Assembly: GCA_018674495.1 (NCBI GenBank)
Contig: JABHAA010000156.1
Location: 7,928-71,927, forward strand
DNA: 64,000 nt
Direction: 5' to 3'
Origin: Rhodospirillaceae bacterium
GTDB taxonomy: Bacteria > Pseudomonadota > Alphaproteobacteria > Rhodospirillales > UBA2165
Shown here piece by piece: positions 1-64,000 of this stretch; within the stretch, counting starts at the first letter, position 1; every line of letters starts with the position of its first letter. The notes below the pieces were generated by a model. That model saw only the letters and a list, made by a program, of their open reading frames with translations, was not told where the DNA came from and ran no database searches. Both the position numbers and the translations under genes were made by a program.

Positions 1-84
1 GGGCTTTTCGAAGCAACCCCCATGCAGTTCCGCCAGCACCGCCGCGTGGCCTAAGGAACAAAGGGACAAGCGGGCTTCGGTCAT
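1..84 (-). CDS. N-acetyltransferase, RimI-like (5' end only, runs off window)
   Basis: The minus-strand ATG at 84-82 overlaps the tsaB stop (ATGA). The first 28 codons, MTEARLSLCSLGHAAVLAELHGGCFEKP, leave the window. tsaB-rimI adjacency is common, but the fragment is too short for a firm call. Confidence 0.4.
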   Translation of the reverse strand, partial: MTEARLSLCSLGHAAVLAELHGGCFEKP

Positions 85-785
85 GGTTTTGCGGCCAGAT
101 CGCGCGGCGCCGGCAAGGTCGCATCGGGGGGGCGCAAATAGAGTGGCTCCAAAGACGGTTGCGCAAGCCCTGGGCGCCAATGGCTGGCCGCCATGCGGGC
201 AATAGTGCCGGCATCCGCATGCGCCGGGGCCGGCGACAAAACCGCATCGACGCCGCCGGCCTCCAAAACCTTTAATGCGCGCTCCGCCCCGCCGCCCATC
301 ACCAGAACCGGCAGCTCGGCGCCGGCAAATTCCGCCAACGCGGTTTCTTCAACGGCGGCGGGATCAGACACCGGGGCGCCGGCGGTATCGAACATTTGCG
401 CATAGATATCGGCGCGCTTGGTCTCCAGGGCGACCAGCACGCTTTTGTGTGTGCTCTCATCGGGCGCAACTACGGGCGCGCCGGCCAGCACCGCATCGAA
501 CGAGCTTACTCCAAAGAGCGGCGTGCCGGCGGCCAGGGAAAAAGCGCGCGCCGTCGCCAATCCGATACGGAGGCCAGTAAAGGCGCCGGGGCCGATGGTC
601 ACCGCGATCACGTCCAGATTGCCATAATCGGCAGCCGCCTCGGCCATTACTGCCTCGATCATCGGCACCAGGGCCTCGGCCTGGCCGCGCACCATCGCCT
701 CGAAGCGTTGCGCGGCAATACCATCGCCTTGCCAGACGGCAGCGGAACAGGTTGATGCGGCGCAATCGAATGCCAGGATATTCAC
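81..785 (-). CDS. tsaB: tRNA threonylcarbamoyladenosine biosynthesis protein TsaB (YeaZ)
   Basis: 234-aa ORF. N-terminus ILAFDCAASTCSAAV and TIGPGAFTGLRIG are typical of TsaB/YeaZ. Confidence 0.85.
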   Translation of the reverse strand: MNILAFDCAASTCSAAVWQGDGIAAQRFEAMVRGQAEALVPMIEAVMAEAAADYGNLDVIAVTIGPGAFTGLRIGLATARAFSLAAGTPLFGVSSFDAVLAGAPVVAPDESTHKSVLVALETKRADIYAQMFDTAGAPVSDPAAVEETALAEFAGAELPVLVMGGGAERALKVLEAGGVDAVLSPAPAHADAGTIARMAASHWRPGLAQPSLEPLYLRPPDATLPAPRDLAAKP

Positions 786-863
786 AGTTTTTTCATCGCT
801 TTTGTGACTAATCGATTTCGTTATAAGGAGCGCCGACGGATTTTACACCAGGTGTTTGCAATT

Positions 864-1430
864 ATGGCATTGATTCCGATCACGCCGGACAGCCACGGTA
901 TCGAGTTGGAGATAGCCTATGCCGGGCCCGATAATTTCACCGGCGAGGCGGTCTATGCCCGCGGCGCCTGCTACCTGCACGAAGAAGCCGAAACCCTATT
1001 GCGGTGCGCCATCGAAATGGCGAAGCGCATCGGCTTCGGGGTTCGCATCTATGATGCGTTCCGCCCGTCGGAAGCCCAATGGAAGCTTTGGACACATACG
1101 CCGGATCCGGAGTTCCTTGCCGATCCCCGGCGCGGCTCGCCCCATTCCCGGGGCGCAGCGGTTGATCTGACGCTGATCGACAAAGGCGGGCAGGCCCTCG
1201 ACATGGGCACTCAGTTCGATGCCTTCACGCCATTGTCCCACCACGGCAACACCGATATCGCTCCCGAAGCCGAGCGTAACCGGGCGCTGCTGATCGGGCT
1301 GATGACATCCGCCGGCTGGGACTTTTACCGGAACGAGTGGTGGCACTATCAATTGTTCGACGCCAGGCGCTTGCCGGTATTGTCGGACACGGTGCTGGAC
1401 GTGCCGATGATGGCGGAGACCGGGCTATGA
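864..1430 (+). CDS. ddpX: D-alanyl-D-alanine dipeptidase (VanX/DdpX, peptidase M15D)
   Basis: ORF trimmed to the ATG at 864. Zinc-site style motifs SPHSRGAAVDL and EWWHY match VanX/DdpX. Confidence 0.8.
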   Translation: MALIPITPDSHGIELEIAYAGPDNFTGEAVYARGACYLHEEAETLLRCAIEMAKRIGFGVRIYDAFRPSEAQWKLWTHTPDPEFLADPRRGSPHSRGAAVDLTLIDKGGQALDMGTQFDAFTPLSHHGNTDIAPEAERNRALLIGLMTSAGWDFYRNEWWHYQLFDARRLPVLSDTVLDVPMMAETGL

Positions 1431-2443
1431 AGAGTTGGGCGGCTGCATTGTTGCTGACTGCCTGGACGCTGGCGCCGGACCTGGCGCGGGCCGCCGACCA
1501 GGCGGTGATCTTGATGTATCACCGGTTCGGCGAAACCAAGTTTGCCTCCACCAATATCCGCCTGGAGCAGTTCGAAGCCCATATCACCGAATTGAAAAGC
1601 GGACCCTACACCGTGCTGCCAGTGTCCGAAATTGTCGCCAAAATTCAGGCCGGCGCGCCCTTGCCGGAGCGCACCGTCGGCATCACCGTGGACGATGGTT
1701 ATCTTTCGGTCTTCAAAGAAGCCTGGCCGCGCCTCAGGGCCGCCGGGTTGCCGTTTACGGTCTTTATTTCCACCGACCTCGCCGATGCGGGCGCGGCCAG
1801 CTATATGGGCTGGGCGCAAATCCGCCAATTGCGGGATGCGGGGGTCGAGATTGGCGCCCACACCGCATCGCACCCGCATATGATCGCAGCGGGCGCGGCG
1901 CGCCTGGACGATGAAATGCAAAAATCAAACGCGCGCTTCAAGGCCGAGCTGGGCGCAGTGCCGGACTTCTTCGCCTATCCCTATGGCGAGGCCGGGCCGC
2001 GCGAGCGGGCGCTGGCCCTGAAAACCGGCTACCGGACCGCTTTCGGCCAGCACTCCGGCGTCTTCCACAAATCCAGCGAGGCAAGCTATATCCCGCGCTT
2101 CGCCCTCAATGAAAGCTTTGGCGCCATCGGACGCTTCCAGCTGGTGATCAACACACTGGCGATGCCGGTGGCCGATGTGGCGCCCATCGATGCTGGCATC
2201 GGCGCCGTCAATCCGCCCAATTTCGGTTTTACCATAACAGGCGATATCGGCAATTTGAAAAATCTCGGATGCTTTTCCTCTTCGGAGGGGCGCGCCCGGG
2301 TGGAGATTTTGGGAAACCGCCGCGTCGAGGTGCGCTTGAAAAACCCGCTGCCCCGGGGGCGCTCCCGCATCAACTGCACCTTGCGTGATCAATCCGGGCG
2401 CTGGCGCTGGCTGGGCACCATTTTTTACGTGCCGCCCAAATAA
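1427..2443 (+). CDS. secreted polysaccharide deacetylase (NodB-homology domain) with extra C-terminal domain
   Basis: ATG 1427 overlaps the ddpX stop (ATGA). Signal-peptide-like AALLLTAWTLAPDLARA. NodB-type motifs ITVDDGY and HTASHPH. Confidence 0.75.
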   Translation: MKSWAAALLLTAWTLAPDLARAADQAVILMYHRFGETKFASTNIRLEQFEAHITELKSGPYTVLPVSEIVAKIQAGAPLPERTVGITVDDGYLSVFKEAWPRLRAAGLPFTVFISTDLADAGAASYMGWAQIRQLRDAGVEIGAHTASHPHMIAAGAARLDDEMQKSNARFKAELGAVPDFFAYPYGEAGPRERALALKTGYRTAFGQHSGVFHKSSEASYIPRFALNESFGAIGRFQLVINTLAMPVADVAPIDAGIGAVNPPNFGFTITGDIGNLKNLGCFSSSEGRARVEILGNRRVEVRLKNPLPRGRSRINCTLRDQSGRWRWLGTIFYVPPK

Positions 2444-2449
2444 AATTTC

Positions 2450-3430
2450 TTAGATCGCCGGTTCCTTGATGGCGGAGATTAGTCCGCCGCCAAGCCGCGC
2501 CTTGTCCAACTGGCTGAGCTGGTTGGCGCGGATGATCCTTTGGATCGAGGTCACATAGGCACGGCCTCGCTCCGAATAGCTGGCCAGGCTCTGCGCCAAC
2601 GTCATGCCGTCCGGCGTGGCCTTGGATTTGCGCATGCGTGCCCGCTCGGCGCGGAAGCCCCGGTAGGCCCGGTGGGTGTTCAAATTGGCCACATAGGCGC
2701 CGACCGCCTGGGTCAGGGTTTGAAACACCCTGATCTTATGCTGCTTACCGCTTGCCCGGTCCTTGGGCACCAGCCCGCCGGCGGCGGCGAAGGTCCATTG
2801 GCCGAACAAGGCGTTGCCTTCGCGGGCAAAGCGCGATGTGCCCCAGCCGGTTTCCTCGGCCGCCTGGGCGATGGCCAGGGACGGCGGCACCGTGTCCATG
2901 CGCCGCGCCAATTCCACCAGTCCGGCGCGCCGCACTCCATATTGGTCCAGCTTGGCGGCCAACCACAAACGATCCTCGGCGGCCAGACGCTGGCCATCGC
3001 GCTTCGCAGCCGCCAAGGACATCAAGCGGCGGCGGTCTTCGGCAATGGTGTCATTGACCCGAAGGACCAGCGGCAGGACCATCTTGAAAAAGAAATTCTT
3101 GCGCGTTTCGGGAGTCCGGATGCGCACGATATCGCGGGGAAACGCGGTCAGAAACAACGGCGGCACCGGCGCCTTGCCGGCACGGATGGTCGCCATGTCA
3201 TATTTGTGGCGATGGAATTTGGACGCAACCAGGGCCACCGTCGGCCCGCCGGCAAGCGCCGCATTGGCACGGCCGTATTTCGCCGTCCTATCGCCGGCAC
3301 TGCCCGGCAAGGAAAAGACGGCGCTCGGCGAACGGGTGGGGCTGTCGATCGGATAGAGCGTAGCGGCCACAAACAATGCGCCCACGCCCACCGACACGAA
3401 ACCAATCAACGCCCTCTCGAACACACTCAT
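2450..3430 (-). CDS. membrane-anchored glucosaminidase-domain protein (GH73 / FlgJ-C-like)
   Basis: Trimmed to ATG 3430, preceded by GGAGAGG. N-terminal hydrophobic helix. AQAAEETGWGTSRFAREGNALFGQW is the mannosyl-glycoprotein endo-beta-N-acetylglucosaminidase signature. Confidence 0.7.
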   Translation of the reverse strand: MSVFERALIGFVSVGVGALFVAATLYPIDSPTRSPSAVFSLPGSAGDRTAKYGRANAALAGGPTVALVASKFHRHKYDMATIRAGKAPVPPLFLTAFPRDIVRIRTPETRKNFFFKMVLPLVLRVNDTIAEDRRRLMSLAAAKRDGQRLAAEDRLWLAAKLDQYGVRRAGLVELARRMDTVPPSLAIAQAAEETGWGTSRFAREGNALFGQWTFAAAGGLVPKDRASGKQHKIRVFQTLTQAVGAYVANLNTHRAYRGFRAERARMRKSKATPDGMTLAQSLASYSERGRAYVTSIQRIIRANQLSQLDKARLGGGLISAIKEPAI

Positions 3431-3751
3431 TCGAGGCCTCTCCGGGTAACCTTCATCTTGAAAATACCTGCCCTTAACGCCCCTCAAATACGCAAAACTG
3501 CGCTTGCGGTCCGGTCCGCGATTTATTCGCATCACCATTCCGCCCAATCCTGGCCGGTCCCGGATAATATGGAACAAGCGGCTGCCAACGCCAGCCGTTT
3601 TTTCGGCCCATAATCGGGGGTGAAATTTCCATAAATCCGGCAACGGCTTAACCCTTATGCTTCGCCCAACGCTTGAACGGCTGGGTGGCTAGTTTGTGCT
3701 ATTTGAGCAACAGTATTGCGCGAATCGGGCGCCATCATGTTTCGATTGCGG

Positions 3752-4762
3752 CTATCTTAAGGCAACCGGCCTGAGGATGCCCATGACATCAAACACCTCG
3801 TCCAGGATCGGTGCGGCGATGGCGCCCGCGCGCCCCGCACCATCGGCCAAGACCCCATCCAGATAGCCCGGATCCGCCATCAGCCGCGCCATCTCTTCGC
3901 CGATCGGCGCCAAGACCGATACCGCAAGCTCGGTCAGGGTTTCCTTGAATTCGGAAAACTGGCGACCGCCCTGTTCGGCGACCACGTCGGCCAGAGGCGC
4001 ATCGGACAGCGCCGCAAAAATCCCCAATAGATTGGCGGCTTCGCCGCGCCCTTCCAGCCCAGCCACACCCGACGGCAAGGCGTCCGGATCAGTCTTGGCC
4101 TTGCGCAATTTGCGGGCGATGGTGTCGGCATCGTCGGTCATATTGATGCGCGAATTTTCCGATGGGTCCGACTTGCTCATTTTCGCAGACCCATCACGCA
4201 GCGACATGACCCGAGCCGCCGCACCCAAAATCAAAGGTTCCGGCTGGGGAAACAGCTCGGTGCCGTAATCGTTGTTGAACTTGGCGGCGATGTCGCGGGC
4301 CAGCTCCAAATGCTGTTTCTGGTCTTCGCCGACGGGCACGTGGGTGGCTTTATACAAGAGAATGTCGGCAGCCATCAGATTGGGATAGGCGTAAAGGCCA
4401 ACCGAAGCGTTTTCCCGGTTCTTGCCGGCCTTTTCCTTGAACTGGGTCATGCGGTTGAGCCAGCCGAGGCGGGCGACGCAATTGAAGATCCAGGCCAGCT
4501 CCGCATGCTGGGGCACCTGGCTTTGATTGAAAATGATGTTGGCGGCGGGATCGAGCCCGGCGGCGATCAGCCCGGCGGTCACTTCGCGGGTGTTGGCGCT
4601 CAAAACCGTGGGGTCCTGCCAGACGGTGACGGCGTGCAGATCGACGACGCAATAGAGGCAGTCGTAATCATGCTGCAACCGCACCCAATTGCGCAGCGCG
4701 CCCAGATAATTGCCGAGGTGCAGATCGCCGGTCGGCTGAACGCCGGAAAAAATTCTGTCCAT
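3752..4762 (-). CDS. trpS: tryptophan--tRNA ligase
   Basis: 336 aa with class I aaRS motifs GDLHLGNY and KMSKS. Confidence 0.95.
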
Positions 4763-4815
4763 ACTTATTCCCTACCCTTTGAAGGGCGGTGTTATGGCGG
4801 GCCGGGCTATAGAGG

Positions 4816-6366
4816 TCAAGCCGCGCGCCGCCGCAAAATCCGGTTTAATTCATCCCGGCTGACGGCCCCGCTCAGAAGCGCCGCCAGCCCGTAAACGGCC
4901 AATCCACCGGCCACCAGAAGCGCCAGGGCAATGATGCGAAGGCTTAGGCCCCCATCCAGCCAAGGCGCCAGCATCGGCAGCGCAAACCACAGGCCGAGCG
5001 CCATTGCTGCGGCTGCGATTATCATGCGCGGGGCGCTGCGCCGCAGGCGCGCATCGATGCGCAAATGGCCGCGCCGGATGAGCACCACGGCCAACAGACC
5101 AGCATTCAGCCAGGCCGATATGGCCGACGCCATGGCCAGCCCCACATGCAGGAACGGCCCCATCAATATCAGATTGAGGATGACGTTCACGGCCATTGCG
5201 AATAGCCCAACGACGATCGGCGTCTTGGTGTCTTCACGGGCGAAATAGGACGCCGCCAGGGTCTTGATTATCACAAAGGCGGGGATGCCCCAGGCATAGG
5301 CGGCCAGCGCCCGCGCGGTGGCGCCCACCGCGTGGACATCGAACGCGCCGCGCCCGAAAAAGACCAGCACAATGGGCCCGGCTATGATCGCCAAGGCAGC
5401 AGCAGCCGGCAGGGTCAGGAACAATGATATTTCCAGCGCCCGGTTCTGGCTGTTCATCGCCGCCGCTGTATCGCCGGCTCGCAATTGCCGCGACAGCATG
5501 GGCAGAAGCGCCGTGCCGACAGCGACGCCGATGACCCCCAAGGGCAATTGGTTCACCCGGTCGGCGAAAAACAGATAGGAGATCGAGCCCGACGGAAGCA
5601 ATGAGGCGATGATCATGTCGATCACCAGATTGATCTGATAGACGCCGGCGCCTATGGCCACCGGCGCCATGCGCACTAGCAGCAATTTGATGTCTTCGGT
5701 GACGCGCGGCCACCCAATCGGCAAGCGGATTCCGGCCCGGCGCACATGCACCCACATCCAGACGAACTGAACGACGCCGGCGGCGAACACCCCCCAGGCC
5801 AAAGCGTGGCCCGGCGACGGCAGTAAAGGCGACAATCCAAGCACCGCGCCGATCAGACAGATATTGAGGAGGATCGGTGTCGCCGCCGCTTGCCAGAATT
5901 TTTCCATGGAATTCAGAACCCCGGCATAGAGCGACACCAGGGAGATGAACATCAAATAGGGAAAGGTGATGCGCGTGAAGATAACGGCGAGCTGAAATTT
6001 TTCCGGGCTTTCGGTAAAGCCTGGCGCCAGGGCGCGCATGATCCAGGGCATGCCGATCTCGGCGGCGATGACGAACAACCCCAACGACCAGAACAATACC
6101 GCCAAGGCGCGGCCCGCGAAGGCTTCGGCTTCCGCGCGCCCATCGCCTTCCAGTTTGCGCGCGAACAAGGGCACGAAGGCGGCCGAGAACGCGCCCTCGG
6201 CGAACAACCGGCGGAACAGGTTGGGCAGCTTGAAGGCGACGAAAAAGGCATCCGCCACCGGCCCGGCGCCAAGCATCGCGGCCACCAGAATATCGCGGAC
6301 GAAGCCGAGTATCCGGCTCCCCATGGTATAGCTGCCAATGGTGGAGATTGCGCCAAGCAGGGCCAT
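4816..6366 (-). CDS. murJ: lipid II flippase MurJ (MviN)
   Basis: 516-aa polytopic membrane ORF. N-terminal SRILGFVRDILVAAMLGAG is typical of MurJ/MviN. glnD-murJ adjacency is common in alphaproteobacteria. Confidence 0.9.
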   Translation of the reverse strand: MALLGAISTIGSYTMGSRILGFVRDILVAAMLGAGPVADAFFVAFKLPNLFRRLFAEGAFSAAFVPLFARKLEGDGRAEAEAFAGRALAVLFWSLGLFVIAAEIGMPWIMRALAPGFTESPEKFQLAVIFTRITFPYLMFISLVSLYAGVLNSMEKFWQAAATPILLNICLIGAVLGLSPLLPSPGHALAWGVFAAGVVQFVWMWVHVRRAGIRLPIGWPRVTEDIKLLLVRMAPVAIGAGVYQINLVIDMIIASLLPSGSISYLFFADRVNQLPLGVIGVAVGTALLPMLSRQLRAGDTAAAMNSQNRALEISLFLTLPAAAALAIIAGPIVLVFFGRGAFDVHAVGATARALAAYAWGIPAFVIIKTLAASYFAREDTKTPIVVGLFAMAVNVILNLILMGPFLHVGLAMASAISAWLNAGLLAVVLIRRGHLRIDARLRRSAPRMIIAAAAMALGLWFALPMLAPWLDGGLSLRIIALALLVAGGLAVYGLAALLSGAVSRDELNRILRRRAA

Positions 6367-6373
6367 GGGAAAT

Positions 6374-9169
6374 CTATTCCGCCGCCGCCGTGTCTTCGCT
6401 GGTTTCGGCCACCGCTTCCGGCTCGGCGAGGGCTTGCAAAAGCCGCGCCTGGATTACTTTTTCTTTGTCTTCGTGCGCCAATTTGAGGCCGAACACATCC
6501 TTGACGTAGAAGCTGTCGACCACCCGCTCGCCATAAGTGGTGACATGGGCGCTGGAAATCTTGAGGCCCAATTCGTAGAGCGCGGCGGTAATGTCATACA
6601 AAAATCCAACCCGGTCGCGGCCATTGACCTCTATTACCGTGTCGGTGTTGCTGGCCTGATTGTCGATCAGCACCCTCGGCTGCACCCGGAAGGCCTGTTC
6701 CCGGGACGGGGTGCGGACGCCGCCGGCCTTGGCCAGCTCGGCATCGATATGCAGTTTGCCGGCGATCACATCTTCGATGCGCGCCCACAAACGCTCCAGC
6801 CGCACCGGGCTGGCATAGGCTTTGTCAGTGGCATCCAGGAACGAAAAGCTGTCCAGCGCCATGCCGTCGGAAAACGTGACGATCTTGGCGTCCATGATAT
6901 TGGCGCCCGACAGAGCCATGGCGCCGGCGATCTTGGAAAACAGGCCCGGATGATCGGGGGTGTAGACCGTCAATTCGGTATATTCGAATTCGCCGTCGTG
7001 GCGGGTGTCGATATAAAGGTCTTTGTTCTGGCGCTTGGCCTCGGCGACGATCTCCGCATGGTGGGCGTGGGTGCCAGTATCGTAGGCCAACCAGTAGCCG
7101 GGATAGCCGGTGGCAATATGGGCCTCCACAGCGTCTTCGGGCCAATCGGCCAGGCGGGCGCGCAAATCATCCTTGGCGGCTTCGACACGCGCCGCCCGGT
7201 TGTCCATGACCCGGTCGCCGGACAGGATTTCCAGGGCGCGCTGATAGAGCCCGCGCAACAGACCCGATTTCCAATTGTTCCAGGTGGTCGGGCCAACGGC
7301 GCGGATATCAACCACGGTGAGCACGCCGAGCAAGCGCAGCCGTTCCACCGATTGCACCACATTGACAAAATCCTGGATCGTCTTGCCGTCTTCGATATCG
7401 CGCTTGAAGGCGGTGTCGCTCATCATCAGATGATGCTCGACCAGCCAACAGACGGTCTCGGTCTCTTCCGGCGTCAGGCCTAAGCGCGGGCACAATTCCA
7501 GCGCCACCTGAGCGCCCAATTGGGAATGATCACCGCCCCGACCTTTGGCGATATCGTGGGTGAGCACCGCCGCATAGAGCGCCCGGCGCGAGCCGATCTC
7601 CGACACCGCCTGGGACATGGTGGGCATCTCGGCGGCCAACCGGCCGGCCTCCAGCCGGGCCAGAATGCCGATGGCGCGGATGGTGTGCTCGTCCACCGTA
7701 TAGGTGTGGTACATATCGTACTGCATCTGCGCGACGATGCGCCCGAAATCGGGAATGAAGCGGCCCAAGACGCCGGATTCGTTTAAGCGCCTTAAGGATA
7801 TTTCCGGATCCTTCGCCGCCGTCAGAATATCCATGAATATGCGGTTGGCTTCAGGGCTTTCGCGCAGGTCCTTGTTGATCAGGTTCAGGTTCTGACTGAT
7901 CAGGCGCAAGGCGCCGGGATGAATATCCAGATCGTGTTCGTGGGCTTCTTTGAAGATGCGCAAAATTTTGATCGGATCATCGGCGAAGGCGTCATCGTTT
8001 TCGACCATAATGCGCCCGCCGCCGGTCTGGAACCCCTCGATGCGCACCCGGCGGAGATGCAATCCCGGCAGGCGGAAGAGGGTGCGTTTTTTCTGCTGCT
8101 CTTCGAGCACCGCACACAGCACCCGGGTCAGATCGCCGACATCCTTGGCGATCAGGAAATAATGCTTCATGAAGCGCTCGACGCCGGAGATGCCGGCACG
8201 GTCGGCGGCATAGCCCATGGCCTCGCCGATGGTTTTCTGCACATCGAACGTCAGCCGTTCCTCGGGCCGCCCAGCCAGATAATGTAGGCGGCAGCGCACC
8301 GTCCAAAGGAAATCTCTGGCTTTGGAATAGCGCGAGATATCCTGTTCGGTGAACACCTCATCCTCGGTCAGCTCGGCCAACTCGGCGATGTGGGAGACCC
8401 CATAGAGATAGCGCACCAGCCAAAAAAGAGTCTGCAGATCGCGGAGGCCGCCCTTGCCTTCTTTGATATTGGGCTCGACCACATAACGGGTGTCGCCCAT
8501 GCGCTCGTGGCGCGCATCGCGCTCGGCCATCTTGGCCTCGACGAAGGCCGGGCCGCCGCGCTCGATCAGATCGGATTTGAAGCGCCCCTGAAATTCGGCG
8601 AACAATTCCTGATCGCCCCATAGCCAGCGGGCATCCAGAAGGCTGGTGAGGATGGTGACATCGGTCTTGGCAAGGCGGATACATTCGCTGATCGAGCGCG
8701 TCGCATGGCCGACTTTAAGCCCCATGTCCCACATCATATAGAGCATGAACTCGACCACCTGCTCGATATAAGGCGTCTCCTTGTAAGGCATGAGAAACAA
8801 CAGATCGACATCGGAAAACGGCGCCAGGGTCGAACGGCCATAACCGCCGACGGCGACGACGCTCATCTTTTCGGCCTTGGAAAGATTGGGCGCCAGATAC
8901 ACCCGCCAGGTGGCCATATCGAATATAATGCGCACCAATTGATCGACCAGGAAGCTGTTCTCGGCGATGCACTGGCGGCCATCGCCGGAGGCTTCGAAGC
9001 GGGCGCGCACCTCATCGAAACCGTCCTGCCACGCGGATTTCATCTCGGCGACCAGATCGCTCCGAATTTCCGGTCTATAGCCGTCCGGCCCAAGGATCGC
9101 CTCCAGCCGTTCGACGAGGTCCAGGCGGTCGATAATCTTGCGCTGCTGGCGGATCATGTTCATGGGCAA
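6374..9169 (-). CDS. glnD: [protein-PII] uridylyltransferase/uridylyl-removing enzyme
   Basis: 931 aa: nucleotidyltransferase N-terminus, HD domain (LTHDIAKGRGGDH) and two C-terminal ACT-like repeats. Confidence 0.95.
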   Translation of the reverse strand: MPMNMIRQQRKIIDRLDLVERLEAILGPDGYRPEIRSDLVAEMKSAWQDGFDEVRARFEASGDGRQCIAENSFLVDQLVRIIFDMATWRVYLAPNLSKAEKMSVVAVGGYGRSTLAPFSDVDLLFLMPYKETPYIEQVVEFMLYMMWDMGLKVGHATRSISECIRLAKTDVTILTSLLDARWLWGDQELFAEFQGRFKSDLIERGGPAFVEAKMAERDARHERMGDTRYVVEPNIKEGKGGLRDLQTLFWLVRYLYGVSHIAELAELTEDEVFTEQDISRYSKARDFLWTVRCRLHYLAGRPEERLTFDVQKTIGEAMGYAADRAGISGVERFMKHYFLIAKDVGDLTRVLCAVLEEQQKKRTLFRLPGLHLRRVRIEGFQTGGGRIMVENDDAFADDPIKILRIFKEAHEHDLDIHPGALRLISQNLNLINKDLRESPEANRIFMDILTAAKDPEISLRRLNESGVLGRFIPDFGRIVAQMQYDMYHTYTVDEHTIRAIGILARLEAGRLAAEMPTMSQAVSEIGSRRALYAAVLTHDIAKGRGGDHSQLGAQVALELCPRLGLTPEETETVCWLVEHHLMMSDTAFKRDIEDGKTIQDFVNVVQSVERLRLLGVLTVVDIRAVGPTTWNNWKSGLLRGLYQRALEILSGDRVMDNRAARVEAAKDDLRARLADWPEDAVEAHIATGYPGYWLAYDTGTHAHHAEIVAEAKRQNKDLYIDTRHDGEFEYTELTVYTPDHPGLFSKIAGAMALSGANIMDAKIVTFSDGMALDSFSFLDATDKAYASPVRLERLWARIEDVIAGKLHIDAELAKAGGVRTPSREQAFRVQPRVLIDNQASNTDTVIEVNGRDRVGFLYDITAALYELGLKISSAHVTTYGERVVDSFYVKDVFGLKLAHEDKEKVIQARLLQALAEPEAVAETSEDTAAAE

Positions 9170-9273
9170 TTACTTAAAGGATTTTCCGCTATTGTGATAG
9201 GGAGAGGGCGAAGTTGGCGCTTTCAATGTCATTTCCTAGATAAAAAATGCGACATAATTTGGGCGAATATCCG

Positions 9274-9309
9274 GTATGGGAAAGTATGGTTTGGTATGGA
9301 TTCGTATGG
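9274..9309. repeat. four direct GTATGG repeats at exact 10-bp spacing (possible fifth degenerate copy TGGCATG at 9314-9320)
   Basis: GTATGG starts at 9274, 9284, 9294 and 9304. The array lies in the mutS/glnD intergenic region, about 105-140 bp upstream of the glnD start on the minus strand. Confidence 0.85.
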
Positions 9310-9423
9310 TTTTTGGCATGCAAACATGTGGCGCTCCGGGGGCGCGGCCCTTGATTAGATTTAAGGTATTACCTTGGATATATAGTCTGTAGATGGCCGG
9401 AATCAAGTGCAGACGCCGGCCCC

Positions 9424-12087
9424 CTACTCCTCTTCTAGCGCCTTTAATCTATAGATAAGCTCCAACGCTTCCTTCGGGCTCAGATCGTCGGCGCTGATCT
9501 CGGCGAGGGCCTGTTCCAGGAGCGACGGCCCTTTGTCCGGCGGGGTGCCGCGCACCTGGGCGAACAGGGGCAAGTCTTCGGCGAGGCGGGTGACGGCGCC
9601 GCCTTGGTTTTCTTTTTCCAATGCGGCGAGAACGGCCTCGGCGCGCATCACCACATCGTCGGGCAAGCCGGCCAGGCGGCCCACATGGATGCCGTAGGAA
9701 CGATCGGCCGCCCCCGGCGCCACCTCGTGCAGGAAGACCACGTCGCCCTTCCATTCCTTGACCCGCATGGTGTGGACGCCGAGCGCATCCAGCTTACCGG
9801 TCAGGGTGGTCAGCTCGTGATAGTGGGTGGCGAACAGGCCCCGGCATTGGTTCGCATCATGCAATTGTTCAACCACCGCCCAGGCGATGGAGAGGCCGTC
9901 GAAGGTGGCCGTGCCGCGCCCGATCTCGTCGAGTATTACAAAGGAACGGCGCGTGGCCTGGGCCAGGATGGCGGCGGTTTCGACCATTTCGACCATGAAG
10001 GTGGAGCGGCCACGGGCCAGATCATCGGCGGCACCAACGCGTGAAAACAACCGATCAATGACGCCCATTTGGGCGGCCTCAGCGGGCACGAACGAGCCCA
10101 TTTGCGCTAAGACGGCGATCAGCGCGTTTTGTCTTAGGAACGTGCTTTTGCCGGCCATGTTAGGCCCGGTCAGCAGCCACAACCGGTCGCCAGCGCCTAA
10201 GGCGCAATCATTGGCGATGAACGGCGTCTCGGTCGCCAGGCTTTCGACCACCGGATGGCGCCCGCCGATGATATGAAAATCCAGCCCGGAATCGACAACG
10301 GGCCGGGCGTAGCGGCCCTCCAACGCCAATTGGGCGTGCGACGCGGCCACATCGAAATGGGCCAGGGCGCGGGCGGCCAGCGCAATGGCTTCGGCCTCAG
10401 CGGCCACATCGGCGCACAAGCCCTCGAACAATTCCAGCTCCAACGCCAAAGCCTTGTCGGCGGCGCTGGCCAGCTTGCCTTCCAATTCGCCCAGCTCGAC
10501 CGTGGTAAAGCGCAGCGCGTTCTTCATGGTCTGGCGGTGAATGAACGGGCCGTCCGGGGCTTGGGGCAATGCATCGGCATTCTTGGCGGTGACTTCAATG
10601 AAATAGCCAAGCACGTTGTTGTGGCGAACCTTTAAGGCCGCGACGCCGGTTTCGGCGGCATACTTATCCTGCAATCCCGCCACAAGGCGGCGGCTTTCGT
10701 CGCGCAGGCTGCGCAATTCATCGAAGGGGATCGAATAGCCGCTTGCGATGAAACCGCCGTCCCGCGCATGCACCGGCAATTCGGCGTCCAGCGCCTTGGT
10801 CAATTCATCGACCAGCCGGCCATGCTCGCCAAGATCGTCCAGCCAGGCGGTAATCAGCGCCGGCGCATCGGCGCCATCAAAAGCGGTGCGCATATGGTGG
10901 GTGAGGGCGAGGCCGTCCCGCATGGCGGCCAGATCGCGGGGGCCGCCGCGCCCCAGGCTAAGCCGCGACAAGGCCCGCTCCATATCCGGGCAGCGCGAGA
11001 GGAGCGTCTGCGCTTCATCCCGGAGCGTGGTTTGATCGTAAAAAAGCTGTACCGCGTCCAGGCGCGCATCGATGTCCGCCGGCTCGGTCAGGGGCGCCGC
11101 CAGATGGGCTTGCAGGAGCCGCGCGCCGGCGCCGGTGCGGGTTTTGTCGATGACGCTGAGGAGGCTGCCCTTGCGCTCGCCGGTCATGGTCTGGCTCAGT
11201 TCCAGATTGCGTCTGGTGGCGGCATCGATTTCCAGAACCGCGCCGTCAGCGAGGCGCTTGGGCGTCCCAATGCGCGGCATCTGGCCTTTTTGCGTCAGCG
11301 CCACATAATCGATGAGGGCACCGCCTGCGGCCAGCTCGGCGCGGGAAAAATGACCAAAGCCATCCAAGCTTTGCACGCCATAGAGCGCCTGCAATCGCTT
11401 CGCTCCATTGGCGCTGTCGAAGCGGCTGGCCGGCATCGGGGTCAGCACCTGGGCCCAGGGATCGAAATGATGGCGGACGTCTTCGCGCTGGGCAATGGTC
11501 TCGGGCACCAGCAGCTCGCCCGGATCGAGGCGCGCCAGGCCGGAGCCGAGGCCGCTTTGCGCCAACGCCTGCATATGGAAATCGCCGGTGGACATATCCA
11601 GCCAGGCCAGCCCGAAACCGCCGCCGGCCTCGGCAATGGCGGCCAGGTAATTGTTGCGCCTAGCATCCAGTAACGTGTCTTCGGTGAGGGTGCCGGCGGT
11701 GATGGTGCGCATTACCGCCCGGTTGACCACCGATTTTGCGCCCCGGCGCTTTTTCGCTTCTGCCGGATCTTCGGTCTGCTCGCAGACCGCCACCTTGAAG
11801 CCGGATTTTATCAGGCGCAGAAGATAGCTTTCGTGGGAATGTACCGGTACCCCGCACATGGGAATATCTTCGCCCAGATGCTTGCCGCGCTTGGTGAGGG
11901 TGATGTCGAGGGCGGCGGCGGCGGACACCGCATCATCGAAAAACAGCTCGTAAAAATCGCCCATGCGGTAAAACAGCAAACAGTCCGGATGGTCCCGCTT
12001 GATGGCCAGATATTGGATCATCATCGGCGTCGCCGCTTCGGCAGGCGGCGGAATTTGCGGCGGGTTTTCGGTCGCGGACTGAACCAA
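9424..12087 (-). CDS. mutS: DNA mismatch repair protein MutS
   Basis: 887 aa with mismatch-binding N-terminus [11 protein letters not shown] and Walker [10 protein letters not shown]. Confidence 0.95.
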
Positions 12088-12138
12088 GGGCTTTGATCTA
12101 CATCGGTGGTTGCGGAGAGGCGCAGCCTAGCAAACTAA

Positions 12139-12633
12139 TCAAAGCGCCGCCATGGCCGCTTGATGATGGCCGGTCGTTACCTGTCCAAAGCAGCAGAAGG
12201 TCACGTCCATGTTATTGCCTTGCAGAAATTCGGCCACGGTAGCGACGGCAATCATCGCCGCCGCATCGCCCGGATAGCCGTAGACGCCGGTGGATATGGC
12301 AGGGAAGGCGATGCTGTTGATGCCGTTTTCCGATGCCAGGAGAAGTGAATTCTTATAACAGGCGGCAAGCAAGTCCGCCTCGCCCTCGCCGCCGCCCCGC
12401 CATACCGGCCCCACAGTGTGGATCACATGGCGGGCGGGTAAATCATAACCGTCGCTCAAGCGCGCTTCCCCGGTGGGGCAGCCGCCGATTTGCCGGCATT
12501 CCTCCAAAAGCCCCGGCCCGGCGGCCCGGTGGATGGCGCCATCGACGCCGCCGCCGCCCAACAGCGCCTCGTTGGCCGCATTGACGATGGCGTCCATATC
12601 CAATGTGGTGATGTCGGCTTCGATGATGTTCAT
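12139..12633 (-). CDS. macro-domain protein (O-acetyl-ADP-ribose deacetylase, YmdB-like)
   Basis: 164 aa with macro-domain motifs [18 protein letters not shown] and ISTGVYGYP. Confidence 0.85.
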
Positions 12634-13337
12634 GGCTCCGCTGTTGCCGCCGTCAATGCCGCCAGCCGGGTGGCATGGATGTGATCAGCATTGATGCGCT
12701 CAAACACGCCGAGCCTTTCCAGCACACCATGGACGCCGGCGCTCATGCCGGCCAAATGCACCGATGCGCCGAGGGACTGGGCGCGGGCCAGGATATCGTC
12801 GATGGCGAAGGCGCCCGTGGTGTCGACCAACGGCACGTCGGTGAAATCCAGCACCAGTATGTGATGGGCATCGTCCAGAACCAGTTGCCGGGCCATGCCT
12901 TTGGCGGCGCCGAAACTGACCGGGCCGGCAAAGTAATAAAGGATGATCTGATGCGCGCAGCCATCGAGCAACGCCTGCTCGGCGGCGCTTAAATTCATGC
13001 CGCCGTCTTCATCCGCCTCGCCGTTTCTAGTGGCGCGCACGCTGCTCATTTGTAAATCCGACATGCGTTTTACGAACAACAGGCTGGCCGCCACCATGCC
13101 GGTGGCAAAGGCGATAATCAGATCGACGAACACGGTGAGCCCCAGCACCACCAGCATGATCACCACGCCGGCCCGGGGCGCCCGGGGAGCCCGCTTCAAG
13201 TAACCCCAATCGATAATGTCGATGCCGACTTTCATGAGGATGCCGGCCAGCACCGCGTGCGGGATGAGACTGGCCAGGGGCCCGAGCCCGAGCACGATGG
13301 CGAGCAGTACCAGGGCGGCCACCAACCCACCGAACAA
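12630..13337 (-). pseudogene. 5'-truncated SulP-family anion transporter remnant (last TM helices + STAS domain)
   Basis: Only 235 aa, consisting of about 3 hydrophobic helices plus a STAS-like C-terminus. The only start is TTG. The frame stays open upstream (GGQPIAIINGFDLKNLRGD) to a TAA at 13395-13397, just 10 nt from the ald stop codon. Full-length SulP proteins are roughly twice this size. Confidence 0.55.
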
Positions 13338-13407
13338 ATCGCCGCGCAGGTTCTTTAGATCAAAGCCGTTGATGATGGCGATCGGCTGCCCCCCTTAAGC
13401 CAAAGCT

Positions 13408-14523
13408 TCAGCCTAGCGCTTCGGCGGCGGGACGGTAATCGAGGCCGAGATCTTCGGCCACCGCCTTGTAGGTCACATGCCCCCGGCAGACATTGAGGCC
13501 GTTCATCAAATGGGCATCGGCGCGCAACGCCGCCTCGGCCCCTTGATCTGCCAGCGCCAAGATGAACGGCAAGGTCGCGTTGTTGAGCGCGCGCGCCGAG
13601 GTGCGCGCCACGGCGCCCGGCATGTTGGTGACGCAGTAATGCACCACATCATCGACCAGATATGTGGGATCGGCGTGGGTGGTGGGCTTGGACGTCTCAA
13701 AACAGCCGCCCTGATCGATAGCCACGTCAACCACCACGGCGCCTTTTTGCATGGCCGAAATCATCTCCTTCGTGACCAATCTGGGCGCGGCGGCGCCCGG
13801 TACCAGCACGGCGCCGACCACCAGATCAGCGCCAGTGACGAACTGCTCGACCGTGTCTATGGTTGCGAAGATGGTGTTCAGCGTCGGGCCGAACTGCATA
13901 TCCAGCTCGTTCAGGCGGGCCAGGGATTTGTCGATCACCGTGACCGAGGCTTCGAGCCCCATGGCCATGCGCGCCGCGTTGGTGCCGACCACGCCGCCGC
14001 CAAGAATGACCACCTTGGCCACCGGCACGCCGGGCACACCGCCCAGCAAAATACCGGCGCCGCCTTGCTCTTTCTCCAAACAGTGGGCGCCGACCTGCAC
14101 CGACATGCGCCCGGCCACCTCGCTCATGGGTGCCAATAATGGTAAGCCGCCGCGATCGTCGGTGACCGTTTCATAGGCAACGGCGATGGCGCCGGACGCC
14201 ACCAGCCCCGCCGTCTGCTCCGGCTCGGCGGCAAGATGCAGATAGGTAAACAGAACCTGGTTTTCGCGCAGCATGGGAATTTCGGAAGCCTGCGGCTCCT
14301 TCACCTTGACCACCATATCGCCAGCGGCGAACACAGCGGCAGCATCCGAGCCGATCTCGGCGCCCGCCTTGATATAGGCGTCATCGCCAAAGCCGACGCC
14401 GGCGCCGGCGCCGCTTTCGATGATCACCTGATGGCCGTGATGGACGGCTTCACGAACCGAGGCGGGGACCATGCCGACCCGGTATTCGTGAACCTTGATT
14501 TCCTTGGGCACGCCGATGCGCAT
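13408..14523 (-). CDS. ald: alanine dehydrogenase
   Basis: 371 aa with MRIGVPKEIKVHEYRVG N-terminus and NAD motif ILGGGVVG. Confidence 0.95.
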   Translation of the reverse strand: MRIGVPKEIKVHEYRVGMVPASVREAVHHGHQVIIESGAGAGVGFGDDAYIKAGAEIGSDAAAVFAAGDMVVKVKEPQASEIPMLRENQVLFTYLHLAAEPEQTAGLVASGAIAVAYETVTDDRGGLPLLAPMSEVAGRMSVQVGAHCLEKEQGGAGILLGGVPGVPVAKVVILGGGVVGTNAARMAMGLEASVTVIDKSLARLNELDMQFGPTLNTIFATIDTVEQFVTGADLVVGAVLVPGAAAPRLVTKEMISAMQKGAVVVDVAIDQGGCFETSKPTTHADPTYLVDDVVHYCVTNMPGAVARTSARALNNATLPFILALADQGAEAALRADAHLMNGLNVCRGHVTYKAVAEDLGLDYRPAAEALG

Positions 14524-14597
14524 GGAGTCTCTCCCGGATTATTTTTCTCTCCTTAATATGTGGTGACACAGCGTATTTACGCAACCGGCACTTTGCC

Positions 14598-14617
14598 TAA
14601 CACAAGAAGCTGTGTTA
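14598..14617. promoter_or_regulatory. perfect 7-bp inverted repeat TAACACA-N6-TGTGTTA (candidate operator or leader hairpin)
   Basis: Read directly from the sequence. It lies in the ald/GT9 divergent intergenic region and ends 10 nt before the GT9 ATG (14627). Confidence 0.4.
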
Positions 14618-14626
14618 ACCGGAAGC

Positions 14627-15625
14627 ATGAGCGAAAGCGATCCGGTAAACACGGTGCTGGTCTATGTGGGCCTCGACCGCATCGGCGACAGCCTCTTGAA
14701 GCTGCCCTTCGTGCGCGGCCTTCGGGACGCTTATCCGGGTGCCCACATCACATGGCTGGCGGGCAAGGATACCAGCGTCTATGCGGGCATCATGGCACCG
14801 GTGGTCGCCGGGCTGTTGGACGAGGTAATCGAATGCGCCGGTATTGGCCTCAGCCCCAAGGAGCTTTTGCGCCGGCCTTTAAATGGGCGCGCGTTCGATC
14901 TGATCATCGATACCCAGCGGGTTGCCTTGGCGTCATTGGTTTTGTGGCGCATTCGCCACAAACATTTCGTCTCGCCGTTCGGAAAATTTATCCTGTCGTC
15001 GAAGAAGCCGCCCAAGGACTACCAGTTCCCCAAATCCATGCAGCGCCAGGTGTTGGATCTGTTGGAGATCGCCAGCGGCCGATCCGTTCCGACGCCGACC
15101 ACGCTTGATCTGGCGCTCGATCCGGAACTGGAACGCATCGCCGAGGCGTTGTTACCGGACGGGCCGGACTATGTGGGCTACGCTCCCGGCGCCGGAGGGC
15201 TGCCCAAATGCTGGCCGCTGGAAAATTTCATCGCGGCGGCCAATAGCGCCGGCGGCAAGCCGGTGATATTCCTCGGCCCCCAGGAAACCGACTGGATCGA
15301 ACGGGTGCGCAGCGATGCCCCGGACGCCCTGCTGCCGCTTCAGGCAAACAATGTGGGCGCGGTCCATGATTTCGCGCCGCAATTGACCATCGCCATGGCA
15401 AGACGGCTCAAACTGGCGGTGTCCAACGATTCCGGCACCGGCCATATGTTCGCCGTTTCCGGCGTGCCGCTGATTTCGTTGTTCGGGCGCACGGTGCCGG
15501 AGAAATTCACCCCCATGGCCAGCCGCCTGACCATCATCCGCGCCCAGGATTACGGCGGCCGCGAGATGCACCTGATCCCGGTGGCGGCGGTGATCGAAGC
15601 GATAGGTAGGGAGCTGAAACTTTAG
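14627..15625 (+). CDS. glycosyltransferase family 9 (heptosyltransferase-like)
   Basis: Trimmed to ATG 14627 (GGAAG upstream). GT9-style N-terminal LDRIGDSLL and C-terminal NDSGTGHM motifs. Confidence 0.7.
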   Translation: MSESDPVNTVLVYVGLDRIGDSLLKLPFVRGLRDAYPGAHITWLAGKDTSVYAGIMAPVVAGLLDEVIECAGIGLSPKELLRRPLNGRAFDLIIDTQRVALASLVLWRIRHKHFVSPFGKFILSSKKPPKDYQFPKSMQRQVLDLLEIASGRSVPTPTTLDLALDPELERIAEALLPDGPDYVGYAPGAGGLPKCWPLENFIAAANSAGGKPVIFLGPQETDWIERVRSDAPDALLPLQANNVGAVHDFAPQLTIAMARRLKLAVSNDSGTGHMFAVSGVPLISLFGRTVPEKFTPMASRLTIIRAQDYGGREMHLIPVAAVIEAIGRELKL

Positions 15626-16821
15626 ACCGGCTCGCCCTTGAGCAATTTGGGCAAACGCCCGGCTTCGCCCATGGCGTGGCGCATGAAGAAGCGCTTCAAC
15701 GGGCCCGACCGGTTGACCAGGGCCAGACCCACATCCCTTGCCAGACGCACCGGTGCGATATCGTTGGAGAACAAGCGGTTGATGCCGTCGGTCAGCGACA
15801 GCATCAGCATGGCATCGAAGCGCCGCCAGCGGTCGTAGCGTTCCAAAATGTGCGCCGCGCCGATGTCGAGGCCGAGGCGATGCGCCTCGATCACCACCTC
15901 GGCGAGGGCGGCCACGTCGCGCAAGCCGAGATTGAGCCCTTGCCCGGCGATGGGATGCATACCGTGGGCGGCATCGCCAACCAGGGCCAGGCGCTTGTCG
16001 ATGCAGCGATGGGCAAATTGCAAGTCCAGGGGATAGGTCCAGCGGGGCCCGGCCAAGGACAATGCGCCCAAGAAATCACCAAAGCGCTGGCCGAGGGCGT
16101 CCAGAAAGCCAGCGTCGTCCAACTCCATGATATCCGGCACAAGGCCGACGCGTTCGGTCCAGACGATGGACGAGCGGTTGCCGGATATGGGCAGGATGGC
16201 GAACGGCCCCGATGGCAAAAAATGCTCGTGCGCCACATTGTTGTGGGGCTTTTCATGGGCGATGGTGCAGACAATGGCGGTCTGCTTATAGGACCAGCGG
16301 GTGAGGGCGATATCGGTCTGGCCGCGCAAATATGATTGACGCCCATCGGCGCCGATCACCAGGGGGGCATTGAACGTGCGGCCATCACTTAAGGTCAGGC
16401 GGGCGCCTTCGGGTGCACGTTCCACGCCGGTAATCTCCGCCGGCGCGATATAGGTAACTCCGGGATGGGGCCTAAGGGCCTGGAACAAGGCGCTGCGCAT
16501 ATGCCGGTTCTCGACCATATAGCCGAGCGGCGCATCACCAATCTCGGTGTGATCGTAATGCAGAAACAATTTGGAGGCGCCATCGGCCACCCTTATGTCG
16601 AGGATCGGCGTCGCTTCGGCCAGATGCTCCCAGATTCCGAGGTGGGAAAGCATTCGTTTCGGTGCCTGCGCGATAGCCGAGGCGCGGCCGTCAAAGCCGG
16701 CGTCCAACTGGCCGCGCTGATCGACGCGGTCGATAACGACAACCTCCAGCCCCGCTTGGGCCAGGGCCACACAAAGCGCCGCTCCCACAAGGCCGCCGCC
16801 GACTATCATTACATCCGCCAT
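15622..16821 (-). CDS. UbiH/UbiF/VisC/COQ6-family FAD-dependent ubiquinone biosynthesis hydroxylase
   Basis: FAD motif VMIVGGGLVGAAL and C-terminal GDAAHGMHPIAGQGLNLG. Confidence 0.85.
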   Translation of the reverse strand: MADVMIVGGGLVGAALCVALAQAGLEVVVIDRVDQRGQLDAGFDGRASAIAQAPKRMLSHLGIWEHLAEATPILDIRVADGASKLFLHYDHTEIGDAPLGYMVENRHMRSALFQALRPHPGVTYIAPAEITGVERAPEGARLTLSDGRTFNAPLVIGADGRQSYLRGQTDIALTRWSYKQTAIVCTIAHEKPHNNVAHEHFLPSGPFAILPISGNRSSIVWTERVGLVPDIMELDDAGFLDALGQRFGDFLGALSLAGPRWTYPLDLQFAHRCIDKRLALVGDAAHGMHPIAGQGLNLGLRDVAALAEVVIEAHRLGLDIGAAHILERYDRWRRFDAMLMLSLTDGINRLFSNDIAPVRLARDVGLALVNRSGPLKRFFMRHAMGEAGRLPKLLKGEPV

Positions 16822-17086
16822 GATTCCTTAGAAATGAACCCATCGGTGGGTAAAGTCCAGTGGGCTTAGCCGGGAGGAAATTGATTAAAAAATAGTCATT
16901 TTTTTTATTTGTGCATATTTTATTCGACCTTTTGGCCCCAATTCAGCTTCCAAAACCTCGAAAATGTCCTAACGTGTTGAAAACAAACTATTATCGGTGT
17001 TGGCATAGTTATTGAGTTATAAGGGGTCGGGCGGTATTCCGGGCCAGACCGAGCGCGCACGCAATGAGCAGGTTTGTTCCGGAACA

Positions 17087-17108
17087 CTTGATATTGCCTT
17101 GATATTGC
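17087..17108. repeat. perfect tandem duplication of the 11-mer CTTGATATTGC (third degenerate TTGATCAT at 17117-17124)
   Basis: Copies at 17087-17097 and 17098-17108 are identical. The repeat sits 76-97 bp upstream of the amtB ATG. Confidence 0.85.
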
Positions 17109-17183
17109 GCGATGAGTTGATCATCGCCGGTCGATGCGGGGAATACGCGGATCGGCGTAATGCATACTTTGGGAGGACATAGG

Positions 17184-18512
17184 ATGCATCGTCTTAGGGG
17201 AACCAAATTTCTATTGCCCGCTATCGCGGGTATTTTGCTGATTTTACCGGACAGCGCATGGGCACAAAGCGCGGCCAAGCTGTCGGGGGGCAACACCGCC
17301 TGGATCATCACCGCAACGGCGCTGGTTCTGTTCATGACCATGCCCGGACTGGCGCTGTTTTACGGCGGCCTGGTGCGCTCCAAAAACGTGCTTTCGGTGT
17401 TGATGCATTGTTTCGCGATCACCGCCATTTCATCGATTTTGTGGCTGGTGCTGGCCTATTCCATTGCTTTCGGCGGTGACGGCATCTGGTGGGGCGGGCT
17501 CTCCAAGAGCTTCCTTTCCGGCGTCGGCGTCGATACTTTGTTCGGCGATATTCCGGAAAGCGTCTTCTTCATGTTCCAGATGACATTCGCCATCATCACC
17601 CCCGGCCTGATCGTCGGCGCTTATGTAGAGCGTATCAAATTTTCCGCCGTGGTTATCTTCTCAGGCCTTTGGCTGATCATCGTCTATGCGCCGTCAGCCC
17701 ATTGGATCTGGGGCGGTGGACTGTTGGCCAATCTGGGATGGGCCGGGCTCGAAGGCTATGCCACCATGGACTTTGCTGGCGGACTGGTTGTCCACGCCAA
17801 CGCCGGCGTCGCCGCCCTGCTCATCGCCAAAGTGCTTGGGCCTCGCCGGGGTTTCCCCAGTGAGCTGCGCCCGCCGCATAATCCCGGCATGGTTATGATC
17901 GGCGCCGCCATGCTGTGGGTCGGCTGGTTCGGCTTCAACGCCGGATCGGCGCTGGCCGCCAACGGCTCGGCCGGCATGGCGATGACCGTCACCCATATTT
18001 CGGCGGCCACCGCGTGTTTGGTCTGGATTGCCATCGAATGGATCAAGTTCGGCAAGCCCAGCCTAGTCGGCATTGCCACCGGAGCCATTGCAGGGCTAGC
18101 GACAATCACGCCCGGCTCCGGCTTCGTTGGTCCGGTGGGCGCGCTGGTCTATGGCTTGCTGGCCGGTGTCATTTGCTTCTTTGCCATCAACCTGATCAAG
18201 AAGACCTTGAAGATCGACGATTCCTTGGACGTGTTCGCGGTCCATGGGGTCGGCGGCATCCTCGGCATTTTGCTGACCGGCATCTTCGCCGATTCCAGCT
18301 TCGGCGGCGTGGGATTGCCAGAGGGCGTTTCCATCGGCACCGCCTTTTTGGGTCAGTTGATCGCCGTCGGCGTGACCATTGTCTGGGCCGCCATCGCCGG
18401 CTACATCATCATCAAAATCACGCAAGCCGTCGTTGGGCTGCGGGTCAATGAAGATGATGAGAGCGAGGGGCTCGATCTTACCGAACATGGCGAGCGCGGC
18501 TACGACTTGTAG
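17184..18512 (+). CDS. amtB: ammonium transporter AmtB
   Basis: Trimmed to ATG 17184 (GGGAGGA SD). Signal peptide, multiple TM helices, and Amt signatures DFAGGLVVH and AVHGVGGILG. Confidence 0.95.
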   Translation: MHRLRGTKFLLPAIAGILLILPDSAWAQSAAKLSGGNTAWIITATALVLFMTMPGLALFYGGLVRSKNVLSVLMHCFAITAISSILWLVLAYSIAFGGDGIWWGGLSKSFLSGVGVDTLFGDIPESVFFMFQMTFAIITPGLIVGAYVERIKFSAVVIFSGLWLIIVYAPSAHWIWGGGLLANLGWAGLEGYATMDFAGGLVVHANAGVAALLIAKVLGPRRGFPSELRPPHNPGMVMIGAAMLWVGWFGFNAGSALAANGSAGMAMTVTHISAATACLVWIAIEWIKFGKPSLVGIATGAIAGLATITPGSGFVGPVGALVYGLLAGVICFFAINLIKKTLKIDDSLDVFAVHGVGGILGILLTGIFADSSFGGVGLPEGVSIGTAFLGQLIAVGVTIVWAAIAGYIIIKITQAVVGLRVNEDDESEGLDLTEHGERGYDL

Positions 18513-18554
18513 TCGCCCGCTATGGTCTAACCTAGAGACTGCACGCGTTGATGA

Positions 18555-18905
<351 letters not shown>

Positions 18906-18921
18906 TCCAGCTTGGTATTCT

Positions 18922-20118
18922 ATGCATAATGACGCCCTCGATGCCCTGACCGACTATCCGTTTGACCGGCTGCGGGCGCTTTTGGGCGGACTGGACGGAC
19001 CGGCGGGGATCAAGCCGGTCATCATGTCCCTGGGCGAGCCGCAACACCCATCGCCGGCCATCCTGGCCGAAACCGTCGTCGCCCACGCAGGCGATTGGAA
19101 CCGCTATCCACCGGTGGCCGGAACGCCGGAGTTGCTTGGCGCGATCACCGATTGGCTTACCCGGCGCTATGGATTGCCCGATAGCTTCATCGCGCCCGGC
19201 GAAAACGTGGTCGCCGTTTCCGGCACCCGGGAAGCCTTGTATATGGCCGGCGATATCTGCATCCCCGGTGCGGGCGACGATGGCGCGCCGCCCCTGGTGC
19301 TAATCCCCAATCCATTTTATCAGGTCTATGTGGGTGCGACCCTCATGCGCCGGGCCGAGCCGCTTTATATGCCGGCCACCAAGGCCACCGGCTTCCTGCC
19401 CGATTTCACTGCTGTGAGCGCGGATGATTTGCGCCGCACTGCCCTCGCCTTTCTCTGCTCGCCGGCCAATCCGCAAGGCACCATCGCCGATCTGGACTAC
19501 CTGAAGGCGGCGATTACCATGGCCCGGGAATATGATTTCGTGCTCGCCGCCGATGAATGCTATGCGGAAATCTATGACGCCGAGGCGCCCCCCGGCCTGT
19601 TGCAGGCAGCCGCCGAACTTGGCGGCGGGCTAGACAATATCCTGGTCTTTCATTCCCTCTCTAAACGGTCCAGCGCGCCGGGATTGCGCGCCGGCTTCGT
19701 CGCTGGTGATCCTGATTTGATCCAGCACTTCAAAACCTTGCGCAATTATGGCGGCGCCACCTTGCCTATCCCGATCCTGGCGGCGGCGGCGGCGCTCTGG
19801 CGGGACGATACCCACGCCGAGAGCAACCGCGCCCTTTACCGGCAAAAATTCGATCTGGCCGATCAGATATTGCAGGGCCAGTTGGGCTACTACCGGCCCG
19901 GCGGCGGCTTTTATCTGTGGCTGGATGTGGGCGACGGCGAAGATGCGGCGCGCAGGCTGTGGTGCGAAGCCGGGGTGCGCGTCATTCCCGGCGGCTATTT
20001 GGCCCGCGCCGGCGCCGATGGCATCAATCCCGGCGCGCCCTATATCCGTATCGCCTTAGTGCAGACCCCGGACGAGATTGGCGACGCCCTCAGCCGCATC
20101 CGGGATTGCCTGGTCTAG
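18922..20118 (+). CDS. class I PLP-dependent aminotransferase (DapC/succinyldiaminopimelate-transaminase-like)
   Basis: 398 aa with PLP-lysine region SLSKRSSAPGLRAG. The N-terminal DYPFDRLRALL resembles DapC-type enzymes. Substrate was not determined. Confidence 0.75.
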   Translation: MHNDALDALTDYPFDRLRALLGGLDGPAGIKPVIMSLGEPQHPSPAILAETVVAHAGDWNRYPPVAGTPELLGAITDWLTRRYGLPDSFIAPGENVVAVSGTREALYMAGDICIPGAGDDGAPPLVLIPNPFYQVYVGATLMRRAEPLYMPATKATGFLPDFTAVSADDLRRTALAFLCSPANPQGTIADLDYLKAAITMAREYDFVLAADECYAEIYDAEAPPGLLQAAAELGGGLDNILVFHSLSKRSSAPGLRAGFVAGDPDLIQHFKTLRNYGGATLPIPILAAAAALWRDDTHAESNRALYRQKFDLADQILQGQLGYYRPGGGFYLWLDVGDGEDAARRLWCEAGVRVIPGGYLARAGADGINPGAPYIRIALVQTPDEIGDALSRIRDCLV

Positions 20119-20125
20119 GCGGCCC

Positions 20126-20716
20126 TTGGACGCGGTTCTCTATATTGTTCGCCACGGCGAAACCCGTTGGAACCAGCAGGACCGCATGCAGGGCTATTTG
20201 GATTCGCCCCTGACCGACAAAGGCAAATCCCAGGCAGAAATCATGGGCGATATTCTGAAGGCCGCGTTACCCGGAGACCAAGCCGTTGCCATCCATTGCA
20301 GCCCCCAGGGGCGCGCCCTTGAGACCGCGGAAATCATATGCGAGCGCTTAAGGCGCGATTTCAGCGCCTGCAAAATCGATGACCGGCTGCGCGAAGCGAC
20401 TTGGGGGGTTTGGGACGGCATGACCCTGGACGAGATTGAAGCCCATACACCGGGCGCCCTGGCGGCGCGCGCCACCGACCGCTGGAACTACGCACCGCCG
20501 GATGGTGAAAGCTATGCCATGGTCGGAGAGCGGGCCGGCGCCTGGCTGCGAAGCGTTGGCGAAGGTACCCATGTGGTCGTCTCCCACGGCATCACCGGGC
20601 GGCTGCTACGTGGCCTTTATATGGAAATGGCAAAGGATGAAATGGGTCTCCTCGATCAGCCCCAAGACGCGGTGTACCGGCTTGATGCGGGCGTCATGAC
20701 CCGGCTGGAGCGGTAG
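20126..20716 (+). CDS. histidine phosphatase family protein (paralog 1)
   Basis: RHGETRWN catalytic motif. Start is uncertain; TTG 20126 was chosen because it lies just after the upstream stop. Confidence 0.7.
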   Translation: MDAVLYIVRHGETRWNQQDRMQGYLDSPLTDKGKSQAEIMGDILKAALPGDQAVAIHCSPQGRALETAEIICERLRRDFSACKIDDRLREATWGVWDGMTLDEIEAHTPGALAARATDRWNYAPPDGESYAMVGERAGAWLRSVGEGTHVVVSHGITGRLLRGLYMEMAKDEMGLLDQPQDAVYRLDAGVMTRLER

Positions 20717-20723
20717 CAAAGCC

Positions 20724-21326
20724 ATGGACCAAACCCTCTATCTTATCCGCCACGGCGAGACGGAATGGAACCGGGCGAAAAAGGTGCAGGGCTGGAACGA
20801 TTCACCCTTGACCGAACTGGGCGAGACGCAAGCGCGCGGCGTCGCCGGGATTCTGGCGCGCGAAATTGCCGATCCCGCCGAAGCCATCCTTTATTGCAGC
20901 CCATTGGGGCGCGCCCGCGCCACGGCGGAGATAATCGCGGCGGAACTGGGCCTGGATTTCGGCCTCTGCCGGTTCGACGATGATTTAAAGGAATTGAACA
21001 CCGGCCAATGGGACGGACTAACCTTTGCCGAGATCGAAGCCGCGTTTCCCGACGACTTGAACCATTTCCGCGAAGATTCCTGGCGCAACCGGCCCCCCGG
21101 CGGTGAAAGCTACGCCATGCTGGCGGCGCGCATCGGCAAATGGCTGGACGCCCTCGAAGAAACCAGCCCGGCGCTTGTCGTCTCGCACGGCATCGCCGGA
21201 CAGGTGTTTCGGGGGCGCTATCTGGGCCTCGGCGAGGCGGAAACGGTCAGCCAGGACCAGCCCCAGGACGTGGTATTCCGCCTCGCCGGCGGGCGCATTG
21301 CGGAATTGACCTCCCAAAAGCCCTAA
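20724..21326 (+). CDS. histidine phosphatase family protein (paralog 2)
   Basis: RHGETEWN motif. Colinear similarity to the preceding gene (GESYAM, VVSHGI, QPQD shared). Confidence 0.8.
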   Translation: MDQTLYLIRHGETEWNRAKKVQGWNDSPLTELGETQARGVAGILAREIADPAEAILYCSPLGRARATAEIIAAELGLDFGLCRFDDDLKELNTGQWDGLTFAEIEAAFPDDLNHFREDSWRNRPPGGESYAMLAARIGKWLDALEETSPALVVSHGIAGQVFRGRYLGLGEAETVSQDQPQDVVFRLAGGRIAELTSQKP

Positions 21327-21407
21327 AACCAGAAAAACCCCTTACATTATAAGCCATTGCGGGCTTTGTTAAGGTTTCGGTAATCTTTGCACCGCTACTC
21401 TGGCGGG

Positions 21408-23768
21408 ATGGCCCATAGCACCGCAAATCAACGCCCTGCCTTCCTGCCCGAAGGATTGGTAGAATCGTTTCGCAACCGCGCCGTCGAGATTTTCGGCATC
21501 GCGCTTCTGCTGGGCGCCATCTTTTTAACCATATCCCTGGCCAGCTACGCGCCGTCGGACCCGTCGTTTAACAGCGCCGGCGAAGCAACCGTACAAAATA
21601 TCATGGGCCACCCCGGCGCCATCGCCGCCGATCTTCTGATCCAATTGTTCGGGCTGGCCGGCATCCTAGCCATTATCATCCTGGCAAGCTGGGGCTGGCG
21701 CCTGGTGCGGCGCAAACCAATTGCCCTTATATGGCTGCGATTGCTGGCCTTTGCGGCTGCCATGGTGCTTGCCGCCATAGCCCTGGCGGTGATCCCGGAA
21801 TTTGAAAACTGGCCGCTTCGGACCGGTCTCGGCGGCGTTTCGGGAAGCGTCCTGTTCACCTTCGCCAGCCATCATTTGGGCCCCTACGCGGCGGGCTATG
21901 AAGTTTCCGTGACGGTTCTGGTATCGGCGCTGTTGGGCCTGGCTTCAGCCCTGTTCGCCGCCGGCCTCGACCGCAGCGAATGGCGCGCCATGGGGACCAG
22001 CCTGAACGCCGGAATTGGCCTGGCAGTTTCCTATGCGGCACGCCTTAAATTGCCGGAACGAAAATCGGGCGCCCGTATCGAGCCGGTGCTTGGGCCAGGT
22101 AGTTCCGAAGAAATGGATGACCAGGACGCACCATTGCTGCCCGTACCCGCGGCGCCGGCGGCGCGCAAGGTGATGCCCTTGGTCAAGAAAAAACCCAAGG
22201 ATGCGCCGGCTGGCAGCCGCGCCAAAAGCGCCCGCCAGGGCAATCTGACCCTGGACAGCGGCGGCGAATACCAGTTGCCGCCTTTGGATCTGCTGGAAGC
22301 GCCGCCGGAAACAACCAGCGATCCGGCCCTCGACAAAACCGCCCTGGCCAACAACGCCAAATTATTGGAATCAGTGTTGCTGGATTTCGGCATCAAGGGC
22401 GAAATCGTCACCGTGCGACCAGGACCGGTGGTCACACTTTACGAGCTGGAGCCGGCGCCGGGTATCAAGACGTCGCGCGTCATCGGCCTCGCCGACGATA
22501 TCGCCCGCTCCATGAGCGCGCTTTCCGTGCGCATCGCAGTGGTGCCAGGGCGCAGCGTCATCGGTATCGAACTGCCCAACGCCAAGCGCGACATGGTCTA
22601 TTTCCGCGAATTGCTGGCCGCCAGGGCGTTCGAGCGGTCCGGCGCAAGCCTACCCTTGGCCCTCGGCAAGGATATCGGCGGCGGCCCGGTGGTTGTCGAT
22701 CTGGCGCGCATGCCGCATCTTCTGATCGCAGGGACAACCGGTTCGGGCAAGTCGGTGGCTATCAATACGATGATCCTGTCGCTCCTTTATCAGCATTCGC
22801 CGGACGCCTGCAAATTCATCATGATCGATCCCAAGATGCTGGAGCTGAGCGTCTATGACGGCATTCCCAATCTGTTGACGCCGGTGGTCACGGACCCGTC
22901 GAAGGCGGTGGTGGCGCTGAAATGGGCGGTGCGCGAAATGGAAGACCGCTACCGCGCCATGTCGCAGGTGGGAGTACGCAATATTGCCGGCTACAACACC
23001 CGCTTGGCCGAGGCACGCAAGAAAGGCGAAGAGCTGACACGCCGGGTGCAGACGGGTTTCGATGACGCCGGCAAGCCGATCTATGAAGACCAGCCGCTGA
23101 ATTTGGACGCCCTGCCACTGATTGTCGTGGTGGTCGATGAAATGGCCGACCTGATGATGGTGGCCGGCAAGGATATCGAAGCCGCCATCCAGCGTCTGGC
23201 GCAAATGGCGCGCGCCGCCGGCATTCATTTGATCATGGCCACCCAGCGGCCGTCGGTGGATGTGATCACCGGCACCATCAAGGCCAATTTCCCGACCCGG
23301 GTTTCGTTTCAGGTCACCTCCAAGATCGACAGCCGCACCATCTTGGGCGAACAGGGCGCCGAGCAACTTCTCGGCCAGGGCGACATGCTCTATATGGCCG
23401 CCGGCGGGCAGGTCAACCGCGTCCACGGCCCGTTTGTCAGTGACGAAGAGGTGGAGCGCATCGTCAATTTTCTGAAAAGCCAGGGCGAGCCGGACTATCT
23501 GGACGCGGTTACCGAAGACGACGAAGGCGGCTTCGATATCCCCGGAATGGATGGCGTCGGCGGCAAGAGCAATGGCGACGACGCTCTTTACGATCAAGCG
23601 GTTGCCCTGGTAGCGCGCGAAGGCAAGGCATCGACCAGCTTCATCCAGCGCCATTTGCAGATCGGCTACAACCGCGCGGCGCGCATCATCGAACAAATGG
23701 AAGAGCAAAACGTGGTCTCCAAGGCCGACCGGGTCGGCCGCCGCGAGGTCCTGATCGGCGAGCATTGA
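21408..23768 (+). CDS. ftsK: DNA translocase FtsK
   Basis: N-terminal TM helices, Pro-rich linker, Walker A GTTGSGKS and a C-terminal gamma winged-helix. Start trimmed to ATG 21408. Confidence 0.95.
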   Translation: MAHSTANQRPAFLPEGLVESFRNRAVEIFGIALLLGAIFLTISLASYAPSDPSFNSAGEATVQNIMGHPGAIAADLLIQLFGLAGILAIIILASWGWRLVRRKPIALIWLRLLAFAAAMVLAAIALAVIPEFENWPLRTGLGGVSGSVLFTFASHHLGPYAAGYEVSVTVLVSALLGLASALFAAGLDRSEWRAMGTSLNAGIGLAVSYAARLKLPERKSGARIEPVLGPGSSEEMDDQDAPLLPVPAAPAARKVMPLVKKKPKDAPAGSRAKSARQGNLTLDSGGEYQLPPLDLLEAPPETTSDPALDKTALANNAKLLESVLLDFGIKGEIVTVRPGPVVTLYELEPAPGIKTSRVIGLADDIARSMSALSVRIAVVPGRSVIGIELPNAKRDMVYFRELLAARAFERSGASLPLALGKDIGGGPVVVDLARMPHLLIAGTTGSGKSVAINTMILSLLYQHSPDACKFIMIDPKMLELSVYDGIPNLLTPVVTDPSKAVVALKWAVREMEDRYRAMSQVGVRNIAGYNTRLAEARKKGEELTRRVQTGFDDAGKPIYEDQPLNLDALPLIVVVVDEMADLMMVAGKDIEAAIQRLAQMARAAGIHLIMATQRPSVDVITGTIKANFPTRVSFQVTSKIDSRTILGEQGAEQLLGQGDMLYMAAGGQVNRVHGPFVSDEEVERIVNFLKSQGEPDYLDAVTEDDEGGFDIPGMDGVGGKSNGDDALYDQAVALVAREGKASTSFIQRHLQIGYNRAARIIEQMEEQNVVSKADRVGRREVLIGEH

Positions 23769-23792
23769 GCGCGGCTTGCCAACGCAATCGAT

Positions 23793-24470
23793 ATGGATGA
23801 CAGTGCCGCCCCTGATGGATTGGTTTGGGCGAGACCGCAGTTGCGTATAATTTTTGGATTGATCGGAGCGATGCTGGGACTGGCAATATTTATTGCCGGC
23901 GAAGCATTAGCCGCCGACGCCGTGCCCGCCAAGTTGAGCGAGCGCGACCGCGCCGACATCGTCCGTATCGAAAATTATTTCAACGATCTGAAAACCATGA
24001 CCGCCAAATTTTTGCAGGTGGCCTCCACCGGCGCCGTTGCCAGCGGTACCATGTTTTTGTCGCGACCCGGAAAATTCCGTTTCGAATACGATCCGCCGTC
24101 CCCCGATATGCTGATCGCCGACGGCACCTTTTTGATATTTGTCGACAAGGAGCTGCGCCAAACCACCCATATATTTTTGTCGAGCACGCCGGTCGGCGTC
24201 CTGGTCCGCGAGGTGGTCAAATTAGGCGGCGATATCACGGTCACCGGAATATCGCGGCGCCGCGGCCTGCTGCGCGTCACCATCGCCGACAGCGATGATG
24301 CCGAAGACGGAACCCTGACCCTGGTGTTTTCCGAAAAACCGTTCCAGCTTCGCCAGTGGCAGGTGCTGGATGCGCAACGAACGGTCACCACCGTGACCCT
24401 CAACAATGCCCGCACCGGCATGGCGCTGGATAAAAAGCTGTTCGAGTTTGACGAAGACGCCCCGAAATAG
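23793..24470 (+). CDS. lolA: outer-membrane lipoprotein carrier protein LolA
   Basis: 225 aa with a signal-like hydrophobic N-terminus and a LolA-like FxQ...F(R/E)Y core. ftsK-lolA synteny is widespread. Confidence 0.75.
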   Translation: MDDSAAPDGLVWARPQLRIIFGLIGAMLGLAIFIAGEALAADAVPAKLSERDRADIVRIENYFNDLKTMTAKFLQVASTGAVASGTMFLSRPGKFRFEYDPPSPDMLIADGTFLIFVDKELRQTTHIFLSSTPVGVLVREVVKLGGDITVTGISRRRGLLRVTIADSDDAEDGTLTLVFSEKPFQLRQWQVLDAQRTVTTVTLNNARTGMALDKKLFEFDEDAPK

Positions 24471-24534
24471 CCGCGGTCTGTTCAACAAAATGTGAGGCCA
24501 CTTGCATTGGCGCGGCGATGAACTATTTCAATAG

Positions 24535-24648
24535 AGAAGGACGCACCGGCCAGCAACTGGCTGGTGCTTGGTGGAATGAACTCCCCCCCTGTTGGTTCCA
24601 CCTTCCGACACTATAAAGCGCCCGGCACCCCTGGCCGGGCGCTTTTTT
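24535..24648 (+). ncRNA. candidate trans-acting sRNA (or lolA 3'-UTR-derived RNA); 5' end uncertain
   Basis: Non-coding stretch ending in a strong intrinsic terminator. An internal hairpin GGTGGAA(24570-76)/TTCCACC(24596-602) presents a 19-nt loop, UGAACUCCCCCCCUGUUGG. A weak possible promoter is TTGCAT (24502-07) plus CTATTT/TATTTC (24523-29). Confidence 0.4.
24618..24648 (+). terminator. Rho-independent terminator
   Basis: 9-bp GC stem GCGCCCGGC/GCCGGGCGC, 7-nt loop, followed by TTTTTT. Confidence 0.85.
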
Positions 24649-24781
24649 AGCCCCCACTTTAAACATGTTCGCTTTTTTAGCGCCCAAAAACGAATACGGG
24701 CCACCGGAAAACCGGCGACCCGCATTGTCGAGGCGGGGCGCCGAATAGAAACGGGGCCCCAGAAGAAATATATTTTATTCG

Positions 24782-25012
24782 TCAGCTTCTTTTCGAAAGA
24801 AGCCAAAGAATGATGCCAACCGCGATCAGTCCAACAAGACCGCCGTCGCCAAGTGACTTAATCAGCGCCAACAGATTGCCGACAACATTGCCGACAAACG
24901 GTAAGTCGCCTCCGAAGATAATTCCCGCGACAACTGATAGTGCAATGAGCAACAGGCCCATTTCGGTTACTTGGGTGAAGAAACGTTTCACACTGTCGTA
25001 AATACCAGGCAT
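24782..25012 (-). CDS. small hydrophobic membrane protein (76 aa, about two TM helices), function unknown
   Basis: ORF with GAAGGA SD-like sequence 7 nt upstream of the ATG. Two long hydrophobic segments. It sits in an AT-rich pocket between lolA and xthA. Confidence 0.5.
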   Translation of the reverse strand: MPGIYDSVKRFFTQVTEMGLLLIALSVVAGIIFGGDLPFVGNVVGNLLALIKSLGDGGLVGLIAVGIILWLLSKRS

Positions 25013-25260
25013 ATCATGATCCTTCGGTAATTATATCCACGCTCAGAGCCCCCTGTTGGTAGACTCAGGGATCGACACCACAATATATTGTATTTTATGT
25101 CAAGATATTAGCTTGATATAGCGTGTGCCGCTAGATATAGTATTTAGTAACCCTTTGATTATATAGGGTAATTGCTGGCCATCTGTGTTTCCAAATAAGG
25201 CCGGTTAGCCGTTTTACACGACCAAATTGCACAAATTTTCATTATTCGGGCGAATCGAAA

Positions 25261-26052
25261 ATGCGCATCCTAACCTGGAATATTAACAGCGTACGGTTGC
25301 GTATTGATCACGTGCGCCGCTTGGCCGAACGCTCCGATGCGGACATTATCTGCCTGCAGGAAACCAAAGTGGTGGACGAATTATTTCCCCACGAAGCCAT
25401 CCATGAGATGGGTTATGTCCACCGGGCAGTGCGTGGCATGAAGTCCTATAACGGTGTCGCCATCTTGTCGCGGCTACCTTTCAAAGAGGTGGCAACGAAG
25501 GACTGGTGCCGGCGCAAAGACTGCCGCCACATCTATGTGACCTTGGAGGACGGTACCGAGGTGCACAATTTTTATATCCCCGCCGGCGGCGATGAGCCGG
25601 ACCCGGAAAGCAACGACAAATTTGCCCACAAGCTGGCCTTCATAAAATCCATGGCGCGCTGGTGGCGGGGGCGGCAGGAGTCGGGCGCGCGCCGGGTCAT
25701 CGTCGGCGACTTCAACGTGGCACCGCTGGAAACCGACGTCTGGTCGCACAAACAATTGTTGAAGATCGTGTCGCACACGCCGGTCGAAGTGGATCTTCTG
25801 GGCGCCATGCAAAAATCCGGGCCCTGGATTGATGCGGTGCGCGAGATCATTCCGCCTGCCGAACAATTATATTCCTGGTGGAGCTACCGCAACAAGGCGT
25901 GGCCCGGTTCCGACAAGGGCCGCCGCCTGGATCATATCTGGATCACCGAGGCGTTGCGCCCGCACCTGACCGGCGCCGAGGTTTTGCGCGATGTGCGCGG
26001 CTGGGAAAAGCCGTCCGATCACGCGCCGGTACTAATCACCCTGAACGGCTGA
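25261..26052 (+). CDS. xthA: exodeoxyribonuclease III
   Basis: 263 aa with MRILTWNINS N-terminus, LQETK and C-terminal SDHAPV. Confidence 0.9.
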   Translation: MRILTWNINSVRLRIDHVRRLAERSDADIICLQETKVVDELFPHEAIHEMGYVHRAVRGMKSYNGVAILSRLPFKEVATKDWCRRKDCRHIYVTLEDGTEVHNFYIPAGGDEPDPESNDKFAHKLAFIKSMARWWRGRQESGARRVIVGDFNVAPLETDVWSHKQLLKIVSHTPVEVDLLGAMQKSGPWIDAVREIIPPAEQLYSWWSYRNKAWPGSDKGRRLDHIWITEALRPHLTGAEVLRDVRGWEKPSDHAPVLITLNG

Positions 26053-26066
26053 GGCAATCGTTTCGT

Positions 26067-26756
26067 TTACGGAACTAAACGGTAGCCGTTGGGTTCGGTC
26101 ACCAGCAACACGGCGTTGGACGGATCCCGCTCGATCTTCTGACGCAGCCGGTAGACGTGGGTTTCCAACGTATGGGTGGTGACACCGGCGTTATATCCCC
26201 AAACTTCGTCCAACAGAACATCGCGGCTGACCACCCGTTCGCCGGCCAGAAACAAATATTTGATGATCGAAGTTTCCTTATCGGTGAGCCGCACCTTTTT
26301 GTTGGTCTCGTTATCCAGCAACTGCTTGGCAGCAGGCCGGAAGGTATAGGGGCCGATGGTGAAGACGGCAAACTCGCTCTGCTCATGCTCGCGGATATGA
26401 GCGCGAAGGCGCGCCATCAGCACGCCAATGCGGAACGGCTTGGTCACATAATCGTTGGCGCCGGCGTCGAGGCCGAGAATGGTATCGGCGTCCGTATCGG
26501 CGCCGGTCAGCATGATCACCGGCGATTTGACGCCGTTGCGGCGCATGATCCGGCAAACCTCGCGGCCATCGATATCGGGCAATCCCACGTCGAGAAGGAT
26601 GATATCGAAATATTGATCCTTGGTCCGCTCGATGGCGTCGGTGCCGTTGCCGAGGCTTTCGGTTACGAATTCTTCGTGGATTTGCAGCTGCTCGGCGAGC
26701 ATTTCCCGGAGATCGTCATCGTCGTCGACGACCAGAATACGCCTGTTGGATGTCAT
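26067..26756 (-). CDS. OmpR/PhoB-family response regulator (no kinase gene adjacent)
   Basis: Receiver domain (VVDDDDD, LLDVGLPDIDG, TKPF) plus a winged-helix DNA-binding C-terminus (THTLETHVYRLRQKIE). Confidence 0.9.
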   Translation of the reverse strand: MTSNRRILVVDDDDDLREMLAEQLQIHEEFVTESLGNGTDAIERTKDQYFDIILLDVGLPDIDGREVCRIMRRNGVKSPVIMLTGADTDADTILGLDAGANDYVTKPFRIGVLMARLRAHIREHEQSEFAVFTIGPYTFRPAAKQLLDNETNKKVRLTDKETSIIKYLFLAGERVVSRDVLLDEVWGYNAGVTTHTLETHVYRLRQKIERDPSNAVLLVTEPNGYRLVP

Positions 26757-26934
26757 GAAAACATATACCCCATTTAAGTAACTTTTTATATCAAACCGAC
26801 CAAGAGGTTACCGCCCAATATATAGCCTGCCGTGTTTGATATTCAATAGCTTGCAACTGGGAAAATATTACCCACCGGTCACAGTTCCGTTACGAGCCTT
26901 TTCGCGGAAACTGCTGAAATCATTGAATTTTAAT

Positions 26935-26950
26935 TGGCATTCTGTTTGCA
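26935..26950 (+). promoter_or_regulatory. sigma-54 (RpoN) -24/-12 promoter candidate
   Basis: TGGCAT-tctgt-TTGCA has GG-N10-GC spacing and one mismatch to the TGGCAC-N5-TTGCA consensus. It ends 34 nt upstream of the ATG at 26985. Confidence 0.55.
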
Positions 26951-26984
26951 ACTGAAATACCAAAATAAGAACGGGAAGAAAATT

Positions 26985-27989
26985 ATGGTTTCTCAGATTG
27001 TCGGCGCGGCGGATCAGCCCTTTTTGATCGAGCCCGCCAACGCAAAGGCCGCTAGCGCTGTTTCCGGCGAATCCGGCGAATATGTGCGCAAAGATTTCAA
27101 GCTGTTCGGCGAAGACGGCTTCACCTTTCGCGATTTCGTCGACATGATCAATCCGCTGCAGCATATCCCCGTGGTGGGTACAATTTACCGCGCGGTCACC
27201 GGCGATGAGATTGATCCCGGCGCCAAAATGTTCGGCAGCACCGTGCTCGGCGGGCCCATCGGCGCCGTTGCATCGCTCTTCGATGTGATCATCAAACACA
27301 ATACCGGCAAGGATGTGGGCGAGCATACCGTCGCCATGTTCACCGGCCCCGGCGCCGGTGATACGCCGGCGGATATCATCAATCTGCCCACCGATGTGGC
27401 CGCCGCGGCGATCCCGAGCTTAGATCCAGCCCAAACCACGCCGCCCGCCGCCGATAGCTTCCGCGCCGTGCCGGTGGCGCCCGGCAAGGATTTCGCCGCC
27501 GCCGGCATGTCCGCCATACCCAATATTTCGCCGGAGAAAGCCGCTGGCATTTTGGACCGTCTTACCAATTTTGGGCCCGGTACCGCGCCCGATTTGCAGG
27601 CGTTGGCCCAATTCGATACCGCCGCCGGACCGGGCCGGACCGCCTTGGCCGCCGCCCCGGCGCAAACCGCCGCCCGCCCAAACAAGCCCCTGGCCCTCGA
27701 TCCTATGTATGCAATCGACGATAAACCAGCCGCCAATTCTTTACCCGCACCTAAGCCTTTGCCCCAGCGCCCGATGGCACCGATCGCGCTGGCACCGGCA
27801 GCCGCCGAAATTGCCCGCGCGGGGCGCCCGGCGGGCGCACCCCAGCAATTGGCGGCCGTGCAACAGGTGCTGGCCGACGCCAAACAGGACTGGCTGACCC
27901 AGAACATGATGCAGGCCCTCGACAAATATGAAAGCGGCCAACGCCTGAACGGCCTTGCCTCGGCGCCGGGCAATTCCGTTCTGCGCTGA
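26985..27989 (+). CDS. hypothetical protein with conserved-looking N-terminal domain and long Pro/Ala-rich C-terminal half
   Basis: ORF trimmed to ATG 26985 (GGGAAGA upstream). No signal peptide or recognisable domain. Confidence 0.55.
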   Translation: MVSQIVGAADQPFLIEPANAKAASAVSGESGEYVRKDFKLFGEDGFTFRDFVDMINPLQHIPVVGTIYRAVTGDEIDPGAKMFGSTVLGGPIGAVASLFDVIIKHNTGKDVGEHTVAMFTGPGAGDTPADIINLPTDVAAAAIPSLDPAQTTPPAADSFRAVPVAPGKDFAAAGMSAIPNISPEKAAGILDRLTNFGPGTAPDLQALAQFDTAAGPGRTALAAAPAQTAARPNKPLALDPMYAIDDKPAANSLPAPKPLPQRPMAPIALAPAAAEIARAGRPAGAPQQLAAVQQVLADAKQDWLTQNMMQALDKYESGQRLNGLASAPGNSVLR

Positions 27990-28049
27990 CCGCAGTTTTC
28001 GGGTAGGGAAATTTGGACGCCGGTGCGCTCTTGGCCCTATACTCCGCGC

Positions 28050-28553
28050 ATGGATTTGATCGTTAAACCTGATGGCTGGCTGCATTGCGGTCAAACCGCG
28101 TATCGATGCGCCCTTGGCCGCAACCATATTGCCACCGTAAAAAAAGAGGGCGATGGCGCCACCCCGGTGGGCCGCTTTCCCCTGCGCCGGCTTTATTACC
28201 GGGCTGACCGGATAGAATTGCTAATGACCAGTCTGCCGGTTTCGGTGATCGGCGAAACCGATGGCTGGTGCGACGATCCGACTTGCGCCAGCTACAACAG
28301 CCTAGTGCGGCTACCCCATGAAGGCAGCCACGAAAATCTTTGGCGGAACGACGGGCTATATGATGTTGTTGTTACGATCGGCCATAACGACGAGCCTGCC
28401 GTGCCTGGATTGGGCAGCGGCATATTCCTGCATGTGGCGGCGAAGGATTATGCGCCCACCGAGGGCTGCGTTGCGCTCGGCCTCGATGATCTTCGAACGG
28501 TGATCGCCGACTGCGATACCGGGACCAGCCTTCATATTATGTCGGAGAGCTGA
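28050..28553 (+). CDS. L,D-transpeptidase (YkuD) catalytic-domain protein
   Basis: YkuD-type active-site region GSGIFLHVA...PTEGCVAL. Start trimmed to ATG 28050. Confidence 0.7.
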   Translation: MDLIVKPDGWLHCGQTAYRCALGRNHIATVKKEGDGATPVGRFPLRRLYYRADRIELLMTSLPVSVIGETDGWCDDPTCASYNSLVRLPHEGSHENLWRNDGLYDVVVTIGHNDEPAVPGLGSGIFLHVAAKDYAPTEGCVALGLDDLRTVIADCDTGTSLHIMSES

Positions 28554-29250
28554 GCGTGTCCGCTTCGGCGCTGCGGCCATAGTCCTGGCGCGCACCGAAA
28601 ATTGCGGTGCCGACGCGCACCAAGGTTGCGCCGAACTGCACCGCCGTTTCAAAATCGGCGCTCATGCCCATGCTCAATTGGGCGAGGTGGTTGCGCCGGG
28701 CAATCTTGGCCAGCAGGGCGAAATGCATGGCCGGTTCTTCATTGGCCGGCGGAATGCACATCAAGCCGATGACCGGCAATCCATGCTGGTCCCGGCAGGC
28801 GCCAATAAAATCGTCGGCCTCGGCGGGAAGGACGCCGGCTTTCTGCGCCTCTTCACCGGTGTTCACCTGAATCAAGCAATCGGGGCGCCGCCCCGCCTCG
28901 TCCATATGGCGGGCCAGCGCGGCAGCCAGCTTGAGACGGTCGACGGTTTCGATCACATCGAACAGGCGCACCGCAAGGGCCGCCTTGTTGCGCTGCAACG
29001 GGCCAATCAAATGTAGCCGGCATTCGGGAAATTCCTGGCGCAGCTCGGGCCATTTGGTTTCCGCCTCCTGCACTCGGTTTTCGCCGAAAATTCGCTGCCC
29101 GGCAGCAATCGCGGCCCGCACACTATCTGGCGGATGGGTTTTCGAAACGGCAACCAGGCGCACGTCATCGGCGCTGCGCCCGTGGGCGCGCGCGGCATCA
29201 TCAATGGTCTTTTTGACCTGGGCCAGATTCTGTGCGATGTCGGTTTGCAT
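28537..29250 (-). CDS. yggS: YggS-family pyridoxal-phosphate homeostasis protein
   Basis: PLP-lysine motif LVAVSKTH and C-terminal SMGMSADFETA...VRVGTAIFG. Trimmed to ATG 29250. Confidence 0.85.
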   Translation of the reverse strand: MQTDIAQNLAQVKKTIDDAARAHGRSADDVRLVAVSKTHPPDSVRAAIAAGQRIFGENRVQEAETKWPELRQEFPECRLHLIGPLQRNKAALAVRLFDVIETVDRLKLAAALARHMDEAGRRPDCLIQVNTGEEAQKAGVLPAEADDFIGACRDQHGLPVIGLMCIPPANEEPAMHFALLAKIARRNHLAQLSMGMSADFETAVQFGATLVRVGTAIFGARQDYGRSAEADTLSSPT

Positions 29251-29322
29251 ATTTATAACAACCGGCGGACCTTTGGGTTTGGAAACTATGGTGCTCGGAT
29301 ACATTGATTTGGCCAGCAAAGC

Positions 29323-29928
29323 ATGACGCTATCAGATTATGCAAGGCGGCTCAATTTCAGAAGCGGCTGCGCCCACCTGCCGCCGGCGATTTTGATGACC
29401 GATCTCGCGCGGCTGGCCAATCCGGGCCCGTTGCTTGGCGCGCTGCCCGCCGGCGCGGCCGTGCTCTACCGGAATTATGAAAGCCCAAACCGGGCCGGGG
29501 AAGCGCGGGCGCTCAAATCCCTTTGCCGCCGGCACGGCCTGTTGTTGATTGTTGCCGAAGACCCGTGGCTTGCCCACCAGGTAGAGGCGGACGGATTGCA
29601 TTTGAGTGATCGGACGGCGCGCCGCTCGGGCCATCGCCGCGCCGCCAAAATGCACCCCGGCAGGTTGCTGACCATCGCCGCCCATTCGCCGGCGGGGCTG
29701 AGGCGGGCGGCAGCTTTGGGCGCCGATGCGGCTTTCTTGTCGCCAGTGTTCGAAACCAGAAGCCATCCAGGCAACGCTGGGCTCGGCGTTCAGAAATTTA
29801 CCGCATGGGGACGCCGGGCGCCGCTTCCGGTTTATGCACTCGGCGGTATCAATGCCGGCAATGCCCGCGCCTTAGACAATTCCGGTGCCGCCGGTATCGC
29901 CGGCATCGGTGGCTGGGAGCAACCATGA
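29323..29928 (+). CDS. thiamine-phosphate synthase family protein (ThiE/TenI-like)
   Basis: 201 aa TIM-barrel-like protein with ...ADGLHL..., FLSPVFET and ALGGI motifs characteristic of ThiE/TenI. Confidence 0.65.
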   Translation: MTLSDYARRLNFRSGCAHLPPAILMTDLARLANPGPLLGALPAGAAVLYRNYESPNRAGEARALKSLCRRHGLLLIVAEDPWLAHQVEADGLHLSDRTARRSGHRRAAKMHPGRLLTIAAHSPAGLRRAAALGADAAFLSPVFETRSHPGNAGLGVQKFTAWGRRAPLPVYALGGINAGNARALDNSGAAGIAGIGGWEQP

Positions 29929-30935
29929 GCGGGGCGGTGGAGGATATGAATGCGCTGATTGCCGAGGGCGCTGCCGCCAATCAGACGGGTGATTTTGAAA
30001 GCGCGGCGGCGGCTTATCGCCAAGCCCTGCGTCTCGCGCCGGAGAATTCTCAAGCGATGTTCGGATTGGCTGCAGCCCTTAGGGCGCTCGGCGATTACCA
30101 AGAAGCGGAACGGTTTTACAGCCGAGCACTAGCCATAGATCCGGCTCCAGCGGAACCTTATTGGGAGCTGGGCTACACCCGCGAAATGCTGGGCGACAAT
30201 CAGGGCGCGGCGGCGGCCTACGAGCAATGTCTAGCCCGGGATGCGGGGCACGGCGTGGCGCAGCATTTGCTGGATGCGTTGACCGGAACCACCACCGACG
30301 CGGCGCCCAATGATTATGTCGCTGCCCTGTTCGACGACTACGCCGAGGATTTCGAGCGGTCCATGACTGAGGATTTGCACTACAGCGTGCCGGCGTCCAT
30401 GGCGGGAAAAATGGCGGCTATTTGCGGCGCTCCTCCGCCTCATTTTCGCCGCTGCCTAGATCTCGGCGCTGGCACCGGATTGACCGGCGCCGCCATCGCC
30501 GCCTTTGCAGGGGATATGCACGGCGTGGATCTGTCAGCGGAAATGCTGGAACTGGCCAAGGAAAGCGGAGTTTACAGCCAAACCTTCGTTGCCGGGATGA
30601 CCGAATTTTTGGCCAAACCCATGGCCGGCGCGCATCAACATTATGATCTGATGATCAGCGGCGATGCGCTGGTCTATGTGGGCGATCTGGCAACCCTATT
30701 CGCGGGCGCGCATCTGCGCCTGAACCCGGGCGGCTGGTTTTTGTTTACGGTGGAGTTGGCAGACGCCGGGGATTTCACTTTGCAGAGCACCGGCCGCTAC
30801 GCCCACGGGCCGGAATATTTGCGCAAGTCCGCCGCCGCCGCCGGATTTGAGCCTGGCAGCCTAGATCCGATCACGCCGCGCCGGGACGCCGATCATGATA
30901 TTCATGGATTGCTGGGGGCTTTCCGCAGGCTGTAA
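29925..30935 (+). CDS. TPR-repeat SAM-dependent methyltransferase (COG4976-like architecture)
   Basis: ATG 29925 overlaps the preceding stop (ATGA). N-terminal TPR units, then SAM motif I LDLGAGTG and motif ISGDALVY. Confidence 0.8.
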   Translation: MSGAVEDMNALIAEGAAANQTGDFESAAAAYRQALRLAPENSQAMFGLAAALRALGDYQEAERFYSRALAIDPAPAEPYWELGYTREMLGDNQGAAAAYEQCLARDAGHGVAQHLLDALTGTTTDAAPNDYVAALFDDYAEDFERSMTEDLHYSVPASMAGKMAAICGAPPPHFRRCLDLGAGTGLTGAAIAAFAGDMHGVDLSAEMLELAKESGVYSQTFVAGMTEFLAKPMAGAHQHYDLMISGDALVYVGDLATLFAGAHLRLNPGGWFLFTVELADAGDFTLQSTGRYAHGPEYLRKSAAAAGFEPGSLDPITPRRDADHDIHGLLGAFRRL

Positions 30936-30985
30936 GTACCGGGACCGTAATTCCGTCCGCCGTCAACATTGGTTAACGGCTGGAT

Positions 30986-32938
30986 TCAATCCATGGCATC
31001 GATCATCGGTTTCAACTGGCTCTCGAATTGGCGCCAGCGATCGATGGATCGTGTGTAGACAGGCTCGCGCACTTGCCATTTGGAAGCGGTGGTTACGTTT
31101 GAGCGGCGTTCATGGAACTGAAGAGATTTAGGATCCCAATCTATGCCGACATAGCCCATGATTTGTCGCCCAACGGTTTCAGGATTAGAAACCAATTTTT
31201 CGTAATCAACCTCTAACATAGCGTCCGGTAAAACCTGTTTCCAATGATCCATAAGCGCTTCGTAGGATTTCAAATAGAGCCCCAGATGCGCCAAATCCGT
31301 TGACCAAGCATGGGGCTTCTCGAACCTCTGAAAAAAGCACGAAACTCCGGTATCACGAAGATTGCGTCGGCAATGAATGACGCGTGCTCCCGGAAATAGA
31401 AGATGAATAAACCCTAAGAAAATAAAATTGAACGGCATTTTGTCAATTACCTGGCTGGCATTTGGGCGGCGCTCTCCGGTGCCCGCCAGATACGTCTTAG
31501 CCAACTGGGCTATAGTTTGCTCTGGCAAGTTTGCCACGGCGCCGGGAAAATCCGGCATAGAACGGCTCAAGTCCTCGATCAGGTCCAACTCGCCGGCGGT
31601 TTCGATCGCGGAATGGCCGGCCATGATTTGTTCAACGAGCGTGGTGCCTGATCGCGGCATGCCTAGGATAAAGATGGGTTGCGCCGGTGGATCCAAATTT
31701 GATTTTCGGCCGGCAAAAAATTGGCCTGAGAAAACGGTTTTGATGCGCTCCAAAAAGTCCCGGTGATAGTCGGGCGAAAATCCCTTATTGTCGTTTTCCA
31801 ATTTGCGCTTGCGCAAGGCATTTGCCGCCACCGCCATTTGGAATGCGCGCCCATAGTCACTGCGTTTTTGGTATTGATGGGCCAATGCAAATTTCAATTT
31901 GGTGCGTTGTTCGTCGTCGAGATCGCCGGAGGCCGCCAATTTTTCTGCCTGGGCAAGGATATCGCCGTCCAACAGGCCGCGCCCCGTGCCGAGCGAAAAT
32001 ATCGCGCTGATATGCCCGGGCTGCAAATCAAGTGCGGCACGCAAACTCGTTTCAGCCCCATCCAAATCACCCATCTCCGACAACGCGATTCCGAGGTTGC
32101 AGTATATATTGGCCGAGCTCGGATCCAGCGCGAGAGCCTTTTTGTTGAGCGCTACCGAAAGCGCATTGTCATCCAATTTGGAAGCAATCGTGGCCAGACT
32201 GGCAAATGTCTGTGCATCATCGGGCTCGCTTGGAATAACGGTCTCAAGATCGGCTCGCGCCGCTGCCCATTGTTCTCGTGCAATGTTTAGCTTCGCCCTG
32301 GTTTTCAACCCGATGATTGAATCCGGAGCCACCCGAAAAACCGTTTCCAGATCGCGCTCGGCGTCTTCCAGCCTGGCTAGTTCGATGAAAGCAGCGGCTC
32401 TCTGGCTCAATACCGCCGGATCGTTCGGTTCTCCGGAAAGGTAGCGGGTGAACAGATCAACCGAGCGATCAAAATCGCCGCCGCGCATACAAATGGTGCC
32501 CAAATTGTTCAGTGCGGCGCCATTGGTGGGATCAATTTCTAACGCCCGGCAGTAGGCTTGTTCTGCCTCTGGAAGCTTGCCAAGCCCATCCATGGCGCTA
32601 CCCAAGCTGCAATGAAATCCGCTGTCGCCGGGATCCAACCTTACTGCCTTGTTCGCCGCCTTTGCCGCCTCTTTGAATTTATTGAGGCTCAAATACGTTA
32701 GCGCCAAATTGCCATAATAAGCGGGATAATCTCCCCTCATTTTGATGGCCCGCCGGATCGTCTTCGCAGCCTTTCTGGCATCACCACGCGCCAAGGCGAT
32801 CACACCAAGAAGATGAACCGCATCCGAAATTTGAGGATCGATAGAAAGGACCTGTTTATACAAGCGTTCAGCGTCGTCCAGCCTGCCGCTTGTATGGCTG
32901 TTTAAAGCCTCGTTCATTACGGTTTGAATATCAGGCAT
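30986..32938 (-). CDS. TPR-repeat sulfotransferase (TPST/RaxST-like catalytic domain), paralog 1
   Basis: 650 aa: about 380 aa of TPR units, then 5'-PSB loop ILGMPRSGTTLVEQ and 3'-PB-like IHCRRNLRDTGVSCF. Confidence 0.85.
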   Translation of the reverse strand: MPDIQTVMNEALNSHTSGRLDDAERLYKQVLSIDPQISDAVHLLGVIALARGDARKAAKTIRRAIKMRGDYPAYYGNLALTYLSLNKFKEAAKAANKAVRLDPGDSGFHCSLGSAMDGLGKLPEAEQAYCRALEIDPTNGAALNNLGTICMRGGDFDRSVDLFTRYLSGEPNDPAVLSQRAAAFIELARLEDAERDLETVFRVAPDSIIGLKTRAKLNIAREQWAAARADLETVIPSEPDDAQTFASLATIASKLDDNALSVALNKKALALDPSSANIYCNLGIALSEMGDLDGAETSLRAALDLQPGHISAIFSLGTGRGLLDGDILAQAEKLAASGDLDDEQRTKLKFALAHQYQKRSDYGRAFQMAVAANALRKRKLENDNKGFSPDYHRDFLERIKTVFSGQFFAGRKSNLDPPAQPIFILGMPRSGTTLVEQIMAGHSAIETAGELDLIEDLSRSMPDFPGAVANLPEQTIAQLAKTYLAGTGERRPNASQVIDKMPFNFIFLGFIHLLFPGARVIHCRRNLRDTGVSCFFQRFEKPHAWSTDLAHLGLYLKSYEALMDHWKQVLPDAMLEVDYEKLVSNPETVGRQIMGYVGIDWDPKSLQFHERRSNVTTASKWQVREPVYTRSIDRWRQFESQLKPMIDAMD

Positions 32939-33163
32939 CGCCGCAAAAACCTAGCAGGTTCGCCGTGACTGGTCGACCGGTCAAGTCTTCGGGCAGTGAT
33001 CGCCCGGATTTGGCAAACCTGGAATACGGCGTCACCGAAATTGACATTATATGCGCTTGATCGCAGATGGCGGCGCGCCGGCTTTTGCCGCTGCGCCCGG
33101 AATATCTATATTTTCTATATCTGAACGAAAACCGATTCTGATCGCTTTGTCCAGATTTCAGGC

Positions 33164-33193
33164 AAAGAAAAAGGGGAGCGCTGAACGCTCCCC
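33164..33193 (-). terminator. Rho-independent terminator of the porin gene
   Basis: The minus strand reads GGGGAGCG-TTCAG-CGCTCCCC followed by TTTTTCTTT, 26 nt after the porin stop. Confidence 0.8.
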
Positions 33194-33218
33194 TTTCCCA
33201 ATCAAGTGAAACTTGATT

Positions 33219-34388
33219 TTAGAACCGTACCTTGACACCAGCAACGGCAGCCCAACCCTTATTGTTAAGGGAATCGGCCGTGGTTTCATCTTCATAATCA
33301 ACCAAGAAGAGGGTACCAACCGCGGACACACCCGGACCTAAGTCATAGGTGGCGCCGAGAGAAAGAACGGACTTGCTGTCATCACCAGCAACTGCGGTGG
33401 ACAACTCTTTTGTACCGGAGACATAATGCAAACCAACCGAATAGCCCTTCGGTTTGAACAGTACGCCGATATCAAAGACTTCGGTATCATCGGAACTGGT
33501 CGTACCTTCAATACCAGAATGCGAGTTGCCTATGTCGCGGTATGAGCCGCCAACAGAGATATCGCCGAAGCCTAACCGCCCGCCGAAGCGCGTGGTATCG
33601 GTGGAGTCTACAGCTGCTCCACGACGTTGCCAGCGACCAAAATCAGCCTTGACCGAAACCGAGCCGACCTTGGTTTCGAAGTTCAAGGCAGCGCCCCATT
33701 CCTGGGCTTCAGTTCCGCTATTACCGCCACTAGCAGCGACAATCTCTGTCTTGCTCGAATTCGGCTGATAATACACACCGGCACGAAAACCAGCGAACTG
33801 CGGAGTAATATATTGCAGTTTGACGGCATCGTCAGCACCGTTGGTGGTTGACATTTTGCCCATCGGGCCAAAGGTCGCTACGCCGCCCGGCTGCTTAACC
33901 CAGAAGGCATCTTCAACGCCGGGGAAGATCGCGCCCGTCCACGGTGCATTCTGAGAGAGAACCGCAGTCACGGGACTAGTGGAACCAATCCGGACATCAC
34001 CGAAACCACCCTTAATGCGCATGAAGGAATGGTCAACGCCGCTATCTGACTGGCTGGTGCCGCCGTTAGCGATAACCTGATCGCCTTCGAACTCGACTTC
34101 CACCGAGACGGTGATGCCACTGTCCAGCTTGACCGTACCCTTGATCTCGACTTCCGTGTTCGTCCAGACGCCAAATTCTTCGTAGCCGGTAATACCGGAT
34201 ACATCGGCGGCACCTGATTTTTCGAAAGACGATTCATTGTTGGCAAATCCTACGAGGGCAGTCATGCCGCCGCCGAAACCCAATTGAATCTTCTTGGCTT
34301 TTTCCGCCGCCGCCGCATCGCCCGTCGGAATCAGGGCAACCGCAGCAGCCGCAGCCAAGGCTGTTGACGAATAAAGTACCTTCTTCAT
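33219..34388 (-). CDS. outer-membrane porin (general Gram-negative porin fold)
   Basis: Signal peptide MKKVLYSSTALAAAAAVALIPTGDAAA, alternating beta-strand pattern, C-terminal ...GVKVRF ending in Phe, and a strong AGGAGG SD. Confidence 0.85.
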   Translation of the reverse strand: MKKVLYSSTALAAAAAVALIPTGDAAAAEKAKKIQLGFGGGMTALVGFANNESSFEKSGAADVSGITGYEEFGVWTNTEVEIKGTVKLDSGITVSVEVEFEGDQVIANGGTSQSDSGVDHSFMRIKGGFGDVRIGSTSPVTAVLSQNAPWTGAIFPGVEDAFWVKQPGGVATFGPMGKMSTTNGADDAVKLQYITPQFAGFRAGVYYQPNSSKTEIVAASGGNSGTEAQEWGAALNFETKVGSVSVKADFGRWQRRGAAVDSTDTTRFGGRLGFGDISVGGSYRDIGNSHSGIEGTTSSDDTEVFDIGVLFKPKGYSVGLHYVSGTKELSTAVAGDDSKSVLSLGATYDLGPGVSAVGTLFLVDYEDETTADSLNNKGWAAVAGVKVRF

Positions 34389-34931
34389 AGAAACTCCTCC
34401 TAAAGACCTTTACCCCACGAACAAGATTGTCCGCAGACAAGGATATGTTGGACCACGGGAATAGAGCCATGGGTTGGCGCGCCGGTCAAGTGGCATTCAC
34501 CTGGACTGTGATATATTTCGCTATGTGTTGCAATAATGATACGCATGATTTTGCCGCTTGAAATAAGGGGTTAGCGCCTGCTGTGTCAAATTGAAACCGT
34601 TTCCTGGGTCGCCCTTGACGTTTATGGGAGTTCGTGCCGGGCAGCGCCAGATGCGGATTTAAGGGCATCGAATTTGATAATTTGGCTCCCGGAAACCGCT
34701 TGGGTCGAAATTCCGCAGATTTACCGGCAGAATCAACTATATTGCACATAAGTCTAACCGGCAAATTACATGTGTATGCGTTGTCACCGGTCAAATTCGA
34801 GCGTCCGCCACGAAAAGAGGCGCGATTGTATTGTATATCGATCTTGTGCGATGGGTATGGTAAGGCCCACGATACGAACTTCCATTTTAATAGGAATACC
34901 ATTCATTGGCCTATCCTCCGAACACACGAAA

Positions 34932-36847
34932 ATGTCGCCCTTAGCCGACAATTTGATCCAACAAGGCATTTTACAGCTCAACCAGGGCCGTACCAACGAT
35001 GCCGTCCAAACCTTCCAATCGGTTCTTAGCGGCGATCCGAACCAATCGGCAGCCGCCTATTATCTGGGACTGATCCGCTATCAGGAGCCTGATTATGCTG
35101 CAGCCAAGGCGCTGCTGAAAATAGCGGCGCATCATGATCGCGGTAATTTTCAAGCCCGGCTTTACCTCGGTTATGCATGCTACTACCTAAATGAGCTAGC
35201 GGACGCCAAAACAGAATTTCAGCGGGCGCTCAAGCTGGAACCCAAATCTGCCGATGTGCATCTGGCATTGGCTCTTATCTTGGAGAAGGGTGGCGACAGG
35301 AGCGGCGCCGGCACCCATTCCAGGCGCGCCATACAATTGGCTCCAGACAATACGGAAATGCTTAATTTTCACGTCCGTCTTTTGATGGATGCCGGTCAGT
35401 TCGAGGCAGCGCGGTCTACGTTGCAACAGTCCCTCGCTATTGATCCCAAGAACAGCCGGGCGCGCGCTGCTGAAATCCTTATTGAAATCGCCTTGCATAA
35501 CCTGGAAGCGGCGCAATCCCTTTTCGCCAATCTGGAAGCCGAGGCTGCCGATTGGCTTGGTCTGAATATGTTGCGCGCCAATATTTTCCTTGCCCGAGAT
35601 CAGCCGGAAGACGCGATCAAATTGCTGCGTCAAATGTCGGGCGACCAGCAGGATTCCCTTTCCATAGCACTAATGTTGGGTAAGGCGTTGATAGCGTGCG
35701 ATGCCCCCGCAGAAGCGGTCGCCATATACCGCGACCTGCTGAAAACGGTGACCGGCAACTTCGAATTGCACTTCGACTTGAGCCGGGCCCTCAAAGCACA
35801 GGGTAAGTTCGATGAATCCCTCATCGAATTGAATGAAGCGCTCCGCATCGATCCGAGCGAAGGCAATATTTATTATCGCGCCCTTGTCTATTTCGCCCGC
35901 GGCGATTACGCGAAAGGCGCCGCCGACTACGAATTCCGCTGGCACTCATCGGCCGACGGGTATATCCGGCGCCCATTCCAACAGCCCGCGTGGCGTCCCG
36001 GGACCGATTTGAAAGGCGAAACCGTATTGGTCTGGGGTGAGCAGGGCGTTGGCGATCAAATTCTATTTGGCGGTCTGCTTCCCTGGCTGGCATCCACAAC
36101 CGGCCGCTGCATATTCGAATGTGACGAGAGATTGGCGCCGGCATTTCAGCGCGCATTCCCTGGCATTGAAGTGGTCGGAGCGGCTGCCAAGCCCGACAAA
36201 CGAGCCCTGTCACCGGATATCACAATGCAAATTCCGCTAGCCAGCTTGATGGCGGCCATTCCTGGCTGGCCCGATCATTTTGAATTTGCCGCGCGATATC
36301 TGGAACCGGACAAAAAATAAACGCCGATATCGGCAATCAACTCGCGGACGCACAACTATCGGGCCTAAAGATCGGCCTCGCATGGCACAGTGCGCGGCCA
36401 AAAGTGGGGCCTAAAAAATCAACGCCGCTGGCACTATGGGGCCCAATATTGACGCAGCCGGATTGCAGCTTCATCAATCTTCAGTATGGCGATACCGATG
36501 CTGAAATTGCGTTGGCTCAAACCGATCTCGGGGTCCAGATTTATACCCATCCCGAGATCGACCGGTTCAACGATTTGGATGCTCTTCTGGCACTCATCGA
36601 CGGATTGGACCTTGTGATAACCACATCAAACGTAGCCGCGCATCTTGCGGCCAGCCTGGGCAAGCCCTGTTGGCTGCTGTTACAGAACTTGCCAATTTGG
36701 TACTGGAAGCGCGCCGGAGAGAGCGTGCTTTTTTATCCGAGCGTGCGCGCCTTCCGGCAAGAAAAGACGGGCGATTGGGAAACGGTAATCGCCGATGCCG
36801 CCGCCGCCCTTCAAAGCTTGCGGATCCGTGATGGGGAATCCCGTTAA
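34932..36847 (+). pseudogene. TPR-repeat GT9-like glycosyltransferase, interrupted by a -1 nt frameshift in an A-run
   Basis: ORF 34932-36320 (TPR units plus GT9-like N-lobe GEQGVGDQILF) stops at TAA 36318. The +1-shifted frame is open across the junction and continues ...INADIGNQLADAQLSGLKIGLAWHS... into ORF 36404-36847 (GT9 C-lobe). Adding one A to the A6 run at 36312-36317 gives a continuous ...LEPDKKINADIG... reading. Confidence 0.75.
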
Positions 36848-36924
36848 AGAATTTTTCTGGTAGCTGCTTCAAATTCGATTCCCGCCCGCTATTATTTAAT
36901 AGGAAATGATTTTAGGCTGATTGA

Positions 36925-38889
36925 ATGTCCGAAATTGCCAGCAATTTGTTCGATGAGGCCTTCGGATATCACCGGAACGGCAATTTTGCGCAAGCCATTC
37001 GGCTATATCAGAAATGCCTCGAGGCGAATGCGAAAAATGCCGATGCATGGCATTTGTTGGGCCTGGCTTTGTACCAGTCCGGACAACCGGAAAACGGCGC
37101 GCAAAATATCCGGCGCGCGATCGAATTGGACCCGCACCGCGATCTGTTCCATACAAATTTGGCAACCGTCTTAATCGCGCTTCAGCAACACCAAGAAGCC
37201 GCCGACGCCGCGCGCCAGGCGATCGAATTGAACGCAAAGGACGGTGATGCCCATCATAATTTGGGTGTCGCTCTCTTGGAGTTGGGTGATGCACTTGTCG
37301 CCGAGGAAGCCCTGCAAGCCGCCGTGCATATCCAGCCAACGAACGCCGAATTTTTGAATAATCTGGGTATCGCCTTAAACCGGCGCGGAATGACCGAGCC
37401 GGCCGAAAACGCCTTCCGCCGGGCCTTAAAAGCGGATCCTACATCCGCCACGGCGGCGGCGAACAGGGCCGAGGCCCTGGCTTCGCTTGGCCGCAACCAA
37501 GAGGCCCTGGCGCTCCTGCAAAATCAGGCCGCTCAAGCTCCGAATTCCGCGCAATTGTTCCGCTCCATGGGCAAAATTCTAATGTCAGAAGGGCGCATGA
37601 TCGAGGCGGTAAATGCGTTTGAGAAATGGTTGGCGCTGGCGCCTGAAGAATTGGGCGCCAAGGTAGCTTTGGCCAGCGCGGTCTCGTTTGCCGGTGATAC
37701 GGTCCGCGCCGAAGTCTTGATCAACGATGTCTTACGCCACGAGCCCGATAATCCTGAGATGCTGCATGCCCTGGGGCTCATCCGCCAACGGCAAGGATCT
37801 CACGATGAAGCCGAAGCGCTATTAATGAGAGTCATCAAGGCTGACCCCAAGCGCGCTCAGGCCTATTTCGATCTGATTGGCGCCACCGGTCGTTCCCTGG
37901 ATGGCGAAATATTGAACGGACTGAAGTCACTGTCCAAATCCAGCGAAAAATTTGGTTCCGTATACACCCGCGCCCATTATACCCTCGCCCACCATTTCGA
38001 CCATAGCGGCCAATTTGATCATGCGGCAGAATATCTCCGCATAGCCAATGATGCCCGCCGGGCGCAGCTCGCCAAATCAGGGCATACATTTGATGTCGGC
38101 GATCATTCGCGCCTGATCGATAGAATCGTTCAGTCATTTACGCCAGCCTTGCTGGCCAACCCGCCGGCAATGGGATCGGACAGCGCGTTGCCGGTTTTCG
38201 TGGTCGGCATGCCACGATCCGGCACCACGTTGATCGACCGAATTGTGGCCACTCACACATCGGGCGGCGGCGTGGGCGAGCTGACCTATATGGAGGCCAT
38301 TGCGGGCAAAGATCCCCAATCACTGACAAGTCTGAGCGGGTTCCGTTTGCGCCAGATCGCGGACGACTATATCGGGCTGCTGAAGGAGCATGACAACAAC
38401 GCCATTCGCATCGTCGATAAATTTCCGGCCAACTTCATGCATCTTGGGTTTATCCGGCTGTTGTTTCCCAACGCCTATATCATCCATTGCCGCCGTGATG
38501 TCCGCGACGTGGGTCTTTCCTGCTATTATCATGATTTTACCAATCCCGTAGCCTGGTCAAGAAATCTAACGGATATTGGACACTACATTATAGGATACCG
38601 GCGGCTGATGACCCATTGGCGGGAAACAATTGGGGGCCGGTTTCTGGAATTCGAGTATGAATCCCTGGTCGCCGATCCGGAAATCTGCATCAAAGAGCTA
38701 ATCGCGTTCCTTGACCTTCCATGGGATCCCGTTTGTCTGGATTTTCACCAAACCAGCGGCGAAGTGCACACCGCTTCCGCCCGCCAGGTACGCGAGCCGA
38801 TTAACGACCGTTCCATCAGCCGATGGAAAAACTATCAAGACTTGCTGGCGCCGATGATCTCGGTGTTGGATGCGGAAATTACCCGATAA
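36925..38889 (+). CDS. TPR-repeat sulfotransferase (TPST/RaxST-like catalytic domain), paralog 2
   Basis: 654 aa: TPR units, then VVGMPRSGTTLIDR and IHCRRDVRDVGLSCY. The catalytic half is colinear with the 30986-32938 product. Confidence 0.85.
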   Translation: MSEIASNLFDEAFGYHRNGNFAQAIRLYQKCLEANAKNADAWHLLGLALYQSGQPENGAQNIRRAIELDPHRDLFHTNLATVLIALQQHQEAADAARQAIELNAKDGDAHHNLGVALLELGDALVAEEALQAAVHIQPTNAEFLNNLGIALNRRGMTEPAENAFRRALKADPTSATAAANRAEALASLGRNQEALALLQNQAAQAPNSAQLFRSMGKILMSEGRMIEAVNAFEKWLALAPEELGAKVALASAVSFAGDTVRAEVLINDVLRHEPDNPEMLHALGLIRQRQGSHDEAEALLMRVIKADPKRAQAYFDLIGATGRSLDGEILNGLKSLSKSSEKFGSVYTRAHYTLAHHFDHSGQFDHAAEYLRIANDARRAQLAKSGHTFDVGDHSRLIDRIVQSFTPALLANPPAMGSDSALPVFVVGMPRSGTTLIDRIVATHTSGGGVGELTYMEAIAGKDPQSLTSLSGFRLRQIADDYIGLLKEHDNNAIRIVDKFPANFMHLGFIRLLFPNAYIIHCRRDVRDVGLSCYYHDFTNPVAWSRNLTDIGHYIIGYRRLMTHWRETIGGRFLEFEYESLVADPEICIKELIAFLDLPWDPVCLDFHQTSGEVHTASARQVREPINDRSISRWKNYQDLLAPMISVLDAEITR

Positions 38890-38898
38890 TTGGCTCTA

Positions 38899-40872
38899 TT
38901 AGGTGCCGCCGGTAGCCTCGTTCCAGGCCAGCCGGTAGGCGGCTTCCAATTTTTCGGTAAATTCAGCCACCCGGCCAAGAGACGCGCCCCTCAGCCGGCC
39001 TCGCAATTCGGGCCTCAAGGCGCGCAATTTTTCCCGATCGGCCGCCAGCCCAGCGGCGATGGCGATATAGGCGTCTGGTGAGCCAGCGATCAATTCATCC
39101 AGTTGCATCTGGCTAAGAAGGCTAAGCCCCACGCGGGCGTCGGCGCGCTGGCCAGTCATGGTGATCACTGGCACACCCATCCACAAGGCCTCAGCTGTGG
39201 TGGTGGTGCCGTTATAGGGAAACGGATCGAGGGCGATATCCACTTTCCCATATTGCGCCAGATGATCGCGCCGCTCCGCCTGTGCGCCGAGCAAACTCAG
39301 CCGGGCGGGCTCGATACCGTGGCGCGCGAAGGCTGCCTCAATATGCCGGCGGTTGGAGTCGTACTTGAGGCGTTGGTCTTTCAGGCACAGGCGGGCGTCC
39401 GGGACAGCATCCAAAACCCCGGCCCAAAGCCGGATCACGTCGGCGTTGAGCTTGGCGATATTATTGAACGAAGCGAAGGTGATGAAGCCGTTTTCGGCCA
39501 CCGGCGCTGGCCCCGGTTCCACATCTTCGCCGGCGCCTGCGAAACAGTGAAAGCCGCCATCGATGCGCAGGATTTTTTCCACCGAACAGTCATCGGCGGC
39601 GCCCGCCGGCTCGCACCATTCATCGGATATGCGGTAATCTATGGCGGCCAGCCCGACCGTGCCGGGATATCCGAGATAGCTTATTTGCACCGGCGCCGGG
39701 CGCAACGCGAATACGCCAAGGCGGTGACCGCCGGTATGGCCGGACAGATCCACCAGGATATGAATGCCGTCGCGGCGAATGGTTTCGGCCAGGCTTGCAT
39801 CGCTTAAAGCCGCCGTCTCGCGCCAGCCGTCGGCATCGGCCTTGATGGATTTGGTCAGGCTATCTTCGCTCTCCAACCCGGAATAACAAGTAATGTGAAA
39901 CTGCTCCCGGTCGTGGGCGGCGATGATCGAAGCCATGAACAGACCCACCGAGTGACCGCCCAGATCGGCCGACACATAGCCGATGCGCAAAACCTCTCCG
40001 GCGGCGAGCAGCGGCGCGGCCGGCGGTATCGCATCGATTTCAGCGGCGAAGCCAGCGCCCCAGTCCCGGTGCAGATGATATAGCTCTTCGGCGCTTAAGT
40101 CTTTGATATAATGGCTGAAAAATAGACGCTTGTGGTGCGCGTCTGCAAGGCCGGGATCCTGTTCGAGGGCTTTTTCCAGCGCCTGCAACGCGCCCGGCAC
40201 ATCGGCCTCGGCCATGCGAAGGTTGGCAAGATTAAGATACGCCGGTGCGAAATCGGGCGCTAGGCGGAGCGCACAGTCAAGCAGCGCGGCGGCCTTTTCG
40301 AGGCCGCCGATGCGGATGGCCACGTCGGCGTAGCTGGTCAGTAGGGATACGTTGTCCGGGGACAACTCCTGCGCCGCCCGATAGCTGGCCTCCGCATCCC
40401 CATAGCGGCGAAGGCGCGCCAAGGCGTTGGCCAGATTGGAGTGAGCTTCCCAGTTGTCCTGCTCGCCATGATCGATGGCGGCGCGCAGCCATTTTTCGGC
40501 CAGATTATTTTGCCGGCGCTGCAAACAAAGTGTGCCGTAGTTATAGGCCGCACCGCCATCGCCGGGATTCAAGTCCAGACACGCCGTCCAAGCCTCGGCG
40601 GCGCCGTCCGGATCGCCCTTGAAATACAATATTTGACCAAGGCCACTTAAATAGGCGGCGCTGGCAGGAACCAAGGCCAGGGCTTGGCGCACCAACTGCT
40701 CCGCAAGGGCGCCGTCGCCTTCCTGCAGAGCGAGCATGCCGCGCAAGTGCAACGCGCCGTCATTGCCCGGCTCCGTGTCGATGATGGCATCGTAGATCGG
40801 ACGGGCGTGCCCAAGCCGGCCGGCCAGATGCAGGCGGCGGGCGTCATCTAGGCTGGTTGGCGCCGGGCTCAT
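38899..40872 (-). CDS. TPR-repeat GT41 glycosyltransferase (O-GlcNAc transferase / SPINDLY-like)
   Basis: N-terminal TPR units. The C-terminal half has RIGYVSADLGGHSVG, ISYLGYPGT and DPFPYNGTTTTAEALWMGVPV, typical of bacterial OGT/SPY homologues. Start taken at ATG 40872; an upstream TTG at 40890 is possible. Confidence 0.85.
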   Translation of the reverse strand: MSPAPTSLDDARRLHLAGRLGHARPIYDAIIDTEPGNDGALHLRGMLALQEGDGALAEQLVRQALALVPASAAYLSGLGQILYFKGDPDGAAEAWTACLDLNPGDGGAAYNYGTLCLQRRQNNLAEKWLRAAIDHGEQDNWEAHSNLANALARLRRYGDAEASYRAAQELSPDNVSLLTSYADVAIRIGGLEKAAALLDCALRLAPDFAPAYLNLANLRMAEADVPGALQALEKALEQDPGLADAHHKRLFFSHYIKDLSAEELYHLHRDWGAGFAAEIDAIPPAAPLLAAGEVLRIGYVSADLGGHSVGLFMASIIAAHDREQFHITCYSGLESEDSLTKSIKADADGWRETAALSDASLAETIRRDGIHILVDLSGHTGGHRLGVFALRPAPVQISYLGYPGTVGLAAIDYRISDEWCEPAGAADDCSVEKILRIDGGFHCFAGAGEDVEPGPAPVAENGFITFASFNNIAKLNADVIRLWAGVLDAVPDARLCLKDQRLKYDSNRRHIEAAFARHGIEPARLSLLGAQAERRDHLAQYGKVDIALDPFPYNGTTTTAEALWMGVPVITMTGQRADARVGLSLLSQMQLDELIAGSPDAYIAIAAGLAADREKLRALRPELRGRLRGASLGRVAEFTEKLEAAYRLAWNEATGGT

Positions 40873-41034
40873 GGTTACCCGAACTATCAAGAAAGCGGGC
40901 CGCCGTCGAGCCCGGCCTCAATTTTGCGTAGCACCCGCAGTTTGGGCTGGCGGCGCGTGGCCGCAGCACATATAATTGGCGGGCGCTCCAGACAAATTGA
41001 TGAAAATTATAGGGCTTCAATCGGCCGAATTGAC

Positions 41035-41607
41035 ATGTTGCGATTTTTTAAAAATTCCCACGTTCCGAGAGGCCGGTTTCACGGCTGGCGCGGCATCGCC
41101 GCCGCGTCGATTATGGTGCTGCTTTCGGCCTGTGAAAGCGAATATTTCAACGCGGAAACGGTGGAGAAGGATCCCAACGCGGGTGATCATCCGACCGAGG
41201 GCTCGATCCTTGGCGGCGACGGCGCCAGTTTCCTGTTCGGCCCATCGGGACCCTCTAAAATCCAGCCGGGTGGTGGCGGTAGCGGCGTCGGTGTCAACGC
41301 CTATCTTTGGCGAGCTACGTTGGATACCATGTCAATCTGGCCGGTGACCTCCGCCGATCCGTTCGGCGGCGTTATTATCACCGATTGGTACGCACCGCCA
41401 ACCACGCCCAACGAACGCTTCAAATTGAACATCTATATCCTTGACCGGGCCTTGCGCGCCGATGGCGTGCGGGTATCTGTGTTTCGCCAGCAACGCACCG
41501 GCAGCGGCACTTGGCGCAACGCCATCGCGCAGCCGCAAACCGCATCCCAGATTGAAAACGCGATCCTCACTCGCGCCCGCCAATTTCGTAACCAATCGGT
41601 CCAGTAA
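41035..41607 (+). CDS. lipoprotein of unknown function (DUF3576-like, leuS-linked)
   Basis: Trimmed to ATG 41035. Lipobox LLSAC. Position immediately upstream of leuS as in many alphaproteobacteria. The family name is from memory and was not searched. Confidence 0.55.
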   Translation: MLRFFKNSHVPRGRFHGWRGIAAASIMVLLSACESEYFNAETVEKDPNAGDHPTEGSILGGDGASFLFGPSGPSKIQPGGGGSGVGVNAYLWRATLDTMSIWPVTSADPFGGVIITDWYAPPTTPNERFKLNIYILDRALRADGVRVSVFRQQRTGSGTWRNAIAQPQTASQIENAILTRARQFRNQSVQ

Positions 41608-41660
41608 GCTATCCCGGCCATGGCCGGTAGCCAGCCAAATTATTAGACACCGGAACAGCC

Positions 41661-44216
41661 ATGGCCCGATATAATTCAAAGCAGTCCGAGCACCATTGGC
41701 AGCAGGAATGGGAACGATCCGGCAGTTTCACGGCCGCTGAAGACAGCCCGTCGCCCAAATATTACGTCCTCGAAATGTTTCCCTATCCGTCGGGACGCAT
41801 TCATATGGGCCATGTGCGTAATTACACCCTCGGCGATGTGGTGGCGCGTTACAAAAAGGCCCGTGGTTTCAATGTGTTACATCCCATGGGCTGGGATGCA
41901 TTTGGGCTACCGGCGGAAAACGCGGCCATCGCCAACAAGGTGCCGCCGAAGACCTGGACCGACGACAATATCGCCGCCATGCGGACCCAATTGAAGTCCA
42001 TGGGCTTGTCCTATGACTGGAACCGGGAATTCGCTACGTGCGATCCCGATTATTACCGGCACGAGCAGAAAATGTTTCTGGATTTTCTGGCCGCCGGCCT
42101 CGCCTACCGGAAAGAATCCTGGGTAAACTGGGATCCGGTGGAAAACACCGTATTAGCCAACGAACAGGTCATTGATGGCCTCGGCTGGCGCTCCGGAGCG
42201 CCGGTGGAGAAAAAGCGCCTGGCCCAATGGTTCCTCAAAATCACGGAATTTTCCGAAGATTTGCTGAATGGGCTGGAACAACTGGACCGCTGGCCGGACC
42301 GGGTGCGGCTGATGCAGGAAAACTGGATTGGCCGCTCCGAGGGCATGCGTGTCTTATTCGAAATCGAAGAACGGCCAGAACGGCTGGAGGTGTACACAAC
42401 CCGCGCCGACACCCTGTTCGGCGCCGCCTTTTGCGCCATCGCTGCGACCCATCCCCTGGCCGAGGAACTAGCCGGCAAAAACTCCGAACTTACCGAATTT
42501 GTCGCCGAATGTAATCGCCTCGGAACCAGCGAAGCGGCCATAGAAACGGCAGAAAAGAAGGGGTTTGATACAGGGCTTAAGGTCAAACATCCGTTTACCC
42601 CGGGCGCCACCCTGCCCCTCTATGTGGCCAATTTCGTGCTTATGGAATACGGCACCGGCGCCATCTTCGGATGTCCCGCCCACGATCAACGAGATTTGGA
42701 TTTCGCCCGCAAATACGATTTGCCGGTGGTACCCGTGGTTGCCCCGAACGACACCGACGCGAAAACATTCCAGATTGGCAACGAAGCCTATGTAGGCGAA
42801 GGCCGGCACATAAATTCCGGCTTTCTGGACGGGCTCGATATCGCCGAAGCCAAGCGCGTGGTCGCCGAACGGCTGGAAAATGACGAACAGGGCCGGCGCG
42901 AAGTAAATTACCGGCTGCGCGACTGGGGGGTTTCCCGTCAGCGCTATTGGGGTTGCCCGATCCCGGTTATAAATTGTCCCGACTGCGGTATTGTTCCGGT
43001 ACCGGAACAAGATTTACCGGTTCAATTGCCGGACGATATTGGTTTGGACGCGCCCGGCAACCCGTTGGCCAATCACCCATCTTGGAAATCCGCTCCCTGC
43101 CCCCAATGCGGCATGGACGCGGAGCGCGAAACCGACACGTTTGATACGTTTTTTGAATCGTCCTGGTATTTTTCCCGTTTCGCCAGCCCCGATGCGGAAG
43201 GCGGACTGGATAAAAATACGGTCGATCACTGGCTCCCCGTGGATCAGTATATCGGCGGTATCGAACATGCGGTACTGCATCTTTTGTATTCCCGGTTTTT
43301 CACCCGGGCGCTAAAGAAATGCGGTTATGTAGGGTTCGATGAGCCCTTCGCCGGACTGATGACCCAAGGCATGGTGTGCCACGAAACCTATCGGGACGCG
43401 GATGGTAACTGGCTGTTTCCCGAAGAAGTGACGTTGGTGGACGGCAAGATGGTTTTGCGCGAAGGCGGGGCCGCGGTCACCGTCGGGCGCTCCGAGAAAA
43501 TGAGCAAGTCGCGCAAAAACGTCGTCGATCCGGAGGAGATTATCGGCGAATACGGCGCCGACACGGCGCGCCTGTTCATGCTGTCCGACAGCCCGCCGGA
43601 ACGGGATCTGGACTGGACCGAGGCTGGGATCGACGGTGCGTGGCGTTATATCAACCGCTTGTGGCGGCTGGTGTTCGAGCCGAAAATCCCCCTTGATGGC
43701 AGCGACGGCGAAACCACCAGCGATGCGGCGACCGACAGCCTTCGGCGCGCCATGCACCAAACTGTCCATGCGGTCGGTGACGATCTTGACAAGATTCACT
43801 TCAACAAAGCGGTGGCCCGCATCCGTGAATTTTCCAACCAGTTGGAAGGCTTTACCGCTGATACGCCCGGCGCCGGCGCTCTCTACCGGGAGGGGCTGGA
43901 GGCGCTCATCCGACTGGCGGCACCGATGATTCCGCATTTGGCCGAAGAAATGTGGCAAGGGCTCGGCCACACCACGCTGGTCGCCGAGGCGCCCTGGCCC
44001 GACCATGATGCGGCCATGCTCATCGACGATCAAGTTACCGTGGCGGTTCAGGTTAACGGCAAAATGCGCGGCTCCATTGAATTGCCCAAGAATTCTGATC
44101 AACAGGATGTCGAGACCATTGCTTTTGGTTTGGATACGGTCAATAACGCCATTGAGGGGCGTGATATCCGAAAAATTATTTATGTACCCAACCGCATCCT
44201 CAATGTGGTCGTATGA
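41661..44216 (+). CDS. leuS: leucine--tRNA ligase
   Basis: 851 aa with HMGH (HIGH) and KMSKS motifs. Confidence 0.95.
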
Positions 44217-44217
44217 C

Positions 44218-44733
44218 ATGATCCGAATTTTAAATACTGGCCTGTTAGTCATTATCATCGGCCTTTTGAGCGGCTGTGGATTTACACCGGTCTATAGCGG
44301 TACCTCTGGCGATAAAGTTAAACATGATCTCTCTTCGATTGGCGTCGAGCCGATCAAGGACCGTATCGGCCAGCGCTTGCGCAATCATCTGATTGACATC
44401 ATCAATCCCGCCGGACGCCCGGCGAAACCTGTATATTCGTTGTCGATCGACTTGAGAGAATCCAAGCAAACCCTGGCGGTTCAGAAGACCGAGATCGCCA
44501 CCCGCGCTAATTTGCGGTTTACCGCCAGGTTCGGGCTAGCCCGGCGCGGCCAGTCTGGCGCGCTGCTGACCGGGCAATCCACCAGCATCACCAGCTATAA
44601 TATTCTGACCTCTGAATTTGCGACGCTGGCTGCGGAACGCAATGCCCGCGACCGGGCAGCCCGCGAACTGAGTATTGAAATAGCCAACCAATTGGCGATT
44701 TTCCTGCAGCCGACCGGGACCGCCGCGCCGTGA
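44218..44733 (+). CDS. lptE: LPS-assembly lipoprotein LptE
   Basis: ATG 44218 lies directly after the leuS stop. Lipobox LLSGC. Conserved leuS-lptE-holA order. Confidence 0.75.
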   Translation: MIRILNTGLLVIIIGLLSGCGFTPVYSGTSGDKVKHDLSSIGVEPIKDRIGQRLRNHLIDIINPAGRPAKPVYSLSIDLRESKQTLAVQKTEIATRANLRFTARFGLARRGQSGALLTGQSTSITSYNILTSEFATLAAERNARDRAARELSIEIANQLAIFLQPTGTAAP

Positions 44734-45752
44734 AATTGGCGGCGGCCAAGGTTTCGGGTTTTCTCAAATCCGCAGGTACGAACGCCTCTGCCGTCTTGAT
44801 TTATGGAAATGACCGGGGTCTGGTGCGCGAGCGGGTTGAGACATTGGGCCGCGGCGTGGTCGATGATTTGAACGATCCGTTCCGAGTGACCGAGCTGAAA
44901 TCCGGCGATGTGCGCGGCGATCCAGCGCGCCTCGCCGACGAGGTGGCGGCGCAGTCGATGATCGGTGGGCGCAGACTGGTATTGCTGCGTATCGACGGCA
45001 CCGACATATCGAAATCGCTGGCCGCCGTTCTCGACGATTTCATTGGTGACGCCATGCTTATTGTCGAGGCCGGTGAATTGGGGCCGCGCGCCCCGGTGCG
45101 CAAATTGTTCGAGGCCGACAGGAACGCTGTTGCCATCGCCTGCTACGCCGATGACGAGCGTGCTATCGAAAGCCTGATCGAGACGGTGCTCGGCAGCCAC
45201 GGCATCAGTGCTGATCCGGATGCCAAAAACCATCTGATCAAACAGTTGGGATCGGATCATATGGTATCGCGCCGTGAGTTGGAAAAACTTGCATTGTATG
45301 CGGGTGAAAAGACCTCCGTATCGTTGGAAGACGTTGTTCAGATCGTCGGCGACAATGGCGCCTTGTCGCTGGAGGAGATTGCCTATGCCACCGCCGGGGG
45401 CGACGGCGATCAGTTGGAACGGCTGCTGGCCCGGGCCTTCCGCGAAAGTCAGTCGCCGGTCGGCATCCTGCGCGCCGTGTTGCGCCATTTTCAGAAACTG
45501 CATATGGGCGCCGGGCTCATGGGTCAGGGAAAATCTTCGGAACAGGCGATGAAACAGTTGCGCCCGCCGATCCTATTTTTATTTGCCGGGCGTTTTAGCC
45601 GACAACTGGGTTTGTGGAACCTGGGCCGTGTCCGCTCGGCCATGGCCCTGTTGGGCGAGGCTGAGCGTGATTGCAAATCCACTGGTCTTCCCGATGAAGC
45701 GGTGTGCCACCGGGCGCTGATCCGGCTGGCCATGGCGGCGCGGGCCCACTAG
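44730..45752 (+). CDS. holA: DNA polymerase III subunit delta
   Basis: 340 aa. The GTG start overlaps the lptE stop. Length, position and helical C-terminus fit HolA. Confidence 0.8.
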   Translation: MKLAAAKVSGFLKSAGTNASAVLIYGNDRGLVRERVETLGRGVVDDLNDPFRVTELKSGDVRGDPARLADEVAAQSMIGGRRLVLLRIDGTDISKSLAAVLDDFIGDAMLIVEAGELGPRAPVRKLFEADRNAVAIACYADDERAIESLIETVLGSHGISADPDAKNHLIKQLGSDHMVSRRELEKLALYAGEKTSVSLEDVVQIVGDNGALSLEEIAYATAGGDGDQLERLLARAFRESQSPVGILRAVLRHFQKLHMGAGLMGQGKSSEQAMKQLRPPILFLFAGRFSRQLGLWNLGRVRSAMALLGEAERDCKSTGLPDEAVCHRALIRLAMAARAH

Positions 45753-45756
45753 ACCG

Positions 45757-46242
45757 ATGACCGACACTGCCCCAGATTTTGCCTTTACCTCGCCGGACCG
45801 GGACCGGTATTTCGAAGATTATGAGGCCGGTGCCGTCCACGTACTTGGCCAGGTGCGCGTCGATGGGGCCAAAATGTTGGCTTTTTCCCAGGAATTTGAT
45901 CCCCAGGACATTCATATTGACGCCTCCAAGGCCGCCAGTGGCCCGTTTCGGGGGCTCATTGCCAGCGGCTGGTACACCACAAGCCTTATGATGCCTTTTT
46001 TAGCCCGTAATTTTCTATCCAATGTTTCCAGTCTCGCCTCGCCCGGTATCGACGGGCTGCGCTGGCTGGCACCGGTGCGCGCTGATGATACTTTGACTAT
46101 CCGTGTAACCATTATCGAGACCCGCTTGTCGGCATCAAAGCCGGACCGGGGCATCGTCCGAACATTGATCGAAGTGATCAATCAGGATGACATATTGGTC
46201 ATGGATATTAAGGGTGTAAACCTGGTTGCCTGCCGCAAATAA
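45757..46242 (+). CDS. MaoC-like (R)-specific enoyl-CoA hydratase / hotdog-fold dehydratase
   Basis: 161 aa with MaoC-type FSQEFDPQDIHID...GLIASGW motif. Confidence 0.8.
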   Translation: MTDTAPDFAFTSPDRDRYFEDYEAGAVHVLGQVRVDGAKMLAFSQEFDPQDIHIDASKAASGPFRGLIASGWYTTSLMMPFLARNFLSNVSSLASPGIDGLRWLAPVRADDTLTIRVTIIETRLSASKPDRGIVRTLIEVINQDDILVMDIKGVNLVACRK

Positions 46243-46287
46243 CCGCCAAAACCGGCGCACTTACTTTACAAACAATGATTGAATAAC

Positions 46288-47523
46288 CTAAAGAGGTTCG
46301 TCACCGTTTTCGGGCTCACCGCCGGCGTCGTCAGTGACGTCGTCTTCCAGGACCGGGGTATCGGAAACCAGTTGTGCCAACTCGTCGTCGGACATGGCAA
46401 GGCCTGCTTCCAAATCGAAATTTATATCTTCGTCGTCCTCGTCCCAGGCCGCACCTTTTTCCAATTCGGCAATGGCCGCGTCGGCGTCGTTTGGTAGCAA
46501 CTCAATCTCAGCCCCGCCATTCTCGCCCAACGTTTCGATTTCGGCCACAGCTGCGGCGGTCAGTTCGGCTTCGTCCTCGGCCAGCAATTCAGGCACCATA
46601 CCGGTTGCATCGATGGCGGAATGCGCGCCGGCGTGAGCGCCTTCGGTCAGCCGGTGCAGTACGTCGTCGAGCTGTTCCAGGGTCTGGTAGGTGATCGTCA
46701 GGCGACCGCCCGGATCAAAGAAATCGATATCTACTTTTAGGCCGAGAAAGGTCGACAGGTCATTTTGCAATGCCAGAGTATCGGCGTCTTTATCCTTGGT
46801 TAGTGCCGGTTTTGGCGCATCACCGGAAGCCTTCGCCACCAGCCGTTCGGTTTGCCGAACGTTGAGGCCGCGGCGCACCACCGCCTTGGCCGAAGCGATC
46901 GGATCGTCGGCACCGAGAAGCGCGCGGCCATGACCGGCGCTGATCATACCATCGTTCACCATGTCCTTAACGGCGTCTGGCAATTGCAGAAGCCGCATGG
47001 TGTTGGCCACGTGGCTTCGGCTTTTACCGAGCATCTGGCCGAGGGCGTCCTGGGTGTGCTGGTATTCGTCCATCAGGCGGCGATAGCCTTCCGCCTCTTC
47101 CAACGGCGACAAATTTTCCCGCTGTAGATTTTCGACCAGGGCGACTTCCAAAGATTCGGAATCGGTGAAGTCGCGAACGATGACCGGTACCACATCCAGC
47201 TGTGCCAACTGCGCCGCGCGCCAGCGCCGCTCGCCGGCGATGATCTCATAACCGCCAGCGCTTTCGGAATCGGGTCTTACAATTAATGGTTGAATAATTC
47301 CCAAGTTGCGAATTGATTCTGCGAGCTCTTCGATTTCCGATTCGGCGAAAATTTGGCGTGGCTGATTGCGCCCCGGATAGAGGTCGCTGATGGCAAGAAC
47401 GGATGGCGCGCCAGCGGCTTCGACCGGAGCCGCCGGGGAGGCCGTCTCGGCCGTGTCCTGGCCATTGTCGAACAAGGCGTCCAAACCACGCCCCAGGGTT
47501 TTGCCCTTGCCGTCTTCCGCCAT
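46288..47523 (-). CDS. parB: chromosome partitioning protein ParB with 119-aa acidic C-terminal extension
   Basis: GRGLDAL N-terminus, ParB box (IIAGERRWRA) and HTH. The canonical C-terminal dimerisation end ...LTITYQTLEQLDDVLHRL is followed by 119 further D/E-rich residues. Confidence 0.9.
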   Translation of the reverse strand: MAEDGKGKTLGRGLDALFDNGQDTAETASPAAPVEAAGAPSVLAISDLYPGRNQPRQIFAESEIEELAESIRNLGIIQPLIVRPDSESAGGYEIIAGERRWRAAQLAQLDVVPVIVRDFTDSESLEVALVENLQRENLSPLEEAEGYRRLMDEYQHTQDALGQMLGKSRSHVANTMRLLQLPDAVKDMVNDGMISAGHGRALLGADDPIASAKAVVRRGLNVRQTERLVAKASGDAPKPALTKDKDADTLALQNDLSTFLGLKVDIDFFDPGGRLTITYQTLEQLDDVLHRLTEGAHAGAHSAIDATGMVPELLAEDEAELTAAAVAEIETLGENGGAEIELLPNDADAAIAELEKGAAWDEDDEDINFDLEAGLAMSDDELAQLVSDTPVLEDDVTDDAGGEPENGDEPL

Positions 47524-48344
47524 CAGCCGGCGATCCGATGTTCACGCTTGAGAACTTCCGAAGCCAGGTGAATGTAGGCCTGAGCGCCGGCGCAATTGGT
47601 ATCGTAGAGCAACACCGGCTTGCCGTGAGATGGCGCCTCGGAGACGCGCACGTTTCGCGGAATCACGGTGTCATAAACAATGTCGCCGAAATAGGCGCGT
47701 ACATCGTTGGCGACAGCGCCGGACAAGTTGTTGCGCTGATCATACATGGTCAAAACAATCCCCTGGATCTCCAGGGTCGGATTGAAGGATTTTTTAATCC
47801 GCTCGATGGTGTTCACCAGGTGGCTGATTCCTTCTAGGGCGAAAAATTCGCATTGCAGGGGCACCAGGACCGCGGCGGCGGCAATCAGGGCATTCATGGT
47901 TAGCAACCCAAGTGCCGGCGGACAATCGATCAACACATAGTCATATTCTGTTGTATGTTCCGCCAATGCCAGCTTCAGCCGGTTATAACGTTCCTCCATA
48001 TCGATCAACTCAATCTCCGCACCGGACAGATCGACCCCAGACGGCACCACTGAAAGCCCCGGAATTGTGGTCTGGCGAATGGCGGTTGGCAGCGGCGCAT
48101 CGCCGATCAGTACATGGTAGGAATTGATCGTCCGGTCACTGCGATCCAGCCCGAAACCAGTGCTGGCATTGCCTTGCGGGTCTAAATCGACGACCAGAAC
48201 TTTCTTGTGCACAGCCGCCATTGCGGTGGCGAGATTGATCGCCGTGGTGGTTTTGCCGACACCGCCCTTCTGATTGGCGATGGCGATGATGCGCGGCAAG
48301 CGCTTATTGACAAGCTGGGAATGGATGAGTTCATGGGTTTGCAT
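47523..48344 (-). CDS. parA: chromosome partitioning ATPase ParA
   Basis: Deviant Walker A NQKGGVGKTTT, 273 aa. Confidence 0.92.
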   Translation of the reverse strand: MQTHELIHSQLVNKRLPRIIAIANQKGGVGKTTTAINLATAMAAVHKKVLVVDLDPQGNASTGFGLDRSDRTINSYHVLIGDAPLPTAIRQTTIPGLSVVPSGVDLSGAEIELIDMEERYNRLKLALAEHTTEYDYVLIDCPPALGLLTMNALIAAAAVLVPLQCEFFALEGISHLVNTIERIKKSFNPTLEIQGIVLTMYDQRNNLSGAVANDVRAYFGDIVYDTVIPRNVRVSEAPSHGKPVLLYDTNCAGAQAYIHLASEVLKREHRIAG

Positions 48345-48966
48345 GGATCGGCTCTAGCCCCTTTATTATCAATATTCGGCCCGAAGAATCACTCTCGGAC
48401 GGATGAATTTCCACATTTATATGCCACCGTTTGCGCGAGTCCGTCAATTCCTGTTTAAAATTTTGGCCCTTCAGGAGTATACAAACACCATCCGCCGCCA
48501 ATAGAGGGTGCGCCATGGCAAACAATTTATCCAATGGAGCCAAAGCCCTAGCAGTTATTACCCGGGCCGGCTCAGTAGATTTATAGTCTTCGACCCTGCC
48601 ATCAAATATTTCGGCACTGGTTTCGGTCAATCGGGCCGCCTGACGAAGAAAAACGCATTTTCTTGTATTCGATTCGATCAAAGTAAAATCAGAAACGCCC
48701 AATATTGCCAGAACCATTCCGGGAAATCCAGCGCCACTTCCGAGATCTAGCTTCGACCCATGGATGGGTTTAATCATTGGTATCAACTGCGCGCAATCCA
48801 AAATATGCCGATCCCAAATATGATTGATTTCCGACGAACCGATCAAATTCAATTTGGATTGCCATTGGCTCAGATGATCCACATAGGATTTTAGCCGGTC
48901 CAATGTTTCACGTGAAACATTGCCGAGCCTGGACAGGGTCTGAGGATCAATATCTGTTCCGGTCAT
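48331..48966 (-). CDS. rsmG: 16S rRNA (guanine527-N7)-methyltransferase RsmG (GidB)
   Basis: SAM motif DLGSGAGFPG. Position between mnmG and parA. Confidence 0.9.
   Translation of the reverse strand: MTGTDIDPQTLSRLGNVSRETLDRLKSYVDHLSQWQSKLNLIGSSEINHIWDRHILDCAQLIPMIKPIHGSKLDLGSGAGFPGMVLAILGVSDFTLIESNTRKCVFLRQAARLTETSAEIFDGRVEDYKSTEPARVITARALAPLDKLFAMAHPLLAADGVCILLKGQNFKQELTDSRKRWHINVEIHPSESDSSGRILIIKGLEPIHANP
48904..48919. other. parS centromere site (perfect TGTTTCACGTGAAACA), inside the rsmG 5' coding region
   Basis: Exact 16-bp palindrome read in the sequence. Confidence 0.9.
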
Positions 48967-48986
48967 GGCTCTTTATACAGGACCCA

Positions 48987-49002
48987 TGTTTCACGTGAAA
49001 CA
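48987..49002. other. parS centromere site (perfect TGTTTCACGTGAAACA), mnmG/rsmG intergenic
   Basis: Exact 16-bp palindrome, starting 83 bp after the first copy's start. Confidence 0.9.
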
Positions 49003-49024
49003 CTTTTCGAATTTTTTCGGGAAT

Positions 49025-50902
49025 TCAGGCCGCAGTATTGGCGTATTTGCGCACATGCCCCAACAGCGCCGTCAGCGCGGCGGGGGTCACGCCTGATATG
49101 CGTGCCGCTGCGCCGAGGGATGCGGGACGCGCCTGATTCAACTTGAAACGGATTTCGTTGGATAGGCCGCCCACGGTTTCATAGTCCAAAGAGGCCGGCA
49201 AAGCCAAGTTTTCGTCCCGGCGAAAGTCCCTGATATCCCGTTCCTGGCGCTTCATATAGCCGGAATACTTACCTTCAATTTCAATTTGTTCGGCGATCTC
49301 CGGGTCAATATCTGCCAACTCTGGCCACAGACTGGACAGGGATTCAAGAGTGATATCGGGCCGCGCCAACAGGTCTAGCACATCCCGGTAGACCCCATCC
49401 TGATTGATCACAAGACCTTGTTTTTGCAAGACATTGGGAGTTGCGGTGAGGGACTTGGCGAGGGTGCGGGCTTGCTCCAAAGCCGTTTGTTTTACCGCAA
49501 ATGCCGCACCTCGCGCCGTGCCCACACAACCCGCTTTCAGGCCCAAAGGCGTCAGGCGGAGATCCGCATTGTCGGCGCGCAGATGCAACCGGTATTCCGC
49601 CCGGGACGTAAACATACGATACGGCTCCCGGGTTCCGAGGGTGACAAGATCATCGATCATAACGCCAAGATAAGCATCGGCCCGGTCGAAGTAAAATGCC
49701 TCGGAGCCGCTGGCGGCGCGGGCCGCGTTCAAACCGGCGACCAAACCTTGCGCCCCGGCCTCTTCATAACCGGTGGTGCCATTGATCTGACCGGCCAGGT
49801 AAAGGCCGGGCGCTTTTCGAACTTCCAGGCTGTTATTCAGCTCGCGGGGGTCAACAAAATCATATTCGATAGCATAACCCGGCTGCATCATGCGCGCGTC
49901 TTCCAGACCGGGAATGGTTTTCAGAAGCGCAAGCTGAACATCTTTCGGCAGGCTGGTGGAAATACCGTTGGGATAGACCGTATGGTCGTTCAGCCCTTCC
50001 GGCTCCAGGAATATCTGGTGGCGGGAGCGATCAGCAAAGCGTACCACTTTGTCCTCGATGGACGGGCAATAACGGGGCCCGGTACTTTCGATCTGCCCGG
50101 AATACATGGGCGAACGCTCCAGGTTGGCGCGGATTAGATCATGGCTGGCGGGTGTGGTTTCGGTAATATGGCAATCAATCTGAGGGGTGGATATCTGGCG
50201 GGTCATAAAGGAAAAAGGTCGCGGTGGCACATCACCTTTCTGCACTTGAAGATCGGCCCAATGGATTGTGCGTCCGTCCAGACGCGGCGGTGTCCCAGTT
50301 TTAAGCCGGCCCATGGCCAACCCCAGTCCCTGCAAAGTCTCCGCCAAACCGATGGCAGGTTTCTCCGACACCCGTCCGGCGGCAATCTGTTCCGCCCCAA
50401 TATGAATCATTCCGCGCAGGAAGGTGCCTGTGGTCACCACCACTTGGCCGGTAGCGATAAGCGTTCCATCGGCTAACACTGCGGCGGTAACATGGCCGGC
50501 AGCGTCCAGCTTCAAATCCTCTACGGCGCCGGCCATAATATCCAGGTTCGCCTGGGTGGCCAACAATTCCTGCATGTGTGTCCGATACAAATGCCGGTCA
50601 GCCTGGGCGCGGGGGCCACGAACTGCCGGGCCCTTACTTTTGTTCAACATGCGAAACTGGATACCGGCCTGATCGATCACTCGCCCCATAAGACCATCGA
50701 GGGCATCGATCTCGCGCACCAGCTGCCCCTTGGCCAGGCCGCCAATGGCCGGGTTGCAAGACATCTCACCGATGGTGTCCAAATTATGGGTTACAAGCAG
50801 GGTGCGAGCGCCAAAGCGGGCCGATGCGGCGGCCGCCTCGCAACCCGCATGGCCACCACCGACCACCACCACATCATATCTGCCATTAGGCTGGAAATTC
50901 AT
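49025..50902 (-). CDS. mnmG: tRNA uridine 5-carboxymethylaminomethyl modification enzyme MnmG (GidA)
   Basis: FAD motif [14 protein letters not shown] near the N-terminus. Start taken at ATG 50902; the ORF track extends to a TTG at 50938. Confidence 0.95.
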
Positions 50903-50986
50903 GGGGCGGAATGTAAGCGGGCTGGCGTTGGAGGTCAATTCCCAAGGGGGAAGGTAATTTAAATCGTTATCGCAATGTTATCAATA

Positions 50987-51017
50987 TATTGTGTATTTTT
51001 TATTAAGTTACACAATA
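50987..51017. promoter_or_regulatory. 9-bp perfect inverted repeat TATTGTGTA-N13-TACACAATA
   Basis: Read directly. AT-rich 13-nt spacer. Located between the mnmE stop and the mnmG start. Confidence 0.4.
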
Positions 51018-51027
51018 CCTTGATGTT

Positions 51028-52365
51028 TCACTTTCCAATGCAAAATTCCGAGAAGATGCGGTCCAGAATATCCTCCACATCGACGCGGCCGGTAATGCGG
51101 CCCATGGCGCGCGCCGCCAGACGCAAATCCTCAGCTGCCAGCTCGACCATGGCAGCGCCTTGAAACCGCTGTAAGGCGTCCCGGCATTCCTGCAAGGCCA
51201 GGCGATGACGCATGCGGCTTAGCGCCGGGCTGCCATCGCCGGCGCATTGATCGGAAACCTTGTCCGCGAGTATCGTCAGCAATGCGTCGATGCCGGCGCC
51301 GGTTTTCGCCGAAAGGCCGAGGAGCATTGGCTTGCCGGGCAGTGCCGTATCCAGGCTCAAGTCGGGGCCGAGATCGTCTTTATTGACCACCACCACAGCG
51401 TCTTCGTCCCATTGTTCCAATGTATGGCGGTCCAACACCGGCCAAAAGGCGCCGTCAAACACAAGAATTTTGATATGGGCGCCGTCGGCCCGGGCCAGGG
51501 CGCGGCGCACGCCTTCGTCCTCCAATTCATCTTCGGCATCGCGAAGCCCGGCGGTGTCGGCGAGGACAACCGGATAGCCGGCCAGATCCAAATGCGTTTC
51601 GATAACATCTCGGGTGGTGCCGGCGCGCGCCGAAACAATGGCCAGATCGCGATTGGCCAATTGGTTCAAGAGGCTCGACTTACCCGCATTGGGCGGCCCG
51701 AGGATGGCGATGGAAACACCGTCACGCAGCCGCTGGCCCCGATGATCGTCCAGATGCCGGGCCAGCTCGGCGTCCAGGCTGGCAACCGCTTCGGAAACCT
51801 CGGCGCGCAGACCGCCAGGCAAATCCTCATCAGAAAAGTCGATCTCGGCCTCAAACTTTGCGATGACCGCTAGCAGCGCATCCCGCCAACGGTCATAGAC
51901 CAGGCTTAAGCCCCCGTCCATCTGGCGCAGAGCCTGGGTGCGTTGGGCAGCCGTTTCGGCCTCGACCAAATCGGCCAGACCCTCGGCCTCGGTCAGATCC
52001 ATCTTGCCGTTTTCGAAAGCACGACGGGTAAATTCGCCGGGCTCGGCGGGGCGCATTTCCGGTTGGGCGGCGAGGGCATCCAGCATGACCCCATGGACTG
52101 CACGGCCGCCATGGAGATGAAACTCGGCCACGTCTTCGCCGGTAAAACTGTTCGGCGCCGGAAACCACAAAGCTAAGCCATGGTCGATAAGCCCGGTATC
52201 ACCGCCTCCGGTTATGCGGACACGCTGGGCGCGCCGCGCCGCTGGCAAATCTGTGCCGGTCAACGCCCGATAGGCGTCCTTGGCATTGCTGCCAGACACC
52301 CTGTAAACGGCTACGCCGGCCTTGCCGCCACCACTAGCCAGAGCAAATATGGTTTGGCTGTTCAT
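51028..52365 (-). CDS. mnmE: tRNA modification GTPase MnmE (TrmE)
   Basis: G domain GPPNAGKSSL / DTAG / NKDD and a C-terminal CIGK tetrapeptide. Confidence 0.95.
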   Translation of the reverse strand: MNSQTIFALASGGGKAGVAVYRVSGSNAKDAYRALTGTDLPAARRAQRVRITGGGDTGLIDHGLALWFPAPNSFTGEDVAEFHLHGGRAVHGVMLDALAAQPEMRPAEPGEFTRRAFENGKMDLTEAEGLADLVEAETAAQRTQALRQMDGGLSLVYDRWRDALLAVIAKFEAEIDFSDEDLPGGLRAEVSEAVASLDAELARHLDDHRGQRLRDGVSIAILGPPNAGKSSLLNQLANRDLAIVSARAGTTRDVIETHLDLAGYPVVLADTAGLRDAEDELEDEGVRRALARADGAHIKILVFDGAFWPVLDRHTLEQWDEDAVVVVNKDDLGPDLSLDTALPGKPMLLGLSAKTGAGIDALLTILADKVSDQCAGDGSPALSRMRHRLALQECRDALQRFQGAAMVELAAEDLRLAARAMGRITGRVDVEDILDRIFSEFCIGK

Positions 52366-52548
52366 AGTCTACTTTCTATTTCATATTCATTTTCAATTAC
52401 TTATGCTCAAATACGCTATCGATCAACGTGATTTGTTTCTTTATTTATTCTAATTCGCAATAAGCAACTTTCTATTTTGTGGCCACGGTCTATAACTGGC
52501 GGACGGGCGCCAACCATCGGAACGCCCACTCTCAGTGGAGGCGCGGCG

Positions 52549-54564
52549 GTGCCGGAAAACCTACTTGGGCGCGAGACCAGCCCCTACCTGCTACAACATA
52601 AAGACAATCCAGTTCATTGGCATCCCTGGGGTGAAGACGCATTCCGGCGCGCCGCCGAAGAAGACAGGCCGGTGCTGCTTTCCATTGGCTACGCGGCCTG
52701 CCACTGGTGCCATGTGATGGCCCATGAAAGCTTCGAATCCGAAGACATCGCAGCGCTGATGAATGCCAAGTTCGTAAACATCAAGCTCGACCGGGAAGAG
52801 CGCCCGGAAATTGATACGATCTACATGTCGGCGCTCGCCATGATGGGCCAACAAGGCGGCTGGCCGTTAACTATGTTCCTAACCCCAGACAAATTGCCGT
52901 TTTATGGCGGCACCTATTTTCCGCCCGAACCGCGTTTCGGCCATCCGGGATTTCCCGATGTCCTCAACGGGGTTGCCGATCTTTATGCCACGCAGAAAGA
53001 CAAAGTCCGGCAAAACATCGCCGCCATCAAAGACGGCCTGGAACGTCAATCGGAGGCGCCGCCCAAACTTCATGCTGGCATTTACGGGCCCGGTCAAATC
53101 GATGCCGCCGCCGAGCAAGCTCTTAGTCTGATCGACAATGTCAACGGTGGCACCCGGGGAGCACCCAAGTTCCCCCAGCCCGTGTTCCTCGGCCTCCTGT
53201 GGCGCGCTTATAAGCGGGGCGGCGATGACCGTTTCCGCATCGCCGTTACCAACAGCCTGATCCATATGTCCCAGGGCGGCATCTATGATCATCTGGGCGG
53301 TGGCTATGCCCGCTATTCCACCGACGAGATTTGGCTGGCGCCGCATTTTGAAAAAATGCTCTACGACAACGCTCAACTGATCGAGCTGTTGGCCCAGGTG
53401 CATGGCGACAGGGCCTCGCCGCTGTTCGAACAAAGGCTGCGCGAAACCATTGATTGGAGCCTGGCCGAATTGCGCCAGGAGGACGGCCCTTTCGCCGGCA
53501 CCCTGGATGCCGATTCCGAGGGCGCAGAGGGCACGTTTTATGTCTGGACCGAAGCCGAGATCGATGCCGCCCTCGGCGCTGACGCCGACACCTTCAAAGA
53601 TATCTACGACGTTACGACCGGCGGCAATTGGGAAGGCAAGACCATCCTCAACCGGCTAGGCCAATTGGACCTGGGAGATGCGGATGCTGAGGCGGCGCTG
53701 GCAATTTCCAGGGACCGGTTGCTTGCGCTACGGGCGGGGCGGGAAAGACCCGGTCTCGACGACAAAATCCTCACCGACTGGAATGGGCTAATGATCGCCG
53801 CCTTAGGCTACGCTGGCGCCATGTTCGGTGAAGCCGCCTGGATAAATGCCGCCAAAGAAGCCTTCGCCTTTATCGCCGGGCTGGAAACCACGGCCGGGCG
53901 CCTGCGTCATTCCAGCCGCCTCGGTGTACATCTGGAAAGCGACGTGATCGATGATTACGCGCAAATGATCCGCGCCGCCCTGGCCCTTTACCAGGCCACC
54001 TTTGAGCATGAATATTTGGAGGCGGCGCTGCGCTGGACTGCGACCGCCAATGATCATTTCTGGGATGCCGGCGACGGCGGCTATTATTTTTCTCCGGGTG
54101 ACGCCGCCGATGTGATCGTCCGCACACGAACCGCCTTTGATAACGCGACGCCCGCCGGCAACGGCACCATGGTGGAAAATTTGGCCCGGCTGTATTTCCT
54201 TACCGGCGCGGATGATCACCGCCAGCGCGCCGAGGCGATCATCGATCTGTTCGGACGCCAGCCGCCGGAACAATATCTGGGCATGCCCGGTATCCTCAAC
54301 GGTTATGATTTCCTGAACGCTGCCGTGCAGGTGGTGGTTGCCGGCGCTGGCGGTGAGGCGTTGTGTGCTGCGGCGCGCGCATCGGGTCATTCCAATCTTG
54401 TTTTGATGCAAATTGACGATGGAGCCGCGCTGCCAGCCGGCCACCCGGCCACCGGCAAGACCAGCAATGAGGGCCGCGCCGCCGCCTATGTCTGCGTCGG
54501 TACCGTCTGCGGTTTGCCGACTACCGAGGCAGAAGACTTGAAGAAGGCGCTTCGAGAGATTTAA
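52549..54564 (+). CDS. thioredoxin-domain protein (YyaL/DUF255 family, thioredoxin-like N-terminus + alpha/alpha-barrel)
   Basis: GTG 52549 lies 7 nt after GGAGG. N-terminal [18 protein letters not shown] and [10 protein letters not shown] are typical of this family. Confidence 0.85.
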
Positions 54565-54573
54565 AATCACGGC

Positions 54574-55026
54574 ATGGCGCATCTTTCCATGCATAGCCCG
54601 CTGGGCCAGTTGACCATATTCGAAGACCAAGGCAGCATTGTTGCCCTGGATTTCGGGCGTGCGGTCGGCCCATCGGAAACACCATTGTTGTTGCAGGCGC
54701 GAGACCAGCTCGATGCTTATTTCGGCCGGGAACGACAGGACTTCGATCTGCCGCTGGCACCCCAGGGATCCGAATTCCAGCGCGCCGTCTGGGATCAGAT
54801 GTGCACCATTCCCTATGGCGCAGCCGCCACTTATGGCGACATTGCCGGTGCCTTGAACAGCGCGGCCCGCGCCGTCGGCGGCGCTTGCGGGGCCAATCCA
54901 ATTCCGGTCATCATTCCGTGCCACCGGGTGATTGGCGCATCGGGGCGCATGACCGGCTATTCCGGCGGCGAGGGCATCGAAACCAAGCTGGCCTTGCTCA
55001 GGCTGGAAGGTTATAGGTTGCTGTAA
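54574..55026 (+). CDS. ogt: methylated-DNA--protein-cysteine methyltransferase
   Basis: Active-site IPCHRV, 150 aa. Confidence 0.9.
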   Translation: MAHLSMHSPLGQLTIFEDQGSIVALDFGRAVGPSETPLLLQARDQLDAYFGRERQDFDLPLAPQGSEFQRAVWDQMCTIPYGAAATYGDIAGALNSAARAVGGACGANPIPVIIPCHRVIGASGRMTGYSGGEGIETKLALLRLEGYRLL

Positions 55027-55060
55027 ATCAGGCCACACCCAAAATTCAGCGAGGACTATC

Positions 55061-56035
55061 ATGACCAAGGCAATACGCATCCACGAGCATGGCGGACCCG
55101 AGGTTCTCCAATGGGAAGATATGGATATCGGCGCCCCCGGCGATGGCGAAGTGCGCATTCGCCATACCGCAGTGGGCTTGAATTTCATCGATTGCTATCA
55201 GCGTTCCGGCCTATACCCCATGGACCTGCCCCTCACCCTTGGCACCGAGGCGGCGGGCGTTATCGAAGCGGTAGGGCTTGGCGTCGAAGGATTTGCGGTG
55301 GGCCAGCGGGTTGCCTACGCGGGCGGCCAGATGGGCTCCTACGCCGAAGAGCGGATCATGAATGCTGGCGTTCTGGTGCCAATGCCGGACGGCATCGAAG
55401 ACCAGACCGCAGCGGCGATGATGCTCAAGGGAATGACCGCCCATATGCTTTTGGTCAAATGCTATCCGGTCAGCGCCGGCGACACGATTTTGGTCCACGC
55501 CGCCGCCGGCGGCGTTGGCACAATCTTGTGCCAATGGGCCAAGCATCTGGGCGCCACGGTGATCGGCACCGTTGGCTCCGACGCCAAGGCGGAGATTGCC
55601 AAGGCTCATGGCTGTGATCATGCGATCAACTATTCGACCGAGAATTTCGTCGAACGTGTGCGCGAAATCACCGGCGACGCCGGCGTACCGGTGGTGTACG
55701 ATTCGGTCGGCAAAGACACCTTCGAAGGGTCTCTCGATTGCACATCGAAATTCGGCTATGTGATCAGCTTCGGCAATGCGTCGGGCCCGGCGCCGGCGGT
55801 GGAACCGTTAACCCTGATGGCCAAAGGCTCGTTGTTTCTGGGCCGGCCCACATTAATTCATTACACTGCCGATCATGCCTTGCGCCTGGAAGCGGCGCGC
55901 GCCTTATTCGAAGCGGTGGAAGGCGGCGCCGTCAAGATCGAGGTCGGACAAACCTTCCCGCTGGCCGAAACTGCCAAGGCGCACGCGGCCCTGGAAGGGC
56001 GCGCAACGACCGGATCGACGGTGTTGTTGCCTTAA
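55061..56035 (+). CDS. qor: NADPH:quinone oxidoreductase (zeta-crystallin-like MDR)
   Basis: 324 aa MDR fold with AAAGGVG nucleotide motif. Confidence 0.85.
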   Translation: MTKAIRIHEHGGPEVLQWEDMDIGAPGDGEVRIRHTAVGLNFIDCYQRSGLYPMDLPLTLGTEAAGVIEAVGLGVEGFAVGQRVAYAGGQMGSYAEERIMNAGVLVPMPDGIEDQTAAAMMLKGMTAHMLLVKCYPVSAGDTILVHAAAGGVGTILCQWAKHLGATVIGTVGSDAKAEIAKAHGCDHAINYSTENFVERVREITGDAGVPVVYDSVGKDTFEGSLDCTSKFGYVISFGNASGPAPAVEPLTLMAKGSLFLGRPTLIHYTADHALRLEAARALFEAVEGGAVKIEVGQTFPLAETAKAHAALEGRATTGSTVLLP

Positions 56036-56061
56036 GGAAATGGGTTGGCCCGGCTGGGCCG

Positions 56062-57318
56062 TTAGGTATTCATAGAATCAAAGAAGTCGCTGTTGTTCTT
56101 TGAATCCTTCAGCTTCTCCAGCAGGAACTCCATGGAATCGACGACGCCCATGGGGTTCAGGATGCGGCGCAGAACCCACATCTTTGACAACATGCCCTTG
56201 TCCACCAGCAGCTCTTCTTTGCGGGTGCCGGAACGGGTGATGTCCATGGACGGCCAGGTGCGTTTATCGGTCAGCTTGCGATCCAGAATAATTTCCGAAT
56301 TGCCGGTGCCCTTGAATTCTTCGAAAATCACTTCGTCCATGCGTGAGCCGGTATCCACCAGCGCTGTTGCGATGATGGTCAGCGAACCGCCTTCTTCGAT
56401 ATTGCGGGCAGCGCCGAAAAATCGTTTCGGTCGCTGCAGGGCATTGGCGTCAACGCCGCCGGTCAGCACCTTGCCCGACGACGGCACCACCGTGTTATAG
56501 GCGCGCGCCAAACGGGTGATCGAATCCAGCAAGATGATCACGTCGCGTTTGTGTTCGACCAGCCGCTTGGCTTTTTCGATCACCATTTCGGCCACCTGTA
56601 CGTGGCGGACAGCGGGCTCATCGAAGGTGGAGGAAACCACCTCGCCCTTCACCGAGCGTGCCATGTCGGTCACTTCTTCCGGGCGCTCATCGATGAGCAA
56701 TACAATCAGATAACATTCTGGATGGTTGTGGGAGATCGCCTGCGCCATGTTTTGCAGCATCACCGTCTTGCCGGTGCGCGGCGGCGCCACGATCAGGGCG
56801 CGTTGACCCTTGCCCACCGGTGAGATCAGATCGATAACGCGCAAGGTGGGATCCTTGAACTCGGGATCGTCGATTTCCATATTGATGCGCTGATCGGGAT
56901 AGAGCGGCGTCAGGTTGTCGAAATTAACGCGGTGGCGAATATCCTGAGGATCCGAGAAGTTAATATCCTTGACCTTCAACAGAGCAAAATAGCGTTCGCC
57001 GTCCTTGGGAGAGCGGATCTGGCCCTCGACCGTATCGCCGGTTCTAAGTCCAAAGCGGCGCACCTGGCTGGGCGAGACATAGATATCGTCCGGGCCGGGC
57101 AGATAATTGGCCTCCGGCGAGCGCAGAAAGCCGAAGCCGTCCTGCAGCACTTCCAAAACGCCATCGCCGAATATGGCGATATCGTTTTCGGCCAATTGCT
57201 TGAGGATCGCGAACAGCATGTCTTGTTTGCGCAAGCTGCTGGCATTCTCGACTTCGAGTTCCTCGGCGAAGCCCAAAAGCTCGAGAGGATTTTTCTTTTT
57301 AAGTTCTTGAAGGTTCAT
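56062..57318 (-). CDS. rho: transcription termination factor Rho
   Basis: 418 aa with N-terminal RNA-binding domain and Walker A APPRTGKT. Confidence 0.97.
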
Positions 57319-57546
57319 GGGTGAAATCTTGCATATAAGGGGAAAATGTAAAAATGTGCCGCGGGTGCGGAAAAGCGGTAATTCGGGGCAGGGCGCCCGA
57401 TCGCTTGATGATAAAGTTTGAAGTCCGATTACTCGGTCGAGTTCGGATCAGATTAATCCAAGAAGTAACCGAAACCCGTAATCAAGTCAAATATAGATTG
57501 ATGAATATCACGCCGGCATACTATTTCCGAAATAACATCAGGGGCG

Positions 57547-57996
57547 TTAAAACGGTTTTACCACCACGAATATGACAATGCCGATCATCAGCACCGTCGG
57601 AATCTCGTTCATGATCCGGTAGAACTTAGCCGAGCGCTGGTTGTTATCGGCCTCGAAGTCCCGGCGCCAGCGGCTCAACATGCCGTGCATGCCGGCCATC
57701 GCAACTACGAATGTCAGCTTGGCATGCAGCCAGCCTTCGCTCCAAACGCCTGCATCGAAATTGGCCAACATCAGCCCACCGAACAGAAATGTGGCGATCA
57801 TTGCCGGATTGATGATGGCGCGCATCAGGCGGCGCTCCATAACCTTAAAGGTTTCCGATTGTTGGCTGCCGAGCTCGGCGGCGCAGTGATAGATAAACAG
57901 GCGCGGCAGATAGAGCATGCCGGCCATCCAGGCGATCACCGATATGATATGCAGCGCCTTGATCCAAAGAAATGCGGTGGCGGATAATTCTATCAT
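57547..57996 (-). CDS. hemJ: protoporphyrinogen IX oxidase HemJ
   Basis: Trimmed to ATG 57996. About 150-aa 4-TM protein with WIKALHIISVIAWMAGMLYLPRLF signature. Adjacent to hemH/hemE. Confidence 0.8.
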   Translation of the reverse strand: MIELSATAFLWIKALHIISVIAWMAGMLYLPRLFIYHCAAELGSQQSETFKVMERRLMRAIINPAMIATFLFGGLMLANFDAGVWSEGWLHAKLTFVVAMAGMHGMLSRWRRDFEADNNQRSAKFYRIMNEIPTVLMIGIVIFVVVKPF

Positions 57997-58010
57997 GGGG
58001 ATTTTTTTAT

Positions 58011-59045
58011 CTAGCCGGGGCGGTAAGGGCAAGCGGTGCGGCCCATAGGGCAAATGCGTTCGCCGCCGCTGGGGCACAACGGTCGCTGAGCGGTAAAGCC
58101 GGCGCGCACCAGATCGGCGAGGCCAGCGATGAATTCCGGTTCGGTGCCCACCGCAGACACCCGAATATAGGTTTCAATGCCCAGGCTTTCGGACATTTCC
58201 CGATATTCTATATCCAGCTCGACCAAGGTTTCCGAATGCTCGGAGACAAAGGCGATGGGCAAAACGATAACACCGACATGATCATCGGCGGCGCTTTGCA
58301 GGGCTTCGTCCAGGGACGGGCCGATCCATTGCAAGCGCCCGACCCGGCTTTGATAACAGATCATCCAATCATCGTCGTCCAGGCCTGCTGTCTGGGCGAT
58401 GGCACCAGCAGTCATTTCGATTTGTTGGGGATAAGGATCGCCTTTGGCGACGATCTTTTCCGGCAGGCCATGGGCGGAAAATAATATGCGCAAAGGTTTG
58501 CCGCCCGGCTGCTCTGCCATCGCAGCTCCAAGCAGGCGGGCATGGGCAGTGATCAGGCCGGGCTCGGCGGGATAGCAGCATATGCCATAGCTGGGCGCGG
58601 TCAGACCGGCAGCGCGGGCTAATCGATGCCATTCATCCAGGGATGACTGAGTGGTTGTCGTGGAGAATTGCGGATAGAGCGGCAATAGCAAAATCTCGTC
58701 CGCGCCAAATTTTTTAACCGCCTCGACTGCGGCCTCGGTCATCGGATGCCAGTAGCGCATGGCGATAAAGACCCGGGTCTCGCTATCATCGGCGGCCAGG
58801 GCACCTTGCAAGGCCTCGGCCTGTTCCTCGGTCAATTCAAGAAGCGGCGATTTGCCATCGATATGGTCATAGATGGCGCGCGCCGTCTTGGCCCGGCGCC
58901 CCGATATCAGCCGCGCCAGCAACCAACGTATTGGTCCCGGCAGATCGATGATCGCCGCATCATTGAAAAGATTAAAAAGAAACGGGCGCACCGCATCCGG
59001 GGCGTCGGGACCGCCGAGGTTAAACAGGACAACCGCGCGCTTCAT
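58011..59045 (-). CDS. hemH: ferrochelatase
   Basis: 344 aa with LFNLGGPD N-terminus, SAHGLP motif and a Cys-rich C-terminal tail. Confidence 0.92.
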   Translation of the reverse strand: MKRAVVLFNLGGPDAPDAVRPFLFNLFNDAAIIDLPGPIRWLLARLISGRRAKTARAIYDHIDGKSPLLELTEEQAEALQGALAADDSETRVFIAMRYWHPMTEAAVEAVKKFGADEILLLPLYPQFSTTTTQSSLDEWHRLARAAGLTAPSYGICCYPAEPGLITAHARLLGAAMAEQPGGKPLRILFSAHGLPEKIVAKGDPYPQQIEMTAGAIAQTAGLDDDDWMICYQSRVGRLQWIGPSLDEALQSAADDHVGVIVLPIAFVSEHSETLVELDIEYREMSESLGIETYIRVSAVGTEPEFIAGLADLVRAGFTAQRPLCPSGGERICPMGRTACPYRPG

Positions 59046-59069
59046 AACCCCATTGTCCCAAGCATCCCT

Positions 59070-60101
59070 TTAGCCGCGCACCACGGCTAGCAATCGCTCC
59101 ACATGTGCCACCGGTGTTTCCGGCAGGATGCCGTGGCCCAGATTGAAAATATGTGGTCTGTCGGCAAAGGCATCAATGATATCGCGCGCCGTCTGGTCCA
59201 TGACATCACCGCCGGACAGCAGCAAAAGATTATCCAGATTGCCTTGCACGGCCATGCCGGCGGGCAGATTTTTTGCTGCCCAATCCAGAGGCAGGGTAGA
59301 ATCCAGTGAGACACAATCAACGCCGGAGCGTTCGGCAAAAGCCGGATATTGGGCGCCGGCGCCGCGTGGAAACCCGATGATCGGCACATCACCATGGCTG
59401 GCGCGCAGCCGCTTGACGATTTCGGCGGCCGGTTTTATCACCCAGCGGTCGAATTCATCGGGGGGCAGGATACCGGCCCAACTGTCGAACAATTGCACGG
59501 TCTCAGCGCCATTACTGATTTGGCGGGCGAGGTATGACGCCGTTGCATCGACCAAAAGATCGATTAATTTTTGAAAGCCGTCCGGATTTTGATAGGCCCA
59601 GCTCCGGGTTTTCGCGTAATCCCGGCTGGAGCCACCTTCGACCATATAGGTAGCCACCGTCCAGGGCGCGCCGGCAAATCCAATCAGGGTAACGCAGTCA
59701 TCAAGGGATTCGGAAAGCCGCGATATGGTCTCGTAGACCGGCGCCAAATGATCATGCAGCATGGCCTCGTCAAACTCGGGCAATGGCTCACCGTCGGATA
59801 TGGCCTCCAGTTTCGGCCCCTCACCGGTAACGAACGATACTGCTTGGCCAAGAGCATCGGGGATTACCAGGATATCGCAGAACAATATGGCGGCATCCAT
59901 GCCATAGCGGCGCACGGGCTGTAAGGTGGCTTCCACCGCCATATCGGGGCTATAGCAGAAGTTCAAAAAATTCTTGGCTTTTTTGCGCAGCTCCATATAT
60001 TCAGCCAAATGCCGTCCGGCCTGACGCATCATCCAGACCGGCGGCGTCGGCTGGCGCTCACCGTTCAAGGTATTTAAAAGTGGCTTGGAAGATTGGCTCA
60101 T
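59070..60101 (-). CDS. hemE: uroporphyrinogen decarboxylase
   Basis: 343 aa with PVWMMRQAGR signature. Confidence 0.95.
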   Translation of the reverse strand: MSQSSKPLLNTLNGERQPTPPVWMMRQAGRHLAEYMELRKKAKNFLNFCYSPDMAVEATLQPVRRYGMDAAILFCDILVIPDALGQAVSFVTGEGPKLEAISDGEPLPEFDEAMLHDHLAPVYETISRLSESLDDCVTLIGFAGAPWTVATYMVEGGSSRDYAKTRSWAYQNPDGFQKLIDLLVDATASYLARQISNGAETVQLFDSWAGILPPDEFDRWVIKPAAEIVKRLRASHGDVPIIGFPRGAGAQYPAFAERSGVDCVSLDSTLPLDWAAKNLPAGMAVQGNLDNLLLLSGGDVMDQTARDIIDAFADRPHIFNLGHGILPETPVAHVERLLAVVRG

Positions 60102-60520
60102 TGCAGGTCCTGGCGGTTAAAATCGAAGGGTTTCGGGATAACTCACTTAAAACAAAAAAGAAATATATTATTGGATGTAGTTGTTGTTGGGGCCGGTATA
60201 AAGGGGATTAATTTTTCCTAACAGCTTATCCCGGCTTTTTTACAAGAACGGCTGGCCCATTGAAATACAGAGCGGCAAAAGGTGAGCAACCGGGTGGGCT
60301 GCCCATCCTAAGCCATTAAATGAGGACATTTCGCGGGCATGAAATTGTGCATGATAATTTATAAGATTTTATAACTCGGCTTTTGGCGGTTGGCGGGGAC
60401 AACCGGAATTCCTTGTATAAGAATGTGGCCTTAGATATGTGATGGTTGCACACAAATTGGCCCTTTGGGAAAAGGGCAGGCTTATCCCCTGTTTATCCCA
60501 AGTTATCCCGGATCGATCGC
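60102..60520. other. candidate chromosomal replication origin (oriC) in the hemE / DUF299 intergenic region
   Basis: A 419-bp non-coding gap in the synteny context hemE | gap | DUF299-maf-aroE-coaE-dnaQ. Five TTATCCC motifs at 60135-41 (minus strand), 60226-32, 60482-88, 60493-99 and 60503-09. AT-rich tracts at about 60150-60180 and 60340-60375. Confidence 0.6.
60482..60510 (+). promoter_or_regulatory. three tandem DnaA-box-like 9-mers (TTATCCCCT, TTATCCCAA, TTATCCCGG) at 10-11 bp spacing
   Basis: Each shares TTATCC with the TTATCCACA consensus and has 2-3 mismatches at its 3' end. The array lies directly upstream of the DUF299 ATG. Confidence 0.5.
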
Positions 60521-61351
60521 ATGGAAGAATTTCATCTGCATATGGTTTCCGATGCCACCGGCGAAACCGTCCAGTCGGTGGCGCGCGCCTGTCTGGTGCA
60601 GTTCGAAAATATCAAACCGGAGGAAAATCTCTGGACCTTGGTGCGCACCGAGGGCCAGGTCGACAAGGTGATCACCGGTATCGAGGAAAATCCCGGCTTC
60701 GTCCTTTATACGCTGGTTGATCCCAAGGTGCGAACCAAGCTGCAGGACGCCTGCCGGCGCATCCAGGTGCCGTGCATTTCGGTGTTGCAGCCGATCATGG
60801 CGGCCTTCGGCGGTTTTCTGAATATCGAACAACAGGCTCGGCCTGGTCTGCAGCACGCGCTCGACAACGAATATTTCGCGCGCATATCAGCTATGGATTT
60901 CGCTATGAGCCACGACGACGGCCAGGCCACCTGGAACCTGGAAGAAGCCGACGTGGTTCTGGTGGGGGTGTCGCGCACATCGAAAACGCCGACTTGTATT
61001 TACCTTGCCAACCGGGGCATCAAGGCAGCCAATATTCCGATCATTCTCGGCATGGAGGTGCCCGAAGAATTGTTCAGCCTGACCCATCCGCTGGTGGTCG
61101 GACTGATCAAGGAAACCGGCAGCTTGGTGCAGATCCGGCGCAACCGGCTGCGCATGCTGAACGAAGGCGCCCAATCCGAATATGCGGACCCGGACGCGGT
61201 CGCCGAGGAAGTGAAGTTCGCCAATCGCATCATTGCCGGGCCGGGCTGGCCGGTGATTGATGTCACCCGTCGCTCGATCGAGGAAACGGCAGCCTCGATC
61301 ATGCAATTGCTGTCCGAGACCCGCCAGCCCGAGCTGGAACCTGGGCAATGA
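60521..61351 (+). CDS. pyruvate,phosphate dikinase / PEP synthase regulatory protein (DUF299, PDRP/PpsR family)
   Basis: Trimmed to ATG 60521. [13 protein letters not shown]-terminus and P-loop GVSRTSKTP. Confidence 0.85.
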
Positions 61352-61953
61352 GCGATGTGCCGCCGCCGGGATTGATCCTCGCTTCGGCCAGCCAGGTACG
61401 CGCGCGGCTTTTGGAAGGCGCCCGCGTGCCGTTCACGGTGCAGGTTTCCCAGGTGGACGAAGACCACATCAAAGACGCCCTGGCCGGCCAGGGCGTCGAT
61501 GCCATCGCCGCTCGTCTGGCGGAAGAAAAGGCGCGCGCCATCGCCGGTGATCACGGCGATGATCTGATCATAGGCGCCGATCAGATTTTGGAATGCGAGG
61601 GCCGTCTGTTTGACAAGCCCAGGGATCGCGCCGGCGCTGCAAGCCACCTTCGGGAATTGCGCGGCCGGGCGCACCGGCTGGTCACCGCCGCCGCCGTGGT
61701 TCGGGGCCCCGATCTTTTGTGGCAGACGGTGGCCGAAACCCGTCTTACCATGCGTGATGTCTCTGATGAATTCATTGATGCTTACCTAAACAGCGTCGGT
61801 GACGATGCGCTGGCATCGGTGGGCGCGTACCGTCTAGAAGACATGGGCGCGCAATTGTTTGCCAAGATCGATGGCGATTATTTCACCATCCTGGGCCTGC
61901 CGTTGCTGGAATTGCTGGAATTCCTGCGCAGCCAAGGGATATTGGAGCGATGA
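61348..61953 (+). CDS. maf: Maf-family nucleoside triphosphate pyrophosphatase
   Basis: 201 aa with [11 protein letters not shown]-terminus and [13 protein letters not shown]. The ATGA start overlaps the upstream stop. Confidence 0.85.
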
Positions 61954-62789
61954 GCATTTCCGGAAACGCTCGTCTGGCCGGCGTCATGGGGTGGCCCATC
62001 GCCCATTCCTTGTCACCCCGCATCCATAACTATTGGCTTCGGGAGCTGGGTATCGACGGCGCCTACGTGCCGATGGCGGTGGCGCCTGAAAACCTGGCCG
62101 ATGCTTTGCGCGCCCTGCCCAAGCTTGGTTTTACCGGCGTCAATATCACCATCCCGCACAAGCAAGCGGCGCTGATGGCCTTGGATCACGTGGATGATCT
62201 GGCGATGCGCATCGGCGCCGTCAACACGGTGACCGTCGGCAGCGATGGCGCGCTTACCGGCACCAACACCGATGGCTTCGGCTTTATAGAAAATTTGCGC
62301 GACCATGCGCCGGGGCTGGATTTGGCCAGCGGCCCGGTGGTGGTGCTCGGCGCTGGCGGCGCGGCGCGCGGCATCATAGCCGCGCTGATGGATGCTGGGG
62401 CCGGCGAAATTCGCCTGCTAAACCGGACCCGCGTCCGCGCCGAAGTGCTGGCGGCGGACCTGGGCGAAATTATGCAGATATTGGATTGGGACGAGCGCGC
62501 CGCCGCGTTGCAAGGCGCCGGCCTTTTGGTCAACACCACCAGCCTCGGCATGACCGGCGCCGGCGCGCTGGATCTGTCCCTGGACGCCTTGCCGGCGGCG
62601 GCAACCGTGGCAGACGCCGTTTATACGCCCTTGGAGACACCCTTGCTGGCGGCAGCACGCGGGCGCGGAAATATCACCGCAGGCGGGCTGGGCATGCTGT
62701 TGCATCAGGCGCGGCCCGGATTTGCAGCCTGGTTCGGTACCGAGCCCCAGGTGACGCCCGAGCTTGTCGCCCATATCCTGGATTCTTAG
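61950..62789 (+). CDS. aroE: shikimate dehydrogenase
   Basis: 279 aa with [14 protein letters not shown] and NITIPHK motifs and [14 protein letters not shown] motif. Confidence 0.92.
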
Positions 62790-62792
62790 AAG

Positions 62793-63416
62793 ATGGTTAT
62801 CATCGGCCTCACCGGTTCCATGGCCATGGGTAAGACGACCGTCGCCGGCATGTTCCGCTATCTCCGCATTCCGGTTTATGACGCCGACGCCACCGTGCAC
62901 GCCATGCTTGCCAAGGGCGGCGAGGCGGTCGAAGACGTTGCCGGCCTGTTTCCGGGGGTGGTTGAAGATGGCGCCGTCAACCGCGCCAGACTGGGCGCTG
63001 AAGTGTTCGGCAAGGACGATGCCCTGGCGGGGCTGGAAGCCATCCTGCATCCCATGGTACGCCGCCAGCAGAGCCGCTTTTTAAAACGCGCTATGGGCCG
63101 CCGCGCTGCACTGGCGGTCCTTGATGTCCCTCTTCTGTTCGAGACCCGCGGCGAAGATCATTGCGATCTGGTGGCGGTGGTCAGCGCATCGCCGTTCCTA
63201 CAGCGTGCTCGCATACTATCCAGGCCCGGTATGAGCGCCCAGAAAATGCGCGATATCCTGGCCCGCCAAGTGCCCGATGGAGAAAAACGCCGGCGCGCCG
63301 ATTTCATCATCAATACCGGCCTTGATCGCCAGCAGAGCTTGCGGCAGGTGCGAAATATCGTCACTGTGGCTGGCACCATGACCGGCACCCATTGGCCGCC
63401 GGTCAAGCCCCGCTAG
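62793..63416 (+). CDS. coaE: dephospho-CoA kinase
   Basis: P-loop GLTGSMAMGKTT, 207 aa. Confidence 0.9.
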   Translation: MVIIGLTGSMAMGKTTVAGMFRYLRIPVYDADATVHAMLAKGGEAVEDVAGLFPGVVEDGAVNRARLGAEVFGKDDALAGLEAILHPMVRRQQSRFLKRAMGRRAALAVLDVPLLFETRGEDHCDLVAVVSASPFLQRARILSRPGMSAQKMRDILARQVPDGEKRRRADFIINTGLDRQQSLRQVRNIVTVAGTMTGTHWPPVKPR

Positions 63417-63447
63417 TGGTATCGCAGCAACAATTTATGGACGGCAG

Positions 63448-64000
63448 ATGAGAGAGATTGTTCTCGATACGGAAACCACCGGCCTCAATCCGGCCACCGG
63501 CGACAGGATTGTCGAGATCGGCTGTGTCGAGTTGATCAATCACCTGCCAAGCGGCGAGACCTACCACCAATATATTAATCCCGAACGGCCGATGCCGGAA
63601 GAAGCCTTCGCCATCCACGGGCTTTCCGATGAATTTCTGGCCGATCAGTTGCCGATGGGCGATGTGGCCGAGGCGTTTCTCGAATTTATCGGCGATGCGC
63701 CTCTGGTCATCCATAATGCCGATTTTGATATGCGCTTTATCAATGCCGAATTGACCGCATTGGATCGGCCCGTCCTGCCGAAGACGCGGGCTATCGATAC
63801 GGTGACCATGGCGCGCAGCGCCTTTCCTGGCGCGGCGGCTAGCCTGGATGCCCTTTGCAAACGGTTCGGCATCGACAATTCCTCGCGCAGCCTGCACGGC
63901 GCGCTCTTAGACGCGCAGCTTCTCGCCGAGGTGTATTTGGAGCTGATCGGCGGGCGGCAAGCGGATATGGCTTTGAAAGACGATGCAGCCGGGCCAGGCG
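63448..64000 (+). CDS. dnaQ: DNA polymerase III subunit epsilon (3' end outside window)
   Basis: Translated by hand: MREIVLDTETTGLNP... (Exo I motif), ...AIHGLSD..., and HNADFDMRFIN (Exo II). Not in the ORF track because it runs off the window. Confidence 0.85.
   Translation, partial: MREIVLDTETTGLNPATGDRIVEIGCVELINHLPSGETYHQYINPERPMPEEAFAIHGLSDEFLADQLPMGDVAEAFLEFIGDAPLVIHNADFDMRFINAELTALDRPVLPKTRAIDTVTMARSAFPGAAASLDALCKRFGIDNSSRSLHGALLDAQLLAEVYLELIGGRQADMALKDDAAGPG

Follow-up and report, generated by a model that had tools for sequence, protein, structure and literature searches.

What do five genes that each join a TPR array to a group-transfer domain do together, within 11 kb and around a porin gene? 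The original prediction saw in them a possible toolkit that would attach methyl, sulfate and two kinds of sugar to one or a few common protein targets, perhaps including the porin in their midst. We analyzed this cluster in a window of 64,000 nt from an uncultured marine Rhodospirillaceae bacterium (GCA_018674495.1, contig JABHAA010000156.1, positions 7,928-71,927). Six ORFs were found within positions 29925-40890, as described: a methyltransferase (MT), two sulfotransferases (ST1 and ST2), a GT9-like gene (GT9L), a GT41 gene (GT41) and the porin. Since the remaining 53 kb of the window contains no further TPR gene and no extra copy of these catalytic domains, the clustering is not a background effect. 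We propose, with about even confidence, that the region is no single dedicated system but a patchwork, lineage-specific and assembled recently.

Table 1 Features of the TPR-transferase cluster, in window positions.
Feature	Position	Strand	Basis
MT: TPR + class I SAM methyltransferase, 336 aa	29925..30935	+	Pfam
ST1: TPR + Sulfotransfer_3 sulfotransferase, 650 aa, intact	30986..32938	-	Pfam
Intrinsic terminator of porin gene	33164..33193	-	read from sequence
Porin_4 outer-membrane porin, 389 aa	33219..34388	-	Pfam
GT9L 5' part: TPR array + N-terminal half of GT9-like GT-B domain	34932..36320	+	Pfam (TPR only), translations
GT9L frameshift site GACAAAAAATAA	36309..36320	+	translations, assembly comparison
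GT9L 3' part: GT-B C-terminal half, -1 frame	36311..36847	+	tblastn with repaired protein
ST2: TPR + Sulfotransfer_3 sulfotransferase, 654 aa, intact here	36925..38889	+	Pfam
GT41: TPR + SPINDLY/OGT-like glycosyltransferase, 663 aa (TTG 40890)	38899..40890	-	Pfam

All motifs quoted for these genes were located in the translations: LDLGAGTG in MT, GMPRSGTTL and HCRR..RD..(V/L)SC in both ST1 and ST2, GEQGVGDQILF in GT9L, and YLGYPGT and PFPYNGTTTTAEALWMGVP in GT41. Pfam recognized TPR repeats together with Methyltransf_11/12/25 in MT (above cut-offs, E about 1e-10), Sulfotransfer_3 in ST1 (2e-39) and ST2 (1.7e-34) and Glyco_transf_41 in GT41 (7.5e-55), as well as Porin_4 in the porin (4e-31), whereas Glyco_transf_9 stayed below its cut-off even on the repaired GT9L (12 bits vs 22, E = 0.13). 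MT carries the JGI name 'predicted TPR repeat methyltransferase', and an alternative ATG in GT41, 18 nt downstream of the TTG (about 40872), gives a 657-aa product. The five transferases would be soluble cytoplasmic proteins, because their TPR repeats begin directly at the N-terminus and no signal peptide was seen by eye in their translations. One architecture for five of the six genes holds for the four intact ones; the fifth, GT9L, is frameshifted.

Frame 0 of GT9L stops at a TAA (36318-36320) inside GACAAAAAATAA, before KIGLAWHS, and the two quoted GT9L motifs therefore lie in different reading frames, with KIGLAWHS ... DLVITTSNVAAHLAASLGKP, the C-terminal half of the GT-B domain, in the -1 frame. 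In each assembly, the product predicted by gene callers has 462 aa. The split results from a 1-nt loss in an A-run, and one added A restores a 638-aa ORF. The identical lesion is present in six independent assemblies of the window species (L001-L006), and no intact allele occurs among at least 82 contigs. The sister species reads GACAAAACTTTAAGC at this site, in one frame and with no A-run; its gene is broken elsewhere, by a stop and a frameshift at non-homopolymer places. In a third lineage (L156), GT9L is broken across three frames, and in both relatives an ORF of 278/279 aa encodes the whole GT-B domain. Judged by these sequences, GT9L in the window species is a frameshifted pseudogene. Although the gene is broken in all three lineages, its dN/dS is 0.16-0.18, which fits very recent loss but also pieces that still function.

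The interruption might instead be functional, through phase variation or because ribosome or RNA polymerase slips by -1 on the A-run and so yields low-level full-length enzyme. The homopolymer lesion with its single-A repair would suit such a mechanism, as would a dN/dS that implies a coding sequence kept until very recently; a stop codon follows the A-run, so that P-site slippage is conceivable. However, the A6 tract is short, no in-frame allele accompanies the uniform lesion among at least 82 contigs, downstream RNA structure is not significant (z = -0.28) and the sister gene is broken without any A-run. We consider a functional break highly improbable.

The kinship of GT9L with GT9 enzymes lies below the Pfam cut-off and is indicated only by its family profile and predicted fold. 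Among PDB sequences the profile matched GT9 enzymes only, with WaaF (3e-3) and WaaC best, and the best fold matches of an AF2 model of the sister orthologue were likewise GT9, namely a GT9 structure, WaaF and WaaC. The call of a GT9-like glycosyltransferase thus stands at the level of the fold, for a gene that is not intact.

We then considered the cluster as a unit. The porin is monocistronic, with its own Shine-Dalgarno sequence (AGGAGGAG) and terminator, an 8-bp GC stem (GGGGAGCG / CGCTCCCC) followed by T5 that separates it from ST1; both elements had been predicted. The MT start codon overlaps the thiE stop (ATGA), coupling MT to thiE. Orientation, gaps and the porin terminator point to five transcription units on alternating strands, and the region is probably not an operon. 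The TPR arrays, from which a common target had been read, share 23-31 % identity among themselves, compared with 27-39 % to arrays from unrelated genomes, and so have no special mutual similarity.

Comparison with relatives suggests how the cluster arose. In the relative L161 the order is thiE-MT-porin-DUF3576-leuS-parBA-gidBA, without ST1, GT9L, ST2 and GT41 (identities: MT 43 %, porin 40 %, DUF3576 52 %); in L162, thiE, MT and porin are contiguous and ST1 is absent (MT 64 %, porin 66 %). The full cluster is confined to the window species and its sister (L007-L012, L095). The ancestral order in this origin-proximal housekeeping region would have been thiE, TPR-methyltransferase, porin, DUF3576, leuS. 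Two insertions would then have taken place in the ancestor shared by the two species: ST1 between MT and the porin, and a GT9L-ST2-GT41 block between the porin and DUF3576. MT has long occupied this site, as its kept adjacency to thiE indicates. The GT9L-ST2 pair appears to be decaying in this lineage: GT9L is broken differently in the two relatives, and of ST2 the sister species keeps two short remnants only (aa 1-61 and 224-282). GT41 (84 % identity and likewise intact in the sister), ST1 and MT are intact and under purifying selection, and their targets need not be common; dN/dS against the sister species is 0.14-0.21 for MT (0.14), ST1 (0.20), the porin and GT41 (0.20).

To place these genes in a wider context, we surveyed the neighborhoods of TPR-sulfotransferase loci in 80 genomes. 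The sulfotransferase genes are mostly solitary, but a second transferase type (GT41, GT9L or MT) is present in 24 of the 80 loci, so these transferase types do co-localize in other genomes. All four types were seen together at one locus in the two sister species only, and a homologue of the porin, the candidate target, is linked in 0/80 other loci. Literature searches returned no described system with this combination, as had been stated; individual TPR-fused transferase families are very common.

These observations bear on the toolkit of five enzymes acting on shared proteins. The concentration of five TPR-transferases in 11 kb, with no other in the remaining 53 kb, would favor it, as would the fusions of sulfotransferase with glycosyltransferase and the arrays of these enzyme types that unrelated genomes contain (L044, L047, L071, L080, L081) and the recurrence of outer-membrane beta-barrel genes (autotransporters, TonB receptors) beside TPR-sulfotransferase genes. 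Sulfation of Omp1X, a porin-like protein, by RaxST has been reported (PMC4892823). Selection for co-inheritance could also explain several TPR-transferase genes at one site, which would favor the original prediction. Yet the porin is older at the site than the inserted enzymes and lacks linked homologues in the 80 other loci, the genes probably form five transcription units, the window copy of GT9L is a pseudogene, the sister has lost ST2 while conserving its porin, the four types meet at no other surveyed locus, and the arrays are not specially alike. On present evidence the porin is a bystander, and a single toolkit of all five enzymes is quite unlikely. The idea is partly supported for the glycosyl/sulfo pair, because of its linkage, fusions and autotransporter neighbors elsewhere.

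In all 14 GT9L loci, a sulfotransferase domain is found within 2.5 kb of the GT9L catalytic domain or fused to it (same strand in 11), and ST2 follows GT9L in tandem in the window. Fusions include TPR-GT9-TPR-ST (L067), GT9L-TPR-ST (L057) and ST-TPR-GT41 (L044), and P0007 is a further case. Judged by this arrangement, GT9L-ST2 represents at this site a module that is widespread elsewhere, as two genes or as a fusion. An autotransporter adjoins the TPR-sulfotransferase gene in 6/80 loci, and GT9L is present in five of these six versus 9/74 others (Fisher p = 4.5e-4). ST2 groups with autotransporter-linked sulfotransferases no better than ST1 does. In other bacteria, where the module lies next to autotransporters or further secreted proteins with repeats, it probably adds sugar to the passenger ahead of export, and sulfation of that sugar or of the protein would follow. 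The window contains no autotransporter, and this lineage has no such substrate gene near GT9L-ST2; nor was a substrate for any of the five enzymes identified within the visible 64-116 kb of genome.

Are the acceptors proteins at all? TPR arrays can act as scaffolds too, and relatives of GT9 and Sulfotransfer_3 include enzymes acting on LPS, polyketides and glycans. The enzymes could accordingly modify LPS core, capsule or EPS sugars, lipids or small molecules, with the arrays serving oligomerization or scaffolding only. Characterized GT9 enzymes are mostly LPS heptosyltransferases, including the best GT9L matches; CurM-ST, a polyketide sulfotransferase, is among the relatives of the ST domain; one GT9L homologue, on an Azospirillum plasmid, is accompanied by GT2, GT4 and FkbM methyltransferases in a cluster of glycan type; and lptE occurs in the window, as does a genuine GT9 gene. 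Against this, the PDB matches of GT41 (OGT, SPINDLY and HMW1C/NGT) are protein glycosyltransferases, protein tyrosine sulfotransferases (TPSTs) head the solved sequence relatives of the ST domain, polysaccharide polymerase, flippase and export genes are absent from the 64 kb, and the pair elsewhere adjoins autotransporters. We regard non-protein acceptors as unlikely, though less so than the five-enzyme toolkit.

Protein substrates are consistent with the individual enzymes. GT41 is, in sequence, most similar to protein O-glycosyltransferases and matches SPINDLY, an O-fucosyltransferase (3e-79), more strongly than human OGT (1e-46), in keeping with the predicted SPINDLY-like call; its best match is the bacterial TPR-OGT homologue 5djs (8e-80). 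It shares the N-terminal TPR array and catalytic domain of this family (CAZy GT41, with 5djs and Xanthomonas XcOGT as bacterial members), with alignments spanning the whole catalytic domain, and keeps the FNNxAK lysine and GTTTT motif, as read by eye from the alignment. Neither a cognate hydrolase gene nor one for a known substrate lies near it.

ST1 and ST2 (41 % identity in the catalytic domain) carry the 5'-PSB loop GMPRSGTT and 3'-PB motif HCRRxxRDxxxS of TPST1/2 and RaxST and a Lys aligned to the TPST 'NKDPF' lysine; in ST1, the PAPS-binding loops, Glu450 and Lys500 are invariant among 23 homologues. TPSTs are their closest solved sequence relatives, yet similarity is low (2e-8 to 1e-4), and the CurM-type domain matches about as well (9e-8). 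Both have the predicted sulfotransferase domain. The bacterial RaxST, unlike them, has no TPR array and sits in a raxX-raxSTAB cluster.

In the patchwork we favor, the N-terminal array of each enzyme most likely docks a protein substrate, and the C-terminal domains would transfer sugar (GT41, GT9L), sulfate from PAPS (ST1, ST2) or methyl from SAM (MT). Such docking has been shown experimentally for OGT/SPINDLY. The same design logic is seen in FlmG of Caulobacter, whose N-terminal TPR domain was found experimentally to bind the protein substrate while a C-terminal GT-B domain transfers sugar, in the cytoplasm before export (PMC7591256); its context is absent here, with no flagellar or nonulosonic-acid genes within 64 kb.

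The cited heptosyltransferase precedent fits the GT9L-sulfotransferase pair. In BAHT systems (TibC/TibA, Aah/AIDA-I; PMC4358343), the gene for a GT9-related GT-B enzyme likewise lies beside an autotransporter with a Ser/Thr/Gly-rich repeat passenger, an arrangement seen in related loci L041, L057, L067, L074 and L089. TibC matches GT9L at the fold level (E = 3e-4) and not at the sequence level. Unlike BAHT, GT9L is fused to or paired with TPR arrays and a sulfotransferase, and the window copy is a pseudogene without an autotransporter. The recurrence of the pair beside autotransporter surface proteins in other bacteria is a useful lead. Iyer et al. 2010 (PMC2938197) also described neighborhoods in which sulfotransferase genes occur together with those for 2OG dioxygenases and TonB-like receptors. 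Of such partners, some gammaproteobacterial TPR-sulfotransferase loci (L056, L063, L079 and L090) have an Asp/Asn beta-hydroxylase-like gene along with a TonB-dependent receptor, and none is present in the window.

All sequence motifs quoted in the original prediction were found in the open reading frames of the cluster (29925-40890), which comprises a TPR-methyltransferase (MT), two TPR-sulfotransferases (ST1 and ST2), a TPR-GT9-like glycosyltransferase gene (GT9L), a TPR-SPINDLY/OGT-like glycosyltransferase (GT41) and a porin. The claim that TPR arrays are fused to five transferases held for the four catalytic domains recognized by Pfam; the fifth gene, GT9L, is interrupted and its match to Glyco_transf_9 falls below the cut-off. 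MT combines TPRs with a class I SAM-methyltransferase domain bearing the GxGxG motif (LDLGAGTG in translation), and its homologues carry the JGI name 'predicted TPR repeat methyltransferase'. No N-terminal signal peptide was seen when the translations of the five enzymes were inspected by eye, and we infer that these enzymes would be located in the cytoplasm, the compartment that supplies PAPS, SAM and nucleotide sugars.

Genes of the TPR-transferase cluster, with window positions and Pfam matches
Gene	Position	Strand	Product
MT	29925-30935	+	336 aa; TPR and Methyltransf_11/12/25 above cut-offs
ST1	30986-32938	-	650 aa; TPR and Sulfotransfer_3, 2e-39
Porin	33219-34388	-	389 aa; Porin_4, 4e-31
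GT9L	34932-36847	+	interrupted
ST2	36925-38889	+	654 aa; TPR and Sulfotransfer_3, 2e-34
GT41	38899-40890	-	663 aa; TPR and Glyco_transf_41, 7.5e-55

ST1 is a stand-alone unit, GT9L and ST2 lie in tandem, and GT41 is convergent with ST2. Sequence inspection gave the porin a Shine-Dalgarno sequence (AGGAGGAG) and a strong terminator of its own. From orientation, intergenic gaps and this terminator, the cluster would comprise five transcription units. The ATG of MT overlaps the thiE stop codon (ATGA, 29925-29928), and this overlap, together with the retention of the gene pair, suggests that MT is co-transcribed with the thiamine gene. Relatives with as little as 43 % identity retain thiE and MT as neighbours, and the 4-nt overlap recurs in L162, a more distant relative.

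Origin-proximal housekeeping genes flank the cluster, with rho, mnmE, gidAB, parAB, holA, lptE and leuS on one side and thiE, yggS, lolA, ftsK, glnK-amtB, mutS and glnD on the other. The presence of rho, mnmE, gidA, gidB, parA and parB at 44000-57400 suggests that the window probably adjoins the chromosomal replication origin. Genes for flagella, autotransporters, PAPS or polysaccharide export were absent from the ~60 kb of surrounding sequence annotated with Pfam. Precomputed annotation also placed a stand-alone bona fide GT9 glycosyltransferase (Pfam Glyco_transf_9, ~332 aa) at 14612-15625, and window-wide tblastn detected no similarity between it and the GT9L catalytic domain.

MT orthologues were found at graded distances. 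In L162 (MT 64 %, porin 66 %), thiE, MT and the porin adjoin directly without an intervening ST1. In L161, a second relative with the older gene order (MT 43 %, porin 40 %, DUF3576 52 %), the order is thiE-MT-porin-DUF3576-leuS-...-parBA-gidBA, and ST1, GT9L, ST2 and GT41 are all absent. These gene orders indicate that MT and the porin are old residents of the site, and that ST1, GT9L, ST2 and GT41 would have been added on both sides of the porin in a shared ancestor of the window species and its sister. Because MT and the porin are older than the other four genes, the main argument for giving the porin a central role, be it as hub or as target of the enzymes, is gone; no porin homologue occurred in any of 80 TPR-ST loci, and we read the porin as a bystander, in spite of the precedent of RaxST, which is reported to sulfate the porin-like Omp1X (PMC4892823).

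The five transferase genes do not behave as a single cluster or operon. Their strands alternate around a porin with its own terminator, the full set is confined to the two sister species and missing in the relatives at 64 % and 43 % MT identity, and none of the 80 other loci holds all four transferase types. The idea that TPR similarity reveals a common target was rejected, as the arrays within the window resemble one another no more than they resemble foreign TPR arrays. In a metagenome scan for intermediate relatives of ST1, the sister species alone turned up, with all other matches at 46 % identity or less.

GC3 of ST1, the porin, GT9L and ST2 is 0.57-0.63, compared with 0.64-0.78 in the flanks; this is weak evidence because gidB is lower still. 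The latter gene (rsmG, 48331-48966) has a GC3 of 0.47 against 0.64-0.70 in its neighbours. A mobile-element origin was considered and rejected: flanking repeats, IS elements and tRNA-like features are absent, and short repeats occur at chance level.

GT9L is broken in the window. Frame 0 ends at a TAA (36318-36320) within GACAAAAAATAA, and the remainder of the gene, including KIGLAWHS, lies in the -1 frame, so that the two motifs originally assigned to one gene stand in different reading frames. The lesion is the loss of one nucleotide in an A-run (36309-36320), which splits the gene by an in-frame TAA; one additional A would yield a 638-aa protein. Assembly error was ruled out as the cause, since six assemblies that differ in sample and assembler share the same lesion sequence, namely the window, which is an ENA metagenome contig, and five more of the same species, among them a contig produced by another assembler and two MAGs labelled 'Rhodospirillaceae bacterium' at NCBI. 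A protein search recovered the 462-aa truncated product on at least 82 contigs and no intact allele. Programmed frameshifting at the A-run, by which the two frames would still be joined, has a low probability, as no significant RNA structure lies downstream (z = -0.28) and the sister species lacks the A-run. GT9L is thus a pseudogene in the window.

The repaired catalytic domain, with one A added back, scored 12 bits against Pfam Glyco_transf_9 (cut-off 22, E = 0.13), and GT9L had no NCBIfam match and no PDB match by single-sequence search. A profile built from 24 GT9L family members matched solely GT9 heptosyltransferase chains among PDB sequences (WaaF, 3e-3). The sister orthologue, modelled with AlphaFold2 (pLDDT 96), gave 3tov (7e-9), WaaF (2e-7) and WaaC (7e-6) as top Foldseek matches, with TibC at 3e-4. 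TibC, a BAHT enzyme, was missing from the profile matches at E ≤ 1 and thus matched at fold level only. The N-terminal G-D motif, GEQGVGD in the window, has an Asp that is almost unchanged across the family, and more distant members carry PF01075. With GT9 folds, exclusively GT9 profile matches and a Pfam score below cut-off, the description 'GT9-like' therefore holds at the level of fold, and membership in the curated model fails.

In the sister species (L007-L012 and L095), gene order in the cluster is the same as in the window and ST1 is 77 % identical. GT41, the porin, ST1 and MT are intact there, only two fragments of ST2 survive (aa 1-61 and 224-282), and GT9L carries an in-frame stop and a frameshift elsewhere, with the window's A-run site unbroken. 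In a third lineage (L156), GT9L is 63 % identical in the catalytic domain and broken across three frames. Two of the five cluster transferases are dispensable in this clade. Between window and sister, dN/dS is 0.14-0.21 for MT, ST1, the porin and GT41, 0.16-0.18 for GT9L and 0.11 for leuS. The GT9L value, which lies in the range of the intact cluster genes, suggests that its lesions are either very recent or tolerated. Although GT9L is frame-broken at different sites in L007 (6084-8053) and L156 (83-1988), an ORF of 278/279 aa there spans a complete GT-B domain. The nearest intact relative of GT9L (48 % identity) lies in a loose group, L157 (3693-16160), with a TPR-GT41, another TPR protein, two Methyltransf_21 genes and a sulfatase, and with metabolic genes in between.

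GT41 scored 186.6 bits against Glyco_transf_41 (cut-off 25), and its N-terminal TPRs, also above cut-offs, are fused to a catalytic domain with the nucleotide-sugar-binding Lys and a GTTT(T) motif. It is a close match to SPINDLY and OGT; by inspection of the alignment with SPINDLY/5djs, FNNIAKL corresponds to FNNLAKI and PYNGTTTTAEALWMGVP stands opposite PYAGTTTTCESLYMGVP. ST1 and ST2 passed Sulfotransfer_3 (PF13469) with 136.5 and 120.4 bits (cut-off 27). Across 23 homologues, the 5'-PSB loop and 3'-PB motif residues G426-L434, H522, R525, D529 and S533 are invariant, as are E450 and K500, the candidate counterparts of the catalytic base (Glu) and the Lys of TPST and CurM-ST. K500 aligns with the Lys of 'NKDPF' in tyrosylprotein sulfotransferases (TPSTs); in HMMER alignments E450 aligns with the Glu of 'PPEL' in CurM-ST and is displaced by one residue from the second Glu of TPST 'GEET'. 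Among solved structures, TPSTs come closest in sequence to the ST domain, with E-values (2e-8 to 1e-4) no better than that of the polyketide sulfotransferase CurM (9e-8).

At E ≤ 1e-30, 10,448 representatives (50 % identity level) match the ST catalytic domain, many of them multi-domain giants. In public data, P0361 (2492 aa), P0372 (2819 aa) and many other proteins of 1000-1800 aa contain 2-7 matched ST-domain stretches. TPR-ST proteins occur in Proteobacteria, Planctomycetes and other phyla; TPR-GT9L homologues are fewer (Stella, Azospirillum, Phenylobacterium and many MAGs). Because the fused families are widespread and in part already named, the architectures themselves are not new.

We surveyed 80 TPR-ST loci from 80 genomes, searching with catalytic domains only. 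A second ST copy was present in 17 loci, GT9L in 14, GT41 in 11 and MT in 2; at least one other transferase type occurred in 24, two or more in 3 and all three in none. Window-like arrays were seen in L044, L047, L071, L080 and L081. The GT9L domain adjoins or is fused to ST in 14/14 loci (same strand in 11/14), and GT41 adjoins ST in 9/11. Pfam resolved a TPR-GT9-TPR-ST fusion in L067 (202-3252) and an ST-TPR-GT41 fusion in L044 (2271-5576), and precomputed Pfam domains place ST and GT9 in one protein, P0007; in the fusion of L057 (8231-12064), Pfam recognised the ST domain, and for the GT9L part the match came solely from tblastn. Both the conserved pairing and the fusions support a functional coupling of sulfation and glycosylation.

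In 6 of the 80 loci (L041, L057, L065, L067, L074 and L089; at about 1-12 kb of each locus), TPR-ST immediately adjoins a gene for an autotransporter whose passenger is rich in Ser/Thr/Gly. GT9L is present in all of these except L065, that is in 5/6 autotransporter loci versus 9/74 others (p = 4.5e-4). This arrangement mirrors Aah/AIDA-I and TibC/TibA, with the sulfotransferase as the added element. No general non-enzyme partner of TPR-ST emerged from clustering 945 ORFs or from a Pfam census of 144 flanking ORFs, which fell into 128 families with only TonB receptors (5), autotransporters (4) and 2OG oxygenases (3) recurring. ST2 was considered as a specific orthologue of the autotransporter-linked STs, and bit scores among 98 ST domains gave no such grouping.

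OGT/SPINDLY and FlmG provide the known cases of TPR-guided protein glycosylation, and to our knowledge bacterial protein sulfation is essentially known from one enzyme, RaxST. The TPR domain of FlmG has been shown experimentally to bind its substrate (PMC7591256). Because of this, the likeness of GT41 to SPINDLY/OGT and the proximity of ST to TPSTs, it is reasonable to predict that the cluster enzymes are TPR-guided protein modifiers. Their surroundings differ from those of known systems: the window and contig flanks lack the autotransporter that lies beside a BAHT gene, and the ~60 kb around the cluster contains only housekeeping genes in place of the flagellar/nonulosonic-acid context of FlmG. 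All mechanistic steps for the cluster enzymes are ones we infer, and the analysis covered about 64-116 kb of this genome. The best reading of the cluster is a recent accretion of independent TPR-transferases beside an older TPR-MT, with the GT9L-ST2 pair as a decaying copy of a module that would serve autotransporters elsewhere.

Our literature searches turned up no description of TPR-sulfotransferases or of autotransporters with sulfotransferases. We tentatively propose, as a possibility we consider rather doubtful, that adjacent or fused TPR-ST and GT9L form an undescribed, widespread system that glycosylates and then sulfates autotransporter passengers and other secreted repeat proteins, of which the window pair would be the decaying copy; modification would take place in the cytoplasm, before export. 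If true, the size of the TPR-ST family, which exceeds 10,000 representatives at 50 % identity, would imply that protein-linked sulfation in bacteria is far commoner than its single characterised case, RaxST, suggests. The locus draws attention to the abundance of TPR-fused sulfo-, glycosyl- and methyltransferases, and to a sulfotransferase that recurs in pairs or fusions with glycosyltransferases, in some cases beside autotransporters. Should this pairing reflect sequential modification of surface proteins, it would represent a testable class of bacterial post-translational modification. The value of the window itself is more modest, as a dated example of genes gathering at one chromosomal site and then decaying.

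Other neighbours of TPR-ST were also observed. In L082, a PEP-CTERM repeat protein occupies the autotransporter's position. In six loci from Woeseiaceae, Steroidobacteraceae and related gammaproteobacteria (L056, L063, L079, L090, L051 and L083), TPR-ST adjoins a TonB-dependent receptor, and in the first four of these it also adjoins a 191-aa Asp/Asn beta-hydroxylase-like gene. The TonB receptor loci recall gene neighbourhoods that Iyer et al. 2010 reported (PMC2938197).
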